This document shows positions 1 to 64,000 of a DNA stretch of 64,000 nucleotides, in pieces (positions within the stretch are counted from its first letter, which is position 1; every line of letters starts with the position of its first letter). Origin of the DNA: Candidatus Saccharimonadales bacterium (lineage in GTDB: Bacteria; Patescibacteriota; Saccharimonadia; Saccharimonadales; JACDFO01); NCBI GenBank assembly GCA_038255465.1, contig JBBSLJ010000001.1, positions 54,274 through 118,273 on the forward strand. Reading direction: 5' to 3'. The notes beneath the pieces are model-generated. The model did not search any database. It was not told the DNA's origin and saw only the letters and a list, made by a program, of their open reading frames with translations. A program made the position numbers and the translations under genes.

Positions 1-349
1 GCAAATAACTGCAGGAATATTTACGATTATAATTGCATTAACTATTCTCACTGGTAACCGCAATAGAGCGCACAAACTTACGCAAAGATTCAAAAAAAGA
101 CATAAGCAACATAAGAACTAGTTTTGCTTTATTAGCAATGTTTATGTATAGTACCGTTAAAGGTAAGCGGGACATACAAATGCTAGAGTTCATTGTTCTT
201 GGGCAAATTCCAGGAACGTCATTACAAATTACATTTTTGCAGGTTCTACTTGCATCGACATTATTAGTGACCGTGAGTAACCTGCGCGTAGTCACGCAGC
301 GCAAGCATATGCGGCGGTTTGCTCAGGACCTTGTTCGGCGCGTAACGTT

Positions 350-1792
350 TTAATCCTCTTCTGGCATAATACTTTGACCGTATAGCTGTAATTCTTCGAG
401 CAAGTATTGCTGTTCGCTGCTTAGATCAGTTCGATCCCCAAGTTCACTTAGTTTGTCAAAAAACTTGGCAAGCCTACTGGAAGTACCTCCGCCCAGCAAC
501 CGATGTTTTCTGAACGTTTCCCATGCAGCCCGATCTTCGTCATGCATAGTATTTGGAAAATTTCGGGCACGATAGAGCATCAGCAATGCTTGTAAGCGCT
601 GGTCTTTAAACTTTGGATTAAGCGTAGCAAGCTCGTCCGGTTGGGCAGCCCTAACTAAACTCATATTGATTTTATCTTGGCTGCTAAAGAAGTCCTCATA
701 CAGCCGAGCATCTACTTCTAGCTCGTCTTCGAGCAGCCTTGCTTGTTGTTTTTTGTCCATAATTTCAAGGCTTTGGGTTAGCTTTTTGCATAGTGCGGTT
801 TGGATTTTTTGAAGCTTCTTAAAATTTGCCTGGAATACCGCCGGGTCAAGCGCTAATCTTTCCTGGCTCGCACTATCGAGTACGTTTAACTGCGCTACTG
901 CTGGGCAGCGGTTATATTTCAGTGTCTTTACTGGCAACCGCGGACCCGTGTCATCCTTGCGCATACGCCAGGCAGTAACCAGCTCAGCCGGCTCAAGTTC
1001 TAAAAAAGGCGTTGGGTCATAACGTAAGTCAAAAACTAACGCCGAACCTGACTGACGTGGATGCTCGCAGAGGGTTGCAACGACGGTTGTCTTTTCGTAT
1101 TCAGCAGCATATTTGCCTGAGGTATATACAAATGGCTGACCACTCTGAATAAGCTGTTGTATCTTGTTTTTGTCTCTTAGAGCGAGTAAATAATCAAAAA
1201 GCTTAGGTTGCTTTGATTTAATCAGCCGGGCAATGTCGATACATGCCCAAACATCACTGAGCGCATCATGAGCATTTTGATGATCAATATTATTTATAGC
1301 AGCCAGCATTTCAAGACGATTAGTTGGTGCGCCTTTTTTATCTACCGGCCACCGAATACCTGTTGGTCTGAGCGCTCTGGTCATTCTTACTAAGTCCAAT
1401 AAATCCCATCGTGATCGCCCGTCGTTCCATTGCCACTCATAAGCATCGTAGTAATTGCGGTACAGCAAAAAACGCATAAACTCGTCATCGAACCTGACGG
1501 TATTAAAACCTAAAAATATGGTGTCCGGCAGGGCTATCTCGGCAAAAAATAATTTTAAAAATTCAGCTTCTGTTATACCTTCTTGAATGGTTTTCTGCGG
1601 TGTAATGCCAGTAATCAGGATAGCGTCCGGTTCCGGCACGATCTCATCTGTCATTTTAATAAGAACATTGTGTGGTTCACCAATGGGCTGCAAGTTCATA
1701 TCAGTTCGCTGGCCGGCAAACTGCATAATGCGGGCATCACGCGGATTAATACCTGACGTTTCTAAATCATAAAAGTAAAAAGTATTAGCCAT
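350..1792 (-). CDS. sbcB: Exodeoxyribonuclease I (DEDDh 3-prime to 5-prime exonuclease)
   Basis: 480-aa ORF. The N-terminal FYDLETSG motif is the DEDDh Exo I signature, and the length and C-terminal SH3-like/helical region are typical of ExoI. Confidence 0.8.
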   Translation of the reverse strand: MANTFYFYDLETSGINPRDARIMQFAGQRTDMNLQPIGEPHNVLIKMTDEIVPEPDAILITGITPQKTIQEGITEAEFLKLFFAEIALPDTIFLGFNTVRFDDEFMRFLLYRNYYDAYEWQWNDGRSRWDLLDLVRMTRALRPTGIRWPVDKKGAPTNRLEMLAAINNIDHQNAHDALSDVWACIDIARLIKSKQPKLFDYLLALRDKNKIQQLIQSGQPFVYTSGKYAAEYEKTTVVATLCEHPRQSGSALVFDLRYDPTPFLELEPAELVTAWRMRKDDTGPRLPVKTLKYNRCPAVAQLNVLDSASQERLALDPAVFQANFKKLQKIQTALCKKLTQSLEIMDKKQQARLLEDELEVDARLYEDFFSSQDKINMSLVRAAQPDELATLNPKFKDQRLQALLMLYRARNFPNTMHDEDRAAWETFRKHRLLGGGTSSRLAKFFDKLSELGDRTDLSSEQQYLLEELQLYGQSIMPEED

Positions 1793-1817
1793 ATGAACTA
1801 GTCTACCACCACTACAT

Positions 1818-2249
1818 TTATTTCAAACGCTCCCACGGGGCTATGCCGCCTTTTTTAACAGTAAAAAGTGGATGGGGCTGACAGACCGTTTCGGCGAGCC
1901 AGAATTTGTAAGCTTCGGGTGCACGCTGCTGCAACTTAGTCCTTAAATGCTGCCATTCATAGGCCAGCTGCCCATCAGTAATTACTATCTGGCCGCAGCT
2001 TTTCCGCTTTGAAAGCTTGCTTCTGTTAAACGCGTAATGTCTTGTTTCGGCTTCATCACAAATAACATGCAGATATTCGTCTATTGCTAACTCCGTGTCA
2101 GAACATTCTTGAAACCGCAGTAATTGGGGGTGCCGTGTATATCCTTTTGTTTGCCCATCAAGCACCTTTTTTGCGAGCAGACCCTCCCGCCACGCAGCAA
2201 TAAGACCAGCCCGATCAAGATATTTTGGGTGCAACGACCACAGTCTCAA
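1818..2249 (-). CDS. Pyrimidine-dimer DNA glycosylase family protein (T4 endoV/DenV-like)
   Basis: 143-aa ORF. It begins MRLWSLHPKYLD, the conserved N-terminus of the Pyr_excise family. Confidence 0.6.
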   Translation of the reverse strand: MRLWSLHPKYLDRAGLIAAWREGLLAKKVLDGQTKGYTRHPQLLRFQECSDTELAIDEYLHVICDEAETRHYAFNRSKLSKRKSCGQIVITDGQLAYEWQHLRTKLQQRAPEAYKFWLAETVCQPHPLFTVKKGGIAPWERLK

Positions 2250-3527
2250 CTAGTACTCCAAACGGCCAATTTCTGGACTGCCAATTTGGATACGATTACC
2301 TGGTTCAATGTTCTGACGAACTAACCCGTGCATGATTCCCATTTTTTTCATAATGTCGCGCAAGCGCTGCGTACCGTGAAAATTGTCAAAATCTGTTCGT
2401 TTAGCAAATCGCTCGATCTTCTTGCCGGTGACCACATAAACAGTTTCGTTTTTAACAACCTGCCACGCCTCATCATCACTAATTGTTAATACTGGCAGCG
2501 CATCCTCATCCTGCTCGCTGGCAAGTTGCAGCGCCCGTTCGGCTTGAACAATCTTGTGAAGCCTAATGAGAAGCTGCTTTACATTCTGTTTGCTCATTGA
2601 CGATATCGCCACCACTTCGACGTGTTTTGGAACAGCCTTTTTTAACTGCTTTAAAAGGTCTTCAACTATATCCTTATCAAGTCCTTCGATTTTGGTCAGT
2701 GCTACTATCTGAGGTCGCTCAGTCAGATCAATTCTATATGCCTTAAGTTCGTTATAAATAGTCTTGAACGCAGTCGTTAGATCATCAGTATATGCATCAA
2801 TAAGGTGCAGTAGCACGCCAGATCGCTCTACATGCCGCAAAAATTCATCCCCCAGGCCCTTCCCTTGACTAGCACCTTCAATTAAACCGGGAATATCAGC
2901 AATCAGTATGCTGGCGCTGTCACCTAAATCAACCACGCCAAGGTTTGGAGTCAAGGTTGTAAACGGATAGTTGGCGATTTCGGGTTTTGCGTTACTAACG
3001 CTAGCCAGAAAGGTGGATTTACCTGCATTTGGCAGTCCTACAAGACCAACATCGGCTATCATCTTAAGCTCAAATACCAATTCTTTTTCTTCGCCGTCTT
3101 CGCCTTTTTCTGCCACACGAGGCACCTGACGTGTACTTGATGTAAAGTGGGCGTTGCCAAATCCGCCCTTGCCGCCTTTTGCAATTACAACCTTTTGACC
3201 GTCAAAGGTCATATCGACCAACAGATTACCCTCGGGGTCGTTTATAGTCGTACCGACAGGTACTGCAATTATCAGTTCCTGGCCGTTTCTGCCGTGTTTT
3301 CTGCGTTGAGTACCAGGTTGACCAGATGATGCTACCAATAGTTTTTGAAAACGAAAGGCTGCAAGCGTGTTCTGATTTCGGCTGGCCTCTAAAATAATAT
3401 TGCCGCCAGTACCGCCATCACCACCATCAGGCCCGCCTTTGTCTACAAATTTTTCTTGACGAAATGAAACAGCACCGTTGCCGCCGTTACCTGCTTTTAC
3501 TTGTACTACTGCCTTATCTACAAACAT
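2250..3527 (-). CDS. obg: GTPase Obg
   Basis: 425 aa. N-terminal glycine-rich Obg fold (GNGGNGAVSFRQEKF, GGPDGGDGGTGG), a G-domain with GLPNAGKST, and a C-terminal Obg_CT/TGS-like tail. Confidence 0.9.
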   Translation of the reverse strand: MFVDKAVVQVKAGNGGNGAVSFRQEKFVDKGGPDGGDGGTGGNIILEASRNQNTLAAFRFQKLLVASSGQPGTQRRKHGRNGQELIIAVPVGTTINDPEGNLLVDMTFDGQKVVIAKGGKGGFGNAHFTSSTRQVPRVAEKGEDGEEKELVFELKMIADVGLVGLPNAGKSTFLASVSNAKPEIANYPFTTLTPNLGVVDLGDSASILIADIPGLIEGASQGKGLGDEFLRHVERSGVLLHLIDAYTDDLTTAFKTIYNELKAYRIDLTERPQIVALTKIEGLDKDIVEDLLKQLKKAVPKHVEVVAISSMSKQNVKQLLIRLHKIVQAERALQLASEQDEDALPVLTISDDEAWQVVKNETVYVVTGKKIERFAKRTDFDNFHGTQRLRDIMKKMGIMHGLVRQNIEPGNRIQIGSPEIGRLEY

Positions 3528-3608
3528 ATCATTAGTCTACCTAAACCATTACTGATAATAAAACAGGGCTAGTGCAGCCCTGTTTGCTTGGTACTATTCT
3601 AACACTTA

Positions 3609-4676
3609 TTAGTAAATATATCTAAAATTAGCTGCCTGTTCGGCAGTCATTGTCCTGCTACTTACACGACCCCATCCCGATACGTTCATCTCAGATATAT
3701 GCACAGTACCGTCAGCGTCAACAGATTCTACATAGCCCACATGGCCGTAAAAATCACGAGGTGGGGTCCAAATTACTGCACCTGCAGCCGGCGTGGTACC
3801 GGTAGCTAAGCCAGAGCGAGAGCTTAGATTAAGCCAAGTGCTGGCATTCCCCAGATTGCTTGGTACAGGACGACCAATTTGCGCACGTTTAACTGCTACA
3901 TACCAGGTGCAATAGCCGTAGTCATACCCGTTGCTACCATAGATTGGCGCGTAGCCGCCCCAAGCAAAGCCACCTGATCCAGACATCCGGGCAGTTGTGC
4001 GTGTCACAGGCTGGATACCATCTGGAATCATAATTCGTTGGCCTTCAACCAAACCGCTTACCTCGGCATCATTGAACTCAATAATAGCTTGTTTAGCAGC
4101 ATTAAATCGTGTTGCGAGAGCTTCAGGCGTATCGCCGCTCTTAACCGTATAAATTAACCCATTAACGGGCGGAATAACAATCACCTTACCCACGTCAATT
4201 GTTGCACCGGATAAACTATTACTCCAACGCAGACTGTCTGAAGTAACGCCAAATTTTTCTGCAATACTGGCGACTGTATCACCCGACTGTACGGTGTAGT
4301 CCCGAATGTCACGACGTGATTTTGTAGCCGTTGAAACTACCTGAGTCTTTGCAATAATTTTTTCGTCTGCGGGTGAGATACTGAGCTGTGCGTTAACAGA
4401 ATCGGCATTGTTTTTAACTGATACCGCTTCGTCTAAACGTGCCAAATTTGCGACATGGGCCGCAATATCAGCTGATGATAATTCATCAAGTGGGTTTGAA
4501 TTCGATGCATCAGCAGTGCTGGCTAGCGCATTTTGCTTACTGGTCTGTCCTGTTGGTGTGCTGTTTACAATAAAAACAATGACACCTACAAGCAAAGCAA
4601 TGTTTGCTGTGAGTAGGCTGTATCTAATAAACCTCTTTTGAGATTTAGCGATACGACGACGGAAACTCCGTCGCAC
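3609..4676 (-). CDS. Membrane-anchored peptidoglycan hydrolase with LysM repeats and a C-terminal CHAP domain
   Basis: N-terminal TM helix and two LysM-like repeats (YTVQSGDTVASIAEKFGV, YTVKSGDTPEALATRF). The C-terminal CHAP domain has a catalytic Cys (GYCTWYVA) and His (GHVGYV). Confidence 0.75.
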   Translation of the reverse strand: MRRSFRRRIAKSQKRFIRYSLLTANIALLVGVIVFIVNSTPTGQTSKQNALASTADASNSNPLDELSSADIAAHVANLARLDEAVSVKNNADSVNAQLSISPADEKIIAKTQVVSTATKSRRDIRDYTVQSGDTVASIAEKFGVTSDSLRWSNSLSGATIDVGKVIVIPPVNGLIYTVKSGDTPEALATRFNAAKQAIIEFNDAEVSGLVEGQRIMIPDGIQPVTRTTARMSGSGGFAWGGYAPIYGSNGYDYGYCTWYVAVKRAQIGRPVPSNLGNASTWLNLSSRSGLATGTTPAAGAVIWTPPRDFYGHVGYVESVDADGTVHISEMNVSGWGRVSSRTMTAEQAANFRYIY

Positions 4677-4928
4677 GTTTTTTGATTGAGGCGTGAGCCG
4701 TCGGCTCAGTGTTGCTGTTTGTGTACGAATGCTTGCTCCTATTGGCGTCTAAAACGCCAGAAAGTAATCATGGTTCTTAATTGTTAAATTTGGAGGTAAC
4801 GTTGTCAATTCCCGGGTTTAAATGTAAAAAAGCATGATTACGTGGTAACACTTTTGCATACTGCTTAGGTGTTACTGAGAAATTGTAGCAAAAAAGACTT
4901 AAAAAAACAAGTTTTTATATCTCTGGTG

Positions 4929-4960
4929 ACCCCTGTTAAATATTTTCTTCACCCCTGTTA
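4929..4960 (-). promoter_or_regulatory. Two tandem copies of the CCCCTGTTA(A) motif (4929..4940 GACCCCTGTTAA; 4949..4960 TCACCCCTGTTA) in the mltG/LysM-CHAP intergenic region
   Basis: Direct repeats about 20 bp apart, 260-280 bp upstream of the LysM/CHAP hydrolase start on the minus strand. Confidence 0.4.
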
Positions 4961-6037
4961 TCGGCAAAGAATTTTACAGTGTTCGGCAATGTTAGCCTCA
5001 TGTTCCTGAATTGTCCGTGCAAAGAATGATTTTCCTTTGTCCGGGCCTTCGTCATCAGCCACGAAATAGAGGAAGTCAGTTGAGGCAGGATTAGCAACTG
5101 ATTCAAGTGAAGACCGGGAAAAGTTACTAACTGGACCGGGGGGCAACCCGTCATTGCGGTAGGTATTGTATAAGGAATCATATGACAATGCCTGGGTATG
5201 AGATAAGTCATCTAATTCACCTCCAAGAGCGGCACCATAGCTTGCAGTCGCGTCTGATTCCAAACGCTGGCCTTCACGGAGGCGTTTTAAGAATACTTGC
5301 GCAATAGTTGGTTTATCTGCTTCCATTCCGGCCTCTTTTTCAACTATAGAGGCCAGAATAATTCCTTGGTGAACAGTAAGACCCTGGCGGACTATGGCTG
5401 CCCTAAGATCAGGTGTAAGTACTTTTTGGAGTTCGTCAAGCGCCGCCGTAATCAGCTGCTGCGGTTTTGTGTTGGCTGTTTTTTGGAACGATTCAGGGTA
5501 AATATAGCCTTCCAGGCTGGCGTCAGCAGGTTTATCGACCAGTGCCGGATGATCTGCATACAGTTTGGGATCAAGCGCTGCTTCAATTTCCTGCTCATCA
5601 AAACCGTAATTACTGAGTGTCTTTTTGACTTCATCCAAACGGTGGCCCGGAACAATCAGCACTAAGTCTATACTGACTTTACCATTTGTTAAGATAGCGA
5701 CTATTTCTTCTACGCTCTGATTTGAGCTAAGCGGGTAGGTGCCGGCTTGTAACGCCTCGCGGGCATCGTTATTACGTACATACCACTCAAAAGCCCAAGC
5801 CGCTTTGATGAGCTTAGCATCCTCTAAAAGCTTGGCTATTTCTTTGACTGACGCACCCGCGGGAATAGTAATTTGTTGAGTTTGTTGCGTGTTGCTTAGC
5901 GGACGCAAGTTTTGTTCATATGTGCGCCTAATAACAAGCACCGTGCTGACAATCAAAACCAAAACAGTTGCGCCAACTATTAGTAAAATTTTAGGCCAGC
6001 GGCGTTTGTAGCCTTTTCCTTGTGCATAGTTGCTCAA
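4958..6037 (-). CDS. mltG: Endolytic murein transglycosylase MltG (YceG family)
   Basis: 359 aa. N-terminal TM anchor and YceG-like domain, C-terminal catalytic region (YFVADDEGPDKGKSFFARTIQEH). Confidence 0.8.
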   Translation of the reverse strand: MSNYAQGKGYKRRWPKILLIVGATVLVLIVSTVLVIRRTYEQNLRPLSNTQQTQQITIPAGASVKEIAKLLEDAKLIKAAWAFEWYVRNNDAREALQAGTYPLSSNQSVEEIVAILTNGKVSIDLVLIVPGHRLDEVKKTLSNYGFDEQEIEAALDPKLYADHPALVDKPADASLEGYIYPESFQKTANTKPQQLITAALDELQKVLTPDLRAAIVRQGLTVHQGIILASIVEKEAGMEADKPTIAQVFLKRLREGQRLESDATASYGAALGGELDDLSHTQALSYDSLYNTYRNDGLPPGPVSNFSRSSLESVANPASTDFLYFVADDEGPDKGKSFFARTIQEHEANIAEHCKILCR

Positions 6038-6483
6038 TGTCTTGCCTCCATACTATCTATACTAGCAAGATAATCTTCGAGTATATAGACAGCGGCTAAA
6101 GCGTCGATATCCCCCTTGGAGTATTTCTGGCCACGGGCATCGAGCTCGGCCTCCGCCTGCTTTGATGTCAATGCCTCATCCTGCAAAACTACTTTACAAT
6201 CGCTTATTTCTTGCAAATGACTAGCAAACTTACGCACATATGCTGTTTGATCAGTATCATCGCCACTAAGGTTGCGCGGCAAGCCTACTACCGCTATATC
6301 TGCATGCTCCCTAGTAATAAGCAGCTTAATATCAGCCCAAATATTCTCGTTGTGTGGCATAACTTCAAGGGGACGGGCTAACCGGGCGTATTTGTTGGCA
6401 ATAGCCACGCCTATTCGTCGCTCACCTACGTCTAGAGCTATTATATTATCGCTTTTAGTTGTCATCCGTATTGCTCTGTTCAA
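6034..6483 (-). CDS. ruvX: Holliday-junction resolvase-like RuvX/YqgF
   Basis: 149 aa with IIALDVGERRIGVAIAN, the RNase H-like YqgF motif. It overlaps the mltG start by 4 nt. Confidence 0.85.
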   Translation of the reverse strand: MNRAIRMTTKSDNIIALDVGERRIGVAIANKYARLARPLEVMPHNENIWADIKLLITREHADIAVVGLPRNLSGDDTDQTAYVRKFASHLQEISDCKVVLQDEALTSKQAEAELDARGQKYSKGDIDALAAVYILEDYLASIDSMEARH

Positions 6484-8125
6484 AAATTACAGTAATTTTA
6501 GATGTCTTCTTTGGAGTTACCGAAACCCAGAAAGGGCTATAGGTTATTTGGGCGTCTTCAATGCCCGGTCGGGCTTTGATCGCTGTCAGCCCTGGATTTT
6601 TCTTTTTGCCGGCAATCTCTGACTTAATGGCGTTTTCATCAAGTTGCGGTCCGGCTAGTACTTGTGCTCTAATCGTAACAATGGCATCGCCATTTGGCTT
6701 CTTTTCATCCAGCACGACCCTGACCTTGTCGAGGCCATTATCGAGAATAACTTGTTTTGACTTGTCGTATTTACCTTCTACGCTCTTTTCAACTAGCAAT
6801 TTTAGATCTTCTTTTTTGACACCTAGCAGGGTATAGGTGGATACGATGCTGACTGTTACTTTATCGCCCGCCTCGTTCACTTTGGGGGTTGCAGTTATCA
6901 CTGGCTCGCCTTTAGTGGCAAATGTTTCGCGCAGACCAATTGTTCCCTCTGCTTCCATATCTCCCAGCAAACTGTCCCGTGCCGCGTCGCCTCTATCTTG
7001 AATTTTTTGTCGTGCGTCATCAATGTCTTTTTGAGCCACAACTTTAGTGATAACGGTTGTTCCTCCCGCCATAGCACTTCCATCAGCCGACATTGAAGAA
7101 TAACCTGCCACACTATACGAATGGTCACTTCTTGCTGCAAGATTATATTTATCGCCGCCAGCCTGAGCTAGAACCTTCACGGCCGCAGAAGGTTTATCGA
7201 ATTTACAGGCGCTACCAGTAAAGCCGCTTGGATCAACCGTAACACTCTCAGTAGTAATGAATACTAGATTACTAGCCCTTAGTTCTGTCCCGGCCGGCAC
7301 CGTTCTTGATACATCACCGAGCTTATCTGATTGGTTGCAATTATAAATACGAACAGTACCGGTAGCTTTTTCGCCCTTATCGATCTGGCCAGTCGCTGGC
7401 ACTGATTCTGTATCAGTTTTTTTAATTTCTTTTTGAATGCCTGGTACGACTGTGCCTTCTTCATTTACGGTTGCGGCTTTAGGGCTTACCGTTAATTTGA
7501 GCTCACTGTCGATGGTACTCGAGTCTGTTTTAATAACCACGCGAGCTTTTGGCAGGACCTGTGTTGCAACAAACAAGCCCACAATTATAAGAACTAGCGC
7601 CAGCACACCTAAGATTATTTTTAAGCGGAATTTGTCAAAGTTAGGTATTTTGATTTTCTTTTTCTTAGCAGCGCTAGCCGCCACTACACCGGCTCCGGCA
7701 GCAACTTCTGGCTTGTCATCGTTATCAACCTCGATTGGATCATCGTCCGTAAGTTCACCGACGGATTTTGTTGGGTCAACCTCTACATCATCAATTTCAT
7801 CGCCATCCACAGACAAAGTGTCATCCATGATGCTTGGAACGAGTGGAATGGCTGGCTTACTTTGCAATGTCTTGGCTACGTGAACACCTACGGCGCCCGC
7901 AAGCGGCAGTACTCCGACTTCAGACGTAATTAGCACCAAGCTCTTTTTTGCGTCATCGGCTGTGCGCTTTAGAAGCTTCATATTCACAATGCTTTGCAGC
8001 ACACCGGCGCGCTTTGGCAACACCAAGGCTACGATCTTTTTATCAGAGCTTTTGAGCTTGTCGATGATCGCCGTAATCTCATCATCAATATCAACATAAA
8101 TTGTATCTTTGCTTAAGCTTGGCAT
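6455..8125 (-). CDS. Hypothetical bitopic membrane protein (cytoplasmic N-domain, one TM, large extracytoplasmic domain)
   Basis: 556-aa ORF immediately downstream of ftsA. It has one central hydrophobic helix (ILGVLALVLIIVGLFVATQVL) and an acidic linker, with no recognisable catalytic motif. Confidence 0.5.
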   Translation of the reverse strand: MPSLSKDTIYVDIDDEITAIIDKLKSSDKKIVALVLPKRAGVLQSIVNMKLLKRTADDAKKSLVLITSEVGVLPLAGAVGVHVAKTLQSKPAIPLVPSIMDDTLSVDGDEIDDVEVDPTKSVGELTDDDPIEVDNDDKPEVAAGAGVVAASAAKKKKIKIPNFDKFRLKIILGVLALVLIIVGLFVATQVLPKARVVIKTDSSTIDSELKLTVSPKAATVNEEGTVVPGIQKEIKKTDTESVPATGQIDKGEKATGTVRIYNCNQSDKLGDVSRTVPAGTELRASNLVFITTESVTVDPSGFTGSACKFDKPSAAVKVLAQAGGDKYNLAARSDHSYSVAGYSSMSADGSAMAGGTTVITKVVAQKDIDDARQKIQDRGDAARDSLLGDMEAEGTIGLRETFATKGEPVITATPKVNEAGDKVTVSIVSTYTLLGVKKEDLKLLVEKSVEGKYDKSKQVILDNGLDKVRVVLDEKKPNGDAIVTIRAQVLAGPQLDENAIKSEIAGKKKNPGLTAIKARPGIEDAQITYSPFWVSVTPKKTSKITVIFEQSNTDDN

Positions 8126-8126
8126 A

Positions 8127-9419
8127 TTATACCCTTAAAATCCTGTCAATCCGTTCCCTAATCGAATCAGTGGGTCGGTTACTCGCTTGCATAAGCGTAT
8201 CCATTCCGACACGCAACAGACCCATTGCGGTTATGTATGTATGGTCGTTTACTTGGCCTGTTTTGTCAATGATACCAACTACCTGGTCTGGTTCGATGTG
8301 TCTTATTACTGGTCTTCGGGTGAATGGGAGCTTTTTATACCAGTTACCGTTCTCAAGACTATCAACTAGCATAGCAAGCGATGAACCGCCGCCGCAAAGT
8401 AGAACTTGGTGGGGCAGGTGGTCCAGATTATCAAACTCGCCGAGTGCTAAATCGATTCCACTCGTCCAGACATCCAAAGTTTTCTTGAGTGAACCTTCTA
8501 TGATTGCTTGCTTATGGCTGGGAATACGACTGGTACCAATTGCTAATTTGAGGTCTTCTGCTTGAGAAAACTCTATATCCATGGCTCTTTCGATTGAACG
8601 CGTATAGGCGCGACCGCCAATACCGAACATTTTAGTTCCCTGCACACCACCCTCGTTAATAACGGCAATATCGGTGGTACCCCCGCCGACATCCATAAGT
8701 ATGGCACTCATCGTAGCGTTCTCTTGATCACCAATTACCGAACGTGAAACAGCAAAGGGCTCTGCGGCAACAGCCAAAAGATCGAGGTCAAGTTCCTGTG
8801 CCGTTCTCTCTAGGGCGCCGATATGAATTAGCGGAGCAAAGGCCGTATAAAGCTGCACCACCACGTCCTTGCCTTGAAAACCAACAGGATTAGTAACCGT
8901 ATAGCCGTCTATTTCTATACCGACAAGTGCGCTATTAACTAATTTGATTTCAACTTCTTTACCGCCAAGTTCGATTGCCAGCTGCTTTTTTGCTCGCTTT
9001 TCGGCACGTTCTTGAACTAGCGTAATAATCTGTTCAACTTCAGAAATATCAAGTGGTTTGCTCGCGTTCTTTCGGGTACAGCGAACGGTAGTGGTGGTGC
9101 CTTTAACAAGTTCACCGGCGATACCAATCACTACACTACGGACACTAACTCCGGCTTGTTGCTCAGCATCCCTGAGCGCTGTATCACAGTTCTTCACTAC
9201 GGCAGCAATATTTGAAATTGCTCCCGCCTGCATGTCTGATAAGCCCTGATGCGCACGCCCCTGGCCAATAATCTGTAGCTCGTCGCCTTCAACTTGTGCA
9301 ATAAGCGCCTTTACAAACTCGGTACCAATATCCAGGCCAACTAAATACTGACCAGCAGTCTGATTTTTATTTTTGTGCGCTAACGCAGCTTTTTTAAGGT
9401 CTTTGAGGCGATTTAACAT
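8127..9419 (-). CDS. ftsA: Cell-division protein FtsA (actin-like ATPase)
   Basis: 430 aa. GLDIGTEFVKALIA phosphate-1 motif and DVGGGTTDIAVINEGG phosphate-2 motif, and the 1C-like insertion. It aligns by eye with FtsA and not with the shorter PilM. Confidence 0.75.
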   Translation of the reverse strand: MLNRLKDLKKAALAHKNKNQTAGQYLVGLDIGTEFVKALIAQVEGDELQIIGQGRAHQGLSDMQAGAISNIAAVVKNCDTALRDAEQQAGVSVRSVVIGIAGELVKGTTTTVRCTRKNASKPLDISEVEQIITLVQERAEKRAKKQLAIELGGKEVEIKLVNSALVGIEIDGYTVTNPVGFQGKDVVVQLYTAFAPLIHIGALERTAQELDLDLLAVAAEPFAVSRSVIGDQENATMSAILMDVGGGTTDIAVINEGGVQGTKMFGIGGRAYTRSIERAMDIEFSQAEDLKLAIGTSRIPSHKQAIIEGSLKKTLDVWTSGIDLALGEFDNLDHLPHQVLLCGGGSSLAMLVDSLENGNWYKKLPFTRRPVIRHIEPDQVVGIIDKTGQVNDHTYITAMGLLRVGMDTLMQASNRPTDSIRERIDRILRV

Positions 9420-9461
9420 AATCGCTTTTATTGTACCATAAACAGAGGTACATAGGAGATT

Positions 9462-9689
9462 TTAATACTCGCCTGAAACCATAACCCTATCACCGAGCAC
9501 CTCTTCTATGGCCTTGCCGTTAATAAGCTGAACTCCTATATCGCCTACCGCTAAAGGCTCGTAAAGTATCACCTCGTCACGTTGCGCACGTAAATGATTC
9601 TTCAGCGCCTCAATAGCCGATGGAGGCTCCACCACAAGTTGGAATCTTCTTTCGTCACGGCTAAAGATCTCTACGGCTATACGTTCCAC
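9462..9689 (-). CDS. Small hypothetical protein
   Basis: 75-aa ORF between ftsA and alaS on the same strand; no recognisable motif. Confidence 0.3.
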   Translation of the reverse strand: MERIAVEIFSRDERRFQLVVEPPSAIEALKNHLRAQRDEVILYEPLAVGDIGVQLINGKAIEEVLGDRVMVSGEY

Positions 9690-9710
9690 AAAAACCCTCT
9701 AAACCTTAAA

Positions 9711-11594
9711 TTACTGCAAAACTGCTTTGATTCGCCGGATACCGGCTGAACTCGCTTCTTCTTTAACTATTTTAAAACGTTTACTATCTTCAAACAACTG
9801 CAAAGTGTGATCAACGTGCGGGCCGCCACAAATTTCAAAACTGAACGGCTTGTCTGCTCCGTCAGCAATCATTTTATACACCTTAACTGTTTCGCCGTAA
9901 CGATCGCCGAACTGCCCCAGTGCCCCTAGATTACCTGTTGCTTCCTCTGTTGAGTACTCTGCCCATGACACTTTTAAGTCTTGTTCAATTTGCTCGTTTA
10001 CAATGTCTTCAACTCGTTTTATCTGTTCTGGACTTACTTTTTCAGGGTTAGAAAAGTCAAAGCGGAGGCGTTCTTCGGTAATATTAGAACCACGCTGGAT
10101 AACATGATCACCCAGTATTTCGCGTAGCGCCTGATACATTAAATGTGTCGCGGTGTGGTACTTCTTGTGTTGCAGTGTTTGGCCGCCCAGTCCACCTTTA
10201 AAAGTTCCTTTAGTAGCGGTCTGGCTGCGCTGACGCTGGGCCTGCATATTATCATCGAACTCATTACGCCAGTTGGCATTAACATTTATATCGCGTTTAT
10301 AAGCTTCTTCTACGCTTAATTCAGGTGGGAACCCGTACGTATCGTACAGTGTGAATATTTTTGTCCCGTTAAAGCCACCGGCTGCAATTTTTTGAAATTC
10401 ATTGAGACCTTTACGAAGGGTCTGGCGAAAAACTTTTTCTTCCCTTACGAGCACATCTACAACTAACTGGCGCTTTTCTGCTACTTCCGGGAAGTCATTA
10501 TGGTATAGATCAGCAATAACCGGCACAACCTGCTCAAGAAAGTTCTGCTCAATGCCAAGTTCAAACGCATACCGTATAGCGCGCCTTATAAAACGGCGCA
10601 TGACATAGCCCTGCTCCTTGTTGCTTGGCACTACGCCATCGACCGCCAAGAAGGTGGCTGTGCGCAAATGATCAGCAATCACTCTCATGCTTTCATGATG
10701 AGAGTCGTAACTCTTGCCGGACAGTTTTTCTAGTTTATCGATAATCGGCCAGACGACGCTAATTCGGAACATGTCATCACTGTTGATTGCTGCCTGGGCG
10801 ATACGTTCTAATCCACCGCCAAAATCAACGTTCTGCTTGGGCAATTTTTCAAACCCTTTGTCAGTACGCAGGTACTCCATAAAAACTGAATTTCCTATTT
10901 CAATGTAACGGCCGCAGTCACAGTTAGGGTGACAGTGCTTGCCCCACTTTTCATTATGCTGAACATGGTCAAGCAGGTAGAAGACCTCGCTATCAGGACC
11001 ACACGGCTCACCGACTTTCACATTTTTTGGCGCTCCATCACGGCTCCACCAGTTCTTTTCGTCGTAAAAGAAAATGCGACCGTCTTGTTCGCCAACCTTG
11101 TAGCCGTTATCTTCCGACCCTATTTCAACTTGCTTAACTTCAACATCTTTAGCAGCAAAGAGTTTGCTCCAGATCTCGGCACTTTCGGTATCTTTAGGTA
11201 CATTGTATTCGGGGAAACCACTACAGCATGTGATGTAGAGTTTTTGCGGATTAAGCCCAACAATATCAGTTAGAAATTCAAAAAATGCAGGCAACTGTTC
11301 TTTTTTAAAGTAATCACCCAAACTCCAGTTACCGAGCATTTCGAAAAATGTAGTGTGACGGTTGTCGCCAACTTCATCAATATCCTGCGCACGCAAGCAT
11401 GTTTGGCTATTCACAAGGCGAGTACCTTCAGGGTGATCCTCACCTAAAAGGTAAGGAATCAAGGGTTGCATGCCTGAACCTGTAAACAATGTGGAGGGGT
11501 CATTTTGCGGTACTAAAAGCGCCCGCGGTATTGCTTGATGCCCGCGTGACTTAAAGAAGTCTAAATACGCATTTCTGATGTCTTGTGCATTCAT
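9711..11594 (-). CDS. alaS: Alanine--tRNA ligase, short form (catalytic, tRNA-recognition and editing domains; no C-Ala domain)
   Basis: 627 aa. The N-terminus (FTGSGMQP, FFEMLGNWSLGDYFK) is the class II AlaRS core. The C-terminal HxxxH/CGGxHV editing motifs are present (ICGGPHVDHT) but the ORF ends right after them. Confidence 0.85.
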   Translation of the reverse strand: MNAQDIRNAYLDFFKSRGHQAIPRALLVPQNDPSTLFTGSGMQPLIPYLLGEDHPEGTRLVNSQTCLRAQDIDEVGDNRHTTFFEMLGNWSLGDYFKKEQLPAFFEFLTDIVGLNPQKLYITCCSGFPEYNVPKDTESAEIWSKLFAAKDVEVKQVEIGSEDNGYKVGEQDGRIFFYDEKNWWSRDGAPKNVKVGEPCGPDSEVFYLLDHVQHNEKWGKHCHPNCDCGRYIEIGNSVFMEYLRTDKGFEKLPKQNVDFGGGLERIAQAAINSDDMFRISVVWPIIDKLEKLSGKSYDSHHESMRVIADHLRTATFLAVDGVVPSNKEQGYVMRRFIRRAIRYAFELGIEQNFLEQVVPVIADLYHNDFPEVAEKRQLVVDVLVREEKVFRQTLRKGLNEFQKIAAGGFNGTKIFTLYDTYGFPPELSVEEAYKRDINVNANWRNEFDDNMQAQRQRSQTATKGTFKGGLGGQTLQHKKYHTATHLMYQALREILGDHVIQRGSNITEERLRFDFSNPEKVSPEQIKRVEDIVNEQIEQDLKVSWAEYSTEEATGNLGALGQFGDRYGETVKVYKMIADGADKPFSFEICGGPHVDHTLQLFEDSKRFKIVKEEASSAGIRRIKAVLQ

Positions 11595-11635
11595 ATCTGA
11601 TACAGTCTAGCAGATTTTGTGGTTGAATAGATGTA

Positions 11636-12310
11636 GTGAAAAATCTTAGATTTACGCGCTTACTGTTGCAACCCTCGGCCGGTGGTTCATTTGGTATTAT
11701 CATGCTTTCTTTAGCCGTTATGGCCGGGGCTGCGTTATCTTTTGTATCAAATCGAGGGCTTTTCTACGATTATTTGTTTGGCAGCGGTAGCTCTGCTGCT
11801 TTAATTGAGACGTCCCGGTCAAGTATTTCGCTTTTTAGCGAGATGATTTTTGGCAACCCATTACTTAATAAAATCCTTTTCTTTATGTTCTGGATGGTTG
11901 TCGGATTAATCGTTTATCTACTCATTAGCGGCATTGGAGCCGGTGCCGCTGGTGCAGAGCAGGCGCTAAAAGAGTCGGGTTTTATGCATGCAAAAAGGGC
12001 TAAAATCAGCCGCGATCTGATATTCCGAATTATATTGCGATTAATTGCCTTAGGCCTGCTAGTGATATACGGCGTATTGCTAATTAGAATTCTGTTGCCA
12101 TTTGGCATTCTGTCGGCTCGGATCGTGGCTGGTAACCCCGGGCAGGTAAACAGCTGGTACTATGGCGCGCTTGGATTTATTGTCCTTGTCGGAAGTTTTT
12201 ACGTCAGTTTAGTACTGTTGCGCTTTTTGATGCTTAGACCACGAATCTTTGGCGGACAAGAAGATTTGATAGCAGACGAAATAAAGCATAGCGACCACCA
12301 AGTCAGTTAA
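11636..12310 (+). CDS. Hypothetical polytopic membrane protein
   Basis: 224 aa with several hydrophobic helices and no conserved motif recognised. Confidence 0.5.
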   Translation: MKNLRFTRLLLQPSAGGSFGIIMLSLAVMAGAALSFVSNRGLFYDYLFGSGSSAALIETSRSSISLFSEMIFGNPLLNKILFFMFWMVVGLIVYLLISGIGAGAAGAEQALKESGFMHAKRAKISRDLIFRIILRLIALGLLVIYGVLLIRILLPFGILSARIVAGNPGQVNSWYYGALGFIVLVGSFYVSLVLLRFLMLRPRIFGGQEDLIADEIKHSDHQVS

Positions 12311-13347
12311 ACCACGACACCCCCGCCTACTACGCGGCTACCATCATAAAAGACTGCAGATTGGCCGGGAGTAACGGCTCTGATTTCTTCAGCAATGTCT
12401 ACGGTAAGTATCGATTTATTTAATTTTAACGTTGCTTCAACTAACGGCGCCCGATAACGGGTTCGCACCATATAACTTTTGTCCATCTTCGGGGCTTGGT
12501 TAATCCAGTGCAAGCTCGTTAATTTAAGTTGCTTACTCCAGAGCTTTTTGTCATCCAGGTCGGTTGTAACATGCACTTCATTTTTATCCATGTTTTTACC
12601 AATAACATAGTATGGCAGTCCGCCGCCAACACTCAGCCCATGACGCTGCCCGATGGTGTAGAAAATTGCGCCGTCATGCTGCCCTATTTCACGGCCATGC
12701 TGATTAATGATCGATCCAGGTTCGGAAGTAACATATTGTTCTAAAAATTCACGGATACCAACCTTACCGACAAAGCAGATGCCTTGACTGTCCTTTTTTT
12801 CAGCCGTTACAAGACCTAGCTTTTTGGCTAGACTTCGTACTTCTTCTTTGGTTTTGAATACACCTATAGGCATCAAACTTTTTTTAAGCGCCTTTTCTGT
12901 AGCGCGGTACAAAAAATATGATTGATCTTTATCTTGGTTACGCGCTACATGTAGCTCACCGTTTGTAGCCCTAGAGTAGTGGCCGGTGGCTATCAGATCT
13001 GCACCGTCGTCAAGCGCCGTTTCAAGAAAGAGCTTAAACTTCACTTCCTGGTTACACATAATATCCGGGTTTGGTGTCCGCCCTGCTTTGTATTCATCTA
13101 TCATGTAGTCCACAACTTTTTGCAGGTACTGTGCTTGGAAGTCATAAACTTTAAAATCTATACCGAGTTGCACTGCTACGCGCTTGGCATCCTGAAAGTC
13201 ATCTTTCCATGGGCACGGCATCCCCGGCAAATCTTTGGTCCAGTTCTTCATATACACGCCCACAACGTTATAGCCCTGCTGCATTAGCAGGGCAGCGGTC
13301 ACGGAGCTATCAACTCCGCCAGACATTCCGACATATACCGTTTTCAT
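12307..13347 (-). CDS. mnmA: tRNA-specific 2-thiouridylase MnmA
   Basis: 346 aa. N-terminal PP-loop (VGMSGGVDSSV) and MnmA-like catalytic Cys region. Confidence 0.9.
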   Translation of the reverse strand: MKTVYVGMSGGVDSSVTAALLMQQGYNVVGVYMKNWTKDLPGMPCPWKDDFQDAKRVAVQLGIDFKVYDFQAQYLQKVVDYMIDEYKAGRTPNPDIMCNQEVKFKLFLETALDDGADLIATGHYSRATNGELHVARNQDKDQSYFLYRATEKALKKSLMPIGVFKTKEEVRSLAKKLGLVTAEKKDSQGICFVGKVGIREFLEQYVTSEPGSIINQHGREIGQHDGAIFYTIGQRHGLSVGGGLPYYVIGKNMDKNEVHVTTDLDDKKLWSKQLKLTSLHWINQAPKMDKSYMVRTRYRAPLVEATLKLNKSILTVDIAEEIRAVTPGQSAVFYDGSRVVGGGVVV

Positions 13348-13422
13348 AACCCGCCTATTTTAACAGATAAGCTGTTTAAAAAGTTGCTTTAAATACTATT
13401 GATTTTCCTAAATTTAATTAAT

Positions 13423-13449
13423 AAACGCCTGGAGTAACTTCAGGCGTTT
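13423..13449 (-). terminator. Hairpin (9-bp stem AAACGCCTG/CAGGCGTTT) followed by an A/T-rich run on the minus strand
   Basis: Lies about 90 bp downstream of the stop of the PKD-domain gene (minus strand). A second GC hairpin, CGCGGG-ttcat-CCCGCG, sits at about 13475-13490. Confidence 0.5.
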
Positions 13450-13537
13450 ATATCTTTACTCAGGAAGGAGCAGCCGGAGACGCGGGTTCATCCCGCGCCC
13501 CGCGCGATGAGGGAACCTATCTCGGTTCTCTCATTAC

Positions 13538-14458
13538 TTAGAACGGACGTTCGCCCTGTTCGATTTTCCTGCGAAGCATTTTTAATTCGTATTTTCTGCC
13601 GAGCCAAAATGTAGATATAAGCAGTGGGATTGAAATTGCTGCCGGCTGCCATAATATTCTTGTCCGAGTCGTAGTTGTGCCAGCACCCTCTCCACTGCCT
13701 TCACCCCCATTATCCTGGCTAAGAGCACCGTTAGCGATACCTACGAGCTGCAAGAATGCCACCCCGCCGTTTCTATCAGTTGCCTTAATGATAATGTTAT
13801 ACACACCAGGGCTGTCATATTCGTGTTTAATTTCAAAGGTACCAGGAAACGCCTGACTAATAAGGTCTGGTGTTTTACCATCTCCCCAGTCTACGCTTAA
13901 GGCGTATGGACCATCACCGCCCGATATAATAATGGGCCAGGTAAGCGTTTGACCCGGATTGGCTCCACGCTTTGCAAAATTGCTGGTGAGCGAAACGCGC
14001 GAAGTAGTCCCTTGCCTGGTATCGGTATAAACCACCGTAACAATATTTGAATCAGGTCCTGGCTGATCCAGCGAATCAAAAACACGTGCTACGAGTTCGT
14101 TCTGGCCGTTAAAAAGATCTATGATAAGCGAATAGCTACCGTTCTTGCACATAACCGAACCAGCAAATACATTATTTTTAAATAATTTTACCAGCAAGTC
14201 ATTAGGACAAATACCACTTACCGTCACGGGCAGACTATTAAAACCCTGACCGTTTGCCGGGACTGTAATAGTAGCTGGCTGTGTGGGTGGAGGTGAAGAT
14301 AACGTGCCCTGAACCCCGATAGCCCCATCCTGAGGATTTGGTGATTGAGCCGAAATCGGACCAGTAAGCAGTGCCCCTAAAAGCCCGAGACCCATTAGTA
14401 TCCCAACATATCTACGCATAGTTATAGCTAGTGTACGTTTTAAGTCGCTTAAGCTCAA
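13538..14458 (-). CDS. Secreted surface protein with PKD-like domain and C-terminal TM anchor
   Basis: Signal peptide; a PKD-like segment (YALSVDWGDGKTPD...YNIIIKATDRNGG); a C-terminal hydrophobic helix followed by a basic tail. Confidence 0.6.
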   Translation of the reverse strand: MSLSDLKRTLAITMRRYVGILMGLGLLGALLTGPISAQSPNPQDGAIGVQGTLSSPPPTQPATITVPANGQGFNSLPVTVSGICPNDLLVKLFKNNVFAGSVMCKNGSYSLIIDLFNGQNELVARVFDSLDQPGPDSNIVTVVYTDTRQGTTSRVSLTSNFAKRGANPGQTLTWPIIISGGDGPYALSVDWGDGKTPDLISQAFPGTFEIKHEYDSPGVYNIIIKATDRNGGVAFLQLVGIANGALSQDNGGEGSGEGAGTTTTRTRILWQPAAISIPLLISTFWLGRKYELKMLRRKIEQGERPF

Positions 14459-14525
14459 GCGTAAACACTAAAAATAGCCGGCATTAGCTCCGGCTATATT
14501 TAGTTTTAAGTGTTTTTACGGTTAA

Positions 14526-15509
14526 CTATTTCTTCTTGAGGCCGTGTTTTGGCTTGGACAAACCGTAGCGTCTGTAAAGGTAGTAACCGCCAGCTACCAG
14601 TGCTGCAATCAATACCACGATCACGCCAATTGCCCACAAAGGAATATACCAAAAGCTGGTTGAAGCAACAATCAGCTCGCCACTGCCTTGACTGACACCA
14701 AGATTAAGGTTAATGGTGTAGCGACCCAAAAACTTTTGTTTAGGTATGGCGTCTTCAAAGCGACGGGTGCTATCAGGTAAAATGTTAGCACGAGGAGTAA
14801 CATTATTAAATTCATATTCGTGAACGACTTTACCGAACATGTCTTTGACTTGAATTTTTCCGAATGGCTGCAAATGTATATCACCACTATTTTTAATACG
14901 GGTCATGACACTTACGTCACCACCAGTTAAGAAACTTTTAGCCTTACCGTTTTGAGAAGAAGTCAACTCGATCAAATCGAGCCGCTCCGTTAGATTGCCA
15001 GGCACGCGGACAAGTATTATTGTTCCTACGCTTGCAGTAAGACCAACATTGCCGGCACCAGGAGCCGGAGCGGGCACAAAACGAATGGTGCCATAATAAC
15101 CACCGGAATTGGCATTCTCAGGTATTCGGATTGTAACTTGTATTTCTTTTTGTTCGCGAGGGCCAAGTGTCAACTCGGATGGAGTATTTACCAAAGTTTT
15201 AAAACTATTCTTTGGGGCAGGTGTACTATCATCAAGAATCAAACGCGGTTCGCCCGTTTCATTCTCACTACTAACAAAATCGTTTACTACTGGCTGTGCC
15301 ACAACTGTAGCGTCAGTAGGATTCTCTATAGTTATTGGAAACTGTTGGCTACCACCTTTTTCAATTGTAAATTCATTTCTAACAGGCGAAATTCTAAAGC
15401 CATTTCCTCCACCTGTAGTTACTTGCGCTTTACTAATCCCAGTTGCCATTACCACTAACAGCAGTATTACAGCAATCAGGCTACTAGTTCTTTTAAAAAC
15501 CGTCGTCAT
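14526..15509 (-). CDS. Cell-surface protein, DUF916/DUF3324-like architecture (signal peptide, two beta domains, C-terminal TM plus basic tail)
   Basis: 327 aa. Paralogous to the 54540..55523 product (shared ISPxxNxFT ... NPT ... DF..S.N pattern). The C-terminal TM plus KKK tail is as in Gram-positive DUF916 anchors. Confidence 0.5.
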   Translation of the reverse strand: MTTVFKRTSSLIAVILLLVVMATGISKAQVTTGGGNGFRISPVRNEFTIEKGGSQQFPITIENPTDATVVAQPVVNDFVSSENETGEPRLILDDSTPAPKNSFKTLVNTPSELTLGPREQKEIQVTIRIPENANSGGYYGTIRFVPAPAPGAGNVGLTASVGTIILVRVPGNLTERLDLIELTSSQNGKAKSFLTGGDVSVMTRIKNSGDIHLQPFGKIQVKDMFGKVVHEYEFNNVTPRANILPDSTRRFEDAIPKQKFLGRYTINLNLGVSQGSGELIVASTSFWYIPLWAIGVIVVLIAALVAGGYYLYRRYGLSKPKHGLKKK

Positions 15510-15566
15510 TAATAACCCCTTTTTATCATTAGCTTACGTCTTATAGCGCCAATATTACCATAAGGT

Positions 15567-16634
15567 TTAAAAGTTTGCCAAGCAAATAAAGGATATAGTT
15601 GTAGCATATACACCAGGCGGCTGCGCTGCATCTATATTGGCAATATAGCTAATTGTAAATTTTCGGTAGTCATTTGGTCCGGTCGAGCTGGCAACCACAT
15701 CCCCGGGCTGAAATCTATACAGATTGGGATTGTTATAGGCTGCAGTAGGCGTAGCAATGCCTGGGCCGATAGGGTTAGATCCGATTGGTGGCGAACTGTT
15801 AGCGCGTAAATTTATTCCAAACTGACTGACGCCAGTACTGGAAGGCGCCTGCGACGTTAAAGGGCTTATGGTGTTGTTCCCTGAAGTCAGCGTGGTGCCA
15901 CTAATCGAAATACTAAGACCAGAGGCAGCATTTGTAACGGCCATCATTTCTGCTTGCGCAAATTTGGTTTGCGACGTCGAAAATTCACCTAGGTCAATTA
16001 GAAAACTGTTCGCAGTAGAGCAGTCAAATCCCACGATTGTCACACTGGCACAAAATCGTAAAAATGGCGGCACCTCAGCACTAACGTTAAATTGTCTGTT
16101 AATCGACAACGCGATTCCTCCAACCTCTAAAGGAGTGCCTGTAGCGTTATCAGAGCTAAAGGTGCGCAGCCGGATATAGAACGTCCCGACATCACTAGGA
16201 TTGATAATAGTATCGAACTCGTACTCAACATCGGCTGTTGTTATAGGCGCCGGAACGCGTGTCAATATTATATTATTTGCATTGGAGTTTGCATGGATAG
16301 TAAAGCCGGTTTCACCAGTCTGGTTGATCAAGCTCGCTCCACTAGCATCAAAGCCATTTGGAGGCACGCATGCCGATTCGGGAATCGGATTATTGGAGCA
16401 GAATTCAAGCTTAACCGACCCCACAACGTCAGTGAAATTTGTAAATGTAAAGCTAAGGACGTGTGTTGAGGTGGCACCTACGGCACTATCAGACATTTTA
16501 TCGCTACGATTTAATAGTGCTGTGGCAGCAAAAACCCGCGGCACCGATTGAATAATCAGTGCCGCCGTGAAAAGAACTATGAGTAGAACTAGCTTGAGAG
16601 TACGAAAAGTATTTATTTCACTCCTTGTTTGCAT
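15567..16634 (-). CDS. Secreted Thr/Ser/Gly-rich two-domain protein, paralog family member A
   Basis: 355 aa with a signal peptide. Conserved Cys pairs (EFCSNNPIPESAC; FCASVTIVGFDC), a GTFYIR motif, and the C-terminal strand PGVYATTISFICLANF shared with the next two ORFs. Confidence 0.55.
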   Translation of the reverse strand: MQTRSEINTFRTLKLVLLIVLFTAALIIQSVPRVFAATALLNRSDKMSDSAVGATSTHVLSFTFTNFTDVVGSVKLEFCSNNPIPESACVPPNGFDASGASLINQTGETGFTIHANSNANNIILTRVPAPITTADVEYEFDTIINPSDVGTFYIRLRTFSSDNATGTPLEVGGIALSINRQFNVSAEVPPFLRFCASVTIVGFDCSTANSFLIDLGEFSTSQTKFAQAEMMAVTNAASGLSISISGTTLTSGNNTISPLTSQAPSSTGVSQFGINLRANSSPPIGSNPIGPGIATPTAAYNNPNLYRFQPGDVVASSTGPNDYRKFTISYIANIDAAQPPGVYATTISFICLANF

Positions 16635-16652
16635 AGCTCAATCATCTTAACT

Positions 16653-17882
16653 CTAGTAATTACCCGTAGCTATGAAAGTCATAGTTGCTGTGTAAATACC
16701 TGGTTCGGTTGTAGTTGCAATGTTACCAATGAACACTAGGACGCCAGTTGATTGCGCTCCAGGAGCTTTGGTGGCAATGGTGTTACCAAAGGTAGCCGAG
16801 AGGTTATTACCAGCCGTTGTAACATCGAAGGCGAACAAGGCGGCACCTGCACCACCAGGTGTGGCCGTACCGGCACTTTGTGTTGTCGCACTACACGCGC
16901 CATCATTATATGGCGCAGCTGATGTCAGTCCAGTTGCTCCACCACCCGTATCGCGGTAGGTACAGAAACCAAACTCTTCTGTGCCTGATGTACTGCTGTT
17001 TGCAGTAGCGCCCATACCGTTAATGGTAAAGCTGCCTGATGTCAGCGTCGCACCCTTGGCACGAATAGTCACGTTGTTGGAAGCATTAGTTGAAACATTG
17101 TACTTGGCGTTTTTGTCAACGAACGGTCCAGCGTCGCTTAGTACACCATTGGTGTCACCAAGCGCTACGGCCGTACCAGATACCGCGGTACAATCTGCGA
17201 AGTTAGCGGCAGAGGTGTAGACACAGAACGTTAAGCGTTCCTGAACCTTAGACGTCACGGTAATCTGAGAGGCTGTGCTCATAGCAACACCACCAGCGTG
17301 GGCCAATGGCGGCTCTGCACCGGGTGCTGTGGAAGTGTAGCTTAGTGCGCCGGCACTAGTTGTAAAAGTCAGAATACGAGCATAAAATGTCGTGTTTGAG
17401 TTAGTTGGGTTAGTAATACCGTCTGCGGCACCTGCGGCACCAAGATCAAAAGATACAGTTGTGGCTGCGGTCACGTTAGCGGCGGTACGCGTTAGAGTAA
17501 TCTGAGTTGCTGTTGAATCAGCCACGTCAATTATCCAGTCAGCAATACCAGTTTGGTTAGCAATCGCGAGGGTAGCATCATTAGTGTTGAAACCTGTTGG
17601 TACTGTACAAGTATCACCAATGATAGGGCTGTTAGCACAAAAGTCTATAACCAAACCACCGATGTTTCCAGCGCTTGGAACGACAAAACTGGTGTCATAC
17701 GTGACATCTTGACCGGCAGTACTGGCACCTGAGGCCGAACTGCTCATTTTAATTTCGCGGGCCGTGATTAGTCCGTAAGCACCTGCTTTTTGTTGAGCAA
17801 GGATTGGTACCAAGCTCGCTAAGACCAGCACGATAGCACCGGCTAAAGCACTAGGCCGTTTTATTTTTTCTGCAAAAACCAT
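16653..17882 (-). CDS. Secreted Thr/Ser/Gly-rich two-domain protein, paralog family member B
   Basis: 409 aa with a signal peptide. DFCANSPIIGDTC, FCVYTSAANFADC, TTFYARI, and the C-terminal PGIYTATMTFIATGNY. Confidence 0.55.
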   Translation of the reverse strand: MVFAEKIKRPSALAGAIVLVLASLVPILAQQKAGAYGLITAREIKMSSSASGASTAGQDVTYDTSFVVPSAGNIGGLVIDFCANSPIIGDTCTVPTGFNTNDATLAIANQTGIADWIIDVADSTATQITLTRTAANVTAATTVSFDLGAAGAADGITNPTNSNTTFYARILTFTTSAGALSYTSTAPGAEPPLAHAGGVAMSTASQITVTSKVQERLTFCVYTSAANFADCTAVSGTAVALGDTNGVLSDAGPFVDKNAKYNVSTNASNNVTIRAKGATLTSGSFTINGMGATANSSTSGTEEFGFCTYRDTGGGATGLTSAAPYNDGACSATTQSAGTATPGGAGAALFAFDVTTAGNNLSATFGNTIATKAPGAQSTGVLVFIGNIATTTEPGIYTATMTFIATGNY

Positions 17883-17996
17883 TTTAAGATTTCTCCTTTT
17901 ATTGCTTGTTTATTTTTGATAATCCAAGGTAAATTTACCATAACAGGTAAGTACTTGCAATAGCTTTCCTTTTGCAGTTATCCACAATCAATAAAG

Positions 17997-18737
17997 TTAG
18001 TATGTGCCGGTTGCAACCAAGTTATGCCGGAAAACATACTCTCCAGCCAAGGTTGTCTCGCTAATATTAAACAGGTAACTGATAGTATAGACAGTTACAC
18101 TTGAGCTCTTGCTTGAATATGCGATCGTGTCGCCCTTATTATACGTAAAACTATTAGGCGTAAGGTAATTAGCAGCTACTTGGCCGAAAGAAAAGGAGCT
18201 GTCTGGAGACTGAACTGGGTTGGTGCCGACATTAGGTGAGCTGTTATCGACTAAGTTTATACCAAATTGCTCGGTGCCTGGGGTTGAGCTACCCGGGGTT
18301 GTCATCGGATTAATCTGGTCGGTAGCACCGGATGAGTTAGTCGGAGGATCTGACTCCGTTCTTACTACGTAGCCCTCTGCCTGCCAAGCTCTGACGTAAA
18401 ATGTTCCGACCGCAGTTGACGCCGATGTCGTATTCAAATATCCCAGGTCAATATTGTTGGCTGTGACAACGAATTCGATAAATGGTTCGTCTGTGGTATT
18501 AAATCCAGCAAACGCCCTAAAGTTAGCGCTGTCAGTTTGGCCAATCGCTAACTCACCGGCCGTCTGACGTGCCCTAAAGTTAGTACTCTGTGCATCAAGC
18601 TCGCCGCCGGTCCCAAAAATTGTCTGGTCGACCCGATAATTGGTAGATGACGAGGATTGCGCCCAGACTTTTAGTGGCGCTACTACCAGCAGTAAAGTTA
18701 GCATCAATGACGTTCCCGCGTATTTGTATTTCCACAT
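17997..18737 (-). CDS. Secreted Thr/Ser-rich protein, shorter paralog C of the same family
   Basis: 246 aa with a signal peptide. GTFYVRA, EQFGINLVDNSSPNVGTNP (compare SQFGINLRANSSPPIGSNP in paralog A), and the C-terminal AGEYVFRHNLVATGTY. Confidence 0.5.
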   Translation of the reverse strand: MWKYKYAGTSLMLTLLLVVAPLKVWAQSSSSTNYRVDQTIFGTGGELDAQSTNFRARQTAGELAIGQTDSANFRAFAGFNTTDEPFIEFVVTANNIDLGYLNTTSASTAVGTFYVRAWQAEGYVVRTESDPPTNSSGATDQINPMTTPGSSTPGTEQFGINLVDNSSPNVGTNPVQSPDSSFSFGQVAANYLTPNSFTYNKGDTIAYSSKSSSVTVYTISYLFNISETTLAGEYVFRHNLVATGTY

Positions 18738-18833
18738 GATTCCTACTTAGAATACCATAACCGGCATTTGAAGGCTGTTTCTAAATGAATATATATAGTA
18801 TGCTTATGGTTAAAGTGATTAACCAGTGGTGGC

Positions 18834-19805
18834 ATGGAAGAAAATAAAGCAGATAACTCATTAGAAGAGAACTCTCTGGAAAGTCTAGAGGGAAGTTCTG
18901 CTGCGCCTGCTTCTGGTGGCGAAAACAATCAAGCACTAAAAGACCAGAAGAAAAAAAGAAGAGGCGGCGGGCTTCGTGGCCTTGCGGGCAGAGTAAACAT
19001 CTATCTGCTTTTATTTATCCTGATACTGGTCTTGGCTGGATTTGTGGTATTTATCGGCCTGCAACGAAGTAAAAAAGATCTGAGTACGCCGTCGGTTCCG
19101 ACCACACCCCTCACCCAGGAAACGTTAGATCAGCTGAACGGCAGCGATGCTTCTGTAGGTGACCCTAAACAAACATTGTCGGTTGAATCAAACGCAATAT
19201 TCAATGGCGCTGTACTGGTAAAAGGCAGTCTGGATGTAGCCGGATCAATCAAAGTAGGCGGTACGCTAAACTTGCCGGGCATTGCGGTATCTGGCTCAAG
19301 TACATTTGATCAGATAAATGCTAACCAGCTGGCCGTCTCAGGAGATACTGGCGTACAAGGTACACTTAATGTCCAAAAAAATCTGACAGTTGCGGGCTCT
19401 GCCCAATTTGGCGGACCGGTTTCAGTTCCACAGTTAACGGTACGTAACCTGGTGCTTGAGGGCGATCTAGCTATAAGCAGGCACATAGACGGTGGGGGCG
19501 GTACGCCTGGGCTTACAAGTGGTAACGCTCTTGGCGGCGGCGGTACAGCTTCGGTGGGTGGAACGGATACAGCCGGGACGTTAACCGTCAATACCGGCGG
19601 CAGTCCCAGCGCCGGTTGTTTTGCAACTATTAGTTTTGCGCAAAGTTTCAGACAAGTCCCTCATATTGTAATAACACCGGTTGGTTCAGCTGCTGCCGGA
19701 TTGAATTACTACATAACGCGCACTACGTCTAGTTTTCAGGTGTGTACAACCAATCCCGCACCTGCCGGCGCCAACTTCAGCTTCGACTGGGTCGCGATAG
19801 ACTAA
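18834..19805 (+). CDS. Membrane-anchored protein with extracytoplasmic Gly-rich beta-helix-like repeats
   Basis: 323 aa. Acidic N-terminus, a basic patch, one TM helix, then repeats of the form (V/L)xGxLxVxGxxxxxG (VKGSLDVAGSIKVGGTLNLPG...). Confidence 0.5.
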   Translation: MEENKADNSLEENSLESLEGSSAAPASGGENNQALKDQKKKRRGGGLRGLAGRVNIYLLLFILILVLAGFVVFIGLQRSKKDLSTPSVPTTPLTQETLDQLNGSDASVGDPKQTLSVESNAIFNGAVLVKGSLDVAGSIKVGGTLNLPGIAVSGSSTFDQINANQLAVSGDTGVQGTLNVQKNLTVAGSAQFGGPVSVPQLTVRNLVLEGDLAISRHIDGGGGTPGLTSGNALGGGGTASVGGTDTAGTLTVNTGGSPSAGCFATISFAQSFRQVPHIVITPVGSAAAGLNYYITRTTSSFQVCTTNPAPAGANFSFDWVAID

Positions 19806-19806
19806 G

Positions 19807-20553
19807 TTGATGGAAGTTATATTATTTGGTCTGGTGAATTTTTTGGCGGCCGCACTTAGTGGCGCAGCCGGAGGTGGTGGCGGTTTAATTAGTGTTCCCT
19901 TTATGGTCGTACTAGGACTTTCTCCGGCTACAGCAATTGCGACAGCTAAGTTTGGAGGCTTTGGGATTTCAGCGGGCACAAGTGCTCGATTTTTTAAAGA
20001 AAAGATAACCAATAGAAGAACCGTATTATTATTATTATTAATCTTGGGGATATTCGGGGGCCTGAGCGGAAGCATGTTACTTGTCAGGTTCAGCGGCTAC
20101 GAGCAAGAGCTTGAAAAAATTATGGGCTTTATTATTTTGTTTGCGGGCATTCCGCTTTTGTATATCAGAAAAATGGGCATCAAAGCTAGACCCAAACCAT
20201 TGTATATAAAAGTCATCGGATCGGTACTGCTGGCCATAGGAGTGCTACTCCAGGCGGCTTTTGGTGCCGGAATCGGCTCCTTGCAACTGGTGATTCTAAT
20301 GGCTTTCTTTGGAATGACAGCCCTCACTGCAAGCGCAACCAGGCGGGCTATGCAGTTGGTGGTAGCAACCGTTAGTTTAATTGTTTTTATTACTGCCGGA
20401 CTAGTGGATTATAAGTTTGGTTTAATGGGTCTGGTGACATCATTTGTAGGCGGTTTTATTGGTGCGCACATAGCTGTTAAAAAGGGCAACAAATTCATAA
20501 TCAATCTATTTGCAATTACTAGTGCGATACTTGCATTGCAACTCATTTTATAA
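19807..20553 (+). CDS. TSUP-family (TauE/SafE) anion exporter
   Basis: 248 aa and polytopic. Glycine-rich GAAGGGGGLISVPFMV motif, as in TauE/SafE. It contains an in-frame (TTA)5 repeat at 20026..20040. Confidence 0.8.
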   Translation: MMEVILFGLVNFLAAALSGAAGGGGGLISVPFMVVLGLSPATAIATAKFGGFGISAGTSARFFKEKITNRRTVLLLLLILGIFGGLSGSMLLVRFSGYEQELEKIMGFIILFAGIPLLYIRKMGIKARPKPLYIKVIGSVLLAIGVLLQAAFGAGIGSLQLVILMAFFGMTALTASATRRAMQLVVATVSLIVFITAGLVDYKFGLMGLVTSFVGGFIGAHIAVKKGNKFIINLFAITSAILALQLIL

Positions 20554-20555
20554 CT

Positions 20556-20857
20556 TTAAACATCTAGGAAGACTACTACTTCATCAGCCTTAACGTGCAT
20601 TATGCCGCGCTGAATCGGAACCTTCTCTTCTCCTTGGTCGCTCCGTACAATGACCTCACCGGTATTAATGAGCGTCATGAAATTATGGTGCCTAGGCAGG
20701 ATATCGAACGGTCCGGTATCATTAACCGCTGAAATGCTCTGCGCAGCGCCGTCAAAATACACTTTAAATGGGGCATAAACCTTAACGCGCATATTTACGC
20801 CATCGCCGGCCTTGGTAGACTTTTTGTCTGCATCAGTCTTACTGCCTTGATTTGACA

Positions 20858-20858
<1 letters not shown>
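20556..20858 (-). CDS. atpC: F1 ATP synthase epsilon subunit, beta-sandwich domain only
   Basis: 100 aa. It follows the epsilon N-domain pattern (VKVYAPFKVYFDG...GPFDILPRHHNFMTLINTGEVIV) and is the last gene of the atp operon. Confidence 0.65.
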
Positions 20859-23027
<2,169 letters not shown>

Positions 23028-23031
<4 letters not shown>

Positions 23032-24593
23032 TGTTTTGCCTCCGCTGTTTCTTTGGACTCAGCGGTCGAGCTTTCAGTATCAGAACCTTTGTCTGATTTG
23101 TCTTTATGTTTTTCATCTGTTTGTTTGACGTCAGTCGGTTCAGTTGGTGTCTCTGGCTTTGGCGCGCCTTTTAACTCAAGCACGCACTTGGTTTTTAACT
23201 GCTCTCGAACCGCGTCGTATTCTTCGTCTGCCGTAACTTTGACCGCAAAATCTTTGACGTTCAGCTTCATGGAACTGATGTCAAGCTGAGCTCCGTCCTC
23301 AAGGTTAAGCACAATATCAAGCATCAACTGCTGAGACATGAGCGAGAACGTATCGCCTGGGCTTTGCGTAAATAGCTCAAACAAGCGCTTACCGGTTTCA
23401 AGCGCACGTTTAGCTTCTAGTGCAAGTTCTGAACCGAAGTGTGAGAACTCTTCTGCCTGCCGGTAATCTGCCAGCAGTTTAAGCGTTTGGGCCGCTAAAG
23501 ACTTTTGGCGTTTATTATGGCCAACACCACCGGCACGAGTCACCGACAGGCCAATATTAACTGCCGGACGGACACCATTACGAAAGATGGCCATATCCAG
23601 AATCCACTGACCGTCTGTAATAGACATGACGTTTGTTGGCAAATAAGCGGTAATGTCACCGCCCGCGGCATTAATAATTGGTATGCTGGTTAGATGCTTC
23701 TGATTCCGATCAAGCCGGCCGGCTCGCTCAAGCAATGATGAGTGGGCATAGAACATATCACCTGGGTACGAGTCACGACCAGGGCTTATTCCAGACATAA
23801 GAGCTACCTCTCGGTAGGCATGGGCATGGGCGCTCAAATCATCATAAATAATAATCGTATCCTGGTCACATTGCTGCCACAAATACTCTGCCATGGCACA
23901 GCCAATATACGGTGCCAGATAGCTTGTCATTAATGATTCAAACATGGTACTAACAACTACAATTGCTTTTTCAAGGCCACCGTTTTCTTCAAGCCCTGAA
24001 AGTAGCATGTCAACGTCAGTCCGACGTTTTGCAATCAGCACGTAGACCACAATCTGGTCAGTGTTCTTTTGGTTTATAGTCAACTGGGTAGCTAATGTGC
24101 TTTTGCCTGACTTGCTGTCACCAAGTAGCGCCATACGTTGACCGCGCACAATCGGGAAAAGCGCGTCAATGGTGGTTACACCGCTTTCCAGCTGGTCACT
24201 CAAGAGCTTGCGCTCATACAATGGCGGGGCTTGGTTAAATACCGGCCAGACTGAATCTGGCGTAATTGGCCCTTTACCGTCCAGCGGCTCACCCATAATT
24301 GAAATTACGCGTCCAATATAATTCTTGCCTACTTTACAAACAAGCTCCTGGTGCTGAACAACTGCAATCTGGCCTATCTGTAATATGGTGCTTCCAAGAT
24401 GTAATACAACCACATGATTAGGCATTACCTGGCTGACGAAGCCCTTGCTACCATCATCAAACATAATGAGCGCATTGACCGTACACGGTTGAAGCCCGTG
24501 TACCTGCACCAAAAACTTGTCTACGGCAATAACTTCGCCGACTGGCTTGCCGGCTGCAACTAGCCCTAGGAACTGTTTGTTGTCAGAATTCAC
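23028..24593 (-). CDS. atpA: F1 ATP synthase alpha subunit, with a charged C-terminal extension
   Basis: 521 aa. P-loop [11 protein letters not shown], alpha-type fold, and a Lys/Glu-rich tail. Confidence 0.9.
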
Positions 24594-25126
24594 TCGATGT
24601 CCTCTTGCGCAACCACGGGGCTTGGGTTTTTGGCACTGCGGATATTATCAATCAGAATCTGATGCTTGGCTTTGAGCGTAGTACGAAGACTGAAGTCATA
24701 GTATTTGTTTGTGGTACGCATCATAAAACCCGCGCCAATTGTAGGCTGCAAGCCGACCTGCAGCAAAATATGCGGATGAATGTTCTGACGCAAATACTCG
24801 GTCAACTTATGAATAAATGTCGTGCTGGGCTCAGTGCTAAAGCTCATATGAATTTCTGGTGCTTTTTCTAGAACTGCAGTCAGGAACTGAATGAGTGCCT
24901 TGCGCTCATTTTCTGTTAATAAGTTGACACTATTGGCAGTGACGAGCTCATCAATAATACGGGTTGTTTTTGGCAGCTTCAGCGCGGTTCCGGGTTGTCG
25001 AATAGCTGCTTGCTCTAAAAAATCATCAATAGCTGAAACCTCTTTAAGCAAACGGCCCACATCAACTTTGGTCACAATTGATATCGGCAATAAAGGCTGT
25101 TCTGACTTGCCGGCATCATGTTCCAT
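24590..25126 (-). CDS. atpH: ATP synthase delta (OSCP) subunit
   Basis: 178 aa between atpF and atpA; size and position fit, but sequence identity is weak by eye. Confidence 0.55.
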
Positions 25127-25751
25127 CAGTTAAATCCCGGATTATGGCTGCTTTATTAGACTCAAGATTCCCAATAATAAAGCTCAACTGGTCATTCAGG
25201 TCTATTTGGTCACCAATTGCAGCCAACAGGTAATGGTTAACAATCTGCCCGAGATTCTCTTCAAAACGAGCGATAATGAGCGCCTTTTCTTTGTCTACCT
25301 CTGCCTGTAGCTGATCGCCCATAGCCTGCCGTTGTTGTTCGACAGCTTCTTGAGTTTTGGCAATTGCGTCAACGGCAAGTTGTTTTGCATCGCTAATGGA
25401 TTCTTCATACTTAGTAAATGCCTCTTTCAAGCTCAGTGTGATCTCTTGCTTCATGTATTCATTGAGTTCAGACGTGGTAAGCCTAAGATCTTGCTGCAGG
25501 AACATGGCATTATCACCTATAATCTTTTCAAAATGCAGACGACCGCGGTTACGTAGCTCTTCACGGAACTCTTCATTAAACACGTGTTCAACGTCTGCTT
25601 CAGCAGCCGCCACGGCATCACCCATCAAGTCAGGCTTGCCTTTACCGGGGCCATTGACCTTAAAGGCCACCCACACAAATGCAGCGGTACACGCCATGAT
25701 GCTGGCAATTATCAGAATAAGTCCGGTGATTGTCACTGTTTCTGGTCCCAC
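25116..25751 (-). CDS. atpF: ATP synthase Fo b subunit
   Basis: 211 aa with one N-terminal TM helix followed by a long charged coiled-coil. It lies upstream of atpH. Confidence 0.65.
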   Translation of the reverse strand: MGPETVTITGLILIIASIMACTAAFVWVAFKVNGPGKGKPDLMGDAVAAAEADVEHVFNEEFREELRNRGRLHFEKIIGDNAMFLQQDLRLTTSELNEYMKQEITLSLKEAFTKYEESISDAKQLAVDAIAKTQEAVEQQRQAMGDQLQAEVDKEKALIIARFEENLGQIVNHYLLAAIGDQIDLNDQLSFIIGNLESNKAAIIRDLTDGT

Positions 25752-25767
25752 CTATTTAGTTTAAGCA

Positions 25768-26628
25768 TTACAACTTTAGTAGTAAATATACTCCAAAAAG
25801 CCCCAAAATGAAAACTATCAGCCCGAATAAGACCACTTGAAGCATGCCTCTCATGATTGGCTTTTTAGAAAGCGGGTTACGGCCAATAGAAATAATGCCG
25901 CTCTTAACACCGCCATACATCAATGTTCCGGCTACTATGGTGCTAATTACAAATATTGCCAGACCTAAATAAACCCGTGTTGTACTAACTTCTTTGCCGG
26001 CCACAGACTCAGCCAGTTTTTTGATTTGATCAGGCAGACCAGGATCAGGGGGTCCGTAGCTTGGATTACGCGAAACACTTATATCAGCCGACACACGGCC
26101 AATATTTACGCTACGGGATGCACCGGTACTGTCTTTGACTTCGGCCTTGCCGGCCACGTTGTCTTTGCCGTTAAAATCACTTAATGCACGTCCGACGACA
26201 TGTGACTCAGTCCGGCTGGCTCGCATACCAATACCGCTCAGTGATGATATGGCAATATAGTCACCGGCTTTTATCTCTCCTTCCTGGTCACTAACAAGCA
26301 CATCGTACTTGCCGCCTGTAGCAACAAATGCTTTTTGCCCTTCTGCGGACAGTGTTACAGGTGCATCGTTCGCATCTACCACAACACCGTGCATGCTATC
26401 CATTTCTTCATACGATAGTGATACGACCTTGGTGGTATCATCTTTTTTCAATCGCACGATCATGCCGCGTTGCAGTACTTCATCAGCGCCATAGCCCTGC
26501 GTAAATGCCGTTTGGGCACCGAGCGGGCTACCTGAACTCAAGCCAATCAGTAAAAGCAACGCCGACAGCGCCATTAGCCGCGGAAAAGAGAGTAGTTTCT
26601 TGATCTTTGTTTTACTGCTTACGTACAT
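25768..26628 (-). CDS. Hypothetical membrane protein: signal-anchor, extracytoplasmic domain, C-terminal two-helix hairpin resembling an ATP synthase c subunit but without the carboxylate
   Basis: 286 aa. The last ~70 aa (GTLMYGGVKSGIISIGRNPLSKKPIMRGMLQVVLFGLIVFILGLFGVY) aligns by eye with the c-subunit GxGxGxG helix, the R(Q/N)P loop and helix 2, but helix 2 has no Asp/Glu. It occupies the slot where atpE would be. Confidence 0.5.
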   Translation of the reverse strand: MYVSSKTKIKKLLSFPRLMALSALLLLIGLSSGSPLGAQTAFTQGYGADEVLQRGMIVRLKKDDTTKVVSLSYEEMDSMHGVVVDANDAPVTLSAEGQKAFVATGGKYDVLVSDQEGEIKAGDYIAISSLSGIGMRASRTESHVVGRALSDFNGKDNVAGKAEVKDSTGASRSVNIGRVSADISVSRNPSYGPPDPGLPDQIKKLAESVAGKEVSTTRVYLGLAIFVISTIVAGTLMYGGVKSGIISIGRNPLSKKPIMRGMLQVVLFGLIVFILGLFGVYLLLKL

Positions 26629-26669
26629 TTTTGTACCTTCTGGACGTAAGTATAGCGTAAGCAGTACGA

Positions 26670-27803
26670 CTAGACAATCATTTTTGCCAACATATCGACA
26701 GTTGTCGTCACATCCTTTTCGGTCGTTGATCGGCCCATCGTAAACCGCAGTGAACTTTGGGCCTGCTCGTCGCTTAAACCAATTGCTTTTAATACATGTG
26801 ACGGTTCGTCACTACTAGCGCTGCAGGCCGAGCCTGATGCACAAATGATGCCCACTTCATCAAGCTGCATCATCAGCCGCTCATTATCCCATCCCGGAAT
26901 CCTGATATGGATAGTGCCCGGGATGACCTGTCTAGAAGCTGTAGTCAGTTCTGCAACCGGCACATTTTGTCGTAGTTGATCAATAAACAAATTTCGTAAA
27001 CTGCTAAGTCGTTTGCTCTCCTCGTGACGGATGGCTTGAGCTGAGCTCAGCGCTTCGGCAAAGCCGACAATACTGGCTGGGTTCTCGGTACCACTTCGTA
27101 CATTACGCTCTTGCCCACCCCCTAAAATTTGAGGAATGAGGCTTATGCCGGCTTTTACGTATAAAGCGCCCGACTGTTTCGGACCATATAGTTTACCAGC
27201 GTTCAATGTCATCATATCAACCCCCAGTTTATCGGCTAAAAGGTGCAGATAGTTGCCGGCTTGACAGGCATCTGTGTGGAAATAAAGCGGCAACTCATTG
27301 CCCGTTTTTTGACGCTCACGCCTGACTTCTCGTATTAACTTGGAAATTTCAGCCAACGGCTGGATCGTGCCGAGTTCGTTATTGACATACATAACGCTTA
27401 CCAGCACTGTCTGACTATCTAATGATTTCTTAACGGTTTCTACGTCCACTGTACCCGCAGGTAAAGCTGGTAATTCGTGATAATCATAGCGACGGGCGGG
27501 TTCAAGCACAGAATCGTGTTCAATCGAGCCGATGAGAACTCGAGAGTCGGGATAGTTTTGCATAATGCCGTTAATGGCTAGATTATTGGCTTCAGTACCC
27601 CCGGCTGTAAACACAACCTCACCTGGCCGAACGCCAAGAACTTGAGCTGTCGTAACTCGTGCCGCTTCTATATCTTTTTTAACTTCTTTAGCAGCTAAAT
27701 AGCCGGCCGAGGCGTTAAAATATCGGTCCGTTACATATGGCAGCATAGCCGCATATACCTCAGGCGCCAGTGGCGTTGCTGCGGCATGATCAAGATAAAT
27801 CAT
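26670..27803 (-). CDS. Cysteine desulfurase (class V aminotransferase, IscS/NifS-like)
   Basis: 377 aa. N-terminal YLDHAAATP, a PLP-lysine region and a C-terminal active-site Cys loop (ASGSACSASS). Confidence 0.85.
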   Translation of the reverse strand: MIYLDHAAATPLAPEVYAAMLPYVTDRYFNASAGYLAAKEVKKDIEAARVTTAQVLGVRPGEVVFTAGGTEANNLAINGIMQNYPDSRVLIGSIEHDSVLEPARRYDYHELPALPAGTVDVETVKKSLDSQTVLVSVMYVNNELGTIQPLAEISKLIREVRRERQKTGNELPLYFHTDACQAGNYLHLLADKLGVDMMTLNAGKLYGPKQSGALYVKAGISLIPQILGGGQERNVRSGTENPASIVGFAEALSSAQAIRHEESKRLSSLRNLFIDQLRQNVPVAELTTASRQVIPGTIHIRIPGWDNERLMMQLDEVGIICASGSACSASSDEPSHVLKAIGLSDEQAQSSLRFTMGRSTTEKDVTTTVDMLAKMIV

Positions 27804-27806
27804 ATT

Positions 27807-28172
27807 CTACGCGAAAGAATAAAGTTCGGTTTCTACCCGTTGTTGGTACAGCTTAGCGGCTTCGTAGAGTTTCGTGGCTTCTTCCGGCTTTACTGCCTGA
27901 TACTGCCCATCCTGCGCTTTTAAAATACCATTCGGTCGCACGTCATAGCGAGTAGTTCGAATCTGTTGCTGACCGTTTTTATCAGTCCACTCTTCGTGCC
28001 ATACCCAGGTATGCTCATCAAGACAAAAGAATTCCCTATGAACGCCAGACTGGACAGGGCCAAATAGCTGTCCACCAATTTTTGCTTCATGGCGAATCAA
28101 ATTACGATATAAATCTGCACGGCGGTCTTCGTCGCGCTGACTAGTAATATTTTTAAGCAGTTTTTTAAACAT
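27807..28172 (-). CDS. Hypothetical protein
   Basis: 121-aa ORF tightly packed between iscS-like and the next ORF; no motif recognised. Confidence 0.4.
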   Translation of the reverse strand: MFKKLLKNITSQRDEDRRADLYRNLIRHEAKIGGQLFGPVQSGVHREFFCLDEHTWVWHEEWTDKNGQQQIRTTRYDVRPNGILKAQDGQYQAVKPEEATKLYEAAKLYQQRVETELYSFA

Positions 28173-28542
28173 TGCTTAAATACTCCTCTAATAATGGACT
28201 ATTGCCCAGGCCTTGTTGTGCCGCCTCAACCGCTTGGCGCGCCCGATACTCACCTAGATCAGTTATTGTGGCTAGGTTTTCTTTACTCATATGCAGCTGG
28301 CCTGCTGCTGGCTGCAAGTTTGCTGTTACCTGTTCGTCAAACGCCTCAGCAGGGCTGCGCTGGCGATATTGATCCATACTAACAACGTTTGTTGCCGGTG
28401 CGGCCTCAATTGCTACATGCGGACGGATGTTTGCAACGCCATGAGCAATAATAGCCTTTCTGCCTATGGCTAAAACCTCGGGGCTCCCCGGGCGTAAGAA
28501 TTCTATACCAGATGGTGGTGGTGTGTTTTTAGGATGACTCAT
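28165..28542 (-). CDS. Hypothetical protein
   Basis: 125-aa ORF overlapping its neighbours by a few nt (operon-like packing); no motif recognised. Confidence 0.4.
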   Translation of the reverse strand: MSHPKNTPPPSGIEFLRPGSPEVLAIGRKAIIAHGVANIRPHVAIEAAPATNVVSMDQYRQRSPAEAFDEQVTANLQPAAGQLHMSKENLATITDLGEYRARQAVEAAQQGLGNSPLLEEYLSNV

Positions 28543-29309
28543 AGTTTAAATAACCGTTTTGCATTTGCTGTCGTTGCAGCTCCTAGCACTTCAAGGTCTT
28601 CACCTCTCAGTTTACTCAAGAACTCCGCAATGACACGCACATGCTTTGGCTGACAGATTGTACCACGAAAAGGCACAGGGGTCAAGTACGGCGCGTCCGT
28701 TTCTAGTAATAACCTGTCGAGTGGGATTGCTTTAGCAGCCTCTAGCTGAGCACTATTTTTTGTAAACGTCATGATTCCGTTCAGGCCTATATAGAGGCCT
28801 CTTGAGATGCTTTCCTCTACTTCCTTTAAAGTAGCAGTAAAGCTGTGTATAACGCCTGTTAACCCTTGATATTCATCAAAAATAGGCCAGAAGTCATCAA
28901 AAGCATCGCGGACATGAAAAATTAGCGGTAAATTGTGTTCTACGGCAAGATCCAACTGGAACCTTAAGAGTTTTTGTTGATCACTTTTTGACGAGTTTTC
29001 ATAGTAATAATCCAGGCCTGTTTCACCTATTGCTATTACTTTAGGGTTCGAGGCTAAACCGCGAAATTTTTGCAAACTCTCGTGATCATCTACATATATG
29101 CTGCCTTCGTGGGGATGCAAGCCAATACTGGCCCATACATTGTCATGCGATTTGGCATAGGTTACTGCCTCTTGGCTGTCAGGCAATGTACATCCAACAC
29201 AAATAAGTCTGGTTACACCGTCTTGGGTCGCAGCATCTCTAACCTCGTCAGGGTCGAGTGAATAATCGGGAAAGTGGATATGGCAATGCGTGTCTACTAG
29301 TTCTATCAC
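28539..29309 (-). CDS. TatD-family metal-dependent hydrolase (DNase)
   Basis: 256 aa. N-terminal DTHCHIHF and the conserved TatD His/Glu/Asp positions. Confidence 0.85.
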   Translation of the reverse strand: MIELVDTHCHIHFPDYSLDPDEVRDAATQDGVTRLICVGCTLPDSQEAVTYAKSHDNVWASIGLHPHEGSIYVDDHESLQKFRGLASNPKVIAIGETGLDYYYENSSKSDQQKLLRFQLDLAVEHNLPLIFHVRDAFDDFWPIFDEYQGLTGVIHSFTATLKEVEESISRGLYIGLNGIMTFTKNSAQLEAAKAIPLDRLLLETDAPYLTPVPFRGTICQPKHVRVIAEFLSKLRGEDLEVLGAATTANAKRLFKL

Positions 29310-29897
29310 TTAGTTTATTGTAACCTGCTCATACAACCCGTGATCAACAATAAACTGCCCGATTTGCGGACTTACCAGACCATCAATAGGCTGAGCAGTT
29401 CTAAACAGTTCACGAACTGCTGTTGACGACACGTTAACCTCTGCATTTTTGACCTGAAGATGCCTAATTGTTGCGCTCTTCGGAGGCATATGATAACCAG
29501 CACGTGCTACCAGCAACATTCCTAAGGATTTTTTTAACTCCTGACCGCACTCCCATGTATGCATCATTTCATAACTGTCGGCACCGTACACAAACCAAAA
29601 GCGGTTGTCTGGATACGCTTCTTCCAGTGCCCTTACGGTTGTACATGATTTAGTCGGCCTAGGCAATGTAAGCTCAAAATCAGAAACTTTTAGCGTAGGA
29701 AGCCAATATTTTTGTCTGATCAGGTCAAGCATTTCGATTCTGATTTCATCTGATCGCATGCCGGGTTTATCGGTACGTACACCGGATGGCATTAGCCAAA
29801 TTTCGTCAATATCATTTTGCTCAAGGCACGCGTCAATAATTGCCTCGTGTGCAACTGTTGGTGGATCAAACGTTCCTCCAAATATAGCTATTTCCAT
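29310..29897 (-). CDS. nadD: Nicotinate-nucleotide adenylyltransferase
   Basis: 195 aa with GGTFDPPTVAHEAI (the (H/T)xGH motif) and a C-terminal SSTAVR motif. Confidence 0.85.
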   Translation of the reverse strand: MEIAIFGGTFDPPTVAHEAIIDACLEQNDIDEIWLMPSGVRTDKPGMRSDEIRIEMLDLIRQKYWLPTLKVSDFELTLPRPTKSCTTVRALEEAYPDNRFWFVYGADSYEMMHTWECGQELKKSLGMLLVARAGYHMPPKSATIRHLQVKNAEVNVSSTAVRELFRTAQPIDGLVSPQIGQFIVDHGLYEQVTIN

Positions 29898-29911
29898 ATT
29901 TGCTCCAGTTA

Positions 29912-29932
29912 TTAGTGTATTATTGACACTTA
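29912..29932. promoter_or_regulatory. Candidate NrtR operator: 21-bp near-palindrome TTAGTGT-attattg-ACACTtA in the nadD/nadE divergent intergenic region
   Basis: Inverted 7-bp arms with one mismatch. The same TTAGTGT-N7-ACACTAA arrangement recurs at 45749..45769 in another NAD-metabolism promoter. nrtR is encoded directly downstream of nadE. Confidence 0.45.
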
Positions 29933-29995
29933 CTAGTGAGTAGCGTACTATGGTGTTATGTAATTGTCAATTAAACACTAAGTTAAGGAACACAC

Positions 29996-31903
29996 ATGGA
30001 ATTATTCAACCCAGCCGACAGCTATATACGCCTTGCTACTGCCTGCCCTGAGGTATCAGTTGCCGACGTTAAGACGAATATTGTGGCCATTAGTGAGCTC
30101 TATGCCCAGGCCTCACAAGATGGGGCCGCCCTGATTGTCTTTCCTGAATTAAGCATCACTGGTTATTCGCTTGGTGATTTGGTGCAGCAAAATGCTTTGT
30201 TGTTACAAGCCGAAAAGGGCTTAGGCGAGTTAGCCGCTGCCAGCAAAAATTCTGACACTGCGATGGTGGTTGGCCTGCCCCTACGGGTAAGCAATAGTCT
30301 ATACAACTGCGCCGCTGTAATTGCAAAAGGCGAAATTAAAGGAATTGTTCCAAAACAAAATTTGCCGGCAAGCGGTGAATTTTACGAAAAACGTTGGTAT
30401 AAAACCTGGGATCAACCCACCACTACGCTTACTATTGACGGCAAGAATGTACCTTTTGGAAACGACCTTTTGTTTGACGTTGGCGGAGTCAAAACCGGTG
30501 TAGAGGTTTGCGAAGATTTATGGGTACTTAATGCGCCCCATATTGATCAAGTTAATAACGGGGCGCTGGTAATCGCAAACCCTTCCGCCTCACCCGAGTT
30601 GGTTGCCAAGGCCGCTTATCGACGCGACCTTGTCCGTATTGATTCAGCGAAAATGATTGGCGCCTATGTCTATGCAGGGTGCGATTGGACTGAGTCAACA
30701 ACCGATGTTGTTATGAGCGGACATCAGATTATTGCCGCAAGCGGCCGGATTGTGGCCGAGCGTAGACCATTCCAGCCAAATACTCGAGTTATGATGGCCG
30801 ATATCGACATCGACCACTTGCGACACGACCGTTTGCGCGATACCAATTTTGTTAATAAGCTGGGCAGCACCGTTGTTCAGGTTACCGTCGAGCGGCCAGA
30901 GATTGAACCTGCGGCGGATATCAATCCGCACCCATTCCTACCTGGTGGAGAAACGAATGAACAGCACGCTGAACGGCTGCAGTCGATTATTGACATCCAG
31001 GCGCACGGCTTGGCGCGTAGGATTAAACAGAAAGGTTTACGTACGATACATCTAGGGCTTTCAGGAGGACTCGATTCAACCTTGGCGTTTCTAGTTGGAG
31101 TCCGGGCTGCCGAAATTGTTGGCGAGGAGCCCAAAAGTATCCTCAAAACCTATACAATGCCCGGCGAGGCAAGTTCAGACCGTACCCAAACAAATGCCGT
31201 CAAACTGGCTAAGCTCTACGGTATCGATAACGAGGTTGTTCCAATTGGTGAGCTAACCAATAAAATGCTGGAGGCTCTTAGGCACACCGGCGAGCAAGAT
31301 ATAACCTATGAAAACGCCCAGGCCAGGACGCGAACTACATTTTTGTATAACAAAGCCAACCAACTTGGGGGCATAGTACTTGGAACCGGAGACTTAAGCG
31401 AAATTGCGCTTGGCTGGTGCACTTTTAACGCCGATCAATCCAGCCATTATCATGTCAATGCCGGCGTACCAAAAACTCTGGTTCAGCACCTGGTACAGCA
31501 TGTTGCAACGACTACTTTAGATAGCCAGGCAAGGACCGTGCTGCAAGATATACTGGACACACCAGTGTCACCAGAGCTGGTAAGCGAAAAAGACGGACAG
31601 ATTAGTCAAAAAACCGAGGACATAATCGGACCGTATGAGCTGCATGACTTCTTTTTGTATCAGTTGATTCGCTGGGGTGACACGCCGGCTAAAGTCCAAT
31701 GCTTAGCAGAAAAAGCGTTTCAGGACTCATATGAACCTGAAGAAATCAGCAAATGGTTACAGGTCTTTACGACTAGGTTTATATTTAGTCAGTTCAAGCG
31801 CTCAGTGATGCCTGACGGCGTCAAAGTCGGCAGCATTGCTTTAAGCCCGCGCGGCGACTGGCGCATGCCGTCTGATCTATATAACACGGCCGTTTGGCAG
31901 TAG
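29996..31903 (+). CDS. nadE: Glutamine-dependent NAD+ synthetase (N-terminal CN-hydrolase/nitrilase domain plus NadE PP-loop domain)
   Basis: 635 aa. A nitrilase-like N-domain, then the PP-loop GLSGGLDSTLAFLV. Confidence 0.9.
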   Translation: MELFNPADSYIRLATACPEVSVADVKTNIVAISELYAQASQDGAALIVFPELSITGYSLGDLVQQNALLLQAEKGLGELAAASKNSDTAMVVGLPLRVSNSLYNCAAVIAKGEIKGIVPKQNLPASGEFYEKRWYKTWDQPTTTLTIDGKNVPFGNDLLFDVGGVKTGVEVCEDLWVLNAPHIDQVNNGALVIANPSASPELVAKAAYRRDLVRIDSAKMIGAYVYAGCDWTESTTDVVMSGHQIIAASGRIVAERRPFQPNTRVMMADIDIDHLRHDRLRDTNFVNKLGSTVVQVTVERPEIEPAADINPHPFLPGGETNEQHAERLQSIIDIQAHGLARRIKQKGLRTIHLGLSGGLDSTLAFLVGVRAAEIVGEEPKSILKTYTMPGEASSDRTQTNAVKLAKLYGIDNEVVPIGELTNKMLEALRHTGEQDITYENAQARTRTTFLYNKANQLGGIVLGTGDLSEIALGWCTFNADQSSHYHVNAGVPKTLVQHLVQHVATTTLDSQARTVLQDILDTPVSPELVSEKDGQISQKTEDIIGPYELHDFFLYQLIRWGDTPAKVQCLAEKAFQDSYEPEEISKWLQVFTTRFIFSQFKRSVMPDGVKVGSIALSPRGDWRMPSDLYNTAVWQ

Positions 31904-31922
31904 ATAGTGTAAGATAAGGAAT

Positions 31923-32600
31923 ATGTACAAAGGTGAATATAACCCACCGATTCTAACGGTTGACACTGTTATTCTTCAGTTGATTGACAATGAGTTATTT
32001 GTTTTGTTGATACAACGTCAAAATGAGCCGTTTAAGGGCACATGGGCACTACCGGGCGCTTATAATGCTGCAGGTGAAACAACTAAAGGTGCCATGACTA
32101 GGATGCTAAAAGCTAAGGGCGGAGTCGAGATCAATGATCTTCGACTGGTTGAGCAGCTCTATACTTTTGATACGGTGGCTCGTGATCCGCGCGGCCATGC
32201 TGTTTCAGTCACCTATATGGGGCTTGGTAAGGATATTGTACCGAAAGCCAGCAAAACTACGCAGGATCCGCAGTTCTTCCCTGTTAAGATTCTCCCAAAA
32301 TTAGCCTATGATCATAAAGATATCATTGGCTATGCGCATGAGCGACTGCAATCTAAAGTAACATACACTAACGCGGTTTTTGCCTTGCTTGATCCTTTCT
32401 TTACGTTGTCTCAATTGCAAAGCGCATATGAAGCAATTTTATGTAGAGAACTTGATAAAAGAAACTTCCGTAAAAAGTTTTTAAGCCTTGATCTTATACA
32501 TGCCACTAGTGAGATGCAGCGCGAAGGCGCTCATCGTCCGGCGCGTCTTTATACCTTTAATAGTCACGAGCTAGAAAGTTTGTCTAGGAGTTTTGATTAG
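31923..32600 (+). CDS. nrtR: Nudix-related transcriptional regulator NrtR (Nudix-like ADP-ribose sensing domain plus C-terminal winged helix)
   Basis: 225 aa. The N-terminal Nudix fold lacks the full REx2EE box (ligand-binding rather than catalytic). The C-terminus (SQLQSAYEAILCRELDKRNFRKKF...RPARLYTF) matches the NrtR wHTH pattern. The gene follows nadE with a Shine-Dalgarno sequence. Confidence 0.7.
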   Translation: MYKGEYNPPILTVDTVILQLIDNELFVLLIQRQNEPFKGTWALPGAYNAAGETTKGAMTRMLKAKGGVEINDLRLVEQLYTFDTVARDPRGHAVSVTYMGLGKDIVPKASKTTQDPQFFPVKILPKLAYDHKDIIGYAHERLQSKVTYTNAVFALLDPFFTLSQLQSAYEAILCRELDKRNFRKKFLSLDLIHATSEMQREGAHRPARLYTFNSHELESLSRSFD

Positions 32601-33114
32601 CCATCAAGACTGAAAAAGCAGCCAGAACTCCAGTTCTGTATAGCTCTTCAGCTGGTAATCGACCGTCCGTCATAACACCAGAGCAATCACGGTCGATAAC
32701 TGTATGAGTTTTGTAAAGTTCTGCTACCGCATCGCTCATTTCAAGCCCGCTTTGTTCCATAAGAGTTTTCACTTTATCTGGCACAAAATGGGCCGGTGTA
32801 GTGCCGTAGCAATGATTGCCTGTGTCAACATCAATCACACAGACCCAGCCTAAGTTAAACCAGCCTTCGGGCATTACTTTTATGCCACCCTCCATACCAA
32901 CCGCGTATCTGGCAGAAGGCTTGTAACTTATGACATTCCGGGCACGGTTGTGCGCACCCATAATCATTTCTTCATCACTCATGGGTTGATCAGACACAGC
33001 GGATTTGGTGGCGAAGCCCATGATTTTTGTTTGCCCCAAATATAATTCAGGAACAGCAAGCCGCACCGCTTCTAGTTTTGTAGGGTTTTGAGATCCAACA
33101 GCGACTTCAATCAT
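32584..33114 (-). CDS. Non-canonical purine NTP phosphatase (inosine/xanthosine triphosphatase, YjjX/DUF84-like)
   Basis: 176 aa. N-terminal VAVGSQNPTKLEAV, typical of the Maf/Ham1-like YjjX family. Confidence 0.55.
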   Translation of the reverse strand: MIEVAVGSQNPTKLEAVRLAVPELYLGQTKIMGFATKSAVSDQPMSDEEMIMGAHNRARNVISYKPSARYAVGMEGGIKVMPEGWFNLGWVCVIDVDTGNHCYGTTPAHFVPDKVKTLMEQSGLEMSDAVAELYKTHTVIDRDCSGVMTDGRLPAEELYRTGVLAAFSVLMANQNS

Positions 33115-33127
33115 AATCCGACTCCTA

Positions 33128-34054
33128 TCATTTTAACAATGTGTCTATTAATGCCATTCTTATGTACAAACCGTTCTCGGTTTGCCTAAAATAAGCAGCT
33201 CTTGGGTCATGATCCACGTTAGGATGAATCTCGTCAGTTCTAGGTAATGGGTGCATAATAATTGCCTGCTCAGGGATCACCTGTAAAGCAGCTTGATCTA
33301 TAACAAACTGGTCTTCAATATTCGGGTTAATCCCCAAAGCCTCCAATCGTTCCCTCTGAATCCGAGTCCAATACACCACGTCAGCTACATGTATAGCTTC
33401 GAACATATCTTCAGTCACAGTGTACGAAACACCTTTATCCTCTAGAAAGAGTCTGACTTCATCACCTATTTGTAGTTCCGGTACAGATACAAAACTTATG
33501 TGATTATCATCGTAAAGTGCTAGCATCTGGGCAAGCGAACGAGCCGTACGCCCGCCCAATAAATCACCACCAATGACAACATTTAGCCCACTCAGACGTT
33601 CTTTCTCGCGTTTGATAGTATAAAGATCCAACAAAGCCTGTGTAGGGTGTTCGCCGTTGCCATCACCTGCGTTTATGATCGGTACACCGCTAACCGAAGC
33701 GGCGCGATCTGCAGAACCAACTTCTTTGTGTCTAAGCACAACGATATCAGCATAACCGTCCAATACCTGAACCGTGTCTTCGATTGTCTCACCCTTCACG
33801 GCTGATGAGAATTCTCCTGCGTTTTCTGTACTCAAAATACCCAGCCCGAGCCTTTGTGCGGCCGACTCAAAACTCAAGCGCGTTCTGGTTGATGGTTCAT
33901 AAAATAACGTCGCCAGCATTGAACCAACATGGCGTCCAGCTAAGTCTTGTCTTGATTCTCTATCTGATAGCAGCTCGCGCATATCATCAGCTTCTTGGAA
34001 AATTTCCGATAATGACTCAGGCGTAAATTGTTTTGCAGATAAGACATGTCTCAT
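33128..34054 (-). CDS. pyrB: Aspartate carbamoyltransferase catalytic chain
   Basis: 308 aa. STRTR carbamoyl-phosphate motif, HPTQ, and the HPLPR motif that distinguishes ATCase from OTCase. Confidence 0.85.
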   Translation of the reverse strand: MRHVLSAKQFTPESLSEIFQEADDMRELLSDRESRQDLAGRHVGSMLATLFYEPSTRTRLSFESAAQRLGLGILSTENAGEFSSAVKGETIEDTVQVLDGYADIVVLRHKEVGSADRAASVSGVPIINAGDGNGEHPTQALLDLYTIKREKERLSGLNVVIGGDLLGGRTARSLAQMLALYDDNHISFVSVPELQIGDEVRLFLEDKGVSYTVTEDMFEAIHVADVVYWTRIQRERLEALGINPNIEDQFVIDQAALQVIPEQAIIMHPLPRTDEIHPNVDHDPRAAYFRQTENGLYIRMALIDTLLK

Positions 34055-34215
34055 GATGGCCTAATTGTACGCATCTCGGCATGCATAAACAAAAACGGTT
34101 TCACTTTTCGCTCTTTAGAGCTCGCCAGCATGACTGCACATTCATGAAAGTGAACTTGGGAAAGGATAAAAAATCGGAGCTGGAGGCTCAAAAACGATTT
34201 TTTACCCGGCCTGCT

Positions 34216-34239
34216 GGCGGGGACAACATTGTCCCCGCC
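34216..34239 (-). terminator. Perfect 11-bp inverted repeat GGCGGGGACAA-ca-TTGTCCCCGCC
   Basis: Lies about 30 bp downstream of the stop of the small membrane ORF 34270..34569 (minus). The following T-run is interrupted, so its terminator function is uncertain. Confidence 0.35.
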
Positions 34240-34269
34240 ACCCGTGCCGGTCTGTAGATCGTAGACCCG

Positions 34270-34569
34270 CTAGAAACCGATGATGCAGCGAGCTGCGAAG
34301 AAAACGCCGAGGGCGATCAGTATGCAGTTCAAGCTTCGCGCACGGTAACCACTTACAAGATTTATTCCACCCAGCAACACCAGGAACGAAGATGCATGCG
34401 TTGTGAGAATCCTCACCGTAAGGCTGAGATTGCTGTAATCGTACCACCACGTCAGTGGACTCACGATGGTTACGATTACCATCATCATGCTGAAATACAC
34501 GAAGATGACGAAATTCGCCACGGGGGGCAGAGCTGAACTCTCGGTCACTTTTTCAGTGGTTGTGGACAT
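34270..34569 (-). CDS. Small hydrophobic membrane protein (hypothetical)
   Basis: 99 aa with about three hydrophobic segments. The overlapping 34202..34450 ORF on the same strand is a probable shadow. Confidence 0.35.
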   Translation of the reverse strand: MSTTTEKVTESSALPPVANFVIFVYFSMMMVIVTIVSPLTWWYDYSNLSLTVRILTTHASSFLVLLGGINLVSGYRARSLNCILIALGVFFAARCIIGF

Positions 34570-34769
34570 GCCTAAACCATCCTTTCAAGGATGACTACAA
34601 GGTGCTACCTTTGGGCGTCAAAGGCCAACGTCTATTGCTAGATTAAATTACTATAGCATGTATTGTTTTTTTGTAAAGGTTTAACTTCTTACCCACAACG
34701 CAAAATTTAGTATAATATTTATATTACATATTATTGATGTTTGTTCTATAAGATTGTATAATTTGGTTC

Positions 34770-36530
34770 ATGGAACTTCATACATCTGGCACCAATCCTG
34801 AACATTTTAATACCCGGAACGTGTCACGACCGGCAAGCGAATTATTGCTTGATTATGAATTGGCACGTACTGCCTGGCCGTATGAGAGTAGCTCTTACCC
34901 GGAATTTTTAACTCAGATCGACGAGCGATCAATGCAATCTGCTCTGATAAATGATGTTATTAGCCAGATTCCTAGCCCCACAATGGCAGTCGATGAGGCT
35001 GTTGAACAAGGTCACGTATCAGAGATGCAAGCAGGTGATTTGTACGACAACCTAGCAGCTGTTTTGGGGAATGACGATTATATGCGCCTTGCGCTGTACC
35101 TGCCGCTTGAACTCTTGCCAGACAGCGGGTGGGTACCCGAGACCAATGATCTTTCGGATGCTATTAATTGCTTTAAACAAAGCTACATGCGTGCGTGGTA
35201 TAGTCTGCTAACAGTTCAAGATGTACGAGCGAATTTTGTCGACGGTGATGTTTTAGAGCCCGAGCTCAGAACCGGCGATCTGCCGAGAGTAATCAAGGCC
35301 GTTCATCTTATTCCTACGTTAGTTGCACGCGGTTTAATTTCGCTCGACCACATACAAGAATTGTTGAGTACTAGCGATGATCCTCTTTTAAAACAAAACC
35401 TTAAGGACATGTTGGACGTCATTGCTGGCACCGAGCAAACCTCTCAGATTGAGCCCCAGCGCCGGTCAGAGGGTGTGATAACCGAAAGAAGACAGGCTTG
35501 GTTGGATCAAAAAACAATAAACGAGGCTATAGAAACACAGTCCGAGCGTTTAATTAGCGAACTAACCGAGCATCCAGACGCTTACGAATCGCTGTCAGGA
35601 CTTTTAACATCCACTAACATGACGTCAGTACTTGTTGGCATTGAGGCAGTGCGCAAGATTGTATTACAGTCTGAAGATCCTTTAAGCAAATATAAGCTAT
35701 ACGAGCCGTTACTGGTTGGATTATGGCAGGCGCCTGATCAAGACATCAAAGAACGATTAACAAAATCATTCCGACATTTTTTTAGGCAAGGCATTATGGA
35801 CAATGAATCAGTAACCTCGCTGGGGGTACAATTACCCAACCCAGCAGGACTATTATCTGAAAACATGCGGCTGATTCCCACAGAAATCGAACAGCTAAAG
35901 AATGTTGCACACCGAATTGAAGCAGACCCTTGGATTTCGCGGTACGTATACCCTGTGATTGCTTTTGGAGGTTCTAAACTAAAAGGCTACGGCGAGGAAA
36001 GTTCTGATATTGATACTTGTATATTCATACGGCCCAACACGGCCGAAGACACAAAAAAGCAGCTTAGATTACGCTTGAAAGCTATTTTTGAAGCAGAGGG
36101 CCAACTTGAGGAACCTATTGAATTTTGGCTAGAGGAAGCGGGCGAACATTTAAGTGTTCGAAGATCAGAAGAGGGCGATTCACATACGGCTGATGCCTAC
36201 TGGACGCACTTACTGTTTAATGCGGCATGGATTGGTTCGCTTGCAAATACCAACACGTTAAGAGAGACCTTACTAAGCAGCTATTTTTATACTACGGAGG
36301 CTCGTGAATTAGATATGAGCGAACGCAAGTTATATCTCGAGCGAATGGAGCAGGATGCGCTGCAATATCGGTTACTCCACAAAGGATATGCAAAGCATTA
36401 TCCACCACATAGTACTAAAGGATTACCGCAGTCAGCCGCGATTGATAGCCAAAGTGTTTTTTGGGATGCTGGCTACCGCCGCCTAGCAACAAAGTTATTT
36501 TTAGAACGCGTATTCCTGCCTAAATTATAG
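34770..36530 (+). CDS. Large hypothetical protein with a Pol-beta-superfamily nucleotidyltransferase motif
   Basis: 586 aa. The motif IAFGGSKLKGYGEESSDIDTCIF ([G/S]-x10-D-x-D) lies about two-thirds into the protein. It is preceded by an AT-rich promoter region and has no other recognisable domain. Confidence 0.55.
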   Translation: MELHTSGTNPEHFNTRNVSRPASELLLDYELARTAWPYESSSYPEFLTQIDERSMQSALINDVISQIPSPTMAVDEAVEQGHVSEMQAGDLYDNLAAVLGNDDYMRLALYLPLELLPDSGWVPETNDLSDAINCFKQSYMRAWYSLLTVQDVRANFVDGDVLEPELRTGDLPRVIKAVHLIPTLVARGLISLDHIQELLSTSDDPLLKQNLKDMLDVIAGTEQTSQIEPQRRSEGVITERRQAWLDQKTINEAIETQSERLISELTEHPDAYESLSGLLTSTNMTSVLVGIEAVRKIVLQSEDPLSKYKLYEPLLVGLWQAPDQDIKERLTKSFRHFFRQGIMDNESVTSLGVQLPNPAGLLSENMRLIPTEIEQLKNVAHRIEADPWISRYVYPVIAFGGSKLKGYGEESSDIDTCIFIRPNTAEDTKKQLRLRLKAIFEAEGQLEEPIEFWLEEAGEHLSVRRSEEGDSHTADAYWTHLLFNAAWIGSLANTNTLRETLLSSYFYTTEARELDMSERKLYLERMEQDALQYRLLHKGYAKHYPPHSTKGLPQSAAIDSQSVFWDAGYRRLATKLFLERVFLPKL

Positions 36531-36590
36531 GTATAAAAAGAAAAGAGGGCCCTCAAGCAAAAACGTAAAAACGTCATGCGAGGACCCTTA

Positions 36591-36630
36591 GGGGTCCAGG
36601 TGCAGTCACGAATGACTGCCCCTGGACCCC
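36591..36630. terminator. Long hairpin (18-bp stem GGGGTCCAGGTGCAGTCA / TGACTGCCCCTGGACCCC, 1 mismatch, loop cgaa) at the island left border
   Basis: It sits between the convergent 586-aa gene (+) and the 399-aa island gene (-). On the minus strand it is followed by TTTTTacgTTTTT. Adjacent short palindromes are GAGGGCCCTC and GGACCC-tta-GGGGTCC. Confidence 0.5.
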
Positions 36631-36654
36631 GGGTGGGGTTACGACCTCAAGGGC

Positions 36655-37854
36655 CTAGAGGCGGCTGCCTCCAATGCCCGAGATCTTGCGACCCCCTCCG
36701 CTCAGCTGAGCCCAGTCGATCTGAGCACCGAGCATTTGCAGAGCTCCGAAGTACTGGAGCTCTTCGTTGCCGGCAGGCTGGTCGTCTGCCTGCATCAGAC
36801 CGAGGACGTACCTGGTGAGGTTCGTCTCCAGCCGGGGATAGGTGGCGCTGACGTTGGCACCCAACAGCTTGAGCATCTGCTCGCGGTTGGGCGCACCGAC
36901 TAGCGCCGGAAGGCGCGGGTTTTCCAGCGACTTCTTGATCTCGACCGCCTCATAGGCGAGAGCAGCCGCGATCTGAGCACCAGTGCCGGCGAAGATGCGG
37001 TTGACGGCATCGTTCACGGCACTTGCGTGGTCCCGCAGAACACCCGTTTCGGGTGGCTGCATCATGCCCGGAGGCAAGGCCATACCTCCAGCACCACCCG
37101 ACAGCAACGATGCCATGAGCACCGCCGGGTTGGCGACGCCTTGCATCCAAGCCTCCTGCCACGCCTTCAGCTGGTTGCTGAAGTCCTGGATGGCCGGCCA
37201 CAGCAGGTTGTCGATCCGCTTGAGCAGCTCCTTCTTCCGGCCCTCGGTGACGTAGTTTCCCGTCAACCCAGGGATCGCCGAGAAGATGTCGCCGTAGCTA
37301 CGGCGCGTCAGCTGCTCCCGCAACGGGAAGTAGATCGCCGGATCCACCTGCTCTTCGTTGGTGTCGGCGAACTTCTCCATCAGGGCCACCAGCTTGCCCG
37401 GGATTTCGTACAACCCGACCTGGTATGCCAAGGCCGCCCTGATGGCCGAGATGACGGTCGATTGGTCGACCTTCAGCACACCACCGGTTCGCAGAGCCGA
37501 CAGCCACGAGGCATCATCGGGCACCGACGGCAGGATGTCGAAGGCCGCGGCTCCCAGAGCAGCCGTGTCAGGCACGGGTGCCACCGGGGCGAAAGCAGCG
37601 ACCAGCTTGCGGGCCGGAACCACCTTCATGCCGACCTCGAGCAGGTCCTTCTCGGCCAGCGTGGCCAGGTCGTCCACCGTCGTGACGCCCAGCTCGTCCT
37701 TGATCTTGGCGATGATGTCGAGACCGACACCGTGCTCCAAGAGCCTGGCTGTCACCAGGTCAGGTGCTGTGGTCGCCGAAGCGGCCACGACGGGCGGCGG
37801 GTCAGCAGGAGCTGTGGGCTCCGGCGGAGGGGTTGCAGCAGTGTCATCTGCCAT
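36655..37854 (-). CDS. Hypothetical protein with Pro/Ala-rich N-terminus (last gene of the GC-rich cassette)
   Basis: 399 aa. I chose this frame over the overlapping plus-strand shadow ORFs because its composition is ordinary and it is co-directional with the AdSS-like gene. Confidence 0.5.
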   Translation of the reverse strand: MADDTAATPPPEPTAPADPPPVVAASATTAPDLVTARLLEHGVGLDIIAKIKDELGVTTVDDLATLAEKDLLEVGMKVVPARKLVAAFAPVAPVPDTAALGAAAFDILPSVPDDASWLSALRTGGVLKVDQSTVISAIRAALAYQVGLYEIPGKLVALMEKFADTNEEQVDPAIYFPLREQLTRRSYGDIFSAIPGLTGNYVTEGRKKELLKRIDNLLWPAIQDFSNQLKAWQEAWMQGVANPAVLMASLLSGGAGGMALPPGMMQPPETGVLRDHASAVNDAVNRIFAGTGAQIAAALAYEAVEIKKSLENPRLPALVGAPNREQMLKLLGANVSATYPRLETNLTRYVLGLMQADDQPAGNEELQYFGALQMLGAQIDWAQLSGGGRKISGIGGSRL

Positions 37855-37892
37855 GTTTGTTTCTCAACTTTCTCTCATGTTGGGTGGGATTT

Positions 37893-39275
37893 TCACTTGC
37901 AGAGCTTGTCAAGCTCGGTTGCCCCGAACGAAACCATCCTGGTTGGCACTCCGACCAATTCATCGACTACTCCCGCACAAACGCCGAATAGGCCGTCTTT
38001 GCTTGCGGTAGTAGCGATTGGGATGGATGTGATTTCGGGCTGACAGTCTAGCAGCCTTCGGCCAAGAGCCGTTTGATGCTCAAGGCTTGGGCGCTCATTC
38101 ACCAGGATTTCTCCTGAGGACGAAAAGAATGCGGAGTCATCCGTACCTTCGTACCTGTTGCAGAATTTCCAGATCTCGTTAATTTGGATCTGGTCAAACC
38201 ACGTGATGGCTAAGCCGTCGAACGCACTCGGTCCGCCACATGCCTCAAGAGCATATCGCAGCAGTACGAGGTCAAGCGGACCGACACGAACTTTGCCTTG
38301 GTAACGGTTTTCGTCTTTGTTACTGCCAGGCAGCAGACGTTCCGCTACTCTCGGGTCGGCGGTTGGCATTGGGCCAGCGCCATGCCTGACAGCGTAGGCG
38401 CGGGTTACCCCAATGTTCACTACCTGATCTGCAAAACCGGCGTCCTCGAGCATGCTATGCGTGAAGCGTGGCAGTGTCCGAATAGCGCTGGTATGCGGAT
38501 GAAACCCTATCAAGCGATCCGTGAGCACACCGTGCGACGTTTCCACGACTGCCGCGCCTTCTCTGGAAAGTATTTCATCTCCAAAAAATTCGTGGCCGAC
38601 GATCCTCGCCAGACTGCCCGCTTCATAAAACCGCATGACGACGTAGTCCAAAAACGCGTCGTTGTACAGAAGCTCTATCTCCTCCATAGCCGAATCTTGA
38701 TCGCCGGCAAGAAACTCACCGTCGACTATCGGCTGGAGGTCAGCCCGAATGCGATCACGAACAGTTGCCATCAGCTCTCGCAGATCAGGACGTTTCAAGT
38801 CCTTCGCCTTGATAGCTAACTCCGGCACTCGTCCGTAATCCCGATAGGCCTCACCGACGCCGGTGCCTATCGTCCCTCGCGGATTGTCACCCCTCGCCAT
38901 TTCTTTTAGGCGGGAAGCGATGCCGTGGAAGGGCGTGGCACACAATGCTTCTTCGTCCACCGTCAGTAGACTAAAAACATCATGGATACCATGATGGTAT
39001 CTCAGCGCGTCGGCTTCATTGAGTAATCCCTCCGGAGAGACAATCATCTGCTCCGAAAGGTGCGTTGGTATGCCTTCGAAAGTTCCGCACCCCCATTGGC
39101 TAAAAGCGAACTTCTCGCCTCTGGAAGTATGGACGCCGTGGCTTCCCTGGGCTCCACCTCGTTTGATGACGGTGTGGGCACGCATCATCGTTGCGATTTT
39201 GTGCACCACACCGCCTTTGCCACCGTCACCTGGCCCTAGATCGGTGACAACGTAAACCTTGCTGGTCATCGTCAT
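37893..39275 (-). CDS. Adenylosuccinate synthetase family protein, highly divergent (PurA/PurZ-like)
   Basis: 460 aa. VYVVTDLGPGDGGKGG matches the PurA P-loop GDEGKGK, RGGAQGSHG matches GGHNAGHT, TGVGEAYRDY matches RGIGPAYEDK, and AYAVRHGAGPMPT matches AYSTRVGAGPFPT. Several canonical catalytic residues appear substituted. Confidence 0.75.
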   Translation of the reverse strand: MTMTSKVYVVTDLGPGDGGKGGVVHKIATMMRAHTVIKRGGAQGSHGVHTSRGEKFAFSQWGCGTFEGIPTHLSEQMIVSPEGLLNEADALRYHHGIHDVFSLLTVDEEALCATPFHGIASRLKEMARGDNPRGTIGTGVGEAYRDYGRVPELAIKAKDLKRPDLRELMATVRDRIRADLQPIVDGEFLAGDQDSAMEEIELLYNDAFLDYVVMRFYEAGSLARIVGHEFFGDEILSREGAAVVETSHGVLTDRLIGFHPHTSAIRTLPRFTHSMLEDAGFADQVVNIGVTRAYAVRHGAGPMPTADPRVAERLLPGSNKDENRYQGKVRVGPLDLVLLRYALEACGGPSAFDGLAITWFDQIQINEIWKFCNRYEGTDDSAFFSSSGEILVNERPSLEHQTALGRRLLDCQPEITSIPIATTASKDGLFGVCAGVVDELVGVPTRMVSFGATELDKLCK

Positions 39276-39296
39276 CCCCTCTCTTGGGATAGATGC

Positions 39297-40415
39297 TTAG
39301 AGCCAGGTTGGCCCTTCGCTCGTGTCGAGAACTGGGTCGGTCTCCGCCTGCGCGACCTCGTCCTGGCTGATGGGCCAGAGATCGGTCTTGCTACGGAAGA
39401 GGTCGCCCTTCTGCGGCACGCGGATGTCCTTGCGGAGTGCCGCTTGCGCGCCGATGGGGATGTTGGCCACCGAACGAGCGATGCGCTGGGCATCGGAGGC
39501 ACTGACGTTGTTGGTCGTCAGGAAGTCGATCACCTGGTCCAGGCTGAGCGTGCCCTCGGTGAGGCCGATGATGGTGGCCTGCACCTGCGGCAGCAGCCTG
39601 GTGTCCGGCAACACGATGACGCGGTCACCACCGAACACGTTGGTCCAGAATCTGGACGTTGACGAACTGCTCCCGACTTGCAGGAAGAAGGCATGCGCCC
39701 GCTTCAGCAGGTCAGCAACGACCTCCTTGGTCGTTGGCAAATCGTTGGCGTCGATTTGGAAGCCGTTGGCAGCAACCTTCTCGAACACCTCATTGCCGAA
39801 GACCCGCTTGAGCTGCTTCTCGCTCAACTGATCCCGTGCCGGAGCGTCAGAAATGGTGAAGTCGAAGCCCTTGAGACCAATGCGGTTGATGTACGCATTG
39901 ACGAGGTAGGCGCCGCCGAAGAGTCCGTAGTGCGGATCCTCCTCTACGTCGGCTCCTGCCCGCTCCGGCACCATCAGCGTCAGTTGCTCGACGATCTTCT
40001 CGGCGAGCATCTCGAATTGCGGCCGACAGAGCACGAAGCGGTCTCGGACGTCACCGAATATGCCGGTGGCCATGTGCAGGTCGTAGCCCGGAAGCACGCC
40101 GCTGCAGAGGTCGTAGGCATCCGGCAAAACACCGATTGCCACATCGACGTTGCCTCCCATGCTGCCGGTGGTGTCCAAACGCGTCTCAACCGGCATGGAA
40201 GTGCCGATTGTCAGCTCGTACAGCCCGTTCGGGAGCTGCTCAAAGCGCAGACGCGACGGACGGACAACGCCGTACTCCGCCGGGTCAACCAGCGGGTTCA
40301 GCTTGCCCGTATCGCGAGCCTTCTGCTCGGCTGCCCGGGTCGCAGGACCGCTAGGCGGTACGTACGCTCTAGATGCCGAGGCATAGGACGCCCTTGTAAA
40401 AGTATCTCTTCCCAT
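39297..40415 (-). CDS. Hypothetical protein with a possible vWA/MIDAS-like DxTGSM motif
   Basis: 372 aa. RLDTTGSMGG resembles the vWA MIDAS DxSGSM motif. The rest is unrecognised, so the assignment is tentative. Confidence 0.45.
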   Translation of the reverse strand: MGRDTFTRASYASASRAYVPPSGPATRAAEQKARDTGKLNPLVDPAEYGVVRPSRLRFEQLPNGLYELTIGTSMPVETRLDTTGSMGGNVDVAIGVLPDAYDLCSGVLPGYDLHMATGIFGDVRDRFVLCRPQFEMLAEKIVEQLTLMVPERAGADVEEDPHYGLFGGAYLVNAYINRIGLKGFDFTISDAPARDQLSEKQLKRVFGNEVFEKVAANGFQIDANDLPTTKEVVADLLKRAHAFFLQVGSSSSTSRFWTNVFGGDRVIVLPDTRLLPQVQATIIGLTEGTLSLDQVIDFLTTNNVSASDAQRIARSVANIPIGAQAALRKDIRVPQKGDLFRSKTDLWPISQDEVAQAETDPVLDTSEGPTWL

Positions 40416-40441
40416 TGTCTGCTGTCCTTTGTTCGGGCCGC

Positions 40442-41254
40442 TTACAGCGGCAGGGTGGTGAATTCAACAAACGTACGCCCCCAGAGCTCTTCGACCAGTT
40501 CATAGAACTGCGCGTGAGCTCTATCAGCCTTGTGTTCACGACGACTTGCCAGGCGCCAAAGGCACTCGACATATCGACCGAACTCCTCACTGTCGTATGG
40601 ATAATTGCCAGTGATAGGATCTCCACCAATGGCAGCAAACACTGCTTTTGCAGCGCCTGCGATATCATCCTTGCGAATTTCCACCGGTATCCCCGTCTGG
40701 TGCATCTGTGCAGACGACCAGTCAAAGACAACGGCGAAATGCTGTTGCGGTTCAAGCAGGATGTTGGCCGCCGTGAGCGAACCAACAGCGATGCCGTCAC
40801 CGTGAGCGAGACCTAGCAGCTTAAGAAGCCTGCCCATAATCCAGGCGCTAGACCTGAGATCAACACGCAGATGGTCTTTGGCCACTAGGTTACTGAGCGG
40901 CACCATCTGCTTTACATCGTCCACTTCCGTGAAAGCCAGGATGTTAACCCGACGGCCACCTTGGTCTTCAGCGATGAAGCCGTCTACCATGAGGGGAAAC
41001 AAACGATCATAGCTAAGCAACCTACCCGAACCGGTCTTAGCGTATTCCGCTTCGAACAGATCGGCTGTTTGCTTCAGTTCCTTCAGGACATACGTAGCCC
41101 TTTCGAGACTGCCGTTGTGTGCTACGCCTGACACGATCTGCAACAGATACGGCTTGTCGTTGTCCACCTCTTGACAGAGATAAACCCGATACAAGTCTGT
41201 TTCTGCGACTTTCGCGCCAACACGATATTTGCACGTACCACTCTCGACGATCAC
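40442..41254 (-). CDS. Small-molecule kinase-like protein (APH / fructosamine-kinase-like phosphotransferase fold); first gene of the cassette
   Basis: 270 aa. HGDGIAVGSLTAANILLEP is a Brenner-type HGDxxxxN catalytic loop, and FAVVFDWSSA is a D(F/W)x metal-binding motif. Confidence 0.6.
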   Translation of the reverse strand: MIVESGTCKYRVGAKVAETDLYRVYLCQEVDNDKPYLLQIVSGVAHNGSLERATYVLKELKQTADLFEAEYAKTGSGRLLSYDRLFPLMVDGFIAEDQGGRRVNILAFTEVDDVKQMVPLSNLVAKDHLRVDLRSSAWIMGRLLKLLGLAHGDGIAVGSLTAANILLEPQQHFAVVFDWSSAQMHQTGIPVEIRKDDIAGAAKAVFAAIGGDPITGNYPYDSEEFGRYVECLWRLASRREHKADRAHAQFYELVEELWGRTFVEFTTLPL

Positions 41255-41443
41255 CGGTGCATCACCTCCCTTGTCAGGTACAGTTGAAACTACGGATATT
41301 TATATACATGCGTGATGTATGTGCGTGTATTTGAACCTAATTGTTAAAGAGCTGGTATAACGACCCTTTAGTTAGTGTAGCATGTACACAAACATTCGTC
41401 ACGTACTTTATTATTACATTTACACTTGTTTAAGTCAATCATT

Positions 41444-41456
41444 TCACCCCTGTTAA
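41444..41456 (-). promoter_or_regulatory. Copy of the recurrent motif TCACCCCTGTTAA (minus-strand reading TTAACAGGGGTGA) about 190 bp upstream of the cassette kinase gene
   Basis: It has the same sequence and orientation relative to the downstream minus-strand gene as the copies at 4929..4960 and 57488..57500. Confidence 0.4.
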
Positions 41457-41559
41457 GCACGAGCATTTATCACTATCATTTCATTGCGTAATCGCATTCG
41501 GTTAAAATTGCGATCACCCAATCTTATGACCACATTGATATTTAATCTGCCCACTATGT

Positions 41560-43809
41560 ATGGTCTCATTTGCTTTAAAATCAAATTTTAATTACCATAA
41601 GCGGATGGATACTAGTGAGCTCTTAGGAGCCGCAGCGTTGGCTGAGCCGGCACAAAAAAAACATGAATTTGAAGAAATCACAGAGTCCCAGCCTGCTTCT
41701 ACTATTGACCGATTGCAACAATTAGAAGTATTAAAAGAAGTTGCAGATGTTATGCGAGAAGATCCTGCTGTTTCTTCTATGTTTGATGTTGTACGTCAAA
41801 CTCCTGATATTTTTACTGAAATCCAACCCGTTTTATCTCGTGATAAAGAATTTGACTCGGCAGCCTTACCTGGCGAGCTACACCGTACTTTTACTCCCTT
41901 ATTTGCCGGGATTAGCATGTCGCGTCGCGGAAGCACCCTACTTGAGCTTGCCATCGACAGACACACCGACTGTGAGGCTGAGCAGCTTTGGGGTTTAATT
42001 ATCAAAGGAGAGGCGTACACTTCCGAGCTTGTTGTTGGATCGGGAGTTCATGCAGCTATTTATAATTCAGAGCGCATGACGGCTGATCCAAAAGTGCCGG
42101 CACTTACAATTGACGGTGGTGCCAGCGCGGGCGGACAATTTGCGGGTCCAGAGGGACCAGTCTGGTTTTTGAACACACGTACCAGGCCTGAGGATCCCGA
42201 CGCACCTAATGTCCCGGGGGGCAAGGGCAGCTTGAATACACTAGAGCGTGGCGTTCTTCAACAGTCTGATATCAGCGGATCATCATATGCCTCTCAAGAT
42301 ACATTAGCCCTACCAACGCAAGTCAATCATCTTTTATATAGTAAAGTGCTCAATAGAACGGAAGTTGTTCGTGTTGAGGAAAACAATAGCGATGAAAGCG
42401 GCCGACCAGGATTATACAAAGTGACCTTGAGGTGCGGAGAGCTAGAAGAAGCAACAGTTACTACTGACAGACTAGTTTTTGCGAGTGGTCTTGGTGACCC
42501 AGTTACTGGTTTTGAAAACAGTGACCAAGATACGCAGGATATTATTGAGGAAGAAAAAGCAAAATTTAAACGCGGCGAAGATGCCCAGATCATGACATTC
42601 GAACAATTTGCCGAACGTGTCGGTGACGAAAGCGACCCATTCCCGCTAAGACCCTTTGGGTGGGTGGCAGTAATCGGCCCGGGCGACGGCGGAGCTGTTG
42701 CCGCCGAATACCTATTGGGTAGTGGGCCATCGACACGCATGTCTTCTACCCAGCTTGATCAGGTTCAAGAAGTATTTTGGATCGGCCAAAAAGCCGAAAC
42801 TCGCGAAGAATATATGCAATCAAGCCGGCAGCGTTATCGTAATCTCGGCCTTGAATTCCCAGTTGATACCAAAAGCGGCTATGCTCACCGGCTCACACCT
42901 ATACCAACTCGAGCCTATAAAATTGAGCGAACCGAAGATGGCCGCATCAAGATACTCCATGGGAGGCGTGAAACTGACGGGACTATTACCCACGTTGATG
43001 ATGTCGTGGTTGATCATGTAGTTCTTGCAACTGGTTTCAAAAAAAAGACAGAGAAAATTTGCAGTTCTGTTCTTAAGCCCGACCATGAGGGCAAGGTTGA
43101 CGAATTTGTAACGGTAGATGACGGCTGGGCAATTGCTAGAAGATATTCAGGAACTCAAATATACATTGTTGGGCCGGCAGCCGAATTACCTGTTAGCCGC
43201 CAAGATAGAGATACTTCTCCAGCCATGAAAAGGGGGAAGGTCATATCGAAAACGGTGGCCGTATGGGCTAGCGCAGAGGAAACGGCAGCGGCAGCTAGAT
43301 TGCTTAGCTCACAGAAGCCAGACGGAGAGCGCCCGGCTAGTCTAACTACTAAGCAAACTGCTAAGGTTGAGCCCGTTGAACTCCCGCCAATAGACCTATC
43401 GAATAATCAACAAGGGTCACAAATGGTGGCTGAGGTTGCAAAAGAAAAAATTCATAGTCTTTTGCCACACGATGCCAATTCAGAAGACATTACCCGATTA
43501 GCAGTTGGAACTGCATTACATAGGTACGTTTTCCCTGAGTCATTAGATAGTATACGTTTAACTATCCAAAGGATAAGCGAATCTGAAAACGGCTGGCGTT
43601 TTGATGTTAAGACAAATGTCGGCTTTCCGCAGTCTCCAGAATATATACGCCTTATGGACGACCTTATAGGCGAGCCTCTGTTGCAATCCGTTCTAGTAAG
43701 GCTAACTGAGCGGTCCGTCCACTCTTCTCAGACCGCAGTTTTAGACATCCCCTTATCCATGAGAAAAGTCTCTATAGGTGAAGTTGAGATTCGCGTCAAA
43801 CGCCGCTAG
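41560..43809 (+). CDS. Flavin-dependent (class B, N-hydroxylating/FMO-like) monooxygenase-like protein with N- and C-terminal extensions
   Basis: 749 aa. Two dinucleotide-binding motifs (LVVGSGVHAAIYN; VAVIGPGDGGAVAAEYLL) and a late VLATGF (ATG motif). About 130 aa at the N-terminus and about 190 aa at the C-terminus are unassigned. Confidence 0.55.
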   Translation: MVSFALKSNFNYHKRMDTSELLGAAALAEPAQKKHEFEEITESQPASTIDRLQQLEVLKEVADVMREDPAVSSMFDVVRQTPDIFTEIQPVLSRDKEFDSAALPGELHRTFTPLFAGISMSRRGSTLLELAIDRHTDCEAEQLWGLIIKGEAYTSELVVGSGVHAAIYNSERMTADPKVPALTIDGGASAGGQFAGPEGPVWFLNTRTRPEDPDAPNVPGGKGSLNTLERGVLQQSDISGSSYASQDTLALPTQVNHLLYSKVLNRTEVVRVEENNSDESGRPGLYKVTLRCGELEEATVTTDRLVFASGLGDPVTGFENSDQDTQDIIEEEKAKFKRGEDAQIMTFEQFAERVGDESDPFPLRPFGWVAVIGPGDGGAVAAEYLLGSGPSTRMSSTQLDQVQEVFWIGQKAETREEYMQSSRQRYRNLGLEFPVDTKSGYAHRLTPIPTRAYKIERTEDGRIKILHGRRETDGTITHVDDVVVDHVVLATGFKKKTEKICSSVLKPDHEGKVDEFVTVDDGWAIARRYSGTQIYIVGPAAELPVSRQDRDTSPAMKRGKVISKTVAVWASAEETAAAARLLSSQKPDGERPASLTTKQTAKVEPVELPPIDLSNNQQGSQMVAEVAKEKIHSLLPHDANSEDITRLAVGTALHRYVFPESLDSIRLTIQRISESENGWRFDVKTNVGFPQSPEYIRLMDDLIGEPLLQSVLVRLTERSVHSSQTAVLDIPLSMRKVSIGEVEIRVKRR

Positions 43810-44864
43810 GCGGTCGGTTTTAGTAGAGAAAACTGGCGGGAGATGTTACGCAAATCGTTTATGTCTCGCAGTTGCTCAATATCGCTCGGTTCTTTAAGGT
43901 CAGTAAGTGGGTATAGGGCATTCATGCCCGCAACGATTGACGCGATACTGTCCGTGTCACCGCCAAGCTCTACGGCTTGCCAAACGTTTTCCGGGAAACT
44001 GGCTTTCAGTACAAAAGCGCCGTAGGCCCGTCCGAGTGTACCGATTGAATCAAACCCGCCCTTCGGATTATGTCGAATCACCTCCCGAGCATCAAGTACG
44101 CCGAAATTAGACTTGAGTGCCATCCTGCCAAGACGCCTGCTGAGTATTGGTTCTTTCAGGGTTTGATCCATGCCGACATAGGCGTATTCAGCCATTTTGG
44201 CTATCTCAACCGCAGCATCAAGTAGCATTTGCCTAGAGTTAGCATCACCCTCGAGTAACCACCCTAGTACATCGTGGTGTACTCGGGCTGTCATGGCAGA
44301 AAAAGCATTGTCATGTGTCATACGAGCAAACTGCTCAACTACTTTGTCGCTCTCTGCAGAAGGCAAATTGCTAACTGCATGAAAGTACGCCAGTGGTGCT
44401 AGTTTCATAAGAACACCATTACCTAAACCGCCTTCTTCCCCGGACTCGCTCCAATGCCTGCCGCTAGCCAACCGCTCCATACTGCGAATTGTGCTGCGGC
44501 CAAAGCCAAATTTCTGTGGACCAAACGCCTCTGCATACCGTCCATAGGCAGTAATATGTTCGACAGCGACCGCATCCAATACATCCCCGCCATGTTTTTG
44601 GGTTTGAATAATTGCTTTGGTAACTGCCAGTGACAAAATCGTGTCATCGCTCCATCCACCCGTAGGTTGCCTGTCTATATATGGGTTCTTGGTAGTTGGT
44701 TGCAGGCTGTGAGGATCTTCGCCATTCGCGACCCGTTCACGCATGTGCTCAGCAATTGCCCCGGCTTTCATTGTTTCATATGGCAACCCAGCACTATCGC
44801 CGTAAGCTATCCACGGCAACAACCGCTCACCACATTCTTGTAGTGCGGCTTCCTCTTTGATCAT
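43806..44864 (-). CDS. ADP-ribosylglycohydrolase family protein
   Basis: 352 aa. The N-terminal YGDSAGLPYE matches the ARH/DraG GDALGxPxE motif. Confidence 0.8.
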   Translation of the reverse strand: MIKEEAALQECGERLLPWIAYGDSAGLPYETMKAGAIAEHMRERVANGEDPHSLQPTTKNPYIDRQPTGGWSDDTILSLAVTKAIIQTQKHGGDVLDAVAVEHITAYGRYAEAFGPQKFGFGRSTIRSMERLASGRHWSESGEEGGLGNGVLMKLAPLAYFHAVSNLPSAESDKVVEQFARMTHDNAFSAMTARVHHDVLGWLLEGDANSRQMLLDAAVEIAKMAEYAYVGMDQTLKEPILSRRLGRMALKSNFGVLDAREVIRHNPKGGFDSIGTLGRAYGAFVLKASFPENVWQAVELGGDTDSIASIVAGMNALYPLTDLKEPSDIEQLRDINDLRNISRQFSLLKPTA

Positions 44865-45679
44865 AATTGTCTCTCTTGTTCCAATAGTGGCGGAATACTA
44901 TCCGCAAAAGTCAGCAACGCTTCGTCGCTGTAGCGCTTACGTTCAATATGCACCCATTCTCCATTATTCCAGGATTTTGTTTCATCCCACGGGCTGATTG
45001 ATCGTCGCCATTCAATTCTAGGCCCCATTTTTCCTGTCTCCGGATTGACACGTGAATAATGCATGATCTGGCAGTTCCATATTTTATAATCATCGTCATT
45101 TTCCTGAGCCAGCCATTCGAATGTATCAAGACCCTCAAGCACGTACTTGGCCGCATTTATAAAGTCACCGTGGGTAACTGCAATAACGCTTTGGCCATCG
45201 CATTCACGGTGCAAGGTATTTTGAATACGCTCATAACGTAACCGCACGCCGCTAGCCAGTGACTCGCCGCCTGGCGGACACCAGTACCAGTAATTTTGAC
45301 CCTTGAGTTTATGGCTATGTTTAAATTGCTGCAAGCGTTCTTCATCGTTCAAAAGCCCGTACTCACCCCAGTCACGCTCACGCCACAAATCCTCTTTTTT
45401 CCAGCGACCTCCAAGCCCGAGTAAACCTGCAGTCTTTATGGTGCGGATTAAAGGAGATGTAAAATAGTGGTCAAAGCCTTCGGGAAACTCCCGTCGCAAC
45501 CATTCACCAGCCGACTGGGCCTGCTCTACTCCCTGTGGTGCTAACACCATTTCGCTGTCGTGACGATCGTGGAAACCATCCGGAATTTCAAAACCAGGCG
45601 CCTTTTTTACGCGCGCTTGAATCTCATTTGCTTCAGACCGACCATGGCGCACCATCACTAGATCTCTTGGCATCCCCAT
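44861..45679 (-). CDS. Histidine phosphatase superfamily protein (phosphoglycerate-mutase-like)
   Basis: LVMVRHGRSEAN is the RHG catalytic motif. I propose the start at the ATG at 45679, preceded by AAGGAG at the right spacing. The ORF track extends to a TTG at 45742, which I consider less likely. Confidence 0.7.
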   Translation of the reverse strand: MGMPRDLVMVRHGRSEANEIQARVKKAPGFEIPDGFHDRHDSEMVLAPQGVEQAQSAGEWLRREFPEGFDHYFTSPLIRTIKTAGLLGLGGRWKKEDLWRERDWGEYGLLNDEERLQQFKHSHKLKGQNYWYWCPPGGESLASGVRLRYERIQNTLHRECDGQSVIAVTHGDFINAAKYVLEGLDTFEWLAQENDDDYKIWNCQIMHYSRVNPETGKMGPRIEWRRSISPWDETKSWNNGEWVHIERKRYSDEALLTFADSIPPLLEQERQL

Positions 45680-45748
45680 ATATATCTCCTTTGTATATAT
45701 TGAAACATTTACTGCTAATAAAACCATGTGCAGTATTAGCAAGCTATA

Positions 45749-45769
45749 TTAGTGTTGACAATACACTAA
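45749..45769. promoter_or_regulatory. Candidate NrtR operator: perfect 21-bp palindrome TTAGTGT-tgacaat-ACACTAA
   Basis: It lies in the divergent region between the histidine phosphatase (-) and pncA (+), about 67 bp upstream of pncA. The arms match the nadD/nadE site at 29912..29932. Confidence 0.5.
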
Positions 45770-45835
45770 GTATCATCTACTATCCATTATACACAGTAAG
45801 TGTGTATACAACAATAAGTAGTAGAGGAGTAGATT

Positions 45836-46555
45836 ATGAAAAACGTAGAGACATTCGACGAAGTCATAGCAATTAACGTAGATGTACAGAACGACTTTTG
45901 TCCTGGCGGTGCTCTGGCGGTGGCAGAAGGCGATATGGTAGTAGAACCATTAAACAAGGTTAATGACTGGGTACGTGACCAGGACGGTAAAGTCATCTTC
46001 ACGGGCGACTGGCACCCGCGTGAAACTGCCCACTTTGCAAACAATGGCGGCCCCTGGCCTGCCCATTGTGTCCGTTATACGGCTGGCGCAGCTTTTCACG
46101 ACGACTTAAAAGTAACTGACAACGACACCGTGGCGCTAAAAGGCACTGGTACTAAAGACGATGGTTATTCTGGCTGGTTTGCCGCCTTTGGCGCTGAAAG
46201 TCCTATATATCGGACATATACCGAGAAGGATGACGGCGTTAGCAGTGTCCAGGCCGCAATATTAGAAGCCGTCTGGTTGTATAAAGAAAATCAAAGGAAA
46301 GTTGCAGTTGTAATAGGCGGCTTAGCCACCGATTATTGCGTTAAAGCCACCGTGCTAGACGCCCTAAAAGGTGCCAAGAGTGCAGAGCGCTATGCCGCAA
46401 AAATCGGTATTTTTGTCCTTGAGGACGCTATCCGTGCAGTTGATGTAAATCCTGGAGACGGCGACCGTGCAGTCGATGAAATGAAAGCCGCCGGAGCAGT
46501 CTTTACCACAGCCGAAGAGTTATTAAGCGGCAAATTATTTGAAGTTACGGCGTAA
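45836..46555 (+). CDS. pncA: Nicotinamidase (isochorismatase family)
   Basis: 239 aa. Starts with VDVQNDFCPGGALAV (Asp-Lys-Cys triad family) and has a Shine-Dalgarno sequence upstream. Confidence 0.8.
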   Translation: MKNVETFDEVIAINVDVQNDFCPGGALAVAEGDMVVEPLNKVNDWVRDQDGKVIFTGDWHPRETAHFANNGGPWPAHCVRYTAGAAFHDDLKVTDNDTVALKGTGTKDDGYSGWFAAFGAESPIYRTYTEKDDGVSSVQAAILEAVWLYKENQRKVAVVIGGLATDYCVKATVLDALKGAKSAERYAAKIGIFVLEDAIRAVDVNPGDGDRAVDEMKAAGAVFTTAEELLSGKLFEVTA

Positions 46556-47831
46556 GGATCAAACCATGGAACAATCACCACTTCCCTACGGCCCCGAGCT
46601 AGAAAGAACATACATTACCGCCGGACTCGACTACTACAAGCCGACCATGAGCCAGCTTGCGTACGAGAATGAACCAAATGCCGAAGTAACATTCACCTTC
46701 AAAAATCGCGGCGATCAACGGCTGGCCGATTACATTGATCCGATAGCTTTGCAAGAGCGTTTTGACAGCATTCGCGAACAAGGCTTTAATGCCGAAGAAC
46801 TGGATTACTTAGCTGGCATCCTAAACAGTCGGGGCGATCGTACATTTAGCGACGAATATCTTGAACACTTGCGCAGCGGCCAGTTACCGGCTGTTGACGT
46901 TACCCTGGGTAACGACGATATCGCTATTGAAACAACTGGTGGCTGGAGCCTGGTTAGCTTTTGGGAAACAGTCATAATGAGCGAAGTAAACGAGGCGTAC
47001 TTTGAAGGCTACGTACGAGCGCAAGGGCTCGACATCTTTGAAGTTTACAATGAGGGTGACCGCCGGCTTAGCGAAAAAATCAAAACACTAAAAGCCAATC
47101 CAGACATTAAAATCGTGGACTTTGGTACTAGGCGGCATTTTAGCCAACGCTGGCAGAGTCATGTTGTGAATCGCTTGCTAGCTGAATGCCCAGATAATGT
47201 AATCGGCACAAGCAATGTTGCCTTGGCACAGGCAAACAATATCAAACCGGTTGGCACATTTGCCCATGAAATGCCCATGACGTATGCAGGTCTTGCCGAT
47301 GCACGAGGCCAAGATATAAAAGAATCACACAACCGCTTTATTGGTGACTGGTTTGCGCGCTACGGCGACGACCTGTCTACGGCGCTAACCGACACCTTTG
47401 GTAGTGATTTCTTCTTTAGCGATTTTACGCTTGAGCAGGCCACAAAATGGCGTGCTCTGCGTCATGATTCAGGTGATCCGGTTGAATTCGGCGAAAAAGC
47501 TTTGGCTTTTTATGAAGCCAACGGAATTGATCCAAAAACAAAAACCATCGTTTTTAGTGACGGCTTGGATATTAATGAAATCGTAAGACTGCATGACAAA
47601 TTTAGCGATCGAATCAATGTTACGTTTGGCTGGGGCACTACGCTTACAAACGATCTTGGGCCTAAATCCCTTAATATAGTCATGAAAGCCACTCACGTTG
47701 AGGATACGACTACTGGCCAGGAAGCAGATGAAGTAAAATTAAGCGACAACGCCGGCAAACACACTGGTCCAGAAATCAAAGTAAACGAATACGAATTAAT
47801 CTTTGGTGCAAAGGATTTGGCAGTTTGCTAA
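46539..47831 (+). CDS. pncB: Nicotinate phosphoribosyltransferase
   Basis: 430 aa. N-terminal TAGLDYYKPTMSQLAY and NAPRTase-family length. It overlaps the pncA stop. Confidence 0.85.
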   Translation: MKLRRKDQTMEQSPLPYGPELERTYITAGLDYYKPTMSQLAYENEPNAEVTFTFKNRGDQRLADYIDPIALQERFDSIREQGFNAEELDYLAGILNSRGDRTFSDEYLEHLRSGQLPAVDVTLGNDDIAIETTGGWSLVSFWETVIMSEVNEAYFEGYVRAQGLDIFEVYNEGDRRLSEKIKTLKANPDIKIVDFGTRRHFSQRWQSHVVNRLLAECPDNVIGTSNVALAQANNIKPVGTFAHEMPMTYAGLADARGQDIKESHNRFIGDWFARYGDDLSTALTDTFGSDFFFSDFTLEQATKWRALRHDSGDPVEFGEKALAFYEANGIDPKTKTIVFSDGLDINEIVRLHDKFSDRINVTFGWGTTLTNDLGPKSLNIVMKATHVEDTTTGQEADEVKLSDNAGKHTGPEIKVNEYELIFGAKDLAVC

Positions 47832-47873
47832 TCTTAGCAGTAAAGTCAGAAGATATTATGGAGATTACGCAAG

Positions 47874-48617
47874 ATGGGAACTAGTCAAACCGAGCTGTTC
47901 AAACAGGATGCGCTACAGTGCATGCGCGGTTCATTAGCGCAACAAAACTACCCCGGCTATCCCAACCAATCAGAAAGACTACATGGTGATGTCACAAATC
48001 TTGATATTCCAGATCAGTGGCCATTGCACCCATGGATTACTGATATGCTCGATGACCCTGAGATCGGTGCTGTAACTGGCCGGCGATTTTATAGGAATTT
48101 CGGAGCAAATTATACTGCCGATCCAATTATAGTCCGCCGTGATATGAGCAAACCGCATGTGCTGCTTATTGAGCGCGGTGACACAGGTTGTCTGGCACTG
48201 CCGGGTGGGTTTATCGAGCCGGATGAAGATCCCGCCACGGCCGCCAGACGTGAAGCCAAAGAAGAGACTGGTATTGATTTGCTACGGCTCATACATACGA
48301 TCAAGCCCGTATATAGCGGTCCAGTTGCTGATATTAGACTAACAGCCAACGCCTGGCCCGAAACATTTGCGTTCTGCTTTGAACTACAACTTGACACAAA
48401 TGAAGAGCAAAAAACACTAACAGAAATGATGTCGCGAAACCGTTTTGACAAAGTCATCAGGTCAGCGGGCCGTGCTGCCTCTATTAATTATTTGCAGAAC
48501 AGAGGATGGCAAGGCACTGACGACGCCAAAACGGCTGGATGGTTTCCAGCCGATAAAGTTAACAATAGGCTGTTCGGTTCCCATAAAGCCCTGGTTGAAC
48601 TGGCTATGAAAGGCTAG
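47874..48617 (+). CDS. NUDIX hydrolase (probable ADP-ribose/NAD-related pyrophosphatase) with an N-terminal extra domain
   Basis: 247 aa. Complete Nudix box LPGGFIEPDEDPATAARREAKEETGI. Confidence 0.8.
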   Translation: MGTSQTELFKQDALQCMRGSLAQQNYPGYPNQSERLHGDVTNLDIPDQWPLHPWITDMLDDPEIGAVTGRRFYRNFGANYTADPIIVRRDMSKPHVLLIERGDTGCLALPGGFIEPDEDPATAARREAKEETGIDLLRLIHTIKPVYSGPVADIRLTANAWPETFAFCFELQLDTNEEQKTLTEMMSRNRFDKVIRSAGRAASINYLQNRGWQGTDDAKTAGWFPADKVNNRLFGSHKALVELAMKG

Positions 48618-48622
48618 CCGGA

Positions 48623-50077
48623 TTACTTCTCTGTAGTTGGAGTGGTTTCCCTGCGTGGGAATAATGTGCCTTCAATCGGGCGCACAATTCCCTCGTCAAA
48701 TACCTTTCGAATTTTTTCAGATGTATCCGGGATAAACGGCTTCAGCAGCTCAGCAATTTCTAGCAATGAACTTACCTGATTAGCCAGGACTTCGCGCAGA
48801 TGCTCTGTATCGTCCTTCTTTTTGAGTTCCCATGGTTTCTCAACCTCTATGTACTGGTTAAGCCCGCGAACTTGCTCCCAAACTTCTTCAAGGGCACGAT
48901 CGAACCGGCACGCTTCAAGCGCCGCAACGTACTGGCCAGTATCGTGGCTAGACGGAGGGATAATGCCAATCAAGCCGTTTTGATATTGCGAAATCATAGC
49001 GGCTGTACGCTGTACGGCGTTGCCAAGTTCATTGGCCAGTTCACTGTTATATACTGCCTGCAATCGTTCCCAGCTAAACTCACCATCTTCATAAGACGGA
49101 ACATGACGCAGCAGGTAATATCGGAACACGTCTGTTCCGTATTCTTTAATGATTTCTTGCGGGTCAATAACGTTTCCGAGAGACTTGCTCATTTTGGTGC
49201 CGCCTTCGGCGTTAATAAAGCCGTGTACATACAGGGTTTTAGGCAACGGCAGGCCAAGACCAAGTAAAATACCCGGCCAGATTGCGGCGTGAAACCGCAA
49301 AATATCTTTGCCAACGACCTGCACATTGGCCGGCCAGAACTTCTTAAAATCATCGTGTTCCGGATAGCCCAGCACCGTAATATAGTTCATCAGCGCCTCA
49401 AACCAAACGTACATTACTTGAGTTTTATCACCAGGCACTGGGACGCCCCACGATATTTTGTCTATCGGCCTTGAGATGCTGATGTCCTCCAGGCCTTCCT
49501 TAATCACGTGCATGATCTCATGCTTTCTGGTAGCCGGGATAATCGTAAAACTACCGTCTGTGATGGCCTTCTCAATAACGGATGCATACTTTGAAAGTTT
49601 GAAAAAGTAGTTTTCTTCTTCGATTTTTTCATACGTTTTATTATGATGCGGGCAAATGTTGTTATTTGCTTTAGCGGCCGCCTCTGTTACGTATTCTTCG
49701 CAACCCGTGCAGTACAAACCGGTATATTTTGACTTATAAATATCCTTTTCAAGCGCCTTCCAAATCAATTGCGCTCGCTGCTCGTGACCGGCATCGGTTG
49801 TGCGGATAAAGCGGTCATTGCTGATATCAAGGTCTTTTAGAAGCTTACGGAAATTATCGCTCATTTTATCAACAAGCACTTTTGGGGTAACGTTTAGTTC
49901 GGCTGCTTTTTCGGCAATCTTGCCTCCGTGTTCATCGGTGCCTGTACAAAAAATAACTGGTTTGCCTTGCTGGCGAGCGTAGCGCGCAATGACATCTGCC
50001 AGCACAAATTCAAAGGCATGGCCAATATGCGGCTCGCCGTTTACGTACGGAATAGAAGTTGTAATAAAGTAATTCAC
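48623..50077 (-). CDS. metG: Methionine--tRNA ligase, short form
   Basis: 484 aa. HIGH motif (PHIGHAFE) and KMSKS (GTKMSKSLGN). No C-terminal tRNA-binding appendix. Confidence 0.9.
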   Translation of the reverse strand: MNYFITTSIPYVNGEPHIGHAFEFVLADVIARYARQQGKPVIFCTGTDEHGGKIAEKAAELNVTPKVLVDKMSDNFRKLLKDLDISNDRFIRTTDAGHEQRAQLIWKALEKDIYKSKYTGLYCTGCEEYVTEAAAKANNNICPHHNKTYEKIEEENYFFKLSKYASVIEKAITDGSFTIIPATRKHEIMHVIKEGLEDISISRPIDKISWGVPVPGDKTQVMYVWFEALMNYITVLGYPEHDDFKKFWPANVQVVGKDILRFHAAIWPGILLGLGLPLPKTLYVHGFINAEGGTKMSKSLGNVIDPQEIIKEYGTDVFRYYLLRHVPSYEDGEFSWERLQAVYNSELANELGNAVQRTAAMISQYQNGLIGIIPPSSHDTGQYVAALEACRFDRALEEVWEQVRGLNQYIEVEKPWELKKKDDTEHLREVLANQVSSLLEIAELLKPFIPDTSEKIRKVFDEGIVRPIEGTLFPRRETTPTTEK

Positions 50078-50201
50078 TGTTTTAGTCTACCTTGTTTAAG
50101 ATTATATGAAAGAAATTTGAAGAGTAAGAAAAGCAAGCCCTAGCGGGGCATCGTGTTGGTTGCGTAATTGCTTTTCTGGAACATAAACATATATTAACAG
50201 A

Positions 50202-50549
50202 TTAAGACCATTCACGCGACTGGTTTTTCTTTTCTTTCATTTCAAAAGCTTTTGCGAGGTCAATATTTAGGTGATTACACAGGTCGAGCAAGTACCAAAA
50301 CACGTCCGCTGCCTCTTCTTCTAAATCATGCACACGTGAGTTTTTATCCGTTTTTATGCCGCTCGCTTTTCTGGTGGCCTTCGCAAACTCACCGACTTCT
50401 TCTAGAAACAACATAAAAATTTCAGACACGGATTCGTCAGCAAAACCCCGCTCTGTCACCATTTTTTCCACGTATTTCTGATATTCGGATACTGTCATAG
50501 TTCTATTGTAACAACTTAAGATGCTTAAGGTTTCATTCCCTAAGTTCAT
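50202..50549 (-). CDS. MazG-like nucleotide pyrophosphohydrolase domain protein
   Basis: Contains EEVGEFAKA ... EEAADVFWYLLDLCNHLNIDL, the all-alpha NTP-PPase EExxE/EExxD signature. The true start is probably an internal Met (MTVSEYQ). Confidence 0.6.
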   Translation of the reverse strand: MNLGNETLSILSCYNRTMTVSEYQKYVEKMVTERGFADESVSEIFMLFLEEVGEFAKATRKASGIKTDKNSRVHDLEEEAADVFWYLLDLCNHLNIDLAKAFEMKEKKNQSREWS

Positions 50550-50624
50550 AGCCTACAATTTCAGTTGGACCAGAGAGTTCAAGCTGCACCTTTACAACCA
50601 TCGACCACATGAGGAGCGAGTAGC

Positions 50625-51365
50625 ATGCAACTGACGGAAGAAGCAGTAGCCAACGCCATTATCTGGAGCGCCGACGTCGATACCACCGAAACCTTGCTGG
50701 CTCAGGTAGAGAAGATGCCTAGGCTTTCGATCGTCAAAATCGACCGCCTGTTCGTGGCAAAGAACGGCTACGACATCTTCGACGCCCTTCGTGAGCGAGA
50801 CAAGCACGTCTTCTACGACGCCAAGATCGTCGAAATCCCAAGCAAAAGCGAGGCGCTGGCCATAGCCGAGTGCCGGCATCAGCCCTGGATGCTCAACTGC
50901 ATGGCCGGAATTGTGTCTGGTGGTGATTTTAGCCACGACGACCCCGATAAAATCGAAGCGCTGATGCGTTTTGCTGATGCCTGCCTCAGCGCAGACGTCC
51001 GTCCCTGTGCCGTGACGGTACTCACAAGCAAAAAGCCAGAGCTGGTCACCGAGGAATTCGGCCGCAGTGCCATCGATCAGGTGCTGTACTACGTCGAGCT
51101 CCTGGTGACTGCCGGTTTCACAGATGTCGTCTGCTCGCCAGCAGAGATCGAAGCCATCCGCTCGCGGTTCGAAGTCGACCTCGACATCAACACGCCCGGC
51201 TTGCGCCGCAATTCATCTGACACCGGCGACCAAGCCCGCGTCGCTACGCTTGGCTCGGCTCTTCGTTCTGGTGCCACTCGTGGCGTCATTGGTCGTGACC
51301 TGACCAAAGGCAACCCCGCTCAGAACTTTGACGACATCGTCGCCGAAGCCGTCGCCGAAGTCTGA
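50625..51365 (+). CDS. pyrF: Orotidine 5-prime-phosphate decarboxylase
   Basis: 246 aa. VKIDRLFVAKNG, VFYDAKIVEIPSK (matching the DxKxxDIP motif) and the C-terminal GRDLTKGNP. Confidence 0.7.
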   Translation: MQLTEEAVANAIIWSADVDTTETLLAQVEKMPRLSIVKIDRLFVAKNGYDIFDALRERDKHVFYDAKIVEIPSKSEALAIAECRHQPWMLNCMAGIVSGGDFSHDDPDKIEALMRFADACLSADVRPCAVTVLTSKKPELVTEEFGRSAIDQVLYYVELLVTAGFTDVVCSPAEIEAIRSRFEVDLDINTPGLRRNSSDTGDQARVATLGSALRSGATRGVIGRDLTKGNPAQNFDDIVAEAVAEV

Positions 51366-51394
51366 TCCCCAGACCGACAATCCGAAAGGACGTT

Positions 51395-52063
51395 ATGACA
51401 ACGCTCGAAGGAAAGAAGGAGTTGGTTGCCGATTTGCTTTATGCGCTCGGCGCCATCCAGATCGACACTGAAGTCGGATTCCGGCTCAAGTTGCACGAAA
51501 GGCTGCCCAGCGCACCGCTTTCGCCGATCTATCTGAACCTGAGGACACCGGATCATTCTAAGAACCCGGGACCTCTGACGCCAGAGATCATGCAACTCAT
51601 CGCAGAGTTGATGGATGAGATGTCGCTCGGTCTGGGCAAAGAGTGCTTTACCGGCATCCCGGAAGCTGGCGAGCCTTTTGCGGACTATTTCGAGAAGATC
51701 GTCGGCGCAAGCCGCCTCCGCCTGCAGAAGGTAGAAAAAAACGGCAAGCGCTGGATCGACGATCATTTCACAGGCGATTTCGAGCCGGGCGACCGCTGCA
51801 TCATCATCGACGACCTCATCACGCAGGCCGATAGCAAGCTGGAGGCCATCCGTGCTTTGACACACTCGACGCTCCAAATATCCGGAGTGCTAGTCGTTGT
51901 CGACCGTATGCAGGGAGGTCGTCAGCAGCTTATGGCAGCGGGTCACCGGCTATTCGCCATTTTCACGCTGCACGAACTGCTCAGCCATTACGCCCGGAAG
52001 GGCTACATCGATCAGTCGCAGGCCGAGACAGTGCTGAAGTACATCGCGGTCAACCAGGCCTGA
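51395..52063 (+). CDS. Orotate phosphoribosyltransferase-like protein with a non-canonical PRPP loop
   Basis: 222 aa. The OPRT-like N-terminus (LGAIQID...GFRLKLH...SPIYLNLR) is present. The PRPP motif reads CIIIDDLITQADS where VEDVITTGGS is expected. The C-terminal VVVDRMQGG is present. Confidence 0.6.
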   Translation: MTTLEGKKELVADLLYALGAIQIDTEVGFRLKLHERLPSAPLSPIYLNLRTPDHSKNPGPLTPEIMQLIAELMDEMSLGLGKECFTGIPEAGEPFADYFEKIVGASRLRLQKVEKNGKRWIDDHFTGDFEPGDRCIIIDDLITQADSKLEAIRALTHSTLQISGVLVVVDRMQGGRQQLMAAGHRLFAIFTLHELLSHYARKGYIDQSQAETVLKYIAVNQA

Positions 52064-52135
52064 ACTCTCACCCCAGGGCCGCCGGTCCCTAGCGTCACGC
52101 ATCCAGCGTGAATCTAAAACCGGCACCTACCAAGT

Positions 52136-52264
52136 TTATTCATTATGTTTAGTGGCTAAATGCCACAACTGGCAGTGCCGACACTTATAAGCTCTTAATT
52201 TGGCACCATGCTGCCAGTCAGCAACCACGCCAGCAGCTGTCGCTTGGGTCTTTGTATCGAAAAC
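52136..52264 (-). CDS. Possible very small Cys/His-containing protein (hypothetical)
   Basis: Only the C-terminal part of ORF 52136..52387 is plausible (MVFDTKTQ...YKCRHCQLWHLATKHNE). The ORF-track 5-prime extension runs through a terminator hairpin and a 34-bp palindrome. Confidence 0.2.
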   Translation of the reverse strand, partial: VFDTKTQATAAGVVADWQHGAKLRAYKCRHCQLWHLATKHNE

Positions 52265-52350
52265 CATTTTCTCTGAACACGGTAAGGCAGGCTCTTCATC
52301 CTCTTTAAACATTCCATAAATTATACACGCCCAAAACCCAATGATACGTG

Positions 52351-52384
52351 TTATATATTTCACGCTATAGCGTGAAATATATAA
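52351..52384. repeat. Perfect 34-bp palindrome TTATATATTTCACGCTATAGCGTGAAATATATAA
   Basis: The reverse complement is identical to the sequence. It is immediately distal to the trehalase terminator hairpin and could be a second hairpin or a dimeric regulator site. Confidence 0.6.
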
Positions 52385-52387
52385 CAA

Positions 52388-52412
52388 CCGACTTGGGTGG
52401 TCTGCAAGTCGG
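52388..52412 (-). terminator. Rho-independent terminator-like hairpin CCGACTTG-(9 nt)-CAAGTCGG followed by a T/A-rich run on the minus strand
   Basis: It is 17 bp downstream of the trehalase stop (52429), and the minus strand continues GGTTGTTATATATTT. Confidence 0.55.
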
Positions 52413-52428
52413 GGTTTAACAGATAAGC

Positions 52429-53691
52429 TTAATCAACAAATTCTTTGCAGAGGTATTCAAATACTGCGTTAGTCCAGCCAAAGCCGGTTTGAGATGGGTA
52501 GACTCCCTTGGCGGGCGGCTTACCCGGACTAACGACATTATATTTTTCAAGGAATAGACCGTGTTCGCTGAACCAGTTCAGGTTATTGCGTAGCCACTTC
52601 ATAGCAATACGCTTTGCATCTTCATGGTAGCCGTATTTTAGAAGACCTTTAATGATCAAGAAGTGCAGCGGCGCCCAGCCATTTGGATACGCCCACTGAG
52701 CTGGCATTGTTCCTGGCACAACCGAGCCAGGAATGACCTGTTGCACCATTTGGCCGTCAGTAGTTGCAAGTCCGCCTCGTTGCTCAAAACGCCTAATTGA
52801 CTTGACCATTTGAGCAGCCTGCTTTTGATCGACCATGCCTGCCCACAGTGGATAGTAACCAGCAAGCGAGCTAACTGTTCCACGCCGCTCTTTGGCAAAG
52901 TTATAATCAAAATAATAACCGCGCAAATTGCTCCACATAAGATTGCGCATGGTCTCTGCACGATGACGAGCAGCCGTCTCCCATTCGCCCGCTTTTCGGA
53001 TATCTTGTATATGACGGTAGTACCGCGCAAAGTCCATTTCGTATTTATACAAAAGGGCGTTTAAATCTGCCGGCAAAAAATTAAGCGCCTTACGGCCAAA
53101 GCGGGTTGTCATGTCCCAGCCGCTTTCGGCTTCAGCAAGGTCGTGCAGATAGTTTGTATCGTAATACCGGCTCAGCCCCTGATAAACTAGGCGGGCATTC
53201 GGCTTGCTTTCACCCATCCATACCGTTTTATATTCTTGCTCTGCGGTTGCAATTGCTTGTTTAAGCCATTTTTCCGGCATATGGTAGGTATCAAAAATGT
53301 CCCAAATAAAACTAGTTAGAAATGGCGGCTGACTGCGGCCCATAAGATACATGCGCGAGGCGTTCGGAATGACCTTGTAGCGCCTAAACATATGCATAAG
53401 GTTTTCGACCATGCCGACCACCAAATCTTTATGCTCCTCATCAAGCATGCCTTGGATCATGAAATAACTGTCCCAGTAATACATTTCGTTAAAATCAAAT
53501 TCATGGCCTTTTTCATAGGCCGGGACCAGGTATTTATTTGGCAGTCCGAGCAAGCTTTCATCGTCTTTGGGGTGGTAGCGCTCAAGATTATGCCAGTATG
53601 CCTCGATATAGGCTCTAGCGGCAGCTACATCCTCGGGCTTTAAGTCACTCCCTTTTTTAAAAGGGTTCAGGTTTTTGGCTTTACTAAGCAT
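52429..53691 (-). CDS. Alpha,alpha-trehalase (GH37)
   Basis: 420 aa with both GH37 signatures: EMYYWDSYFMIQGM and QWAYPNGWAP. Confidence 0.8.
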   Translation of the reverse strand: MLSKAKNLNPFKKGSDLKPEDVAAARAYIEAYWHNLERYHPKDDESLLGLPNKYLVPAYEKGHEFDFNEMYYWDSYFMIQGMLDEEHKDLVVGMVENLMHMFRRYKVIPNASRMYLMGRSQPPFLTSFIWDIFDTYHMPEKWLKQAIATAEQEYKTVWMGESKPNARLVYQGLSRYYDTNYLHDLAEAESGWDMTTRFGRKALNFLPADLNALLYKYEMDFARYYRHIQDIRKAGEWETAARHRAETMRNLMWSNLRGYYFDYNFAKERRGTVSSLAGYYPLWAGMVDQKQAAQMVKSIRRFEQRGGLATTDGQMVQQVIPGSVVPGTMPAQWAYPNGWAPLHFLIIKGLLKYGYHEDAKRIAMKWLRNNLNWFSEHGLFLEKYNVVSPGKPPAKGVYPSQTGFGWTNAVFEYLCKEFVD

Positions 53692-53808
53692 GCTCCTAGA
53701 CTAGGGGATTAAGCGGTTTCCCGTCAATGACTTAATGGCTAGTTATGGCAATCCGGCCAACTTTGGCACGTAAAACGTTTATTTTTCATAGTGTAGAATA
53801 AAGGCAAT

Positions 53809-54543
53809 ATGATTTGTACGGCTGATGACGTGAATAAGCTAGGTACTATTCTTGGAGTCTGGGCACATCCAGACGACGAAAGCTGGTGCATGGGCGGTCT
53901 TATGGCTAGCGCCGCATCCTCCGGCCAACGAGTTGTCTGCGTAACCGCAACTTGCGGAGACGCTGGCAGAACCGCCGACGAAAAAAAATGGCCGCAAAAT
54001 TGTTTGGGTGAAATACGTAGGGCTGAGCTTGAGAAATCCATGAAGATACTTGGCGTTACAGAACATATATGGCTGGATTATCAAGACGGCGAGCTCTCAA
54101 GTGTTGAAGATAAAGAGGCGGCCAATGAAATCGCAGCGATTATAAAGCGGATACACCCCGATACGATCATAAGCTTTGGGCCGGATGGCATAACCGGTCA
54201 TGACGATCATCGAACTGTGTATGCCTGGACACTGGCTGCTATTAAACAGGCAAACTCAAGTGCTGTCTTTTACCGGGCGGTTGAATCGACAGAAAAATAC
54301 GAAACAGTTGGCAGAAAGTGTGATGAGCGTTTTAATATTTACTTTAATATTGACGAGCCAGAGACAGTTCCGAAAGCAGAGATGGATTTATTATTTGAAT
54401 TACCCGACCAGGTATTGCAACAAAAGGTCGAGTCACTGCGGGTTCAAGAGTGCCAAACCGCTGGCATGTTTGCTGATCCAATAGGCTATCAATATATTTT
54501 AAAGTGCATTGAGCACGAGGGTTTTATGAAAGTAGTAGCATGA
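53809..54543 (+). CDS. PIG-L/LmbE-family N-acetylglucosaminyl deacetylase
   Basis: 244 aa. AHPDDESWCMGG is the zinc-binding HPDDE motif. Confidence 0.8.
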   Translation: MICTADDVNKLGTILGVWAHPDDESWCMGGLMASAASSGQRVVCVTATCGDAGRTADEKKWPQNCLGEIRRAELEKSMKILGVTEHIWLDYQDGELSSVEDKEAANEIAAIIKRIHPDTIISFGPDGITGHDDHRTVYAWTLAAIKQANSSAVFYRAVESTEKYETVGRKCDERFNIYFNIDEPETVPKAEMDLLFELPDQVLQQKVESLRVQECQTAGMFADPIGYQYILKCIEHEGFMKVVA

Positions 54544-55523
54544 AAAAATTATTTACACTGGTTTTCTTATTAGCGGTACTGTTTCCATACGCATCGGCAG
54601 GCGCAGACACCAGTCTTCAGATATCGCCGGCAAAAAACAGCTTTACCGCCCAGCCAGGCTCAACAGTTAGAGCAACTATCTCACTTAAGAACCCGACTAA
54701 CACGCTGACGACTGTTACTGTCGTGCCGCGTGATTTTGATGCCAGTCCTAACCTTGACGGTCAACCGAAAGTTATCGAAAATGGCAGCTCGCCCTACGGC
54801 ATTTCAAATTGGCTGACTGACGCTAATCTCGATAAAAAACTAACTGTGCCCGCCAATCAGGTAATCGAATATGAAGCTGTGTTCAGAGTGCCGAACACTG
54901 CCAGCGAAAAGACCTATTTTGGTTTAGTGACATTCGAGGTTGAAGACCATGAAGATGCCGCAGAAGCGCTTGGTAGCATTGTTTTTATTACGGTAGGCAA
55001 CCCGAAGACCAGCCTGGGCATTAATAAGCTTGAATTTGGAGAATCAGACGACGCAAGCAAACGCCACGGTGTATTTACTGCCTTTGTTGATAATACGTCT
55101 GATGCGCTGTCGACTCCCAGGCTAAAACTTAAGATAAGTGACAATGAAGGCAATATCGTCGTTGAACTGGATCAGGATAGTGAAGGATCGGTGCTACCTA
55201 AATCGACTCGTAAATTTACGTTTACTCCCTCTTCGGAGTTGCCAAACAAACAGCTCACAGCCACGCTGACAGCTGTTGACCAGAACGGCACGACAGCAGA
55301 CAAAAGCATACAGCTGGACCGCGAACCCGATAGCGCCGTTACTTCTGGTGACGGTACTGCAAAAGCGGACACAAATCTGCTCGTTCCAATATTGTTAGCC
55401 CTTGCGGTCATAGCGGCCGCAATAACCGCCGGAGCAATCAAACTATACAAACAAAGAAAACTAAAATCACCCATGACGCCTAGCGCACAAGAAGACATCG
55501 ACCCGCAGAACGACAAAAAATAA
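54540..55523 (+). CDS. Cell-surface protein, DUF916/DUF3324-like; paralog of 14526..15509
   Basis: 327 aa, the same length as the 14526..15509 product. Signal peptide, the shared ISPAKNSFT...NPTNT...DFDASPN pattern, and a C-terminal TM plus basic/acidic tail. Confidence 0.5.
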   Translation: MKKLFTLVFLLAVLFPYASAGADTSLQISPAKNSFTAQPGSTVRATISLKNPTNTLTTVTVVPRDFDASPNLDGQPKVIENGSSPYGISNWLTDANLDKKLTVPANQVIEYEAVFRVPNTASEKTYFGLVTFEVEDHEDAAEALGSIVFITVGNPKTSLGINKLEFGESDDASKRHGVFTAFVDNTSDALSTPRLKLKISDNEGNIVVELDQDSEGSVLPKSTRKFTFTPSSELPNKQLTATLTAVDQNGTTADKSIQLDREPDSAVTSGDGTAKADTNLLVPILLALAVIAAAITAGAIKLYKQRKLKSPMTPSAQEDIDPQNDKK

Positions 55524-55546
55524 ACAAGTAGCTTACGTTAGTGATA

Positions 55547-56299
55547 CTAACTATTGGTTTGAAGGGCAAAAATTATACTGTCCGGATTTACTTCAACGTA
55601 CTTATCCGTATCAAGCGAATATTGCAACGCAGTTATCTGGTCTTTTACTTCAAATACTCGCGGCCAACCAAACTCCTTACCGTAATTTGTTAGTGTAGCA
55701 GTAGGATTGAACATTATCGGCAGTGTTGCGTACTCAAGCATGGGGATGTCACTTACCGTGTCGCCCATGGCCACGCTACCCGGAAGGATTACAGTGCCCG
55801 CGTTTACAAGCCGCTTCAGAATGACAGCTTTATCACCCACCGAAGAAGCAACGCCAGTAAATCGTCCATCTTCATGTTCAAAAATACTGCCATACGCCTT
55901 GTCGGTGTTAAGGTCTGCAAGAAAAGGTTCTACCAAAATATCAGGTGAACCGGAAATTGCGATAATGTGATGGCTTGTCCTCAGGCTCTGTATCAATCTA
56001 CGCGGAAATGCAAATTTTCGAACTTGATGCTCTGCAATCATATCGTCTGTAACTTTCTTAAACCGCTCTACTTCTACGCCGGCAATCTGCCCCACAAAAG
56101 TTCCCACTAAACGATGCAAGAACGCTTGATAAACACCTTCATTATTATTAACTTGCCAGCGCCGCCTGTTTGCATATACCTCATTAAAGGGCTCAGCCGG
56201 AAATAGACCATCACTAATACACCTATCTACAACCTTTTCTGCCAGGCTTGATTTAAAGATAGTCCCGTCAACATCAAATGCAGCAAATGGTCGTGCCAT
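55547..56299 (-). CDS. HAD-superfamily hydrolase, subfamily IB (phosphoserine-phosphatase-like)
   Basis: 250 aa. Motif I FDVDGTI and motif IV GDTVSD. Confidence 0.7.
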   Translation of the reverse strand: MARPFAAFDVDGTIFKSSLAEKVVDRCISDGLFPAEPFNEVYANRRRWQVNNNEGVYQAFLHRLVGTFVGQIAGVEVERFKKVTDDMIAEHQVRKFAFPRRLIQSLRTSHHIIAISGSPDILVEPFLADLNTDKAYGSIFEHEDGRFTGVASSVGDKAVILKRLVNAGTVILPGSVAMGDTVSDIPMLEYATLPIMFNPTATLTNYGKEFGWPRVFEVKDQITALQYSLDTDKYVEVNPDSIIFALQTNS

Positions 56300-56318
56300 G
56301 CCATATAGTTTGCATTAG

Positions 56319-56513
56319 CCGCCAAGCCCATGCAAGCATAAGCAAAACAAAAAAGCACTATCGAAAGTCGATAATGCCCATTTGGTGGAGCACCTTGAAA
56401 AAAGTTCACCCCTCATTGTCGAGGAAGTGCATCGCTGGCGCGATTTACTCTGGGACGACTATTTAGATTATCAGCACCACAAGAAATACTCATTAGAGAT
56501 ACATAACCCCTGA
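56319..56513 (+). pseudogene. Start-less 64-codon remnant homologous to the 3-prime end of the serine recombinase gene
   Basis: An in-frame stop lies immediately upstream and there is no Met. It encodes ...NKKALSKVDNAHLVE..., against NKKALSGMDNAHLVE at the recombinase C-terminus. The underlying DNA is about 50 nt of near-identity. Confidence 0.5.
56343..56393 (+). repeat. Left copy of the imperfect direct repeat
   Basis: Matches 61743..61793 at 16+8+13 identical positions, with a 7-nt divergent block and one transition. Confidence 0.7.
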
Positions 56514-56634
56514 GGGTATACCCCTCTATATAGGAACAGGTGGGGCAGGTAGAATTTAGTAAGAGCTCGATGATGAGTATTAACTGCATCAAGTATCTAT
56601 CTTAATTATAACATTTAGGGCTTTGGGGCTTGCT

Positions 56635-57360
56635 CTACTGCTTAGTAAGCTGAAAAACTAAGTTATCACATTCAAGCTGGGCTGTTCCAATAGCGGCGAC
56701 CATTACATCTGGCTCTATAGTATGAAGACCTGGCTTCTCCCAAGGATCAGCGACCAAGAAATTACCCTTTTCGTCATTCCCGTAGATGACAACACTATGA
56801 TTCCATGCTTTACCGTTAACATCATCTGGCTTTGTCTCATTCTCGCCGACATTACTTGTCCTGCCCTTACCGTACAAAGTATCAAACGATAGACATGGTA
56901 ATACGGGTCCATTCATTAGTAATCCATAAAGTAGACTGCTCTTAATAGCATTCACAATGTGCAAATCACCGCCAGATTGAATAAATTCTATGTATGCCTG
57001 ACAATATGCGTCGTTCCATAATTCGCCAAGACTAGGCACTTTTAACCCAGACTTCCTTGCTTCTAGTCGCTCAATAATCTCTGCTGGAGAGAGCTTAGAC
57101 CAAGACTGGTCAATAACTTGAACATCTGCCGTGTAAAGCACGACATCAAAGCCAAGCGTCTTACACCAAGTTGCCATTTGTTGATTGATAGTGCCGAAGT
57201 TCTCACCTTTTTCATTTTTTACTTGAGGTACTTTGGAGGAAACATCATCAACGCTAATCTCGTTACCATAGTATTCAAGCAACATACTCAGAGCAGTAGG
57301 GCTACAAGTTGTGTTGGTCGGTTGATATTGGTGCTTGATTTCATATTCTGTCTTATTCAT
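56635..57360 (-). CDS. Papain-like cysteine peptidase, C39-like/BtrH_N-like domain
   Basis: 241 aa. Catalytic Cys within TCSPTALSMLLEYYG, and the downstream His in NHSVVIYG. Confidence 0.55.
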   Translation of the reverse strand: MNKTEYEIKHQYQPTNTTCSPTALSMLLEYYGNEISVDDVSSKVPQVKNEKGENFGTINQQMATWCKTLGFDVVLYTADVQVIDQSWSKLSPAEIIERLEARKSGLKVPSLGELWNDAYCQAYIEFIQSGGDLHIVNAIKSSLLYGLLMNGPVLPCLSFDTLYGKGRTSNVGENETKPDDVNGKAWNHSVVIYGNDEKGNFLVADPWEKPGLHTIEPDVMVAAIGTAQLECDNLVFQLTKQ

Positions 57361-57487
57361 ACACCAATAATAACAGAATTTAGGTCGCCAGAGCGTCGCA
57401 CAATAAAGATTGTGAGACCTACCTCAACAGGGGTAGGGGTTTAATTTTAGCGACATATGAGCTTGTCAAGTGCTTGTTATTTTCCGC

Positions 57488-57500
57488 TCACCCCTGTTAA
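57488..57500 (-). promoter_or_regulatory. Motif TCACCCCTGTTAA about 130 bp upstream of the C39-like gene, with an inverted partial copy AACAGGGGTA at 57427..57436
   Basis: The two half-copies form an inverted pair about 50 bp apart. They flank a TTGACA ... TAAAAT element on the minus strand, whose spacer of only about 14 nt is suboptimal. Confidence 0.4.
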
Positions 57501-57525
57501 AAAACCTATTATACAATAATGACTT

Positions 57526-58641
57526 TTACAGTCCGAAATGGTCTAGGGATTGAGCTAAATGCACTTTACCAACCTCAATTTTCTCACGCACCTCATCAGT
57601 CGGCGACCATGTATATCGTCGTATTCGTAAAGTCATCTTAGACAAAACATATCTTAAACGCATCAGCTCGAATCTCTCATCAAAGTCGGCTGGCTTTTCG
57701 GCTACCTGCCAATAACCATCAAGGAAGTCTTTCATTCGTGAGGGATCAAAAAATGTACTCCAACAAGCAATATCGCTAGTCGGGTCACCGCCAACACACT
57801 CGTCCCAGTCCAAAATACCAGTAACGTCCTTACCGTCAGTTAGTAAGTTCCAATCGGCGAAGTCGTTATGAACTAATACAGCTTGTGGTACGTCTAGCAA
57901 AGGATTGCCTTCATTAAATAGTGTACTTACGGCTTGTGATTGTTCTCCGGTCAAAATGCTTTCTTTAGTCAGCACATCAAGATTAAATGGTAATCCCGCT
58001 CGAACGGCCTCACCAAACGTATCGTGAAGTCCAATCAGTTCGCCTGACTTAGCTTTTTCATTATCAAATGCACCAAAACCGTTAACTTGTATCTGATGTA
58101 GTCGTGCCATCATCCTGCCTATCTGTGGCAATAGCTTGGCTTCATCATCAGGATGTTGTTCCAACCATTTCTTAATTGCTGTACCTGACAACTTTTCTAT
58201 GACTTGAAAGGCGAAGTCATCACCATTTTCATAGTCATGGACAGCTAACGTGTCATAGCTAGGTAAGTCGGACTCTTTTGCTCTTTTTGCAGCTTCCGCC
58301 TCCGCATGAAAGTAACCATTCTTAATACCTTTAGGGTGGCAACGGATAATAACTTCTTTGCCAGATGCAAGCACACCAGACCTAACAGAATTCACGTTAC
58401 CAAGATTAGTCTGTGCCTCTAAATCCAGCGGCTCAATAGCAGCCAGCTTATTTTCACCGAGCACATTGTTAACAGCTCCAACGAGCTCATTATCAGTAAA
58501 ATAACGGTGTCGGTCAGCCCATATATGCCCTGCTTGCTCTGGATCAACGGCACGGTCAGTCTGCCAGTAAAAGACATCTTGCCTGTCGGCTATACCAGCG
58601 TTGATTTTTTCCATATCAAGATTTGTCATTTGTTCAATCAC
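57526..58641 (-). CDS. Aminoglycoside/sugar phosphotransferase (APH) family kinase
   Basis: 371 aa. VLVHNDFADWNLL is the catalytic loop HxDxxxxN, and ILDWDE is the metal-binding motif. Confidence 0.7.
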   Translation of the reverse strand: MIEQMTNLDMEKINAGIADRQDVFYWQTDRAVDPEQAGHIWADRHRYFTDNELVGAVNNVLGENKLAAIEPLDLEAQTNLGNVNSVRSGVLASGKEVIIRCHPKGIKNGYFHAEAEAAKRAKESDLPSYDTLAVHDYENGDDFAFQVIEKLSGTAIKKWLEQHPDDEAKLLPQIGRMMARLHQIQVNGFGAFDNEKAKSGELIGLHDTFGEAVRAGLPFNLDVLTKESILTGEQSQAVSTLFNEGNPLLDVPQAVLVHNDFADWNLLTDGKDVTGILDWDECVGGDPTSDIACWSTFFDPSRMKDFLDGYWQVAEKPADFDERFELMRLRYVLSKMTLRIRRYTWSPTDEVREKIEVGKVHLAQSLDHFGL

Positions 58642-58650
58642 TTTATTACC

Positions 58651-59187
58651 CTAGGTATTTTCCACGATATATTTTGCAGCATCAAGTAGCGTAGGTGCAG
58701 TATATATTGCTTCTGGTGACACCACTTTCTCTCCTGTAGCCGTCTCTACAAGTATTCCACCTTTGCAGCCAGCATTTATGGCAGCTTTTATGTCGGTCTG
58801 TGCGTCGCCAACCATATAAACCTGGGATAGGTCTAAGTCAAAATCCTCTGCCGCTTGTAGCAACATTTTTGGTCCAGGCTTACGCCAATCAGTATTGTCG
58901 GGTCGTTTCATTTCGCCGTTCATATATGTCTTAAGGAACCTTACTCTACTTGGCTCTAGCTGACGTAAGACCTGGTTGTGTATTTGCCAGAACTCTTCTT
59001 CGGTTAATCGTCCTTCTTCAATTCCAGCCTGATTTGTGATTAGAATAACTGCAAAATCATTGTCTGCCAAATACTTTAATCCCTCGATACTGTCGGGGAA
59101 TAATTCTATCTTCTCAACTTTATCGACACGCAAATCTGGTGGATCAACAATAATGGTGCCATCTCGGTCTAGTAGTGCAACTTTCAT
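58651..59187 (-). CDS. HAD-IIIA phosphatase, D,D-heptose-1,7-bisphosphate phosphatase (GmhB)-like
   Basis: With the start at the internal Met (MKVALLDRDGTI) the DxDGT motif is N-terminal, as expected. Also present are RKPGPKML and the GDAQTD motif. The ORF track extends to 59277. Confidence 0.65.
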   Translation of the reverse strand: MKVALLDRDGTIIVDPPDLRVDKVEKIELFPDSIEGLKYLADNDFAVILITNQAGIEEGRLTEEEFWQIHNQVLRQLEPSRVRFLKTYMNGEMKRPDNTDWRKPGPKMLLQAAEDFDLDLSQVYMVGDAQTDIKAAINAGCKGGILVETATGEKVVSPEAIYTAPTLLDAAKYIVENT

Positions 59188-59439
59188 AACTAAATGATAA
59201 CAGGGATAAACAGTATTAGCCACAAAATACCTCAACATAAACCCTAAAGCTTGTCCAAAGCCCTGAAAATGCGTCATAGGGGGCGTTTTAATTGGGGTTT
59301 CTTGTTCACCTAATGCACTTTAATATCACAGTCCATCTGCTTCTGAGATTTTTTTCCATAATTTTGACCCTCAACGCCATTTATTCGTTATTTACTGAAC
59401 ACCAAATCTCGTAAAAACATAGCGAAAGCAACTGAAATT

Positions 59440-59673
59440 TTAGAAATATGTACTGAAACTAAATACTACTTTATTTCGATTTTCTTTAGCTGCCTTAATC
59501 TTCTCATTAAACACTTCACTATTCCTCATGTAATAAAAGAAAGTAGTGGTACTAATCCCACTCCAACGGCACGCTTCAGTGATTGAACTGTTATGTTGCA
59601 AAGCATCCATGAGACTTAGCATCGTTTTATATGTAACTTTTGGTGGTCTTCCTGTAGCTTTTTTAATTTCCAT
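59440..59673 (-). CDS. Small helix-turn-helix protein (possible excisionase/RDF or regulator)
   Basis: 77 aa with GRPPK...ITEACRWSGISTTTFFYY, an HTH-like segment. It is divergent from the recombinase gene. Confidence 0.45.
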   Translation of the reverse strand: MEIKKATGRPPKVTYKTMLSLMDALQHNSSITEACRWSGISTTTFFYYMRNSEVFNEKIKAAKENRNKVVFSFSTYF

Positions 59674-60249
59674 TAAACTCCTTTGTTTTCGGCATTATCT
59701 CTCTTCTCATTATCTCAAATACACAATTTTCGACTTGACAATGCTTATGGTAAAGAGTATAATTATAAGTACGATAGTGAGAGCCTTAGTGTCATTGAAC
59801 AAATAGACACTATGCAGGAATCTCCCCATTAGTTTTTCGATACTTTCTAGTATTGACTGACAAATGGATGATCCATCGAAAGTTCAATCAGAATCAAAAA
59901 CAGCAAGCCCACGCCAAGAAATGGTGGGTGGTTTTGTTGCACCAACAAAAAGGACAGAAGAGTCCTCATTTTTAAGCGTACCTGGTGGATCAAACTATTC
60001 ATCTGAGACTCATCCGCAAACCCATAAACAAATATGTAGTTACGATAAAGCTGACCTGGACGAATATTGCTTATGGTTGTATGGCATTTATGAGGAATCA
60101 ATTATAAACTCAAGTCAACGCACTTAGCGGAAATAGGGGGAGCTCGGCATGTTACTTTTTATCAATCTTCAAAAATACAAATGGCAGTCAAAACACGACT
60201 TTGCCGAGCCGTTCCCTTTGGCTGCCGTTCGTGCATTTGAGGTAGTCTT

Positions 60250-61833
60250 GTGATGGATGAAGCCATTGCTTTATGCCGTGTATCTAGCAAAGAGCAGCTA
60301 GATAGCAACAGCCTTAATCTCCAAGGCGAGAGCGTAGATGCAATGGCCGATGAACTTAAAGTAAAAATTGTCAAGAAGTGGGCGATACAACAGAGTAGCA
60401 AAAAGGGTCAGAATATTAAGCGTAAAGACTTGCAAGAAGCACTGGTACTTTGTCGTAAGAATAAGAAAATAAAGTATTTTTTGGTTGATAAAGTCCACCG
60501 TTACATGCGTGAAATGGAGATGATATTTTACTTTAAGGTACTCTTCAGAGAGCAAGGTGTTAAACTCATCTTCTGTGACCCGGGCCAAAGAGACCTCAAC
60601 GAAGATACGCCAGAAGCAAGTCTCAAACTAGCACAAAAAGCATATGATGCAGAAATAGCCAATGTCGAAAGAAGAGATACTGCACTCAGTCGTATGTCTG
60701 CAAGAGTTGCAGCGGGCTACTATCCCTTTAATACGCATGCGGGCTACAAAAAGACGGAAGCAGAAGATGGCCTACATATACCTGATGAACCAAGATTTGG
60801 TCTACTTCAAGAGGGGTGTCGCTTAATTATCTACAAACAACACACTGTCTCACAGGCTGTTAAATGGATGAATGAAAATGGTTACCTAACAAAAGGCGGC
60901 AAGAAGTTAGATATTAACCACTTTGAGGAGTTCATTGTGGACGAATACTATTGTGGCTTCGTAAAAATTGACGGACCAGACTGGCCAGATAAAGTTCCCG
61001 GCCTACATGTGCCTCTGCTCTCCAAGAGAGAACATGCTCTACTAATCGCCATAATCAAAAAGCGTAACCCTAGAATGAGAAGCATACATAACCCAGAATT
61101 TCCGATGGCTAATATCATACGACATCAAGAATGCGAAGGACTTGGAGGCTATGAGAAATTTGCTGGACATAATCACAACCCTGGTAAAACACGAAAAGGT
61201 ACCCAGAAAGCTCTCAAGCCCGTATACGATTGCAGAGATTGCAGAAAACGTATAGGCAGAGATATGACTCATGAAAACTTCTCAGACTACCTTGAGAGCC
61301 TAGTCTTCATACCAGACGATAAGAGCTTTAAGCATGCCCTGCTGAAAGTCTGGAAGAATCAGCGAGGCTCAAACGCTCAGAGATTACTTGTTTTAAACGC
61401 CAACAAAGATGTAATTGATAAGAAAATCAGGGACACAACCGTAACATATGCCACTGAGAGTGATGAAATCGTAAAGAGCTCACTACGTAAGCTACTGGGC
61501 GAATACAACGACGAGCTACAACAAGCCGAAACCGACATACACGAAGCAAGTAACATAGACTTAGAATCAGATGACTTTGTTAAGTTTGCTTTCCAGCAAG
61601 TAGATACCATGCGAGACAAATGGTGGAAATTGAACTGGAATGATAAAGCGAGGGGTGAACAAATTCTGTTTAATGGCAAAATTTATGTAGATAATGCTGC
61701 AAAAGTTCACACCCCAAATTTGAGTAACATTTACACCTTAGGGACAAACAAAAAAGCACTATCCGGAATGGATAATGCTCATTTGGTGGAGCTGGTGGGT
61801 ACCGCCCCCACGTCCGTCAGTTTAACTGGTTAG
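60250..61833 (+). CDS. Large serine recombinase (resolvase catalytic domain plus recombinase domain plus zinc ribbon)
   Basis: 527 aa. ALCRVSSKEQ carries the catalytic Ser motif. It has a long C-terminal region with a Cys cluster (CRDCRKR). The probable ATG is at 60253. Confidence 0.85.
   Translation: MMDEAIALCRVSSKEQLDSNSLNLQGESVDAMADELKVKIVKKWAIQQSSKKGQNIKRKDLQEALVLCRKNKKIKYFLVDKVHRYMREMEMIFYFKVLFREQGVKLIFCDPGQRDLNEDTPEASLKLAQKAYDAEIANVERRDTALSRMSARVAAGYYPFNTHAGYKKTEAEDGLHIPDEPRFGLLQEGCRLIIYKQHTVSQAVKWMNENGYLTKGGKKLDINHFEEFIVDEYYCGFVKIDGPDWPDKVPGLHVPLLSKREHALLIAIIKKRNPRMRSIHNPEFPMANIIRHQECEGLGGYEKFAGHNHNPGKTRKGTQKALKPVYDCRDCRKRIGRDMTHENFSDYLESLVFIPDDKSFKHALLKVWKNQRGSNAQRLLVLNANKDVIDKKIRDTTVTYATESDEIVKSSLRKLLGEYNDELQQAETDIHEASNIDLESDDFVKFAFQQVDTMRDKWWKLNWNDKARGEQILFNGKIYVDNAAKVHTPNLSNIYTLGTNKKALSGMDNAHLVELVGTAPTSVSLTG
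61743..61793 (+). repeat. Right copy of the imperfect direct repeat (inside the recombinase 3-prime end)
   Basis: See 56343..56393. Confidence 0.7.
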
Positions 61834-62332
61834 TCTGTCCTACAGGCATAGGCTGTTCGAATTACGTTTCACTGCATAAGAACAGTCAAGAAGCAGTGAG
61901 CCGTTTAATCCTAATCTTAGACTGACTACGGATCACTTGTCAGTAGCATCCAGAAAATATGGCGTGATTATGTACTATCTGGCGTCGTATATATCACGGC
62001 TGTCAAAATTAATTAAGCAGCGTACGCTACAGGTGCGAATTGGAAATTACCAAAACGTGCAAGTAGCTGATCTTTAAGATTTGCATCTAAAAAGGTTTTG
62101 CCTATAACGCTGGCAAGCGGCCTGCTGATCTAACCGTTAAAGTCCAACGTCGAGCATAAATTTCAGCCCCTCGTTTGTAGTCACATATTAATACGTGACA
62201 TCCTTATATTATACCACTTATGTCAATAGGAGTACAATGGTCTGCCGAAGAGCAAAGTAATATTATTTAATATATTGCGTTATGTATATAATTGTGCTAT
62301 AATACCGTACATAACATAATAACAGGTTAAGG

Positions 62333-63346
62333 GTGGGCGAACCACGGTTATATCTCGCCCCAGGGAGTCAATATACAATGAGCCTCACACAGCTACAAGC
62401 CTATTACCAGCCTTGGTTAAAAAAGCAGTCTCTTAAGCGTGATCTTAAGAAAATGCTGATTACTGCCGAGAAACAGCTCAAAGCCAAAACTCGCCGCGCT
62501 AAGAGCAAGACGATAGCTGCCATCAACAGACAATATTACATCTCTACTGCTTATGCCGACGCCCGAGTAGCCGCCAGACATAACGAAGATATCGCAATTA
62601 CTATGTTGATTTTGGCCTTTGTAATTGGCTACAGCGCTGCTGCTATGATTTTGGAGTTGTTGATTATTGCTTTCGGCACCGCATTTGTACTTGCTGATAT
62701 CACAAAAATTGATCCTGGTGTATTTATGCTTGTTGCTGGCATGACACTTGGCATTGTCTGCAGTTGGTTGACGTCTTTGCTGCTCAATATGCAGTCCTTG
62801 GCACTTATGGACGGCGCACTAAGAAAGACCAAACGCTCTGTTCGTTCCACTATCCGCAAAAGTCTTCGCTATACTACTCGCGTTACCGAAGCGTGGGTGT
62901 TATTCCTGGGGATTCTTGTTGGTATACCGCTACTTGCCGTTTGGTCTGCATTCTCTATTATAAGTCTTACTGAAATCTCAATGAATCAGCTATTTAGCTA
63001 TGCACCATTCGGTATAACAGCACTGATAGCCTGGGTAGTAATAATGCTTATGGAATATAGTCTGGTACCTTATGTTGCCCTTTTTGAGCCAACCGTACCC
63101 TTGCGACATTTATTGACCCGCAGTTCTCAGCTCGTTAACCGCCGAGGCCGAATATTTATCCTGCTATCCAGCATCCTGTTTGGGGCCTCATTATTTGGCG
63201 CCTATAAACTGGCAGTTTATTCCGAATCAGTACTTGGTGTACATCGCGGCCTGCAATTCTTTAGCTATAGTTTGATAATCGCGCTGCTGGCCAATGCGAT
63301 TATGGTTATGCTGTACCGCAAGCGCAAACTGGCACGCGTCAACTAA
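62333..63346 (+). CDS. Hypothetical polytopic membrane protein
   Basis: 337 aa with a basic N-terminal region and at least six hydrophobic helices; no conserved motif recognised. It is preceded by about 500 bp of AT-rich non-coding DNA. Confidence 0.5.
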   Translation: MGEPRLYLAPGSQYTMSLTQLQAYYQPWLKKQSLKRDLKKMLITAEKQLKAKTRRAKSKTIAAINRQYYISTAYADARVAARHNEDIAITMLILAFVIGYSAAAMILELLIIAFGTAFVLADITKIDPGVFMLVAGMTLGIVCSWLTSLLLNMQSLALMDGALRKTKRSVRSTIRKSLRYTTRVTEAWVLFLGILVGIPLLAVWSAFSIISLTEISMNQLFSYAPFGITALIAWVVIMLMEYSLVPYVALFEPTVPLRHLLTRSSQLVNRRGRIFILLSSILFGASLFGAYKLAVYSESVLGVHRGLQFFSYSLIIALLANAIMVMLYRKRKLARVN

Positions 63347-63388
63347 TCTAGGCTAGCCTCAGTAACTGACCACTACCTTCGTGTGACG

Positions 63389-63853
63389 CTATGCGTTAAA
63401 TGGTCGGTCGCACGCCCCTGTTTTACCGGCGCTGCAGGCACAAGCGTGCATGTTTTGCAGCGCTTCTGTCAGTACATTTTGTTGCTCGGTTGTAAGCCGC
63501 TCAAACATGGGAGCGTGATAACTATTCAGTATTCTGATGGCTTCATCAATAGCCCGCTCTCCTTTAGCTGTAAGCGTAGTCAGATGCTCACGTCGGTTCT
63601 CGCTACTACGGTTACTTTGCAAGAGGCCTGAACTGACCATCAATTTAATCTGGCGGCTAATACTCGCTTCAGTCTGGCCAAGCATTTCGGCAATCTGACG
63701 CTGTTTAATATGAGGCGATTTAGTTAGTACCATTAAAATCTTAAACTGGGAATAACCAATACCGATTTTTTGCTGCAGAATCTGATCATTCTGGCGAGAC
63801 ATCGTATACGCAATGTGCTGGAACAAATATCCTAAGTTACCGTTTGGATGCAT
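63389..63853 (-). CDS. MarR-family transcriptional regulator
   Basis: 154 aa. Winged-helix segment LTKSPHIKQRQIAEMLGQTEASISRQIKLM. Confidence 0.8.
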   Translation of the reverse strand: MHPNGNLGYLFQHIAYTMSRQNDQILQQKIGIGYSQFKILMVLTKSPHIKQRQIAEMLGQTEASISRQIKLMVSSGLLQSNRSSENRREHLTTLTAKGERAIDEAIRILNSYHAPMFERLTTEQQNVLTEALQNMHACACSAGKTGACDRPFNA

Positions 63854-63872
63854 AGTAAAATACTATCATAAA

Positions 63873-63892
63873 ACACTTAACAAGTTAAGTGT
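63873..63892. promoter_or_regulatory. 20-bp palindrome ACACTTAAC-aa-GTTAAGTGT just upstream of the MarR start
   Basis: Perfect 9-bp inverted arms. MarR regulators typically bind such sites in their own promoter. It overlaps the stop of the upstream gene. Confidence 0.35.
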
Positions 63893-64000
63893 TGATTTGA
63901 AGATACAGCTTATGCCAATCATCAAGTGACAGAGCCTGGGCGCGTAGTCCTGGATCAACTTCAGCCAGTTCTAGTTTTTGACGGGCCTCTTCTTTGCTAA
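63886..64000 (-). CDS. Partial CDS (3-prime end only; the gene continues beyond the window), hypothetical
   Basis: Minus-strand frame open from the window edge to the TAA at 63886..63888, encoding ...SKEEARQKLELAEVDPGLRAQALSLDDWHKLYLQINT. It is absent from the ORF track because it is truncated. Confidence 0.3.

What the first reader, a model, noticed from the sequence alone, without database searches (positions are those of the whole stretch)
25768..26628. ATP synthase operon lacks a- and c-subunit genes at the canonical position; in the atpE slot is a 286-aa protein ending in a c-subunit-like hairpin without the ion-binding carboxylate
Transcription order on the minus strand is: this gene, then atpF, atpH, atpA, atpG, atpD, atpC. 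No atpB or atpE candidate exists anywhere in the window, and the upstream neighbour is a cysteine desulfurase.

The 286-aa product has a signal-anchor and an extracytoplasmic domain of about 190 aa. Its C-terminus aligns by eye to the c-subunit helix 1 glycine motif, the R(Q/N)P polar loop (IGRNPLSKKP against ARQPELRP) and helix 2. Where the essential Asp/Glu should be, the sequence is LVFGLIVFILGLFG with no acidic residue.

Three readings are possible: a fortuitous resemblance with atpB/atpE encoded elsewhere; a degenerate c-like stator or assembly element; or a non-canonical Fo.
Basis: partly seen in the sequence, partly recalled or inferred. Interest (0 to 1): 0.6.

Follow-up and report, generated by a model that had tools for sequence, protein, structure and literature searches.

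The report
Rotary ATPase with a surface-crowned c-like subunit
In this Saccharibacteria genome, and in every related locus examined, the "ATP synthase" operon has no proton-channel genes and starts with a conserved exported protein ending in a rotor-subunit-like hairpin that cannot bind ions, so the machine probably burns ATP for work at the cell surface rather than making ATP.

Summary
On the minus strand, the 286-aa gene X (25768-26628) is followed by b-like, delta, alpha, gamma, beta and epsilon genes. Nothing in the 64 kb matches an a or c subunit.

X is not a chance ORF. It belongs to a large unnamed family (about 1,400 clusters at 50% identity). The same seven-gene order appears in every related locus long enough to show it, down to 30% identity.

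The AlphaFold model (pLDDT 92) shows:
- a signal peptide;
- a beta domain folded like phage cement or decoration proteins;
- a C-terminal helical hairpin.

A family profile of the hairpin finds one PDB sequence, the Chloroflexus ATP synthase c subunit (E=0.014, same IGRNP loop). That subunit is also the best structural match. A reversed-sequence control finds nothing. The carboxylate position is always hydrophobic.

The F1 genes keep their catalytic motifs but score below curated ATP-synthase cut-offs.

Best reading: a c-derived, ion-blind membrane subunit of a distinct F-type-like ATPase. This resembles the mycoplasma F1-like X0 machines. The operon lies next to a probable CPR Pam-like pilus operon.

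I could not check whether atpB and atpE lie elsewhere in these genomes.

The parts
25768..26628 (-). Gene X: 286-aa exported protein with a C-terminal c-subunit-like hairpin. It is the first gene of the seven-gene operon.
   Evidence: ORF. No Pfam or NCBIfam family. The family has 1,398 clusters at 50% identity with E<=1e-3. AF2 pLDDT is 92. It always precedes the b-like gene.
26515..26628 (-). Residues 1-38: basic N-terminus, hydrophobic helix 15-32 and a small-x-Ala site before Q39. Probably a cleaved signal peptide.
   Evidence: Helix in the AF2 model. A38 and Q39 are invariant in the close alignment. AxA-like sites recur in distant members. Cleavage itself is inferred.
26032..26514 (-). 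Residues 39-199: extracytoplasmic beta domain with a phage cement / decoration-protein-like fold, plus a linker.
   Evidence: Foldseek PDB: capsid cement/decoration proteins 8pkh, 8hdt, 9ocb at E 5e-5 to 1e-3. BFVD: E down to 3e-9, hits include preneck appendage, DUF2190 and Mtd-N. Distant members hit Pfam XM1_gp53_minor_capsid at E 1e-5 and Phage_cement_2 only weakly (E 0.07-0.5).
25771..25983 (-). Residues 216-286: two-helix transmembrane hairpin that resembles an F-type c subunit but lacks the carboxylate.
   Evidence: AF2 helices 216-250 and 252-285. Foldseek: Chloroflexus c subunit 9itt_I, TM 0.91, rmsd 1.0 A, 21% identity; A. woodii c2, 26% identity. Profile A9 against PDB gives one hit, 9itj_H subunit c, E=0.014. 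The reversed control gives 0 hits. No conserved acidic residue.
25873..25884 (-). G249-R250-N251-P252: invariant cytoplasmic loop. Proposed docking site for the gamma/epsilon foot.
   Evidence: Invariant in 49 diverse sequences. GRNP is present in 261 of 262 members that cover the loop. The same IGRNP pentapeptide occurs in the Chloroflexus c subunit. The docking role is inferred from the known role of the c-subunit RQP loop.
25116..25751 (-). b-like peripheral-stalk candidate: one N-terminal TM helix, then about 170 residues of long helices. It carries an almost invariant juxtamembrane motif, FNDEFREELRNRGRLHFEKIIGENAMFLQQDLRLTTSQ.
   Evidence: AF2 helices 4-32, 42-88, 93-180 and 186-209 (pLDDT 68). 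Only weak NCBIfam atpF hits, E 0.046. No PDB or Foldseek match. The family has 5,656 members. Motif conservation.
24590..25126 (-). delta/OSCP homologue.
   Evidence: Pfam OSCP E 7.7e-4, below the cut-off. TIGR01145 E 2e-5. Family profile A6 against PDB: OSCP/delta subunits are the top hits, from E 4e-4.
23028..24593 (-). alpha-like subunit (521 aa) with a low-complexity C-terminal tail.
   Evidence: ATP-synt_ab E 3e-66. atpA models score 380-382 bits against cut-offs of 484-554. The P-loop and the SxxR arginine-finger motif are present in 74/74 loci.
22162..23031 (-). gamma subunit (289 aa).
   Evidence: PF00231 E 6e-31. TIGR01146 scores 91 bits against a cut-off of 194.
20858..22165 (-). beta-like catalytic subunit (435 aa).
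   Evidence: ATP-synt_ab E 6e-63. atpD scores 410.6 bits against a cut-off of 462.85. GGAGVGKT, GERxREG, the Walker-B DN and YVPADD motifs are present in at least 62 of 70 loci.
20556..20858 (-). epsilon subunit, beta-sandwich domain only (100 aa). It has no C-terminal inhibitory helices.
   Evidence: PF02823 E 2e-14. TIGR01216 scores 45.5 bits against a cut-off of 67.
26649..26677 (-). Weak sigma-70-like promoter match (TTGTCT-17-TATACT) upstream of X, followed by a GAAGG ribosome-binding site.
   Evidence: The number of such sites in the region is not above the shuffled expectation, so this is only a candidate.
13538..19805 (.). Neighbouring block conserved next to the operon: a convergent 323-aa membrane-anchored beta-helix protein (18834-19805, +) and five signal-peptide proteins (13538-18737, -). 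Probably a Pam-type CPR pilus operon. Its link to the ATPase is hypothetical.
   Evidence: Pfam: Bactofilin-like, WxLIP_PGBD/fn3_5 and Glucodextran_B. Homologues follow epsilon in 45 of 46 loci that have at least 4 kb of flank. The preprint 10.64898/2026.03.03.709456 reports pam operons co-localised with ATP synthase genes across CPR. No PDB match, so identity with PamA/B is unverified.

Best explanation
X is a c-subunit-derived membrane subunit of a distinct, conserved seven-gene F-type-like rotary ATPase of Saccharimonadia. The gene order is X, b-like, delta, alpha, gamma, beta, epsilon.

After export and probable signal-peptide cleavage, X has the topology of a c subunit: N-terminus outside, helix 1, a basic cytoplasmic loop, helix 2, C-terminus outside. 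Unlike a c subunit, it carries a 160-residue phage-cement-like beta domain on its outer end.

Several copies probably pack through the small-residue faces of both helices into a ring or bundle. The invariant GRNP loops would form the cytoplasmic platform that binds the gamma/epsilon foot. The ectodomains would form a crown on the outer face of the membrane. The b-like protein and delta would hold the alpha3beta3 head.

X has no membrane-embedded carboxylate and the operon has no a subunit. X therefore cannot carry H+ or Na+, and the complex would work as an ATP-consuming motor or actuator. Its torque or conformational change would be delivered to the cell surface, as proposed for mycoplasma F1-like X0 ATPases. 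A possible target is the adjacent pilus-like operon.

**Shown:** gene order and its conservation; the fold of X; loop invariance; absence of a carboxylate; retention of the F1 catalytic motifs; delta homology.

**Inferred:** signal-peptide cleavage; oligomerisation; gamma/epsilon docking; rotation; lack of ion coupling at the level of the whole cell; the surface target.
For: - **Operon conservation.** The order X, b, delta, alpha, gamma, beta, epsilon appears in all loci long enough to show it (80 GTDB species loci plus 6 others). Median intergenic gaps are -11 to +28 bp, and the order holds down to 30-32% identity of X, where the upstream gene differs.
- **Link to c subunits.**
  - Foldseek TM 0.91 and rmsd 1.0 A on the Chloroflexus c subunit.
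  - The hairpin profile hits only that c subunit in 177,635 PDB sequences (E=0.014, ungapped over 43 residues, identical IGRNP).
  - A narrower profile hit only two c subunits.
  - The reversed control hit nothing.
- **Loop and size constraints.** GRNP is present in 261 of 262 members, and the tail after the loop is fixed at 34 residues in 254 of 261. This is what a constrained protein-protein interface would look like.
- **No ion site.** The carboxylate-equivalent position is hydrophobic. The only recurrent polar position (264) takes Q, E, K or R, so it is an interface position, not an ion site.
- **No a or c subunit** in the window or in about 1.6 Mb of related loci.
- **A divergent but active lineage.** The F1 genes keep their catalytic motifs yet all score below the curated ATP-synthase cut-offs. 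By contrast, the Saccharibacterium Southlakia has a textbook atpI-B-E-F-H-A-G-D-C operon whose b, c and a subunits hit Pfam strongly.
- **Literature parallels.**
  - Mycoplasma type 2/3 F1-like X0 clusters contain a subunit with a signal peptide, an ectodomain and two C-terminal TM helices.
  - Omnitrophota have 'non-respiratory' F-type ATPases whose beta subunits cluster with those of Saccharimonadia.
  - WWE3 and OP11 ATPase operons were reported to have unrecognisable a/b/c genes and a shared TM protein.
Against: - Pfam ATP-synt_C does not hit X or its hairpin.
- My own c-subunit HMM scores X at noise level.
- hhalign against seven c subunits gives only P of about 0.004-0.013 and 3-8% probability.
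- A helical hairpin is a simple fold that can arise convergently.
- Oligomeric state and contact with gamma/epsilon were not tested, because no multimer prediction tool was available.
- Phage cement proteins usually form trimers, which fits a small bundle better than a large ring.
- The rest of these genomes could not be searched, so atpB and atpE elsewhere are not excluded.
- The b-like assignment rests only on architecture and gene position.
- The neighbouring pilus-like genes may simply reflect conserved gene order within one order of bacteria.
Confidence: 0.5

Rival explanations
1. Split conventional ATP synthase. The genome encodes normal atpB and atpE elsewhere. The F1, b and delta genes here pair with them. 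X is an extra subunit, assembly factor or regulator (in the manner of AtpI/AtpZ) that happens to sit first in the operon.
For: - The whole genome could not be inspected.
- Some Saccharibacteria, such as Southlakia, have canonical a and c genes.
- Pfam ATP-synt_C does not recognise X.
Against: - In known split atp operons, the b genes travel with a and c. This rests on established knowledge of alphaproteobacterial, cyanobacterial and chloroplast operons. Here the b-like gene stays with F1.
- Every F1 subunit, and the b-like protein, is too divergent for the curated ATP-synthase models. Southlakia's canonical subunits are recognised easily.
- X occupies the atpE slot with tight spacing in all loci.
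- X has the c-subunit loop.
Confidence: 0.2
2. Static membrane tether. X does not form a rotor. Its hairpin and ectodomain anchor or position an F1-like ATPase at the membrane, for example as part of a stator or an envelope-spanning scaffold. The gamma/epsilon pair acts on some other partner.
For: - Authors of the mycoplasma study suggested that the analogous subunit (signal peptide, ectodomain, two TM helices) could play a stalk role. In that system gamma/epsilon are predicted to sit on a separate 12-TM protein.
- Cement-type domains typically form trimers (plus general knowledge).
- Sequence support for c-subunit homology is only borderline.
Against: - This operon has no 12-TM or other polytopic protein that gamma/epsilon could bind. 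X and the single-TM b-like protein are the only membrane components.
- A delta homologue and a b-like protein already provide a stalk.
- The most conserved part of X is the cytoplasmic loop, in the position where c subunits contact gamma/epsilon.
Confidence: 0.2
3. Coincidence. X is an unrelated secreted membrane protein whose hairpin only looks like a c subunit and which is merely co-transcribed with the ATPase genes.
For: - No curated family model recognises X.
- hhalign probabilities are low.
Against: - Linkage is complete across all loci and deep divergence, while the flanking genes change.
- The only PDB sequence hits are c subunits, and the reversed control is empty.
- The topology, hairpin length and loop motif all match a c subunit.
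Confidence: 0.05

Closest known systems
F-type ATP synthase c subunit (AtpE, Pfam PF00137), in particular the Chloroflexus aurantiacus c subunit (PDB 9itj/9itt)
   Same: - Two-helix hairpin of the same length.
- N-out, loop-in, C-out topology.
- Basic cytoplasmic loop with the identical IGRNP sequence.
- Small-residue packing faces on the helices.
- The gene sits immediately before the b-type gene of an alpha/gamma/beta/epsilon operon.
   Different: - No ion-binding Asp or Glu; the position is Leu/Ile/Val/Phe/Met in 242 of 261 members and acidic in one.
- No GxGxGxG motif.
- Not recognised by PF00137.
- Carries a signal peptide and a 160-residue extracytoplasmic beta domain.
- No partner a subunit gene.
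Mycoplasma type 2 / type 3 'F1-like X0' ATPases (M. mobile gliding motor; MIB-MIP-associated ATPase of M. mycoides)
   Same: - Seven-gene cluster with alpha-, beta-, gamma- and epsilon-like genes and no a or c subunits.
- One subunit built as signal peptide, then ectodomain, then two C-terminal TM helices (MMOB1650 / MMCAP2_0577).
- ATP hydrolysis used for a cell-surface task rather than for energy conservation.
- NCBIfam models of these families do hit the window's alpha and beta.
   Different: - The mycoplasma clusters have a 12-TM protein and a small cytoplasmic protein, and lack b and delta. This operon has b-like and delta genes and no polytopic protein.
- Scores are far below the family cut-offs (359.8 against 570 for beta, 263 against 520 for alpha).
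- X shows no sequence match to any NCBIfam model of those clusters.
- The gene order differs.
'Non-respiratory' F-type ATPase homologues of Omnitrophota (Seymour et al. 2023, PMC10066038)
   Same: - Described as a divergent F-type ATPase in ultrasmall, probably host-dependent bacteria.
- Its beta subunit was reported to cluster with 'Ca. Saccharimonadia' sequences.
- It is genomically associated with a pilus system.
   Different: - The Omnitrophota clusters lie next to type IVa pili. Here no type IV pilus genes lie within the window, and the neighbour is a Pam-like operon.
- The membrane subunits of the Omnitrophota clusters were not described, so I could not check whether they have an X-like protein.
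WWE3/OP11 ATPase operons noted by Kantor et al. 2013 (PMC3812714)
   Same: An operon with recognisable alpha, beta, gamma and epsilon genes, plus three adjacent genes with no homology to a, b or c. These include a transmembrane 'putative c' protein shared between CPR lineages. This description fits X, b-like and delta-like.
   Different: - Only one paragraph was published, with no sequence analysis.
- I could not obtain those sequences to test whether the TM protein belongs to the X family.
V-ATPase rotor-associated subunits with luminal domains (Ac45/ATP6AP1, Voa1)
   Same: A precedent, from established structural knowledge, for a rotary-ATPase membrane ring that carries a sizeable domain on the non-cytoplasmic side.
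   Different: - Those are single-pass accessory proteins sitting inside a normal proton-carrying c-ring.
- They are not ring protomers.
- They show no relation to X in sequence or fold. This point was not tested here.

Membership tests
F-type ATP synthase c subunit (PF00137 / AtpE) | Two-helix transmembrane hairpin with N- and C-termini outside and a polar loop in the cytoplasm | tested here: met
   AF2 helices 216-250 and 252-285. Foldseek TM 0.84-0.91 on Chloroflexus c subunits. A signal peptide precedes the ectodomain, and the loop carries four basic residues. Topology is inferred from the positive-inside rule.
F-type ATP synthase c subunit (PF00137 / AtpE) | Conserved R-(Q/N)-P loop that contacts gamma/epsilon | tested here: met
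   GRNP is present in 261 of 262 members and invariant in alignments A4 and A9. The same IGRNP occurs in PDB 9itj_H. Contact with gamma/epsilon was not tested.
F-type ATP synthase c subunit (PF00137 / AtpE) | Membrane-embedded ion-binding carboxylate in helix 2 | tested here: not met
   The aligned position (L270) is L 62%, I 12%, V 8%, F 6%. Only 1 of 261 sequences is acidic there. No other conserved acidic residue lies in the membrane.
F-type ATP synthase c subunit (PF00137 / AtpE) | Significant match to the family profile | tested here: not met
   No PF00137 hit at E<=1 for the whole protein, or at E<=10 for 16 hairpins. My own c-subunit HMM gives E=6. hhalign probability is 3-8%. The reverse direction is borderline positive: the X profile hits a c subunit at E=0.014.
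F-type ATP synthase c subunit (PF00137 / AtpE) | Glycine-rich helix-1 packing motif (GxGxGxG) | tested here: inconclusive
   The motif itself is absent. A stripe of small residues at 222, 229, 233/234, 239/240, 243/244 and 247 (62-100% G/A/S) is present instead.
F-type ATP synthase c subunit (PF00137 / AtpE) | Assembles into a homo-oligomeric ring | not testable with these tools
   Only single-chain prediction was available.
Canonical F1Fo ATP synthase operon | a subunit (PF00119) with the essential Arg, encoded with or near c and b | tested here: not met
   Absent from the window and from all related loci of up to 20 kb.
Canonical F1Fo ATP synthase operon | alpha, beta, gamma, delta and epsilon reach the curated equivalog scores | tested here: not met
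   Scores against cut-offs: beta 410.6 / 462.85; alpha 380 / 484.45; gamma 91.2 / 194.45; delta 24.9 / 57.5; epsilon 45.5 / 67.25. Homology itself is clear.
Canonical F1Fo ATP synthase operon | b subunit (PF00430) | tested here: inconclusive
   No PF00430 hit. NCBIfam atpF E=0.046. No PDB or Foldseek match. The architecture (TM helix plus long helices) and gene position fit a b subunit.
Mycoplasma type 2/3 F1-like X0 ATPase | alpha/beta reach the MSC_0618 / MSC_0619 or MMOB1660 / MMOB1670 family scores | tested here: not met
   Scores against cut-offs: 359.8 / 570 and 263.2 / 520; 319 / 850 and 321 / 600.
Mycoplasma type 2/3 F1-like X0 ATPase | Cluster contains a 12-TM protein and lacks b and delta | tested here: not met
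   No polytopic protein in the operon. A delta homologue is present.
Mycoplasma type 2/3 F1-like X0 ATPase | Subunit with a signal peptide, an ectodomain and two C-terminal TM helices | tested here: met
   The architecture of X matches the description of MMCAP2_0577 / MMOB1650. No sequence similarity was detectable through NCBIfam. The sequences could not be compared directly.
N-ATPase (alternate F1Fo, atpDCQRBEFAG) | alt_F1F0 family scores, the AtpQ/AtpR genes, and a and c genes in the operon | tested here: not met
   Scores against cut-offs: 363.7 / 752 (beta), 313 / 750.5 (alpha), 34.4 / 282 (gamma). The gene order differs and there are no a or c genes.

The most novel reading that the evidence does not exclude
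Many environmental Saccharimonadia, and perhaps other CPR lineages, have no proton-coupled ATP synthase. What is annotated as one would instead be an ATP-driven rotary actuator. A ring of X, a c subunit that has lost its ion site and gained a phage-cement-like ectodomain, would be turned by F1 and would transmit torque across the membrane to a crown on the cell surface. This could serve the adjacent donor-strand-exchange (Pam-like) pilus, which has no known assembly or anchoring motor.
Probability: 0.25. Interest if true: 0.9.

Novelty: new variant of a known kind. Interest (0 to 1): 0.68.

Why it matters
**Consequence for CPR physiology.** Reviews and metabolic reconstructions assume that Saccharimonadia use their 'F-type ATPase' to make ATP from a proton gradient, or to pump protons. 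If the operon described here is the only one in these genomes, that assumption fails for a large group of CPR bacteria. Their energy budget would then rest on substrate-level phosphorylation alone.

**Consequence for rotary ATPases.** This would be a second, independent lineage besides the mycoplasma F1-like X0 machines in which an F1 motor is re-used for work at the cell surface. It has two advantages for study:
- The membrane partner is still recognisably c-like, which gives a direct structural hypothesis (a ring with an outer crown).
- A peripheral stalk is retained.

**Why it can be tested.**
- The family is large and conserved.
- It occurs in cultivable relatives.
- It lies beside a newly described CPR pilus operon.

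The hypothesis can therefore be tested by cryo-EM or cryo-ET and by genetics.

Tried and rejected
**Tools or look-ups that failed**
- Exact-match look-up of the window's own X protein: not on record.
The closer alignment worked.
It was repeated with database homologues.

**Searches that found nothing useful**
- Foldseek on the b-like model returned nothing. A profile search of PDB returned no b subunit.
- PHROGs gave only marginal hits.
- PDB has no match to the two putative pilins.
- The full-length X profile against PDB gave only a spurious cAMP-binding-domain hit at E=0.05.

**Ideas tested and dropped**
- A type IV pilus cluster next to the ATPase, as in Omnitrophota. None is present; the neighbours are housekeeping genes plus the Pam-like block.
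- Q264 as a substitute ion site. Rejected because the position also takes K and R and lies near the membrane boundary.
- The two other multi-TM ORFs (11636-12310 and 62333-63346) as hidden a subunits. Neither has a Pfam hit, and neither is linked to the operon.

**Literature**
Searches for an explicit description of this subunit found only passing remarks.

**Not achieved**
I had no means to search the rest of any X-bearing genome for atpB and atpE.
Full report
**What is in the window**

The minus strand carries a tight run of seven genes:
- X, 25768-26628, 286 aa;
- a 211-aa protein, 25116-25751;
- a 178-aa protein, 24590-25126;
- alpha, 23028-24593;
- gamma, 22162-23031;
- beta, 20858-22165;
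- a 100-aa epsilon, 20556-20858.

Pfam recognises alpha, beta, gamma and the epsilon beta-sandwich. It recognises the 178-aa protein only weakly as OSCP, and finds nothing for X or the 211-aa protein. The upstream gene is a class-V aminotransferase / cysteine desulfurase.

The organism is a Saccharibacterium (CPR). The identical X protein and its closest relatives come from Candidatus Saccharibacteria / Saccharimonadales assemblies.

**No a or c subunit in 64 kb**

- Pfam scans of 58 ORFs, including all multi-TM ORFs, gave no ATP-synt_A or ATP-synt_C hit.
- A c-subunit HMM run without filters on all 668 stop-to-stop ORFs found nothing.
- tblastn with E. coli a and c, PS3 c and Ilyobacter c found nothing in the window or in any related locus.

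**X is a real, conserved gene tied to the operon**

- X has more than 1,589 relatives in the 90%-clustered database. All are unnamed and, among the 120 closest relatives listed, none carries a precomputed Pfam domain.
- It has 1,398 cluster representatives at 50% identity with E<=1e-3.
- A scan of GTDB species genomes returned 171 relatives. The best 80 loci are all Saccharibacteria MAGs.
- In every locus that extends past X, the order cysteine desulfurase, X, b-like, delta-like, alpha, gamma, beta, epsilon is kept.
- Median intergenic gaps run from -11 to +28 bp.
- Members at only 30-35% identity sit in the same operon. In L082 the upstream gene is different.
- One lineage (L087) has two X paralogues, one at each end of the operon.

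**Structure of X**

AlphaFold2 with 49 diverse sequences gives a confident model (pLDDT 92):
- helix 15-32;
- a beta domain, residues 43-187;
- a short helix, 200-210;
- a hairpin, 216-250 and 252-285.

The N-terminal helix is followed by small-x-Ala sites throughout the family. I therefore read it as a cleaved signal peptide rather than an anchor. This is an inference.

The beta domain resembles phage capsid cement/decoration proteins:
- In PDB, Foldseek gives E from 5e-5 to 1e-3.
- In BFVD, many phage structural proteins match at E down to 3e-9.
- Distant family members approach the Pfam threshold for XM1_gp53_minor_capsid (E about 1e-5, just under the cut-off); Phage_cement_2 appears only at noise level (E 0.07-0.5).

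**Is the hairpin a c subunit?**

Evidence against, at the sequence level:
- PF00137 does not hit.
- My seven-sequence c-subunit HMM does not hit.
- hhalign is weak: P 0.004-0.013, probability 3-8%.

Evidence for:
- A 16-sequence hairpin profile searched against 177,635 PDB sequences returned only two hits, both F-type c subunits.
- A 76-sequence profile returned a single hit, the Chloroflexus aurantiacus c subunit. The E-value is 0.014, the alignment is ungapped over 43 residues, and the IGRNP loop is identical.
- The same profile built from reversed sequences returned nothing.
- That same c subunit is the best structural match to the hairpin: TM 0.91, rmsd 1.0 A over 67 residues, 21% identity.
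- Hairpin length, loop position and topology coincide with those of c subunits (global alignment).

I conclude that derivation from a c subunit is likely but not proven.

**No ion site**

- GRNP occurs in 261 of the 262 family members that cover the loop.
- The tail after the loop is 34 residues in 254 of 261 members.
- The position aligned to the c-subunit carboxylate is Leu, Ile, Val, Phe or Met in 242 of 261.
- The only recurrent polar position, 264, takes Q (215), E (15), K (11) or R (8). It lies three or four residues into the membrane, so it is an interface residue and not an ion site.
- Both helices carry a stripe of small residues, which suits tight helix packing.

**The rest of the operon**

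- The delta-like family profile finds OSCP/delta subunits as its top PDB hits, from E 4e-4.
- The b-like protein is one TM helix followed by very long helices. It matches no b-subunit model, apart from an NCBIfam hit at E=0.046.
- The b-like protein has an unusually invariant juxtamembrane segment.
- Alpha and beta keep the P-loops, the catalytic Glu motif, the Walker-B motif and the arginine finger across loci.
- Every F1 subunit nevertheless scores below NCBI's equivalog cut-offs. Each also hits the mycoplasma F1-like and N-ATPase models, again below their cut-offs.

By contrast, the cultivated Saccharibacterium Southlakia has a textbook atpI-B-E-F-H-A-G-D-C operon. Its a, c and b subunits hit Pfam strongly, and all of these genes are dispensable. 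The operon here is therefore a separate lineage, not a decayed copy of that one.

**Literature**

- Kantor et al. 2013 noted a WWE3 ATPase operon with three adjacent genes unrelated to a, b and c, and a 'putative c' TM protein shared with OP11.
- Seymour et al. 2023 described 'non-respiratory' F-type ATPase homologues in Omnitrophota. Their beta subunits cluster with those of Saccharimonadia, and the clusters lie next to pili.
- Mycoplasma type 2/3 F1-like X0 clusters have seven genes, with no a, c, b or delta. They include a subunit with a signal peptide, an ectodomain and two C-terminal TM helices, and they are needed for gliding or for antibody cleavage.
- I found no description of the X family itself.

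**Neighbourhood**

Beyond epsilon (at lower coordinates) the window has, in order:
- a TauE-type gene on the plus strand;
- a 323-aa beta-helix protein on the plus strand, convergent with the operon;
- five signal-peptide proteins on the minus strand, one of them with an Ig-like WxLIP domain and a C-terminal TM helix.

Homologues of these follow the operon in 45 of 46 loci with enough flank. This block fits the published description of a pam operon. I could not verify that by sequence. The association may also reflect conserved synteny alone.

**Interpretation**

The best-supported model is as follows:
- X is the c-derived membrane partner of a distinct F-type-like ATPase.
- Its invariant loop docks gamma/epsilon.
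- Its ectodomains form an outer crown.
- The b-like protein and delta form the stalk.
- Because there is no carboxylate and no a subunit, ATP hydrolysis is not coupled to ion flow through X. It is used instead for mechanical or structural work at the surface.

Confidence is about 0.5 for the whole chain. It is higher (about 0.75) for the narrower claim that X is the membrane subunit of this complex in the place of c.

The main rival (0.2) is a split conventional enzyme with atpB and atpE elsewhere. I could not exclude it because only 20-kb loci are readable. A static-tether role (0.2) and pure coincidence (0.05) remain.

**Verdict**

- This is a new variant of a known kind, the F1-like ATPases with non-canonical membrane parts.
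- Interest is 0.68. The finding challenges the routine annotation of PMF-coupled ATP synthesis in a large CPR group and offers a concrete, testable structure.

Noticed in passing
window 13538-19805: A block of five signal-peptide proteins (306, 327, 355, 409 and 246 aa; the 327-aa one has WxLIP_PGBD/fn3 domains and a C-terminal TM helix) plus a convergent 323-aa bactofilin-like beta-helix protein. It fits the recently described CPR Pam pilus operon and 'tail fibre-like' gene. Homologues follow the ATPase operon in 45 of 46 related loci.
   Followed up: partly
L087:4235-5023 and L087:10001-10795: One lineage has two X paralogues flanking the operon. The upstream copy has an altered loop (QRNP preceded by acidic residues). 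The downstream copy overlaps the end of epsilon by 8 nt. This hints at a mixed oligomer.
   Followed up: partly
window 25116-25751 (residues 53-100): The b-like protein has a nearly invariant segment just inside the membrane, FNDEFREELRNRGRLHFEKIIGENAMFLQQDLRLTTSQ. It is far more conserved than the corresponding part of ordinary b subunits. It may replace contacts normally made with subunit a.
   Followed up: no
window 32600-45800: About 13 kb lies between the NrtR-type regulator and the isochorismatase/NAPRTase genes, which are adjacent in the related locus L001. The stretch includes a 57% GC block at 36.6-41.3 kb (background is about 46%) with an adenylosuccinate-synthetase-like gene, a SAM-domain protein and several unknowns, plus an ADP-ribosylglycohydrolase. 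It is possibly an acquired island.
   Followed up: no
window 60250-62170: A 527-aa serine recombinase gene (plus strand) overlaps the end of the tmRNA gene (61784-62170, minus strand). The flanking 56-62 kb is low in GC (40-42%). This suggests an integrated element at the tmRNA locus. ARAGORN missed the tmRNA that Rfam found.
   Followed up: no
L088:8452-13163: In a 725-kb NCBI contig, the cysteine desulfurase, X (109 + 153 aa) and alpha (280 + 196 aa) are each split into fragments. This is either decay of the operon in that lineage or indel errors in the assembly.
   Followed up: no
window 23028-23180 (alpha residues ~470-521): The alpha subunit ends in a lysine-, glutamate-, serine- and threonine-rich low-complexity tail. 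The tail is absent from many orthologues; alpha length ranges from 472 to 613 aa across loci.
   Followed up: no
window 54540-55523: A second 327-aa protein has an N-terminal signal/TM segment, a bacterial Ig-like domain and a C-terminal TM helix. This is the same build as the chaperone-like protein in the pilus-like block, but it lies 35 kb away.
   Followed up: no

Follow-up and report, generated by a model that had tools for sequence, protein, structure and literature searches.

A five-gene module of Patescibacteria centred on a divergent adenylosuccinate-synthetase-like enzyme and apparently controlled through NrtR

Gene content and borders of the module

The window, i.e., the whole stretch of 64,000 nucleotides analysed here from a Candidatus Saccharimonadales bacterium, harbours, at 34.8-41.4 kb, five genes that make up a self-contained module with a wide distribution in Patescibacteria (CPR bacteria). 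Four minus-strand genes, separated by spacers of 26, 21, and 38 nt, form an operon encoding a pseudokinase, a von Willebrand A-type (vWA)/MIDAS protein, a divergent adenylosuccinate-synthetase (AdSS)-family enzyme, and a SAM-plus-helical protein (Table 1). The fifth gene encodes a Pol-beta-type nucleotidyltransferase; it is convergent with the operon and lies beyond the strong terminator at the operon's end. The earlier note was right about the four packed genes but drew the unit too small, treating the nucleotidyltransferase-fold protein, an assignment borne out by Pfam, as a flank. The combination is undescribed, as had been supposed, with no PADLOC entry and none found in literature searches; in the PADLOC search with all five proteins nothing was significant, the best being two matches of the pseudokinase (E = 0.02-0.045). 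On the right-hand side, the description of the neighbour at 41560-43809 as flavin-monooxygenase-like found no support in Pfam, NCBIfam, PADLOC, or PDB.

Table 1. Features of the module and of its regulatory surroundings in the window
Feature	Position	Strand	Basis
Operator-like boxes upstream of nadE	29912-29932, 29961-29981		Palindrome scan
NrtR regulator (Nudix domain + NrtR winged helix)	31923..32600	+	Pfam NrtR_WHD 2.5e-24 plus NUDIX
586-aa nucleotidyltransferase, fifth module member	34770..36530	+	Pfam NTP_transf_2/Polbeta
Terminator region	36545..36630	-	Two GC-rich hairpins then U-rich tail, between convergent genes
399-aa SAM-helical protein	36655..37854	-	Pfam SAM_TNK, E = 1.6e-5; AlphaFold model
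Divergent AdSS-family enzyme, 460 aa	37893..39275	-	Pfam PF00709, E = 9e-32
372-aa vWA-fold protein, MIDAS motif, C-terminal helical domain	39297..40415	-	AlphaFold model and conservation
270-aa protein-kinase-fold protein, pseudokinase-like	40442..41254	-	Family profile, PHROG, phage homology
Predicted NrtR operator TTAGTGTAGCATGTACACAAA	41372..41392	.	21-bp palindrome, GT-N7-AC core, one mismatch to TTAGTGT-N7-ACACTAA
Promoter-like site of the four-gene operon	41410..41438	-	-35 TTGACT, 17-nt spacer with TG, -10 AATAAT; consensus scan
Operator-like boxes upstream of pncA	45749-45769, 45797-45817		Palindrome scan

Both borders noted earlier have substance. The GC-rich hairpin cluster on the left resolves into two strong hairpins with a U-rich tail; the RNA 3' of the last operon gene folds with a dG of -62.8 kcal/mol (z = -6.3), a value equalled by 0/200 shuffles. 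The AT-rich right border holds, on the minus strand, a site that matches the promoter consensus at 10/12 positions and would serve as the promoter of the operon. The motif CCCCTGTTAA, presented as recurrent, is only weakly so, with 8 matches (three of them exact) vs 3.5 expected when one mismatch is allowed, a count reached by 2/100 shuffles. The element truly recurring in the window is another one, the 21-bp palindrome TTAGTGT-N7-ACACTAA.

Conservation, base composition, and regulatory context

A relative is encoded in 468 species genomes, and the 80 best loci come almost entirely from CPR bacteria. The five genes are found in unchanged order in 71-81 of 81 loci, nearly all Patescibacteria, and the nucleotidyltransferase gene lies directly downstream of the operon, in convergent orientation, in 75/81. 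A search for synteny in genome databases, proposed earlier for the cassette, shows that the genes travel together, in most loci with the convergent nucleotidyltransferase. No neighbour is conserved beyond the five genes in the 81 loci, and neither purB nor other purine genes are among the recurrent neighbours in 80 loci. In IMG/VR, the CPR-type cassette was found on only 2 contigs, each lacking no more than one of the five genes.

The base composition of the operon is distinct from its surroundings. GC content is 0.52-0.70 over 36.6-41.2 kb vs about 0.45 around it; in 1-kb windows it is 0.52-0.63 for 36-41 kb vs 0.42-0.50 almost everywhere else, and in 200-bp windows it is 0.45 at 36.5 kb, has reached 0.63 by 36.7 kb, and is down to 0.33-0.35 at 41.3-41.5 kb. 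The GC3 values of the four operon genes are 0.80, 0.58, 0.79, and 0.57 (window median 0.44), and long opposite-strand shadow ORFs (338, 275, and 217 aa) are confined to the cassette span, so that the sharp discontinuity perceived by eye is real. The nucleotidyltransferase gene has host-like GC. However, recent acquisition from a high-GC donor, as deduced from this jump, is not supported, since the same arrangement occurs in about 70-79 of 81 loci and the GC excess tracks host GC. In the relatives, the cassette is more than 3 GC points richer than its flanks in 70/76 loci (mean excess 8.6 points), and its GC is correlated with that of the host (r = 0.69, slope 0.8); the sequence identity of 45-81% to relatives also argues against recent transfer. 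The operon is thus a long-time resident with persistently raised GC3, not a recent insertion.

The regulatory context, an NrtR regulon according to the earlier note, is now firmer. The window has 6 boxes of the TTAGTGT-N7-ACACTAA type where 0.21 would be expected; nadE and pncA together account for four, all in their upstream regions. The 21-bp motif fits the NrtR operator class, in which ADP-ribose is the effector that relieves repression (PMC2330246). The predicted operator of the module sits right after the -10 element, 118-138 nt 5' of the first start codon of the operon, and the presumed regulator is the NrtR encoded by the last gene of the nadE-nrtR unit. Among relatives, a box with two mismatches or fewer occurs in the 350 bp that precede the first operon gene in 19/72 loci, while shuffled upstream windows gave a mean of 0.26 loci; the box density in these upstream regions is 0.84 per kb vs 0.019 per kb elsewhere. 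The box-bearing loci span several CPR lineages and have the box at a nearly constant distance to the start codon, some 120-140 bp ahead of the operon as in the window; the same scan found no box upstream of the first gene in loci of mammal-associated Saccharibacteria. The commonest Pfam families among 127 immediate neighbours of related loci are NUDIX (9), NrtR_WHD (6), and ADP_ribosyl_GH (5). Apparently, the operon is switched on via the NAD-breakdown sensor NrtR, acting at a predicted operator, and the predicted regulator and effector logic are those of known NrtR regulons, where ADP-ribose lifts repression (PMC2330246). It is worth adding that the divergent gene at 41560 has the box 168 bp upstream of it as well, and the box may control that gene instead, or both.

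The encoded proteins and the mycobacteriophage triad

The five-gene module is uncharacterised, and at its centre stands the AdSS-like enzyme, whose translation likely starts two codons further on, at 39269, as in an identical 458-aa database protein. Its strong divergence, recognised from the start, is evident from the significant match to PF00709 and yet only 76 bits in the NCBIfam PurA equivalog models, for which the cut-off is 402. The best library family is PHROG 1211 (labelled PurZ; E = 4e-43), and the closest of 948 database relatives are 60-81% identical. Alignment to E. coli PurA structures revealed that the equivalents of D13, K16, and H41 never vary, nor does that of the guanine-specifying D333. 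The enzyme shares with PurA (EC 6.3.4.4) the Pfam family, the fold, the catalytic Asp/Lys/His, and the guanine-specifying Asp of the TKLD motif, and in view of this conservation the likely chemistry is the activation of a 6-oxo group on a purine, driven by GTP. Other PurA positions are changed (N38Q, T129I/V, R131T, Q224H, T301Q, and R303K), and R143 has no basic counterpart. The changes affect the aspartate loop and two of the four ligands of the IMP 5'-phosphate, so that IMP plus free aspartate is probably too simple a description of the substrates. In contrast to purA, the gene never adjoins purine genes and always adjoins the vWA and pseudokinase genes, and NrtR-type operators stand ahead of its operon, both in the window and in 19/72 related loci. 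The second enzyme that invites comparison is phage PurZ, the N6-succino-2-amino-2'-deoxyadenylate synthase of Z-genome phages, which is likewise a divergent, phage-carried AdSS-family enzyme and whose name PHROG 1211 bears. PurZ genes in Z-genome phages have as partners DatZ, MazZ, or a dedicated polymerase; among the 28 ORFs scanned at 30-56 kb, there was no match to such partners (dATPase, MazG-type, polymerase), and no entry named PurZ is among the PDB matches of the enzyme.

The earlier note envisaged a small-molecule kinase resembling APH and, with it, a phosphorylation step. The kinase-like character stands, with an ePK (eukaryotic-type protein kinase) fold, as the family profile matches CK2 alpha (E = 1e-5) over the catalytic loop and DWG region and the protein matches PHROG 3043, 'kinase' (E = 6e-12). 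The APH-like assignment is rejected because neither the HRD Asp nor the VAIK Lys is kept, V/H-G replacing HRD in the family and Gln replacing the Lys in most members; with these catalytic residues missing, the phosphorylation step is not supported either. For the adjacent protein, the suspected MIDAS-like motif was substantiated by a vWA fold in an AlphaFold model of moderate confidence (pLDDT 75.7, pTM 0.77) and by a motif, D81-T-T83-G-S85, in which D81, T82, T83, and S85 are invariant. A natural pseudokinase-vWA fusion protein (P0412) was also found. The 399-aa protein consists of a low-complexity N-terminus, a SAM/(HhH)2-like domain spanning roughly residues 33-90, and a large domain, entirely helical, for which no relatives were detectable; its model is of moderate confidence (pLDDT 75), none of the viral structure models matches it, and the best 120 of 381 database relatives (58-71% identical) are all 'hypothetical'. 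The 586-aa protein carries a C-terminal Pol-beta-type nucleotidyltransferase domain (G401-S402 ... D413-x-D415) with a weak PDB profile match to the MNT protein HI0073, and its N-terminal region is conserved, with the fold unassigned. None of the five proteins belongs to any known enzyme family of NAD biosynthesis, salvage, or NARP pathways, and no NAD-forming reaction is assignable to them.

Homologues of the pseudokinase, vWA protein, and AdSS-like enzyme occur, in the same order as in CPR bacteria, in 203 cluster C mycobacteriophages. In LRRHood (Bixzunavirus), the cluster comprises gp253 (kinase), gp254, gp255, and gp256 ('PurA-like adenylosuccinate synthetase') and is uncharacterised, like the CPR module. 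The pseudokinase is homologous to mycobacteriophage gp253 (BLASTP 4e-15; hhalign 98.9%), the vWA protein to gp254 (hhalign 96.4%, E = 1.4e-9), and the AdSS-like enzyme is 33% identical to gp256 over 99% of its length (hhalign 100%), the identity between the CPR and phage groups being 25-33%. Both groups share the motifs TDLGxGD, GG-x-Q-x-x-H, FSQ, RHG-x-GP, and QG-x-x-R; at position 224, the phage enzyme has Gln as in PurA, whereas CPR enzymes have His. The SAM-helical protein and the nucleotidyltransferase of the CPR module have no counterparts in the phage cluster. The mycobacterial NrtR palindrome was experimentally defined (PMC6800001), and in 148 of the 154 kb of LRRHood a single match to it, with one mismatch, was found inside the triad, where it falls within a coding sequence; as the 203 phages are near-identical, this site counts as one observation. 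Compared with prs-nadV, pncAB, nadE, and the NARP1-3 pathways, the core triad resembles prs/nadV-type genes in that it occurs in NrtR regulons as well as in large phages.

Proposed role and alternative explanations

We propose that the module encodes an ADP-ribose-inducible nucleotide-ligase complex acting in NAD stress, an explanation whose chances of being right or wrong we regard as even. NrtR would repress the operon via the predicted operator until ADP-ribose, a product of NAD+ cleavage, frees the operon from it, and the module would then be expressed alongside nadE and pncA/pncB during NAD breakdown. By analogy with PurA, the AdSS-like protein would be the catalytic subunit, using GTP to phosphorylate a purine nucleotide on its 6-oxo group, after which an amine would take the place of the phosphate, yielding an N6-substituted adenine-type compound; substrate, amine donor, and product are all what we infer. 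The vWA protein and the pseudokinase would act as non-catalytic partners (scaffold, substrate presentation, or regulation), and the SAM-helical protein and nucleotidyltransferase would be CPR-specific additions. Such a complex might restore or reshape the adenine-nucleotide/NAD pool under NAD-depleting stress, and in cluster C mycobacteriophages the core triad presumably serves the same purpose in infection. The persistent GC3 excess is left unaccounted for by this explanation.

It is unlikely, albeit worth serious attention, that the module performs housekeeping purine salvage, the AdSS-like enzyme being a divergent PurA of reduced genomes that makes adenylosuccinate from IMP and aspartate, with the other genes co-regulated or co-located. 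PF00709 membership, the kept catalytic and GTP-specificity residues, and wide conservation in organisms obliged to salvage nucleotides suit this idea, and co-regulation with NAD synthesis would be sensible because NAD synthesis uses ATP. However, the score lies far below the equivalog cut-off, residues contacting the IMP 5'-phosphate, base, and aspartate are substituted, purB and purine genes are absent from the recurrent neighbours, and the linkage to the vWA and pseudokinase genes is strict, in phages too.

A role in conflict is rather improbable. It assumes that the triad neutralises or exploits an NAD- or purine-derived immune metabolite, e.g., by re-amination of deaminated adenine nucleotides or by rebuilding NAD via an undescribed route, and that it serves phages against host immunity and episymbiotic CPR bacteria against hosts or their own phages. 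The presence of the triad in the 203 lytic mycobacteriophages, near typical host take-over genes, and the predicted ADP-ribose-sensor operator in CPR and phage lineages alike point in this direction. The phage NAD-reconstitution pathways NARP1-3, none of which includes module genes, show that the niche exists. Against a role in conflict, no defence genes are linked according to PADLOC and the neighbour survey, and the chemical route is not established. The broad syntenic conservation over CPR classes also resembles core physiology rather than patchy conflict genes.

Returning to the island from a high-GC donor, the earlier note considered that it might make a modified nucleoside or nucleotide along the lines of ToyG, ForA, or PurZ, or might function in defence or as a toxin. 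This is very improbable, and its recent-transfer part is largely refuted by the conserved place and partner gene, the host-tracking GC excess, and the divergence of relatives described above; the rarity of the cassette in IMG/VR, the PADLOC result for all five proteins, and the PurZ-partner scan also weigh against it, in spite of the GC and GC3 jump, the PurZ label of the top PHROG match, and the existence of phage relatives.

Finally, the purely inferential idea that a purine nucleotide is joined to a protein amine (candidate: the Gly conserved at the N-terminus of the vWA protein), or that a 6-oxopurine in RNA/DNA is the target, with the SAM-like protein and the nucleotidyltransferase handling nucleic acid, deserves hardly any credence, given that we know of no AdSS-family enzyme acting on macromolecules and that the phage version is devoid of the latter two proteins, even if the loss of two IMP 5'-phosphate ligands, the changed aspartate loop, the SAM/(HhH)2-like domain, and conserved protein termini would suit it. 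Concerning these termini, the MG...[W/F]...Y N-terminus of the vWA protein is kept from CPR to phage-like clades, and its C-terminal L, mostly after W or R, across those clades and in gp254; the 399-aa protein terminates in ...SRL in the window, with the C-terminal L conserved.

The module and its AdSS-like enzyme

The four minus-strand genes of the cassette (about 36.6-41.2 kb) encode a 270-aa pseudokinase, a 372-aa vWA protein, a 460-aa protein resembling adenylosuccinate synthetase (AdSS), and a 399-aa protein; the first three are referred to as the triad, and the cassette together with the convergent gene of a 586-aa nucleotidyltransferase as the module. A relative of the AdSS-like protein is encoded in 468 genomes, in a scan with one genome per species, and the best 80 loci belong almost exclusively to the candidate phyla radiation (CPR, Patescibacteria), namely, Saccharibacteria, Paceibacteria, Peribacteria, and Uhr-, Falkow-, Davies-, Moran-, and Wildermuthbacteria. 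A few of these 80 carry unverified non-CPR NCBI labels ("Gammaproteobacteria," "Fimivivens," "Omnitrophota," "Fibrobacteres"), on which no weight was put. The closest relatives of the organism studied are Saccharibacteria MAGs. The genes are co-localised elsewhere as well: the order pseudokinase, vWA, AdSS-like, 399-aa protein, and convergent nucleotidyltransferase recurs in related loci, individual module genes being present in 71-81 of the 81 compared, and many of the gaps are contig ends. When all ORFs of the 80 loci were clustered, no other conserved neighbour was found, and the flanks vary from genome to genome. The positions of the features considered here are collected in the table.

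Features of the window, with positions in window coordinates
Feature	Position	Strand	Details	Source
Paired NrtR-type boxes	29912-29981		upstream of nadE(-nrtR)	palindrome scan
nrtR	31923-32600	+	predicted ADP-ribose-responsive repressor	
pyrB-nucleotidyltransferase gap	34055-34769		715 bp	
Nucleotidyltransferase gene	34770-36530	+	586 aa, convergent to cassette	
NrtR-type box	41372-41392		just downstream of predicted -10, 118-138 nt upstream of first cassette start	palindrome scan
749-aa ORF	41560-43809	+	divergent from cassette	
Paired NrtR-type boxes	45749-45817		upstream of pncA-pncB-Nudix	palindrome scan
Second GC3-rich patch	50625-52063		pyrF and next ORF (222 aa)	
tmRNA gene	61784-62170	-	60.9 bits, E = 2e-21	Rfam

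The earlier note described the AdSS-like protein as a strongly divergent member of its family, and this description is borne out: the protein matches Pfam PF00709 over the full length (E = 9.3e-32, residues 16-399), and its family profile matches PurA structures at 1e-13 to 4e-17, yet the best NCBIfam PurA model gives 76.4 bits against an equivalog cut-off of 402, and the other PurA models give 34-70 bits against cut-offs of 368-700. It is a member of the AdSS superfamily that fails the PurA equivalog test. The catalytic set is kept, with D17, K20, and H46 corresponding to D13, K16, and H41 of E. coli PurA, and so is D361, the counterpart of the guanine-specifying D333 in the TKLD motif; all four are invariant in 23 family members. 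T239 and S240 of PurA are also retained. The changes relative to the E. coli enzyme are N38Q, T129I/V, R131T, Q224H, T300Y, T301Q, and R303K, and no basic residue is aligned with R143. The changed positions are those which we take, from the E. coli structures, to be contacts to the IMP 5'-phosphate, the base, and aspartate. No purine genes are found among the recurrent neighbours of the module in the 10-kb flanks of related loci. That the protein is a divergent but ordinary PurA, a reading which has the family match and the kept catalytic set on its side and the equivalog scores and altered contacts against it, is considered unlikely. It is best regarded as an AdSS-family ligase with new partners and a new predicted regulation, and its substrates are probably new; that its chemistry is new as well is realistic but less likely than not.

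The enzyme also differs from PurZ in lacking the PurZ gene context. In the Z-genome system, PurZ is accompanied by DatZ (a dATPase), MazZ (a (d)GTP pyrophosphohydrolase), and a dedicated polymerase, and none of the three was found in the cassette, in 28 ORFs scanned at 30-56 kb, or among the recurrent neighbours of related loci. Relatives of the AdSS-like protein number 948 in the database; the top 120, its own database copy aside, are 61-81% identical to it, and many of them are from Patescibacteria. The searched literature yielded no functional study linking adenylosuccinate synthetase with Patescibacteria, Saccharibacteria, a vWA protein and kinase, NrtR, or the PurA-like genes of phages, and, as no significant PADLOC match was obtained either, the gene combination still appears to be undescribed.

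The 270-aa protein has a protein-kinase fold, the profile of its 28-member family matching CK2 alpha at E = 1e-5 (N-lobe and the stretch from the catalytic loop to DWG) and the protein itself matching the PHROG "kinase" at E = 6e-12. It is best called a pseudokinase because V/H-G-x, which lacks an Asp, stands opposite HRD in the family, most members have Gln in place of the ATP-anchoring Lys (Lys is found only in the mammal-associated clade), and the invariant residues P119, W138, G141, H172, and Y251 are not the kinase catalytic set. The APH-like kinase that was thought to add a phosphorylation step is not supported by these substitutions. The possible MIDAS-like motif suggested for the 372-aa protein is, on the other hand, real: the protein has a vWA (Rossmann-like) fold with the invariant MIDAS-type motif D81-T-T-G-S85 (structure model: pLDDT 75.7, pTM 0.77). 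Its family forms a small, tight group (336 representatives after clustering at 50%, E up to 0.001). An N-terminal MG...[W/F]...Y is common to the CPR and phage-like clades, in both of which the C-terminal Leu also recurs, usually preceded by Trp or Arg; the 399-aa protein has a conserved terminal Leu too. PDB profile searches with the vWA and 399-aa families gave no useful match. The database representative P0412 (679 aa) is a fusion of a pseudokinase (17-297) and a vWA protein (347-669), its halves being of the type found in mammal-associated Saccharibacteria; such a fusion is in keeping with a physical partnership of the two proteins, provided that it does not stem from merged gene calls. 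In the 586-aa nucleotidyltransferase, a Pol-beta-type motif (GS...DxD) lies C-terminal to a conserved N-terminal region.

The module is more diverged in L056-L081, the loci of mammal- and rumen-associated Saccharibacteria, with AdSS-like proteins 42-54% identical. Their nucleotidyltransferase ORFs are mostly about 390-450 aa long, apparently without the N-terminal region, as against about 580-660 aa in most other loci, and in six aligned members the pseudokinase has Lys at the ATP-anchoring position. Two IMG/VR contigs classed as viral carry a CPR-type module, L084 with five genes and L083 with three (it ends just after the AdSS-like gene); both may be CPR fragments or prophage-adjacent DNA.

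Predicted NrtR operators and the mycobacteriophage counterpart

NrtR operators are 21-bp palindromes with a GT-N7-AC core, from which NrtR is released by ADP-ribose in vitro (PMC2330246). A 21-bp palindrome of this class, TTAGTGT-N7-ACACTAA, is common to the upstream regions of nadE and pncA, and the cassette shares this box with these NAD genes of the same genome. At up to two mismatches the palindrome is counted six times in the window against 0.21 expected: twice before nadE (which nrtR follows), twice before pncA, once upstream of the cassette, and once at 4553, a box-like site with two mismatches and within an ORF that probably occurs by chance. In 19 of 72 related loci, the 19 being from several CPR lineages, the 350 bp preceding the pseudokinase gene contain a box; the density there is 0.84/kb against 0.019/kb elsewhere (shuffled upstream windows have a mean of 0.26 loci). 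The distances in relatives are near that in the window, four perfect sites beginning at -136 to -153, and some related loci have a box upstream of the nucleotidyltransferase gene as well. In L056-L081, no NrtR-type box was found 5' of the first gene. The nrtR gene directly adjoins the module in several lineages, and the commonest Pfam families among 127 immediate neighbours are NUDIX (9), NrtR_WHD (6), and ADP_ribosyl_GH (5). Because of the boxes in the window and in relatives, the adjoining nrtR, and the Nudix and ADP-ribosylglycohydrolase neighbours, the module is predicted to be an evolutionarily conserved member of the NrtR regulon, and the regulon context proposed in the earlier note is upheld at this level.

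The 749-aa ORF shares with the cassette the intergenic region that holds the box, and this site could serve the divergent gene as well. For this ORF, neither Pfam nor PADLOC nor the PDB gave a match, and none of the 81 related loci has a counterpart; it may belong to the regulon in this lineage only. The paired boxes at nadE(-nrtR) and pncA-pncB-Nudix define a compact predicted NAD regulon in this genome, and genes for an ADP-ribosylglycohydrolase and a histidine phosphatase are situated between pncA and the cassette.

The closest relatives of the enzyme outside CPR are the uncharacterised "PurA-like" genes of Bixzunavirus phages. A tblastn search of phage genomes with the AdSS-like protein matched 226 records, of which 203 belong to phages of Mycobacterium or Mycolicibacterium; in these, about 33% of residues are identical over 99% of the length, and the annotation reads "PurA-like adenylosuccinate synthetase." In LRRHood, a cluster C mycobacteriophage, the gene order is gp253 ("serine/threonine kinase"), gp254, the small gp255, and the PurA-like gp256. 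The first is homologous to the pseudokinase (BLASTP 4e-15; hhalign 98.9%), with H-G in place of HRD there too; gp254 and the vWA protein are homologues (hhalign 96.4%, E = 1.4e-9) whose MIDAS motifs align; and gp256 has the family-specific motifs of the CPR enzymes. A nucleotide search of phage genomes with the whole cassette gave no match, nor did tblastn with the vWA and 399-aa proteins, and the link of the vWA protein to phages is visible only by pairwise and profile comparison. Unlike the CPR loci, LRRHood has no counterpart of the 399-aa protein or of the 586-aa nucleotidyltransferase; gp3, a phage nucleotidyltransferase five genes past the triad, proved unrelated to the latter.

The experimentally known mycobacterial NrtR operator is GTTTTCGA-N7-TCGAAAAC (PMC6800001). 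Within three mismatches of it, the scanned 148 of 154 kb of LRRHood contain a single site, at 150310-150332, which deviates at one position and falls within gp253, 377 bp upstream of gp254. It counts as one observation because the 203 phages are 95-100% identical there. Judged by these predicted sites, in each of two very distant lineages the triad would be accompanied by that lineage's own form of the NrtR operator. Other products of LRRHood (L085, L088, L082) include gp236, a PnuC-like transporter of nicotinamide riboside; gp225, a Ro-like RNA-binding protein; gp89, an RNA ligase; and gp250, a polynucleotide kinase encoded three genes ahead of the triad.

A phage core with the predicted NrtR operator of its own host ties the module to NAD-centred virus-host conflict. 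This is an active field, in which three phage routes of rebuilding NAD are known; these pathways, NARP1-3, employ other enzymes and none of the module's proteins. A function of the module in conflict or counter-defence, which would overlap with the model preferred below, is rather improbable. As to known anti-phage defence, a PADLOC screen of the five module proteins and five further ORFs of the window gave no significant match for the former, the best being two pseudokinase hits at E = 0.021 and 0.045; among the other ORFs there was only a sub-threshold match of a Nudix neighbour to PDC-S07.

Base composition and layout of the cassette

Most of what the earlier note had read from composition and layout was reproduced. 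The GC jump is sharp and real, with 1-kb windows at 0.52-0.63 across 36-41 kb against 0.42-0.50 nearly everywhere else; in 200-bp windows, GC rises from 0.45 to 0.63 at 36.5-36.7 kb and falls to 0.33-0.35 at 41.3-41.5 kb. Most of the shift is at synonymous positions, the four genes having GC3 values of 0.80, 0.58, 0.79, and 0.57 where the median for the window is 0.44. Opposite the cassette genes there are indeed shadow ORFs (217-338 aa), as expected in GC-rich coding DNA. The four ORFs are tightly packed (spacers of 26, 21, and 38 nt). The hairpins noticed at the left border correspond, in the RNA 3' of the last gene, to a pair of strong hairpins with a U-rich tail after them (dG -62.8 kcal/mol, z = -6.3), and the right border is AT-rich with a good promoter-like site 5' of the first gene. 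The motif CCCCTGTTAA, called recurrent there, recurs only weakly in the window and is a poor candidate for a regulatory element.

The same composition had led to the view that the cassette was acquired horizontally from a high-GC donor. The operon genes, however, exceed their flanks in GC by over 3 points at 70 of 76 loci (mean 8.6 points), while the nucleotidyltransferase gene of related loci has host-like GC, and cassette GC follows host GC (r = 0.69, slope 0.8). Since conserved synteny, widespread GC excess, and host-tracking GC do not fit a recent insertion from a single donor, such an origin is very unlikely. The GC excess is a long-standing property of the four operon genes, for which codon selection for high expression and biased gene conversion via recombination at very conserved genes are candidate causes. 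A GC3 excess confined to four genes and consistent across hosts of very different GC is an evolutionary signal in its own right.

Besides the cassette, GC3 is out of line in the window only for pyrF (0.70) and the 222-aa ORF after it (0.72), the latter having no Pfam or PADLOC match. The gap between pyrB and the nucleotidyltransferase gene is unusually long. Within it are CGGGGACAACATTGTCCCCG, which is a GC-rich palindrome, and, on the minus strand, two small overlapping ORFs (82 and 99 aa); an NrtR-type box was not found in it. Rfam gave no riboswitch, either in the whole window at gathering thresholds or in the 5' leader of the cassette at E up to 1. ARAGORN gave no tRNA or tmRNA in the window, the tmRNA gene being from Rfam.

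A proposed working of the module

Directly observed are the anatomy and conservation of the module, the folds of two partners of the enzyme, its catalytic core, which is kept, and its contacts, which are altered, and the operator-like sites. It is proposed that NrtR would repress the operon, and that cleavage of NAD+ would raise ADP-ribose and so induce it along with nadE and pncA/pncB. In the AdSS-like subunit, GTP would activate a purine 6-oxo group, onto which an amine would be transferred, the substrates being other than IMP and free aspartate; the vWA protein and the pseudokinase would be non-catalytic partners. Overall, the module would serve, under NAD-depleting stress, to restore or reshape the pools of adenine nucleotides and NAD. 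To this composite reading, an ADP-ribose-induced, GTP-driven amine ligase complex with a role in these pools, we give even odds. The more specific version is possible but doubtful: that the triad is an unrecognised complex, induced through ADP-ribose and NrtR, which performs a new C6-amination or ligation on a non-IMP 6-oxopurine nucleotide (for example, a dinucleotide or a compound related to ADP-ribose) or a protein amine, and thereby provides a new route of adenine-nucleotide/NAD repair common to CPR episymbionts and large mycobacteriophages. Modification of a macromolecule is, as an alternative to the pool role, very improbable.

If the ligase-complex reading is true, it would add a new AdSS-family branch with vWA and pseudokinase partners and extend the known PurA/PurZ chemistry. 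CPR bacteria account for a large part of bacterial diversity, and the majority of the genes conserved in them lack a known function. The module is directly testable because it is compact, its catalytic subunit can be identified, and both its regulator and its inducing signal are predicted.

One further arrangement was observed in L086 (identical to L010; the contig is labelled Omnitrophota), where the 399-aa gene is relocated upstream and divergent. Its neighbours (880-1485 and 10062-10514) include a PRK/zeta-toxin-like kinase and a CTP_transf_like (NMNAT/NadD-fold) protein, which could be nicotinamide-riboside salvage genes, i.e., another NAD-related neighbourhood.

Follow-up and report, generated by a model that had tools for sequence, protein, structure and literature searches.

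A diverged adenylosuccinate synthetase homologue encoded with vWA-fold and kinase-fold proteins in Patescibacteria and large phages

In the 64 000-nucleotide stretch of Saccharimonadales DNA that was analysed (the window), the gene at 37893..39275 (−), called gene C here, encodes a strongly diverged member of the adenylosuccinate synthetase (AdSS) superfamily that belongs to a large, previously uncharacterised clade. With residues numbered after E. coli PurA, the clade is marked by the replacement of Asn38 by Gln, Val273 by His, and Thr301 by Gln, by an aromatic residue at position 300, and by an obligatory pairing with an upstream vWA/MIDAS gene. Gene C is part of a five-gene module conserved in Patescibacteria, with a three-gene core common to many large phages, and its task is therefore probably not ordinary AMP synthesis. 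We tentatively suggest, from sequence comparison, that it is a catalytically competent GTP-type ligase, which would act, complexed with its vWA partner, on a non-canonical second substrate. The function of the module is apparently undescribed; we found no paper in the literature that ties adenylosuccinate synthetase to Patescibacteria or Saccharibacteria, or relevantly to vWA, and the Southlakia Tn-seq supplements do not mention gene C.

Family membership and active site of gene C

The open reading frame is real, with the coordinates given in the earlier note on this DNA, and encodes 460 aa. The true start is probably the second Met, at 39269, giving 458 aa, since the homologues start there; an identical database protein, P0001, is likewise 458 aa long and begins at that Met. 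The AdSS fold, which the earlier note had recognised by eye, is confirmed by a match to Pfam PF00709 (E = 9.3e-32, residues 16–399) and by a profile match to the AdSS chains in the PDB (E = 1e-16). However, the equivalog models TIGR00184 and NF002223 score it at 70.2 and 76.4 bits, where their cut-offs are 395.6 and 402, about 5-fold under what is set for PurA. Furthermore, in a neighbour-joining (NJ) tree the gene C clade is monophyletic and lies apart from both E. coli PurA and PurZ. At E ≤ 1e-30 the clade comprises 1806 representative clusters, formed at 50% identity. The view that this is no ordinary PurA and that its substrate site has been remodelled is borne out by these scores and by the tree.

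All four of the motifs quoted earlier are found in the protein: GDGGKGG at gene C residues 16–22, GGAQGSHG at 40–47, TGVGEAYRDY at 138–147, and VRHGAGPMPTA at 296–306. In the first, which reads GDEGKGK in PurA, the core GDxGKG and Asp13 are kept, and the changes E14G and K18G are real in the alignment. The second had been read as showing that Ala replaces the catalytic acid His, which is incorrect. HMMER and MAFFT, which agree on the register, align GGAQGSHG to G35-G36-H37-N38-A39-G40-H41-T42, so that Ala replaces His37, and the catalytic acid His41 is conserved as His46 of gene C, kept in 20 of 20 relatives. Asp17 and Lys20, the equivalents of Asp13 and Lys16, are invariant in 20 of 20 relatives as well. 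Two more residues had been named together with these three, and they are not conserved: the position of Gln224 is an invariant His in the gene C family, and that of Arg303 is variable (K, R, E, Q, A, or T). PurA (EC 6.3.4.4; PDB 1ade and others) and gene C share the PF00709 fold, GDxGKG, Asp13, Lys16, His41, Arg272, the GAGP loop, Asp333, and Ser414, which implies the same phosphoryl-transfer chemistry. In the guanine motif, (T)KxD together with Ser414, Asp361 and Ser449 of gene C are kept, and Lys331 is replaced by Trp.

The catalytic core is kept in 20 of 20 Patescibacteria and about 66 of 70 phage relatives, and the clade of >1800 clusters shows no variation at Asp13, His41, the Gly-rich loops, Arg272, or the GAGP loop. 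One phage homologue carries an intein directly after the GGSQAGH motif that contains His41; inteins typically sit at critical sites. The invariant residues and the position of the intein are the signature of a conserved active site. Thus, it is very unlikely that gene C is a non-catalytic GTP-binding switch or scaffold that serves a vWA adaptor as its NTPase, in MoxR fashion, even though its substrate sites are remodelled, vWA proteins often pair with P-loop NTPases, as in NorQ–NorD, and NorD is among the structural matches of the vWA protein encoded upstream.

By contrast with this core, the aspartate and IMP contacts of PurA are replaced throughout the clade. In gene C and its relatives in Patescibacteria, the IMP contacts are altered by N38Q, T129I/V, His for Gln224, T239S, and, in the residue contributed by the other subunit, R143E/D. 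The L-aspartate clamp is altered by T300Y/W, T301Q, and the variable residue at 303, along with R131T and V273H; HMMER reproduces this register. The roles of Arg303 and of the Thr-Thr loop in PurA-type enzymes have been described (PMC8342488). G40S and A223S are further changes. Close to the aspartate loop, the Patescibacteria subclade has gained five invariant basic residues (Lys320, Arg324, Arg266, Arg133, and Arg145), which could rebuild a carboxylate site, so aspartate might still be used. Gene C also retains Thr128, Thr239 (as Ser), Arg272, and one Arg of the RRRR stretch, and an ordinary NMP may therefore still bind.

Could gene C be the housekeeping AdSS of Patescibacteria, working on IMP, L-aspartate, and GTP, diverged by the fast evolution of the phylum and set among unrelated neighbours? 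The sources annotate it as adenylosuccinate synthase, it retains the catalytic Asp and His, the P-loop Lys, and the guanine-specific Asp, there are genes for nucleotide and NAD salvage close by, and the new basic residues could bind aspartate. Nevertheless, we consider this improbable. Besides the low equivalog scores, Thr300, Thr301, Arg303, Arg131, Arg143, and Gln224 are all replaced, and conservation of the protein is unusually high (mean identity among classes, 60%); the constraint thus lies on a different site, and the protein is not 'fast-evolving'. It also belongs to a fixed operon, together with the vWA, pseudokinase, and SAM proteins, and in places is fused to a nucleotidyltransferase. 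Finally, de novo nucleotide synthesis is absent in 93% of Patescibacteria genomes (bioRxiv 10.64898/2026.06.21.733656).

The earlier note had also drawn an analogy with PurZ. Like the PurZ of phages phiVC8 and S-2L, gene C is a diverged, phage-linked AdSS homologue with an apparently altered substrate specificity, and PHROG 1211, which it matches with E = 4e-43 and with the clade signature residues present, bears a PurZ-derived name. However, it is the opposite of PurZ at each of the following positions. The PurZ of phiVC8 has Ser at position 13, beside the 2-amino group of dGMP (PMC8342488), where gene C keeps Asp; conversely, PurZ keeps Asn38, Gln224, Val273, and the Thr-Thr aspartate loop, all of which are changed in gene C. 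PurZ, an ATP-using enzyme of about 340 aa rather than 460, is linked to MazZ, DatZ, and DpoZ; DatZ and DpoZ were not found here. A MazG-like open reading frame does lie in the window at 50202..50549, but it is 11 kb away, in DNA of native GC, and in none of 81 related loci does such a gene adjoin the cassette, so the earlier decision to leave it unlinked was sound. We therefore reject the PurZ/MazZ link, and a role for gene C in making the Z (2-aminoadenine) precursor from dGMP, with this gene as MazZ, is scarcely credible.

Genes encoded with gene C

Genes A, B, C, and D follow each other on the minus strand, separated by 26, 21, and 38 nt, and a fifth gene, E, converges on them. A sigma-70-like sequence at 41410..41438 (−), TTGACT-17-AATAAT with an upstream TG, lies about 155 nt upstream of gene A and is a candidate promoter of the operon by consensus match only. 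With Rfam, the sequence preceding the operon showed no known riboswitch, either in this window or at 11 related loci, and PADLOC models gave no match for genes A–D. The earlier note had passed over this conserved operon and the nucleotidyltransferase that faces it.

Gene A (40442..41254, −) encodes a 270-aa protein with a protein kinase fold. Its profile matched the catalytic-loop region of CK2α in the PDB (E = 1e-5) and PHROG 3043, 'kinase' (E = 6e-12), and hhalign gave 98.9% with gp253 of phage LRRHood. The β3 Lys is Gln, the HRD Asp is absent, and the DFG/DWG Asp is found in only 21 of 33 relatives, so that gene A most likely encodes a pseudokinase.

Gene B (39297..40415, −) encodes a 372-aa vWA-fold protein with an invariant MIDAS-like motif, D81-x-T83-x-S85, and a conserved N-terminus, MGxxTFxxxxY. 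Its profile had no match among PDB sequences, and the fold came from an AF2 model (pLDDT 88), for which Foldseek against the PDB returned integrin β-I, vWF-A, and NorD vWA domains with probability 1.00. With hhalign it matches phage gp254 (98.7%) and gp018 of RHph_TM30 (98.1%). The N-terminal pattern MG[GSY][GS]x[FW]xxxxY is strictly matched by 62 of 70 phage homologues, and several of the others start with VG or have an MG start just outside the pattern; in Patescibacteria, 35 of 40 homologues start with MG.

Gene D (36655..37854, −) encodes a 399-aa all-α protein with a low-complexity N-terminus, a SAM domain at about residues 33–90, and a helical domain of about 300 residues for which no structural relative was detected. 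Gene E (g586; 34770..36530, +), of native GC, encodes 586 aa with a Pol β-type nucleotidyltransferase domain, in which G401-S402 and D413-x-D415 are invariant, and with conserved helical regions on either side of it.

We compared 81 related loci from Patescibacteria, each with 6 kb on either side. The order pseudokinase, vWA/MIDAS, and AdSS-like gene is found in 74–79 of the 81, with gene B directly upstream of gene C in 79; the SAM-domain gene D comes next in 71, and the convergent gene E faces the operon in 75. The cluster contains no PP2C phosphatase in these loci. The A-B-C-D arrangement with E is present in Saccharibacteria, Peribacteria, Paceibacterota, Nanosyncoccus, and Uhr-, Falkow-, Moran-, Davies-, and Wildermuthbacteria; the best relatives come from Saccharibacteria. 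Genes B and D each fall into two allele types. Pairwise identities of gene C correlate with those of gene A (rho 0.71) and gene E (rho 0.68). In two natural proteins, P0390 and P0425, gene C is fused to an E-type nucleotidyltransferase, with the E-like part C-terminal; they match the g586 profile over positions 20–612 with E = 1e-127 and 6e-122, respectively, and have A-like and B-like genes upstream. A further fusion, P0427, has a 230-aa C-terminal extension that could be recognised neither as kinase-like nor as any PDB or Pfam family. NAD-salvage genes are neighbours in this window, in 10 of 69 viral loci, and in about a tenth of the Patescibacteria loci, a modest association (10–15% of loci) among loci that are not phylogenetically independent.

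The cassette is GC-rich, as previously noted, with 0.59 against 0.46 and a GC3 of 0.57–0.80 against a window median of 0.44. This is not particular to the window: among 59 related loci, 52 have the same four genes more than 3 GC points above their flanks. High GC marks the cassette throughout the phylum and is no evidence of recent transfer into the source genome. Since the excess recurs across the phylum and gene C co-varies with its native-GC neighbour E, we reject a recent horizontally acquired island.

The three-gene core extends to phages. Gene B lies directly upstream of gene C in about 66 of 69 IMG/VR viral loci, and gene A is found in at least 33 of 71 clustered viral and phage loci (the 69 from IMG/VR with L082 and L085). 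The vWA–AdSS-like arrangement also occurs in Bxz1-type mycobacteriophages and in Rhizobium phages; in the Rhizobium phage examined, the upstream genes are not kinase-like. PHROG 3043 matches A, PHROG 2971 phage B, and PHROG 1211 C. By tblastn, D and B had no match in the phage collection, the phage homologues of B being visible to profiles only. The closest relative outside Patescibacteria is the PurA-like protein of Bxz1-type (cluster C1) phages, such as gp256 of LRRHood, which is 33% identical to gene C over its full length (pairwise E = 2e-54). These phages have Gln38, His273, Gln301, and an aromatic residue at 300, as does gene C, which also retains Asp13, His41, and Asp333, and they have the order gp253 (kinase-like), gp254 (vWA-like), and gp256, matching the kinase-fold gene A and the MG-start vWA/MIDAS gene B that precede gene C here. 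The phage proteins differ from gene C in keeping Gln224, Ala223, Thr239, and Asn295, and their loci lack both the SAM protein D, which is confined to loci of the Patescibacteria type, and the nucleotidyltransferase E, with a small gene, gp255, between B and C.

The arrangement resembles TerY-P triads and the MoxR–vWA pairs NorQ/NorD and CbbQ/CbbO, in which a MIDAS vWA protein, the adaptor of these systems, is encoded together with kinase-fold and P-loop proteins. It differs in that PADLOC gave no match and that both a PP2C phosphatase and an AAA+ ATPase are missing; its P-loop protein is a ligase of the AdSS type. Unlike that of TerY-P, the kinase-fold protein lacks the catalytic residues. A further difference from PurA is that gene C always shares its operon with genes for vWA and pseudokinase proteins.

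Proposed reaction of gene C

What might gene C catalyse? Every statement about its substrates comes from alignment to E. coli PurA. As a GTP-type ligase, gene C would bind a guanine-type NTP, as the conserved P-loop, Asp333, and Ser414 suggest. The γ-phosphate would then be transferred to the lactam oxygen of a purine-like base, with the conserved Asp13 as the base and His41 as the acid. The displacing amine would not be a canonically held L-aspartate, since the clamp of Thr300, Thr301, Arg303, and Arg131 is gone, and the site for the 5′-phosphate of the nucleotide (Thr129, Arg143) appears remodelled. From the gene order, co-inheritance, and fusions, the enzyme is predicted to act in a multi-protein complex. 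The vWA protein B would be an obligate partner that presents the substrate or is itself the substrate; it could also be purely regulatory. Proteins A (pseudokinase) and D (SAM domain) may be scaffolds or regulators.

Gene E might supply or extend a nucleotidyl group, or nucleotidylylate the enzyme in the manner of GlnE, whose nucleotidylylation regulates glutamine synthetase. There, too, genetic coupling joins a Pol β-type nucleotidyltransferase with a ligase that forms amides by phosphoryl activation. We offer this as an analogy only. Beyond the nucleotidyltransferase motif, no sequence relationship of gene E to GlnE was seen, and here the nucleotidyltransferase can be fused to the ligase.

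The leading candidate for the amine donor would be a small amine or ammonia, followed by the conserved N-terminal glycine of the vWA partner. The first would give an amination independent of PurB. In a version of it that rivals our reading, IMP, or XMP, GMP, or a deoxy form, would be phosphorylated and the phosphate displaced by the amine; a single step without PurB would thus yield AMP or a purine nucleotide substituted at N6, and the vWA and pseudokinase proteins would act only as regulators. Such an aminase would be useful to genome-reduced parasites and to phages. It would fit the loss of the aspartate clamp with retention of the phosphotransfer machinery, the nearby salvage genes, and the absence of a PurB-like gene from the Pfam/BLAST-annotated recurrent neighbour clusters of the loci examined; furthermore, the invariant His at position 273 could be a general base at the amine site. 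We nevertheless consider this version unlikely, because it leaves the obligatory co-encoding of the vWA protein, from phages to Patescibacteria, and the fusion to the nucleotidyltransferase unexplained, and no glutaminase or ammonia-channel partner is present. To our knowledge, an AdSS-type aminase independent of PurB has no precedent.

In the second case, gene C would be a protein-directed ligase. A 6-oxopurine nucleotide phosphorylated by GTP would be attacked by the α-amine of the N-terminal glycine of the vWA protein, exposed after removal of the initiator Met, to give a covalent N6-(protein-glycyl)-purine nucleotide adduct. This adduct would next be extended or read by the nucleotidyltransferase, which some lineages have fused to the enzyme. 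Such a machine would be common to large phages and Patescibacteria, and the adduct would be a protein 'purinylation' of a kind not described before. The idea is weakened by one locus of the fusion type (L158), in which the B homologue starts with MRTTDT rather than MG, and we regard it as a long shot.

The GTP-type ligase and its partners would probably serve in nucleotide or NAD-linked salvage, or in a host–parasite conflict. The module in Patescibacteria may have been inherited from large phages or be held in common with them.

Implications

If our reading is correct, the gene that is routinely labelled 'adenylosuccinate synthase' in Patescibacteria and in about 200 sequenced mycobacteriophages is not a marker of purine biosynthesis but encodes the catalytic subunit of a module of several proteins that has yet to be described. 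Most Patescibacteria lack nucleotide synthesis, and counting this gene as PurA would mislead metabolic reconstructions. Since the clade is large (>1800 clusters) and has cultivable members, namely Bxz1-like phages with M. smegmatis, the question is directly testable. The module ties episymbiotic, ultra-small bacteria to large phages, and the family is tractable ground for new AdSS-type chemistry, whether with a new amine acceptor, which may be a protein, or by amination independent of PurB.

Gene C and its active site

Gene C (37893..39275, minus strand) is an ORF of 460 amino acids; the identical database protein has 458, and the second Met is the start in all relatives. The Pfam model Adenylsucc_synt matches residues 16-399 with E = 9.3e-32, and solved structures of adenylosuccinate synthetase (AdSS) are matched with E = 1e-13 by the single sequence and 1e-16 by the family profile. 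In the NCBIfam purA equivalog models, the protein scores 70-76 bits, against cut-offs of 395-402 bits. Judged by these matches, gene C is thus a true AdSS-fold protein, not an ordinary PurA.

Gene C and 19 relatives were aligned by MAFFT with four references: E. coli PurA, phiVC8 PurZ, gp256 of mycobacteriophage LRRHood, and gp019 of Rhizobium phage RHph_TM30. HMMER agrees with the MAFFT register for gene C. In E. coli PurA numbering, the gene C family keeps Gly12, Asp13, Gly15, Lys16, and Gly17 of the P-loop, His41 (His46 in gene C), Thr128, Glu221, Gly225, Arg272, the GAGP loop, one Arg of the RRRR stretch, and Thr330, Asp333, Ser414, and Gly416. The invariant changes are E14G, K18G, H37A, N38Q, A39G, G40S, T42G, T129I/V, R131T, A223S, Q224H, T239S, V273H, T300Y/W, T301Q, and K331W. 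The positions of Arg143 and Arg303 show no conservation at all. The four peptides quoted for gene C in the earlier note are all found in the sequence. Its replacement of the catalytic acid His by Ala was a register error of four residues, since His41 is kept in both alignments. Its remodelled active site stands for the substrate sites, which have changed, but not for the phosphotransfer machinery, which is intact in the alignment. Gene C is predicted to have lost the canonical L-aspartate clamp, along with part of its IMP 5'-phosphate site; Arg303 and the Thr-Thr loop have roles in aspartate binding (PMC8342488).

Could gene C be a PurZ? At the key residues, PurZ differs from PurA in the opposite way, with Ser at position 13 and with Asn38, Gln224, Val273, and the Thr-Thr loop kept, so this assignment is rejected.

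The operon in Patescibacteria

We found 941 close relatives of gene C, and in a representative library, 1806 clusters at 50% identity score E ≤ 1e-30. Among species-representative genomes, 151 loci carry the family; of the best 80 of these 151, which were examined, nearly all belong to Patescibacteria, with a few MAGs under other labels. The carriers include Saccharibacteria, Peribacteria, Uhr-, Falkow-, Moran-, Davies-, and Wildermuthbacteria, as well as Paceibacterota, Minisyncoccia, and Nanosyncoccus. The window is most like Saccharibacteria (81-72% identity).

A tblastn survey of 81 loci with the window's neighbour genes shows a fixed arrangement of five genes. Gene C is present in all 81, gene A (40442..41254, minus strand, 270 amino acids) in 74, gene B (39297..40415, minus strand, 372 amino acids) in 79, and gene D (36655..37854, 399 amino acids, a SAM-domain helical protein on the same minus strand as A-C) in 71, while the convergent gene E, or g586 (34770..36530, plus strand, 586 amino acids), is found in 75. 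The intergenic gaps in the window are 26 nt for A-B, 21 nt for B-C, and 38 nt for C-D, and gene A is preceded by a promoter-like site. Pointing away from this promoter region is a 749-residue ORF (41560..43809, plus strand), which matches no Pfam family and lacks homologues in the other 81 loci. A MazG-like pyrophosphohydrolase ORF (50202..50549, minus strand, 115 amino acids) has native GC and no homologue near the cassette (the higher-GC operon genes A-D) in any of the 81 related loci, which places it outside the module; the earlier note likewise did not link it to gene C.

Gene A has a protein-kinase fold, with a profile match to CK2alpha (E = 1e-5) and to PHROG 3043 'kinase'. Its β3 Lys is missing, being Gln in 26 of 33 relatives, the HRD Asp is also absent, and the DFG/DWG Asp is found in only 21 of 33; from these motifs, it is most likely a pseudokinase. 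In gene B, the D-x-T-x-S motif is invariant, and Foldseek matched the AF2 model (pLDDT 88) to integrin beta-I, vWF-A, and NorD vWA domains with probability 1.00. Gene E has the invariant Pol-beta nucleotidyltransferase motif GS...D-x-D, and 19 of 23 members match the Polbeta or NTP_transf_2 family.

Among the representatives, two natural proteins, P0390 (1129 amino acids) and P0425 (1102 amino acids), join an N-terminal AdSS-like domain to a full-length gene E homologue; both match the g586 profile over positions 20-612 (E = 1e-127 for P0390 and 6e-122 for P0425). On the P0390 contig (locus L158, gene 3421..6810), A-like (E = 1e-42) and B-like (E = 7e-42) genes lie just upstream. By the Rosetta-stone argument, these fusions tie the window's convergent nucleotidyltransferase to the AdSS-like enzyme. 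The P-loop of both fusion proteins reads GIGEETKS, with Glu replacing Asp13. A third fusion, P0427 (700 amino acids), has a C-terminal domain of 230 amino acids, for which no kinase, PDB, or Pfam relationship was recognised.

The GC3 of the four operon genes is 0.57-0.80, against a window median of 0.44. Over 59 related loci, the GC of the cassette is on average 9 points above that of its flanks, and the difference is larger than 3 points in 52 of them; gene E has about the GC of the flanks. Does this mark recent acquisition by the window's genome? Because the excess is confined to synonymous positions and is seen again and again in the phylum, GC gives no evidence for this; high expression or repeated cassette exchange may be the cause. 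Pairwise identities of gene C correlate with those of gene A (rho 0.71) and gene E (rho 0.68), and genes B and D correlate poorly with all others (0.21-0.44). GC3 is highest in these two genes, and over 27 loci their identities to homologues fall into two groups (about 41-51% versus 55-76%), which suggests two allele types, exchanged among lineages, or a mosaic history. The sole other GC3-rich genes in the window are adjacent, a PyrF-like OMP decarboxylase (50625..51365, plus strand, GC3 0.69) and a PyrE-like phosphoribosyltransferase (51395..52063, plus strand, GC3 0.72); in the 81 related loci, no homologue of either gene lies close to the cassette.

Phage relatives

The nearest relatives of gene C outside Patescibacteria are 'PurA-like adenylosuccinate synthetases' of Bxz1-type (cluster C1) mycobacteriophages, with 202 records at 32-33% full-length identity and pairwise E = 2e-54. 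LRRHood has the gene order gp253 ('Ser/Thr kinase'), gp254, gp255, gp256, in which gp253 is homologous to gene A (hhalign 98.9%) and gp254 to gene B (98.7%). In RHph_TM30, a B homologue (98.1%) with a classical DxSGSMG MIDAS motif lies upstream of the PurA-like gene. When the ORFs of 69 IMG/VR loci were searched with profiles, about 66 proved to have the AdSS-like gene preceded by a homologue of B. When these 69 were clustered together with the LRRHood and RHph_TM30 loci, at least 33 of the 71 had an A homologue, and the median distance from B stop to C start in viral loci is 25 nt. In a rough NJ tree, this vWA-coupled clade stands apart from E. coli PurA and PurZ, and the Patescibacteria sequences are monophyletic, nested among phage lineages. 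Members of the clade have in common Asp13, Lys16, His41, Asp333, Gln38, His273, an aromatic residue at 300, and mostly Gln301; position 224 is Gln in phage members and His in the Patescibacteria subclade.

Three of the 69 IMG/VR loci (L086-L088, one on a 408-kb contig) have a Patescibacteria-type A-B-C arrangement, L087 and L088 also with D and E, and are probably cellular Patescibacteria DNA filed as viral. Inteins characteristically lie at critical conserved sites; one phage AdSS-like gene (L110, 3403..5925 on IMG/VR contig 3300035181_001311) carries a LAGLIDADG homing endonuclease intein directly behind its His41 motif, GGSQAGH. This phage gene has a Nampt gene as its near upstream neighbour. 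One phage kinase-like homologue (L145, 3814..4842) has an N-terminal J-domain match, and in five viral loci (7637..9079 in L142 and four others) the module has a Ro60/TROVE-vWA protein no more than 6 kb away.

Clues to function

With the catalytic Asp and His, the P-loop, and the guanine-specific Asp all kept, gene C would probably still phosphorylate a lactam oxygen in a GTP-dependent way. What, then, is the second substrate? Throughout the vWA-coupled clade, an invariant His replaces Val273 and the canonical aspartate clamp is absent. The second substrate may still be anionic, perhaps aspartate bound differently, because new invariant basic residues (Lys320, Arg324, Arg266, Arg133, and Arg145) encircle the aspartate site in the Patescibacteria subclade. 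The N-terminus of the vWA partner, MG[GSY][GS]x[FW]xxxxY, is conserved to a striking degree: 62 of 70 phage homologues fit the strict pattern, and of the remaining ones several begin with VG, or have an MG start that falls slightly outside it. Among Patescibacteria homologues, 35 of 40 start with MG, and residues 1-7 of gene B are coil in the AF2 model. Removal of the Met would expose a glycine α-amine, a possible stand-in for the aspartate amine. In the fusion-type locus L158, the B homologue starts MRTTDT, so the MG N-terminus is not universal.

Nampt and/or NMNAT-Nudix genes occur in 10 of the 69 viral loci. In the window, the module is flanked on one side by NadE, an NrtR-type Nudix regulator, and a DUF84 ITP/XTPase (29996..33114), and on the other by an ADP-ribosylglycohydrolase (ARH), a His-phosphatase, PncA, and PncB (43806..47831). 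The 81 genomic loci include NrtR-like neighbours in 10, NadE in 5, PncA in 5, PncB in 4, and ARH in 5, and locus L001 has PRPP synthetase, Nudix, and PRTase genes nearby. These neighbourhoods are suggestive of a modest association with NAD salvage. No known riboswitch was found upstream of the operon in the window or in 11 related loci, no PADLOC model matches genes A-D, and we found no literature on the module.

Gene C is neither PurZ nor ordinary PurA. The best-supported reading makes it the catalytic subunit of an undescribed but conserved module, whose core of the vWA protein and the AdSS-like enzyme is usually joined by the pseudokinase; Patescibacteria add the SAM-domain protein and the Pol-beta nucleotidyltransferase. 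The enzyme would carry out an activation of the AdSS type, with a second substrate that is non-canonical. Its product may be a small nucleotide or a nucleotide attached to a protein, and the module may act either in salvage or in conflict. This makes gene C of greater interest than a lone divergent paralog, for reasons that are partly other than those first put forward.
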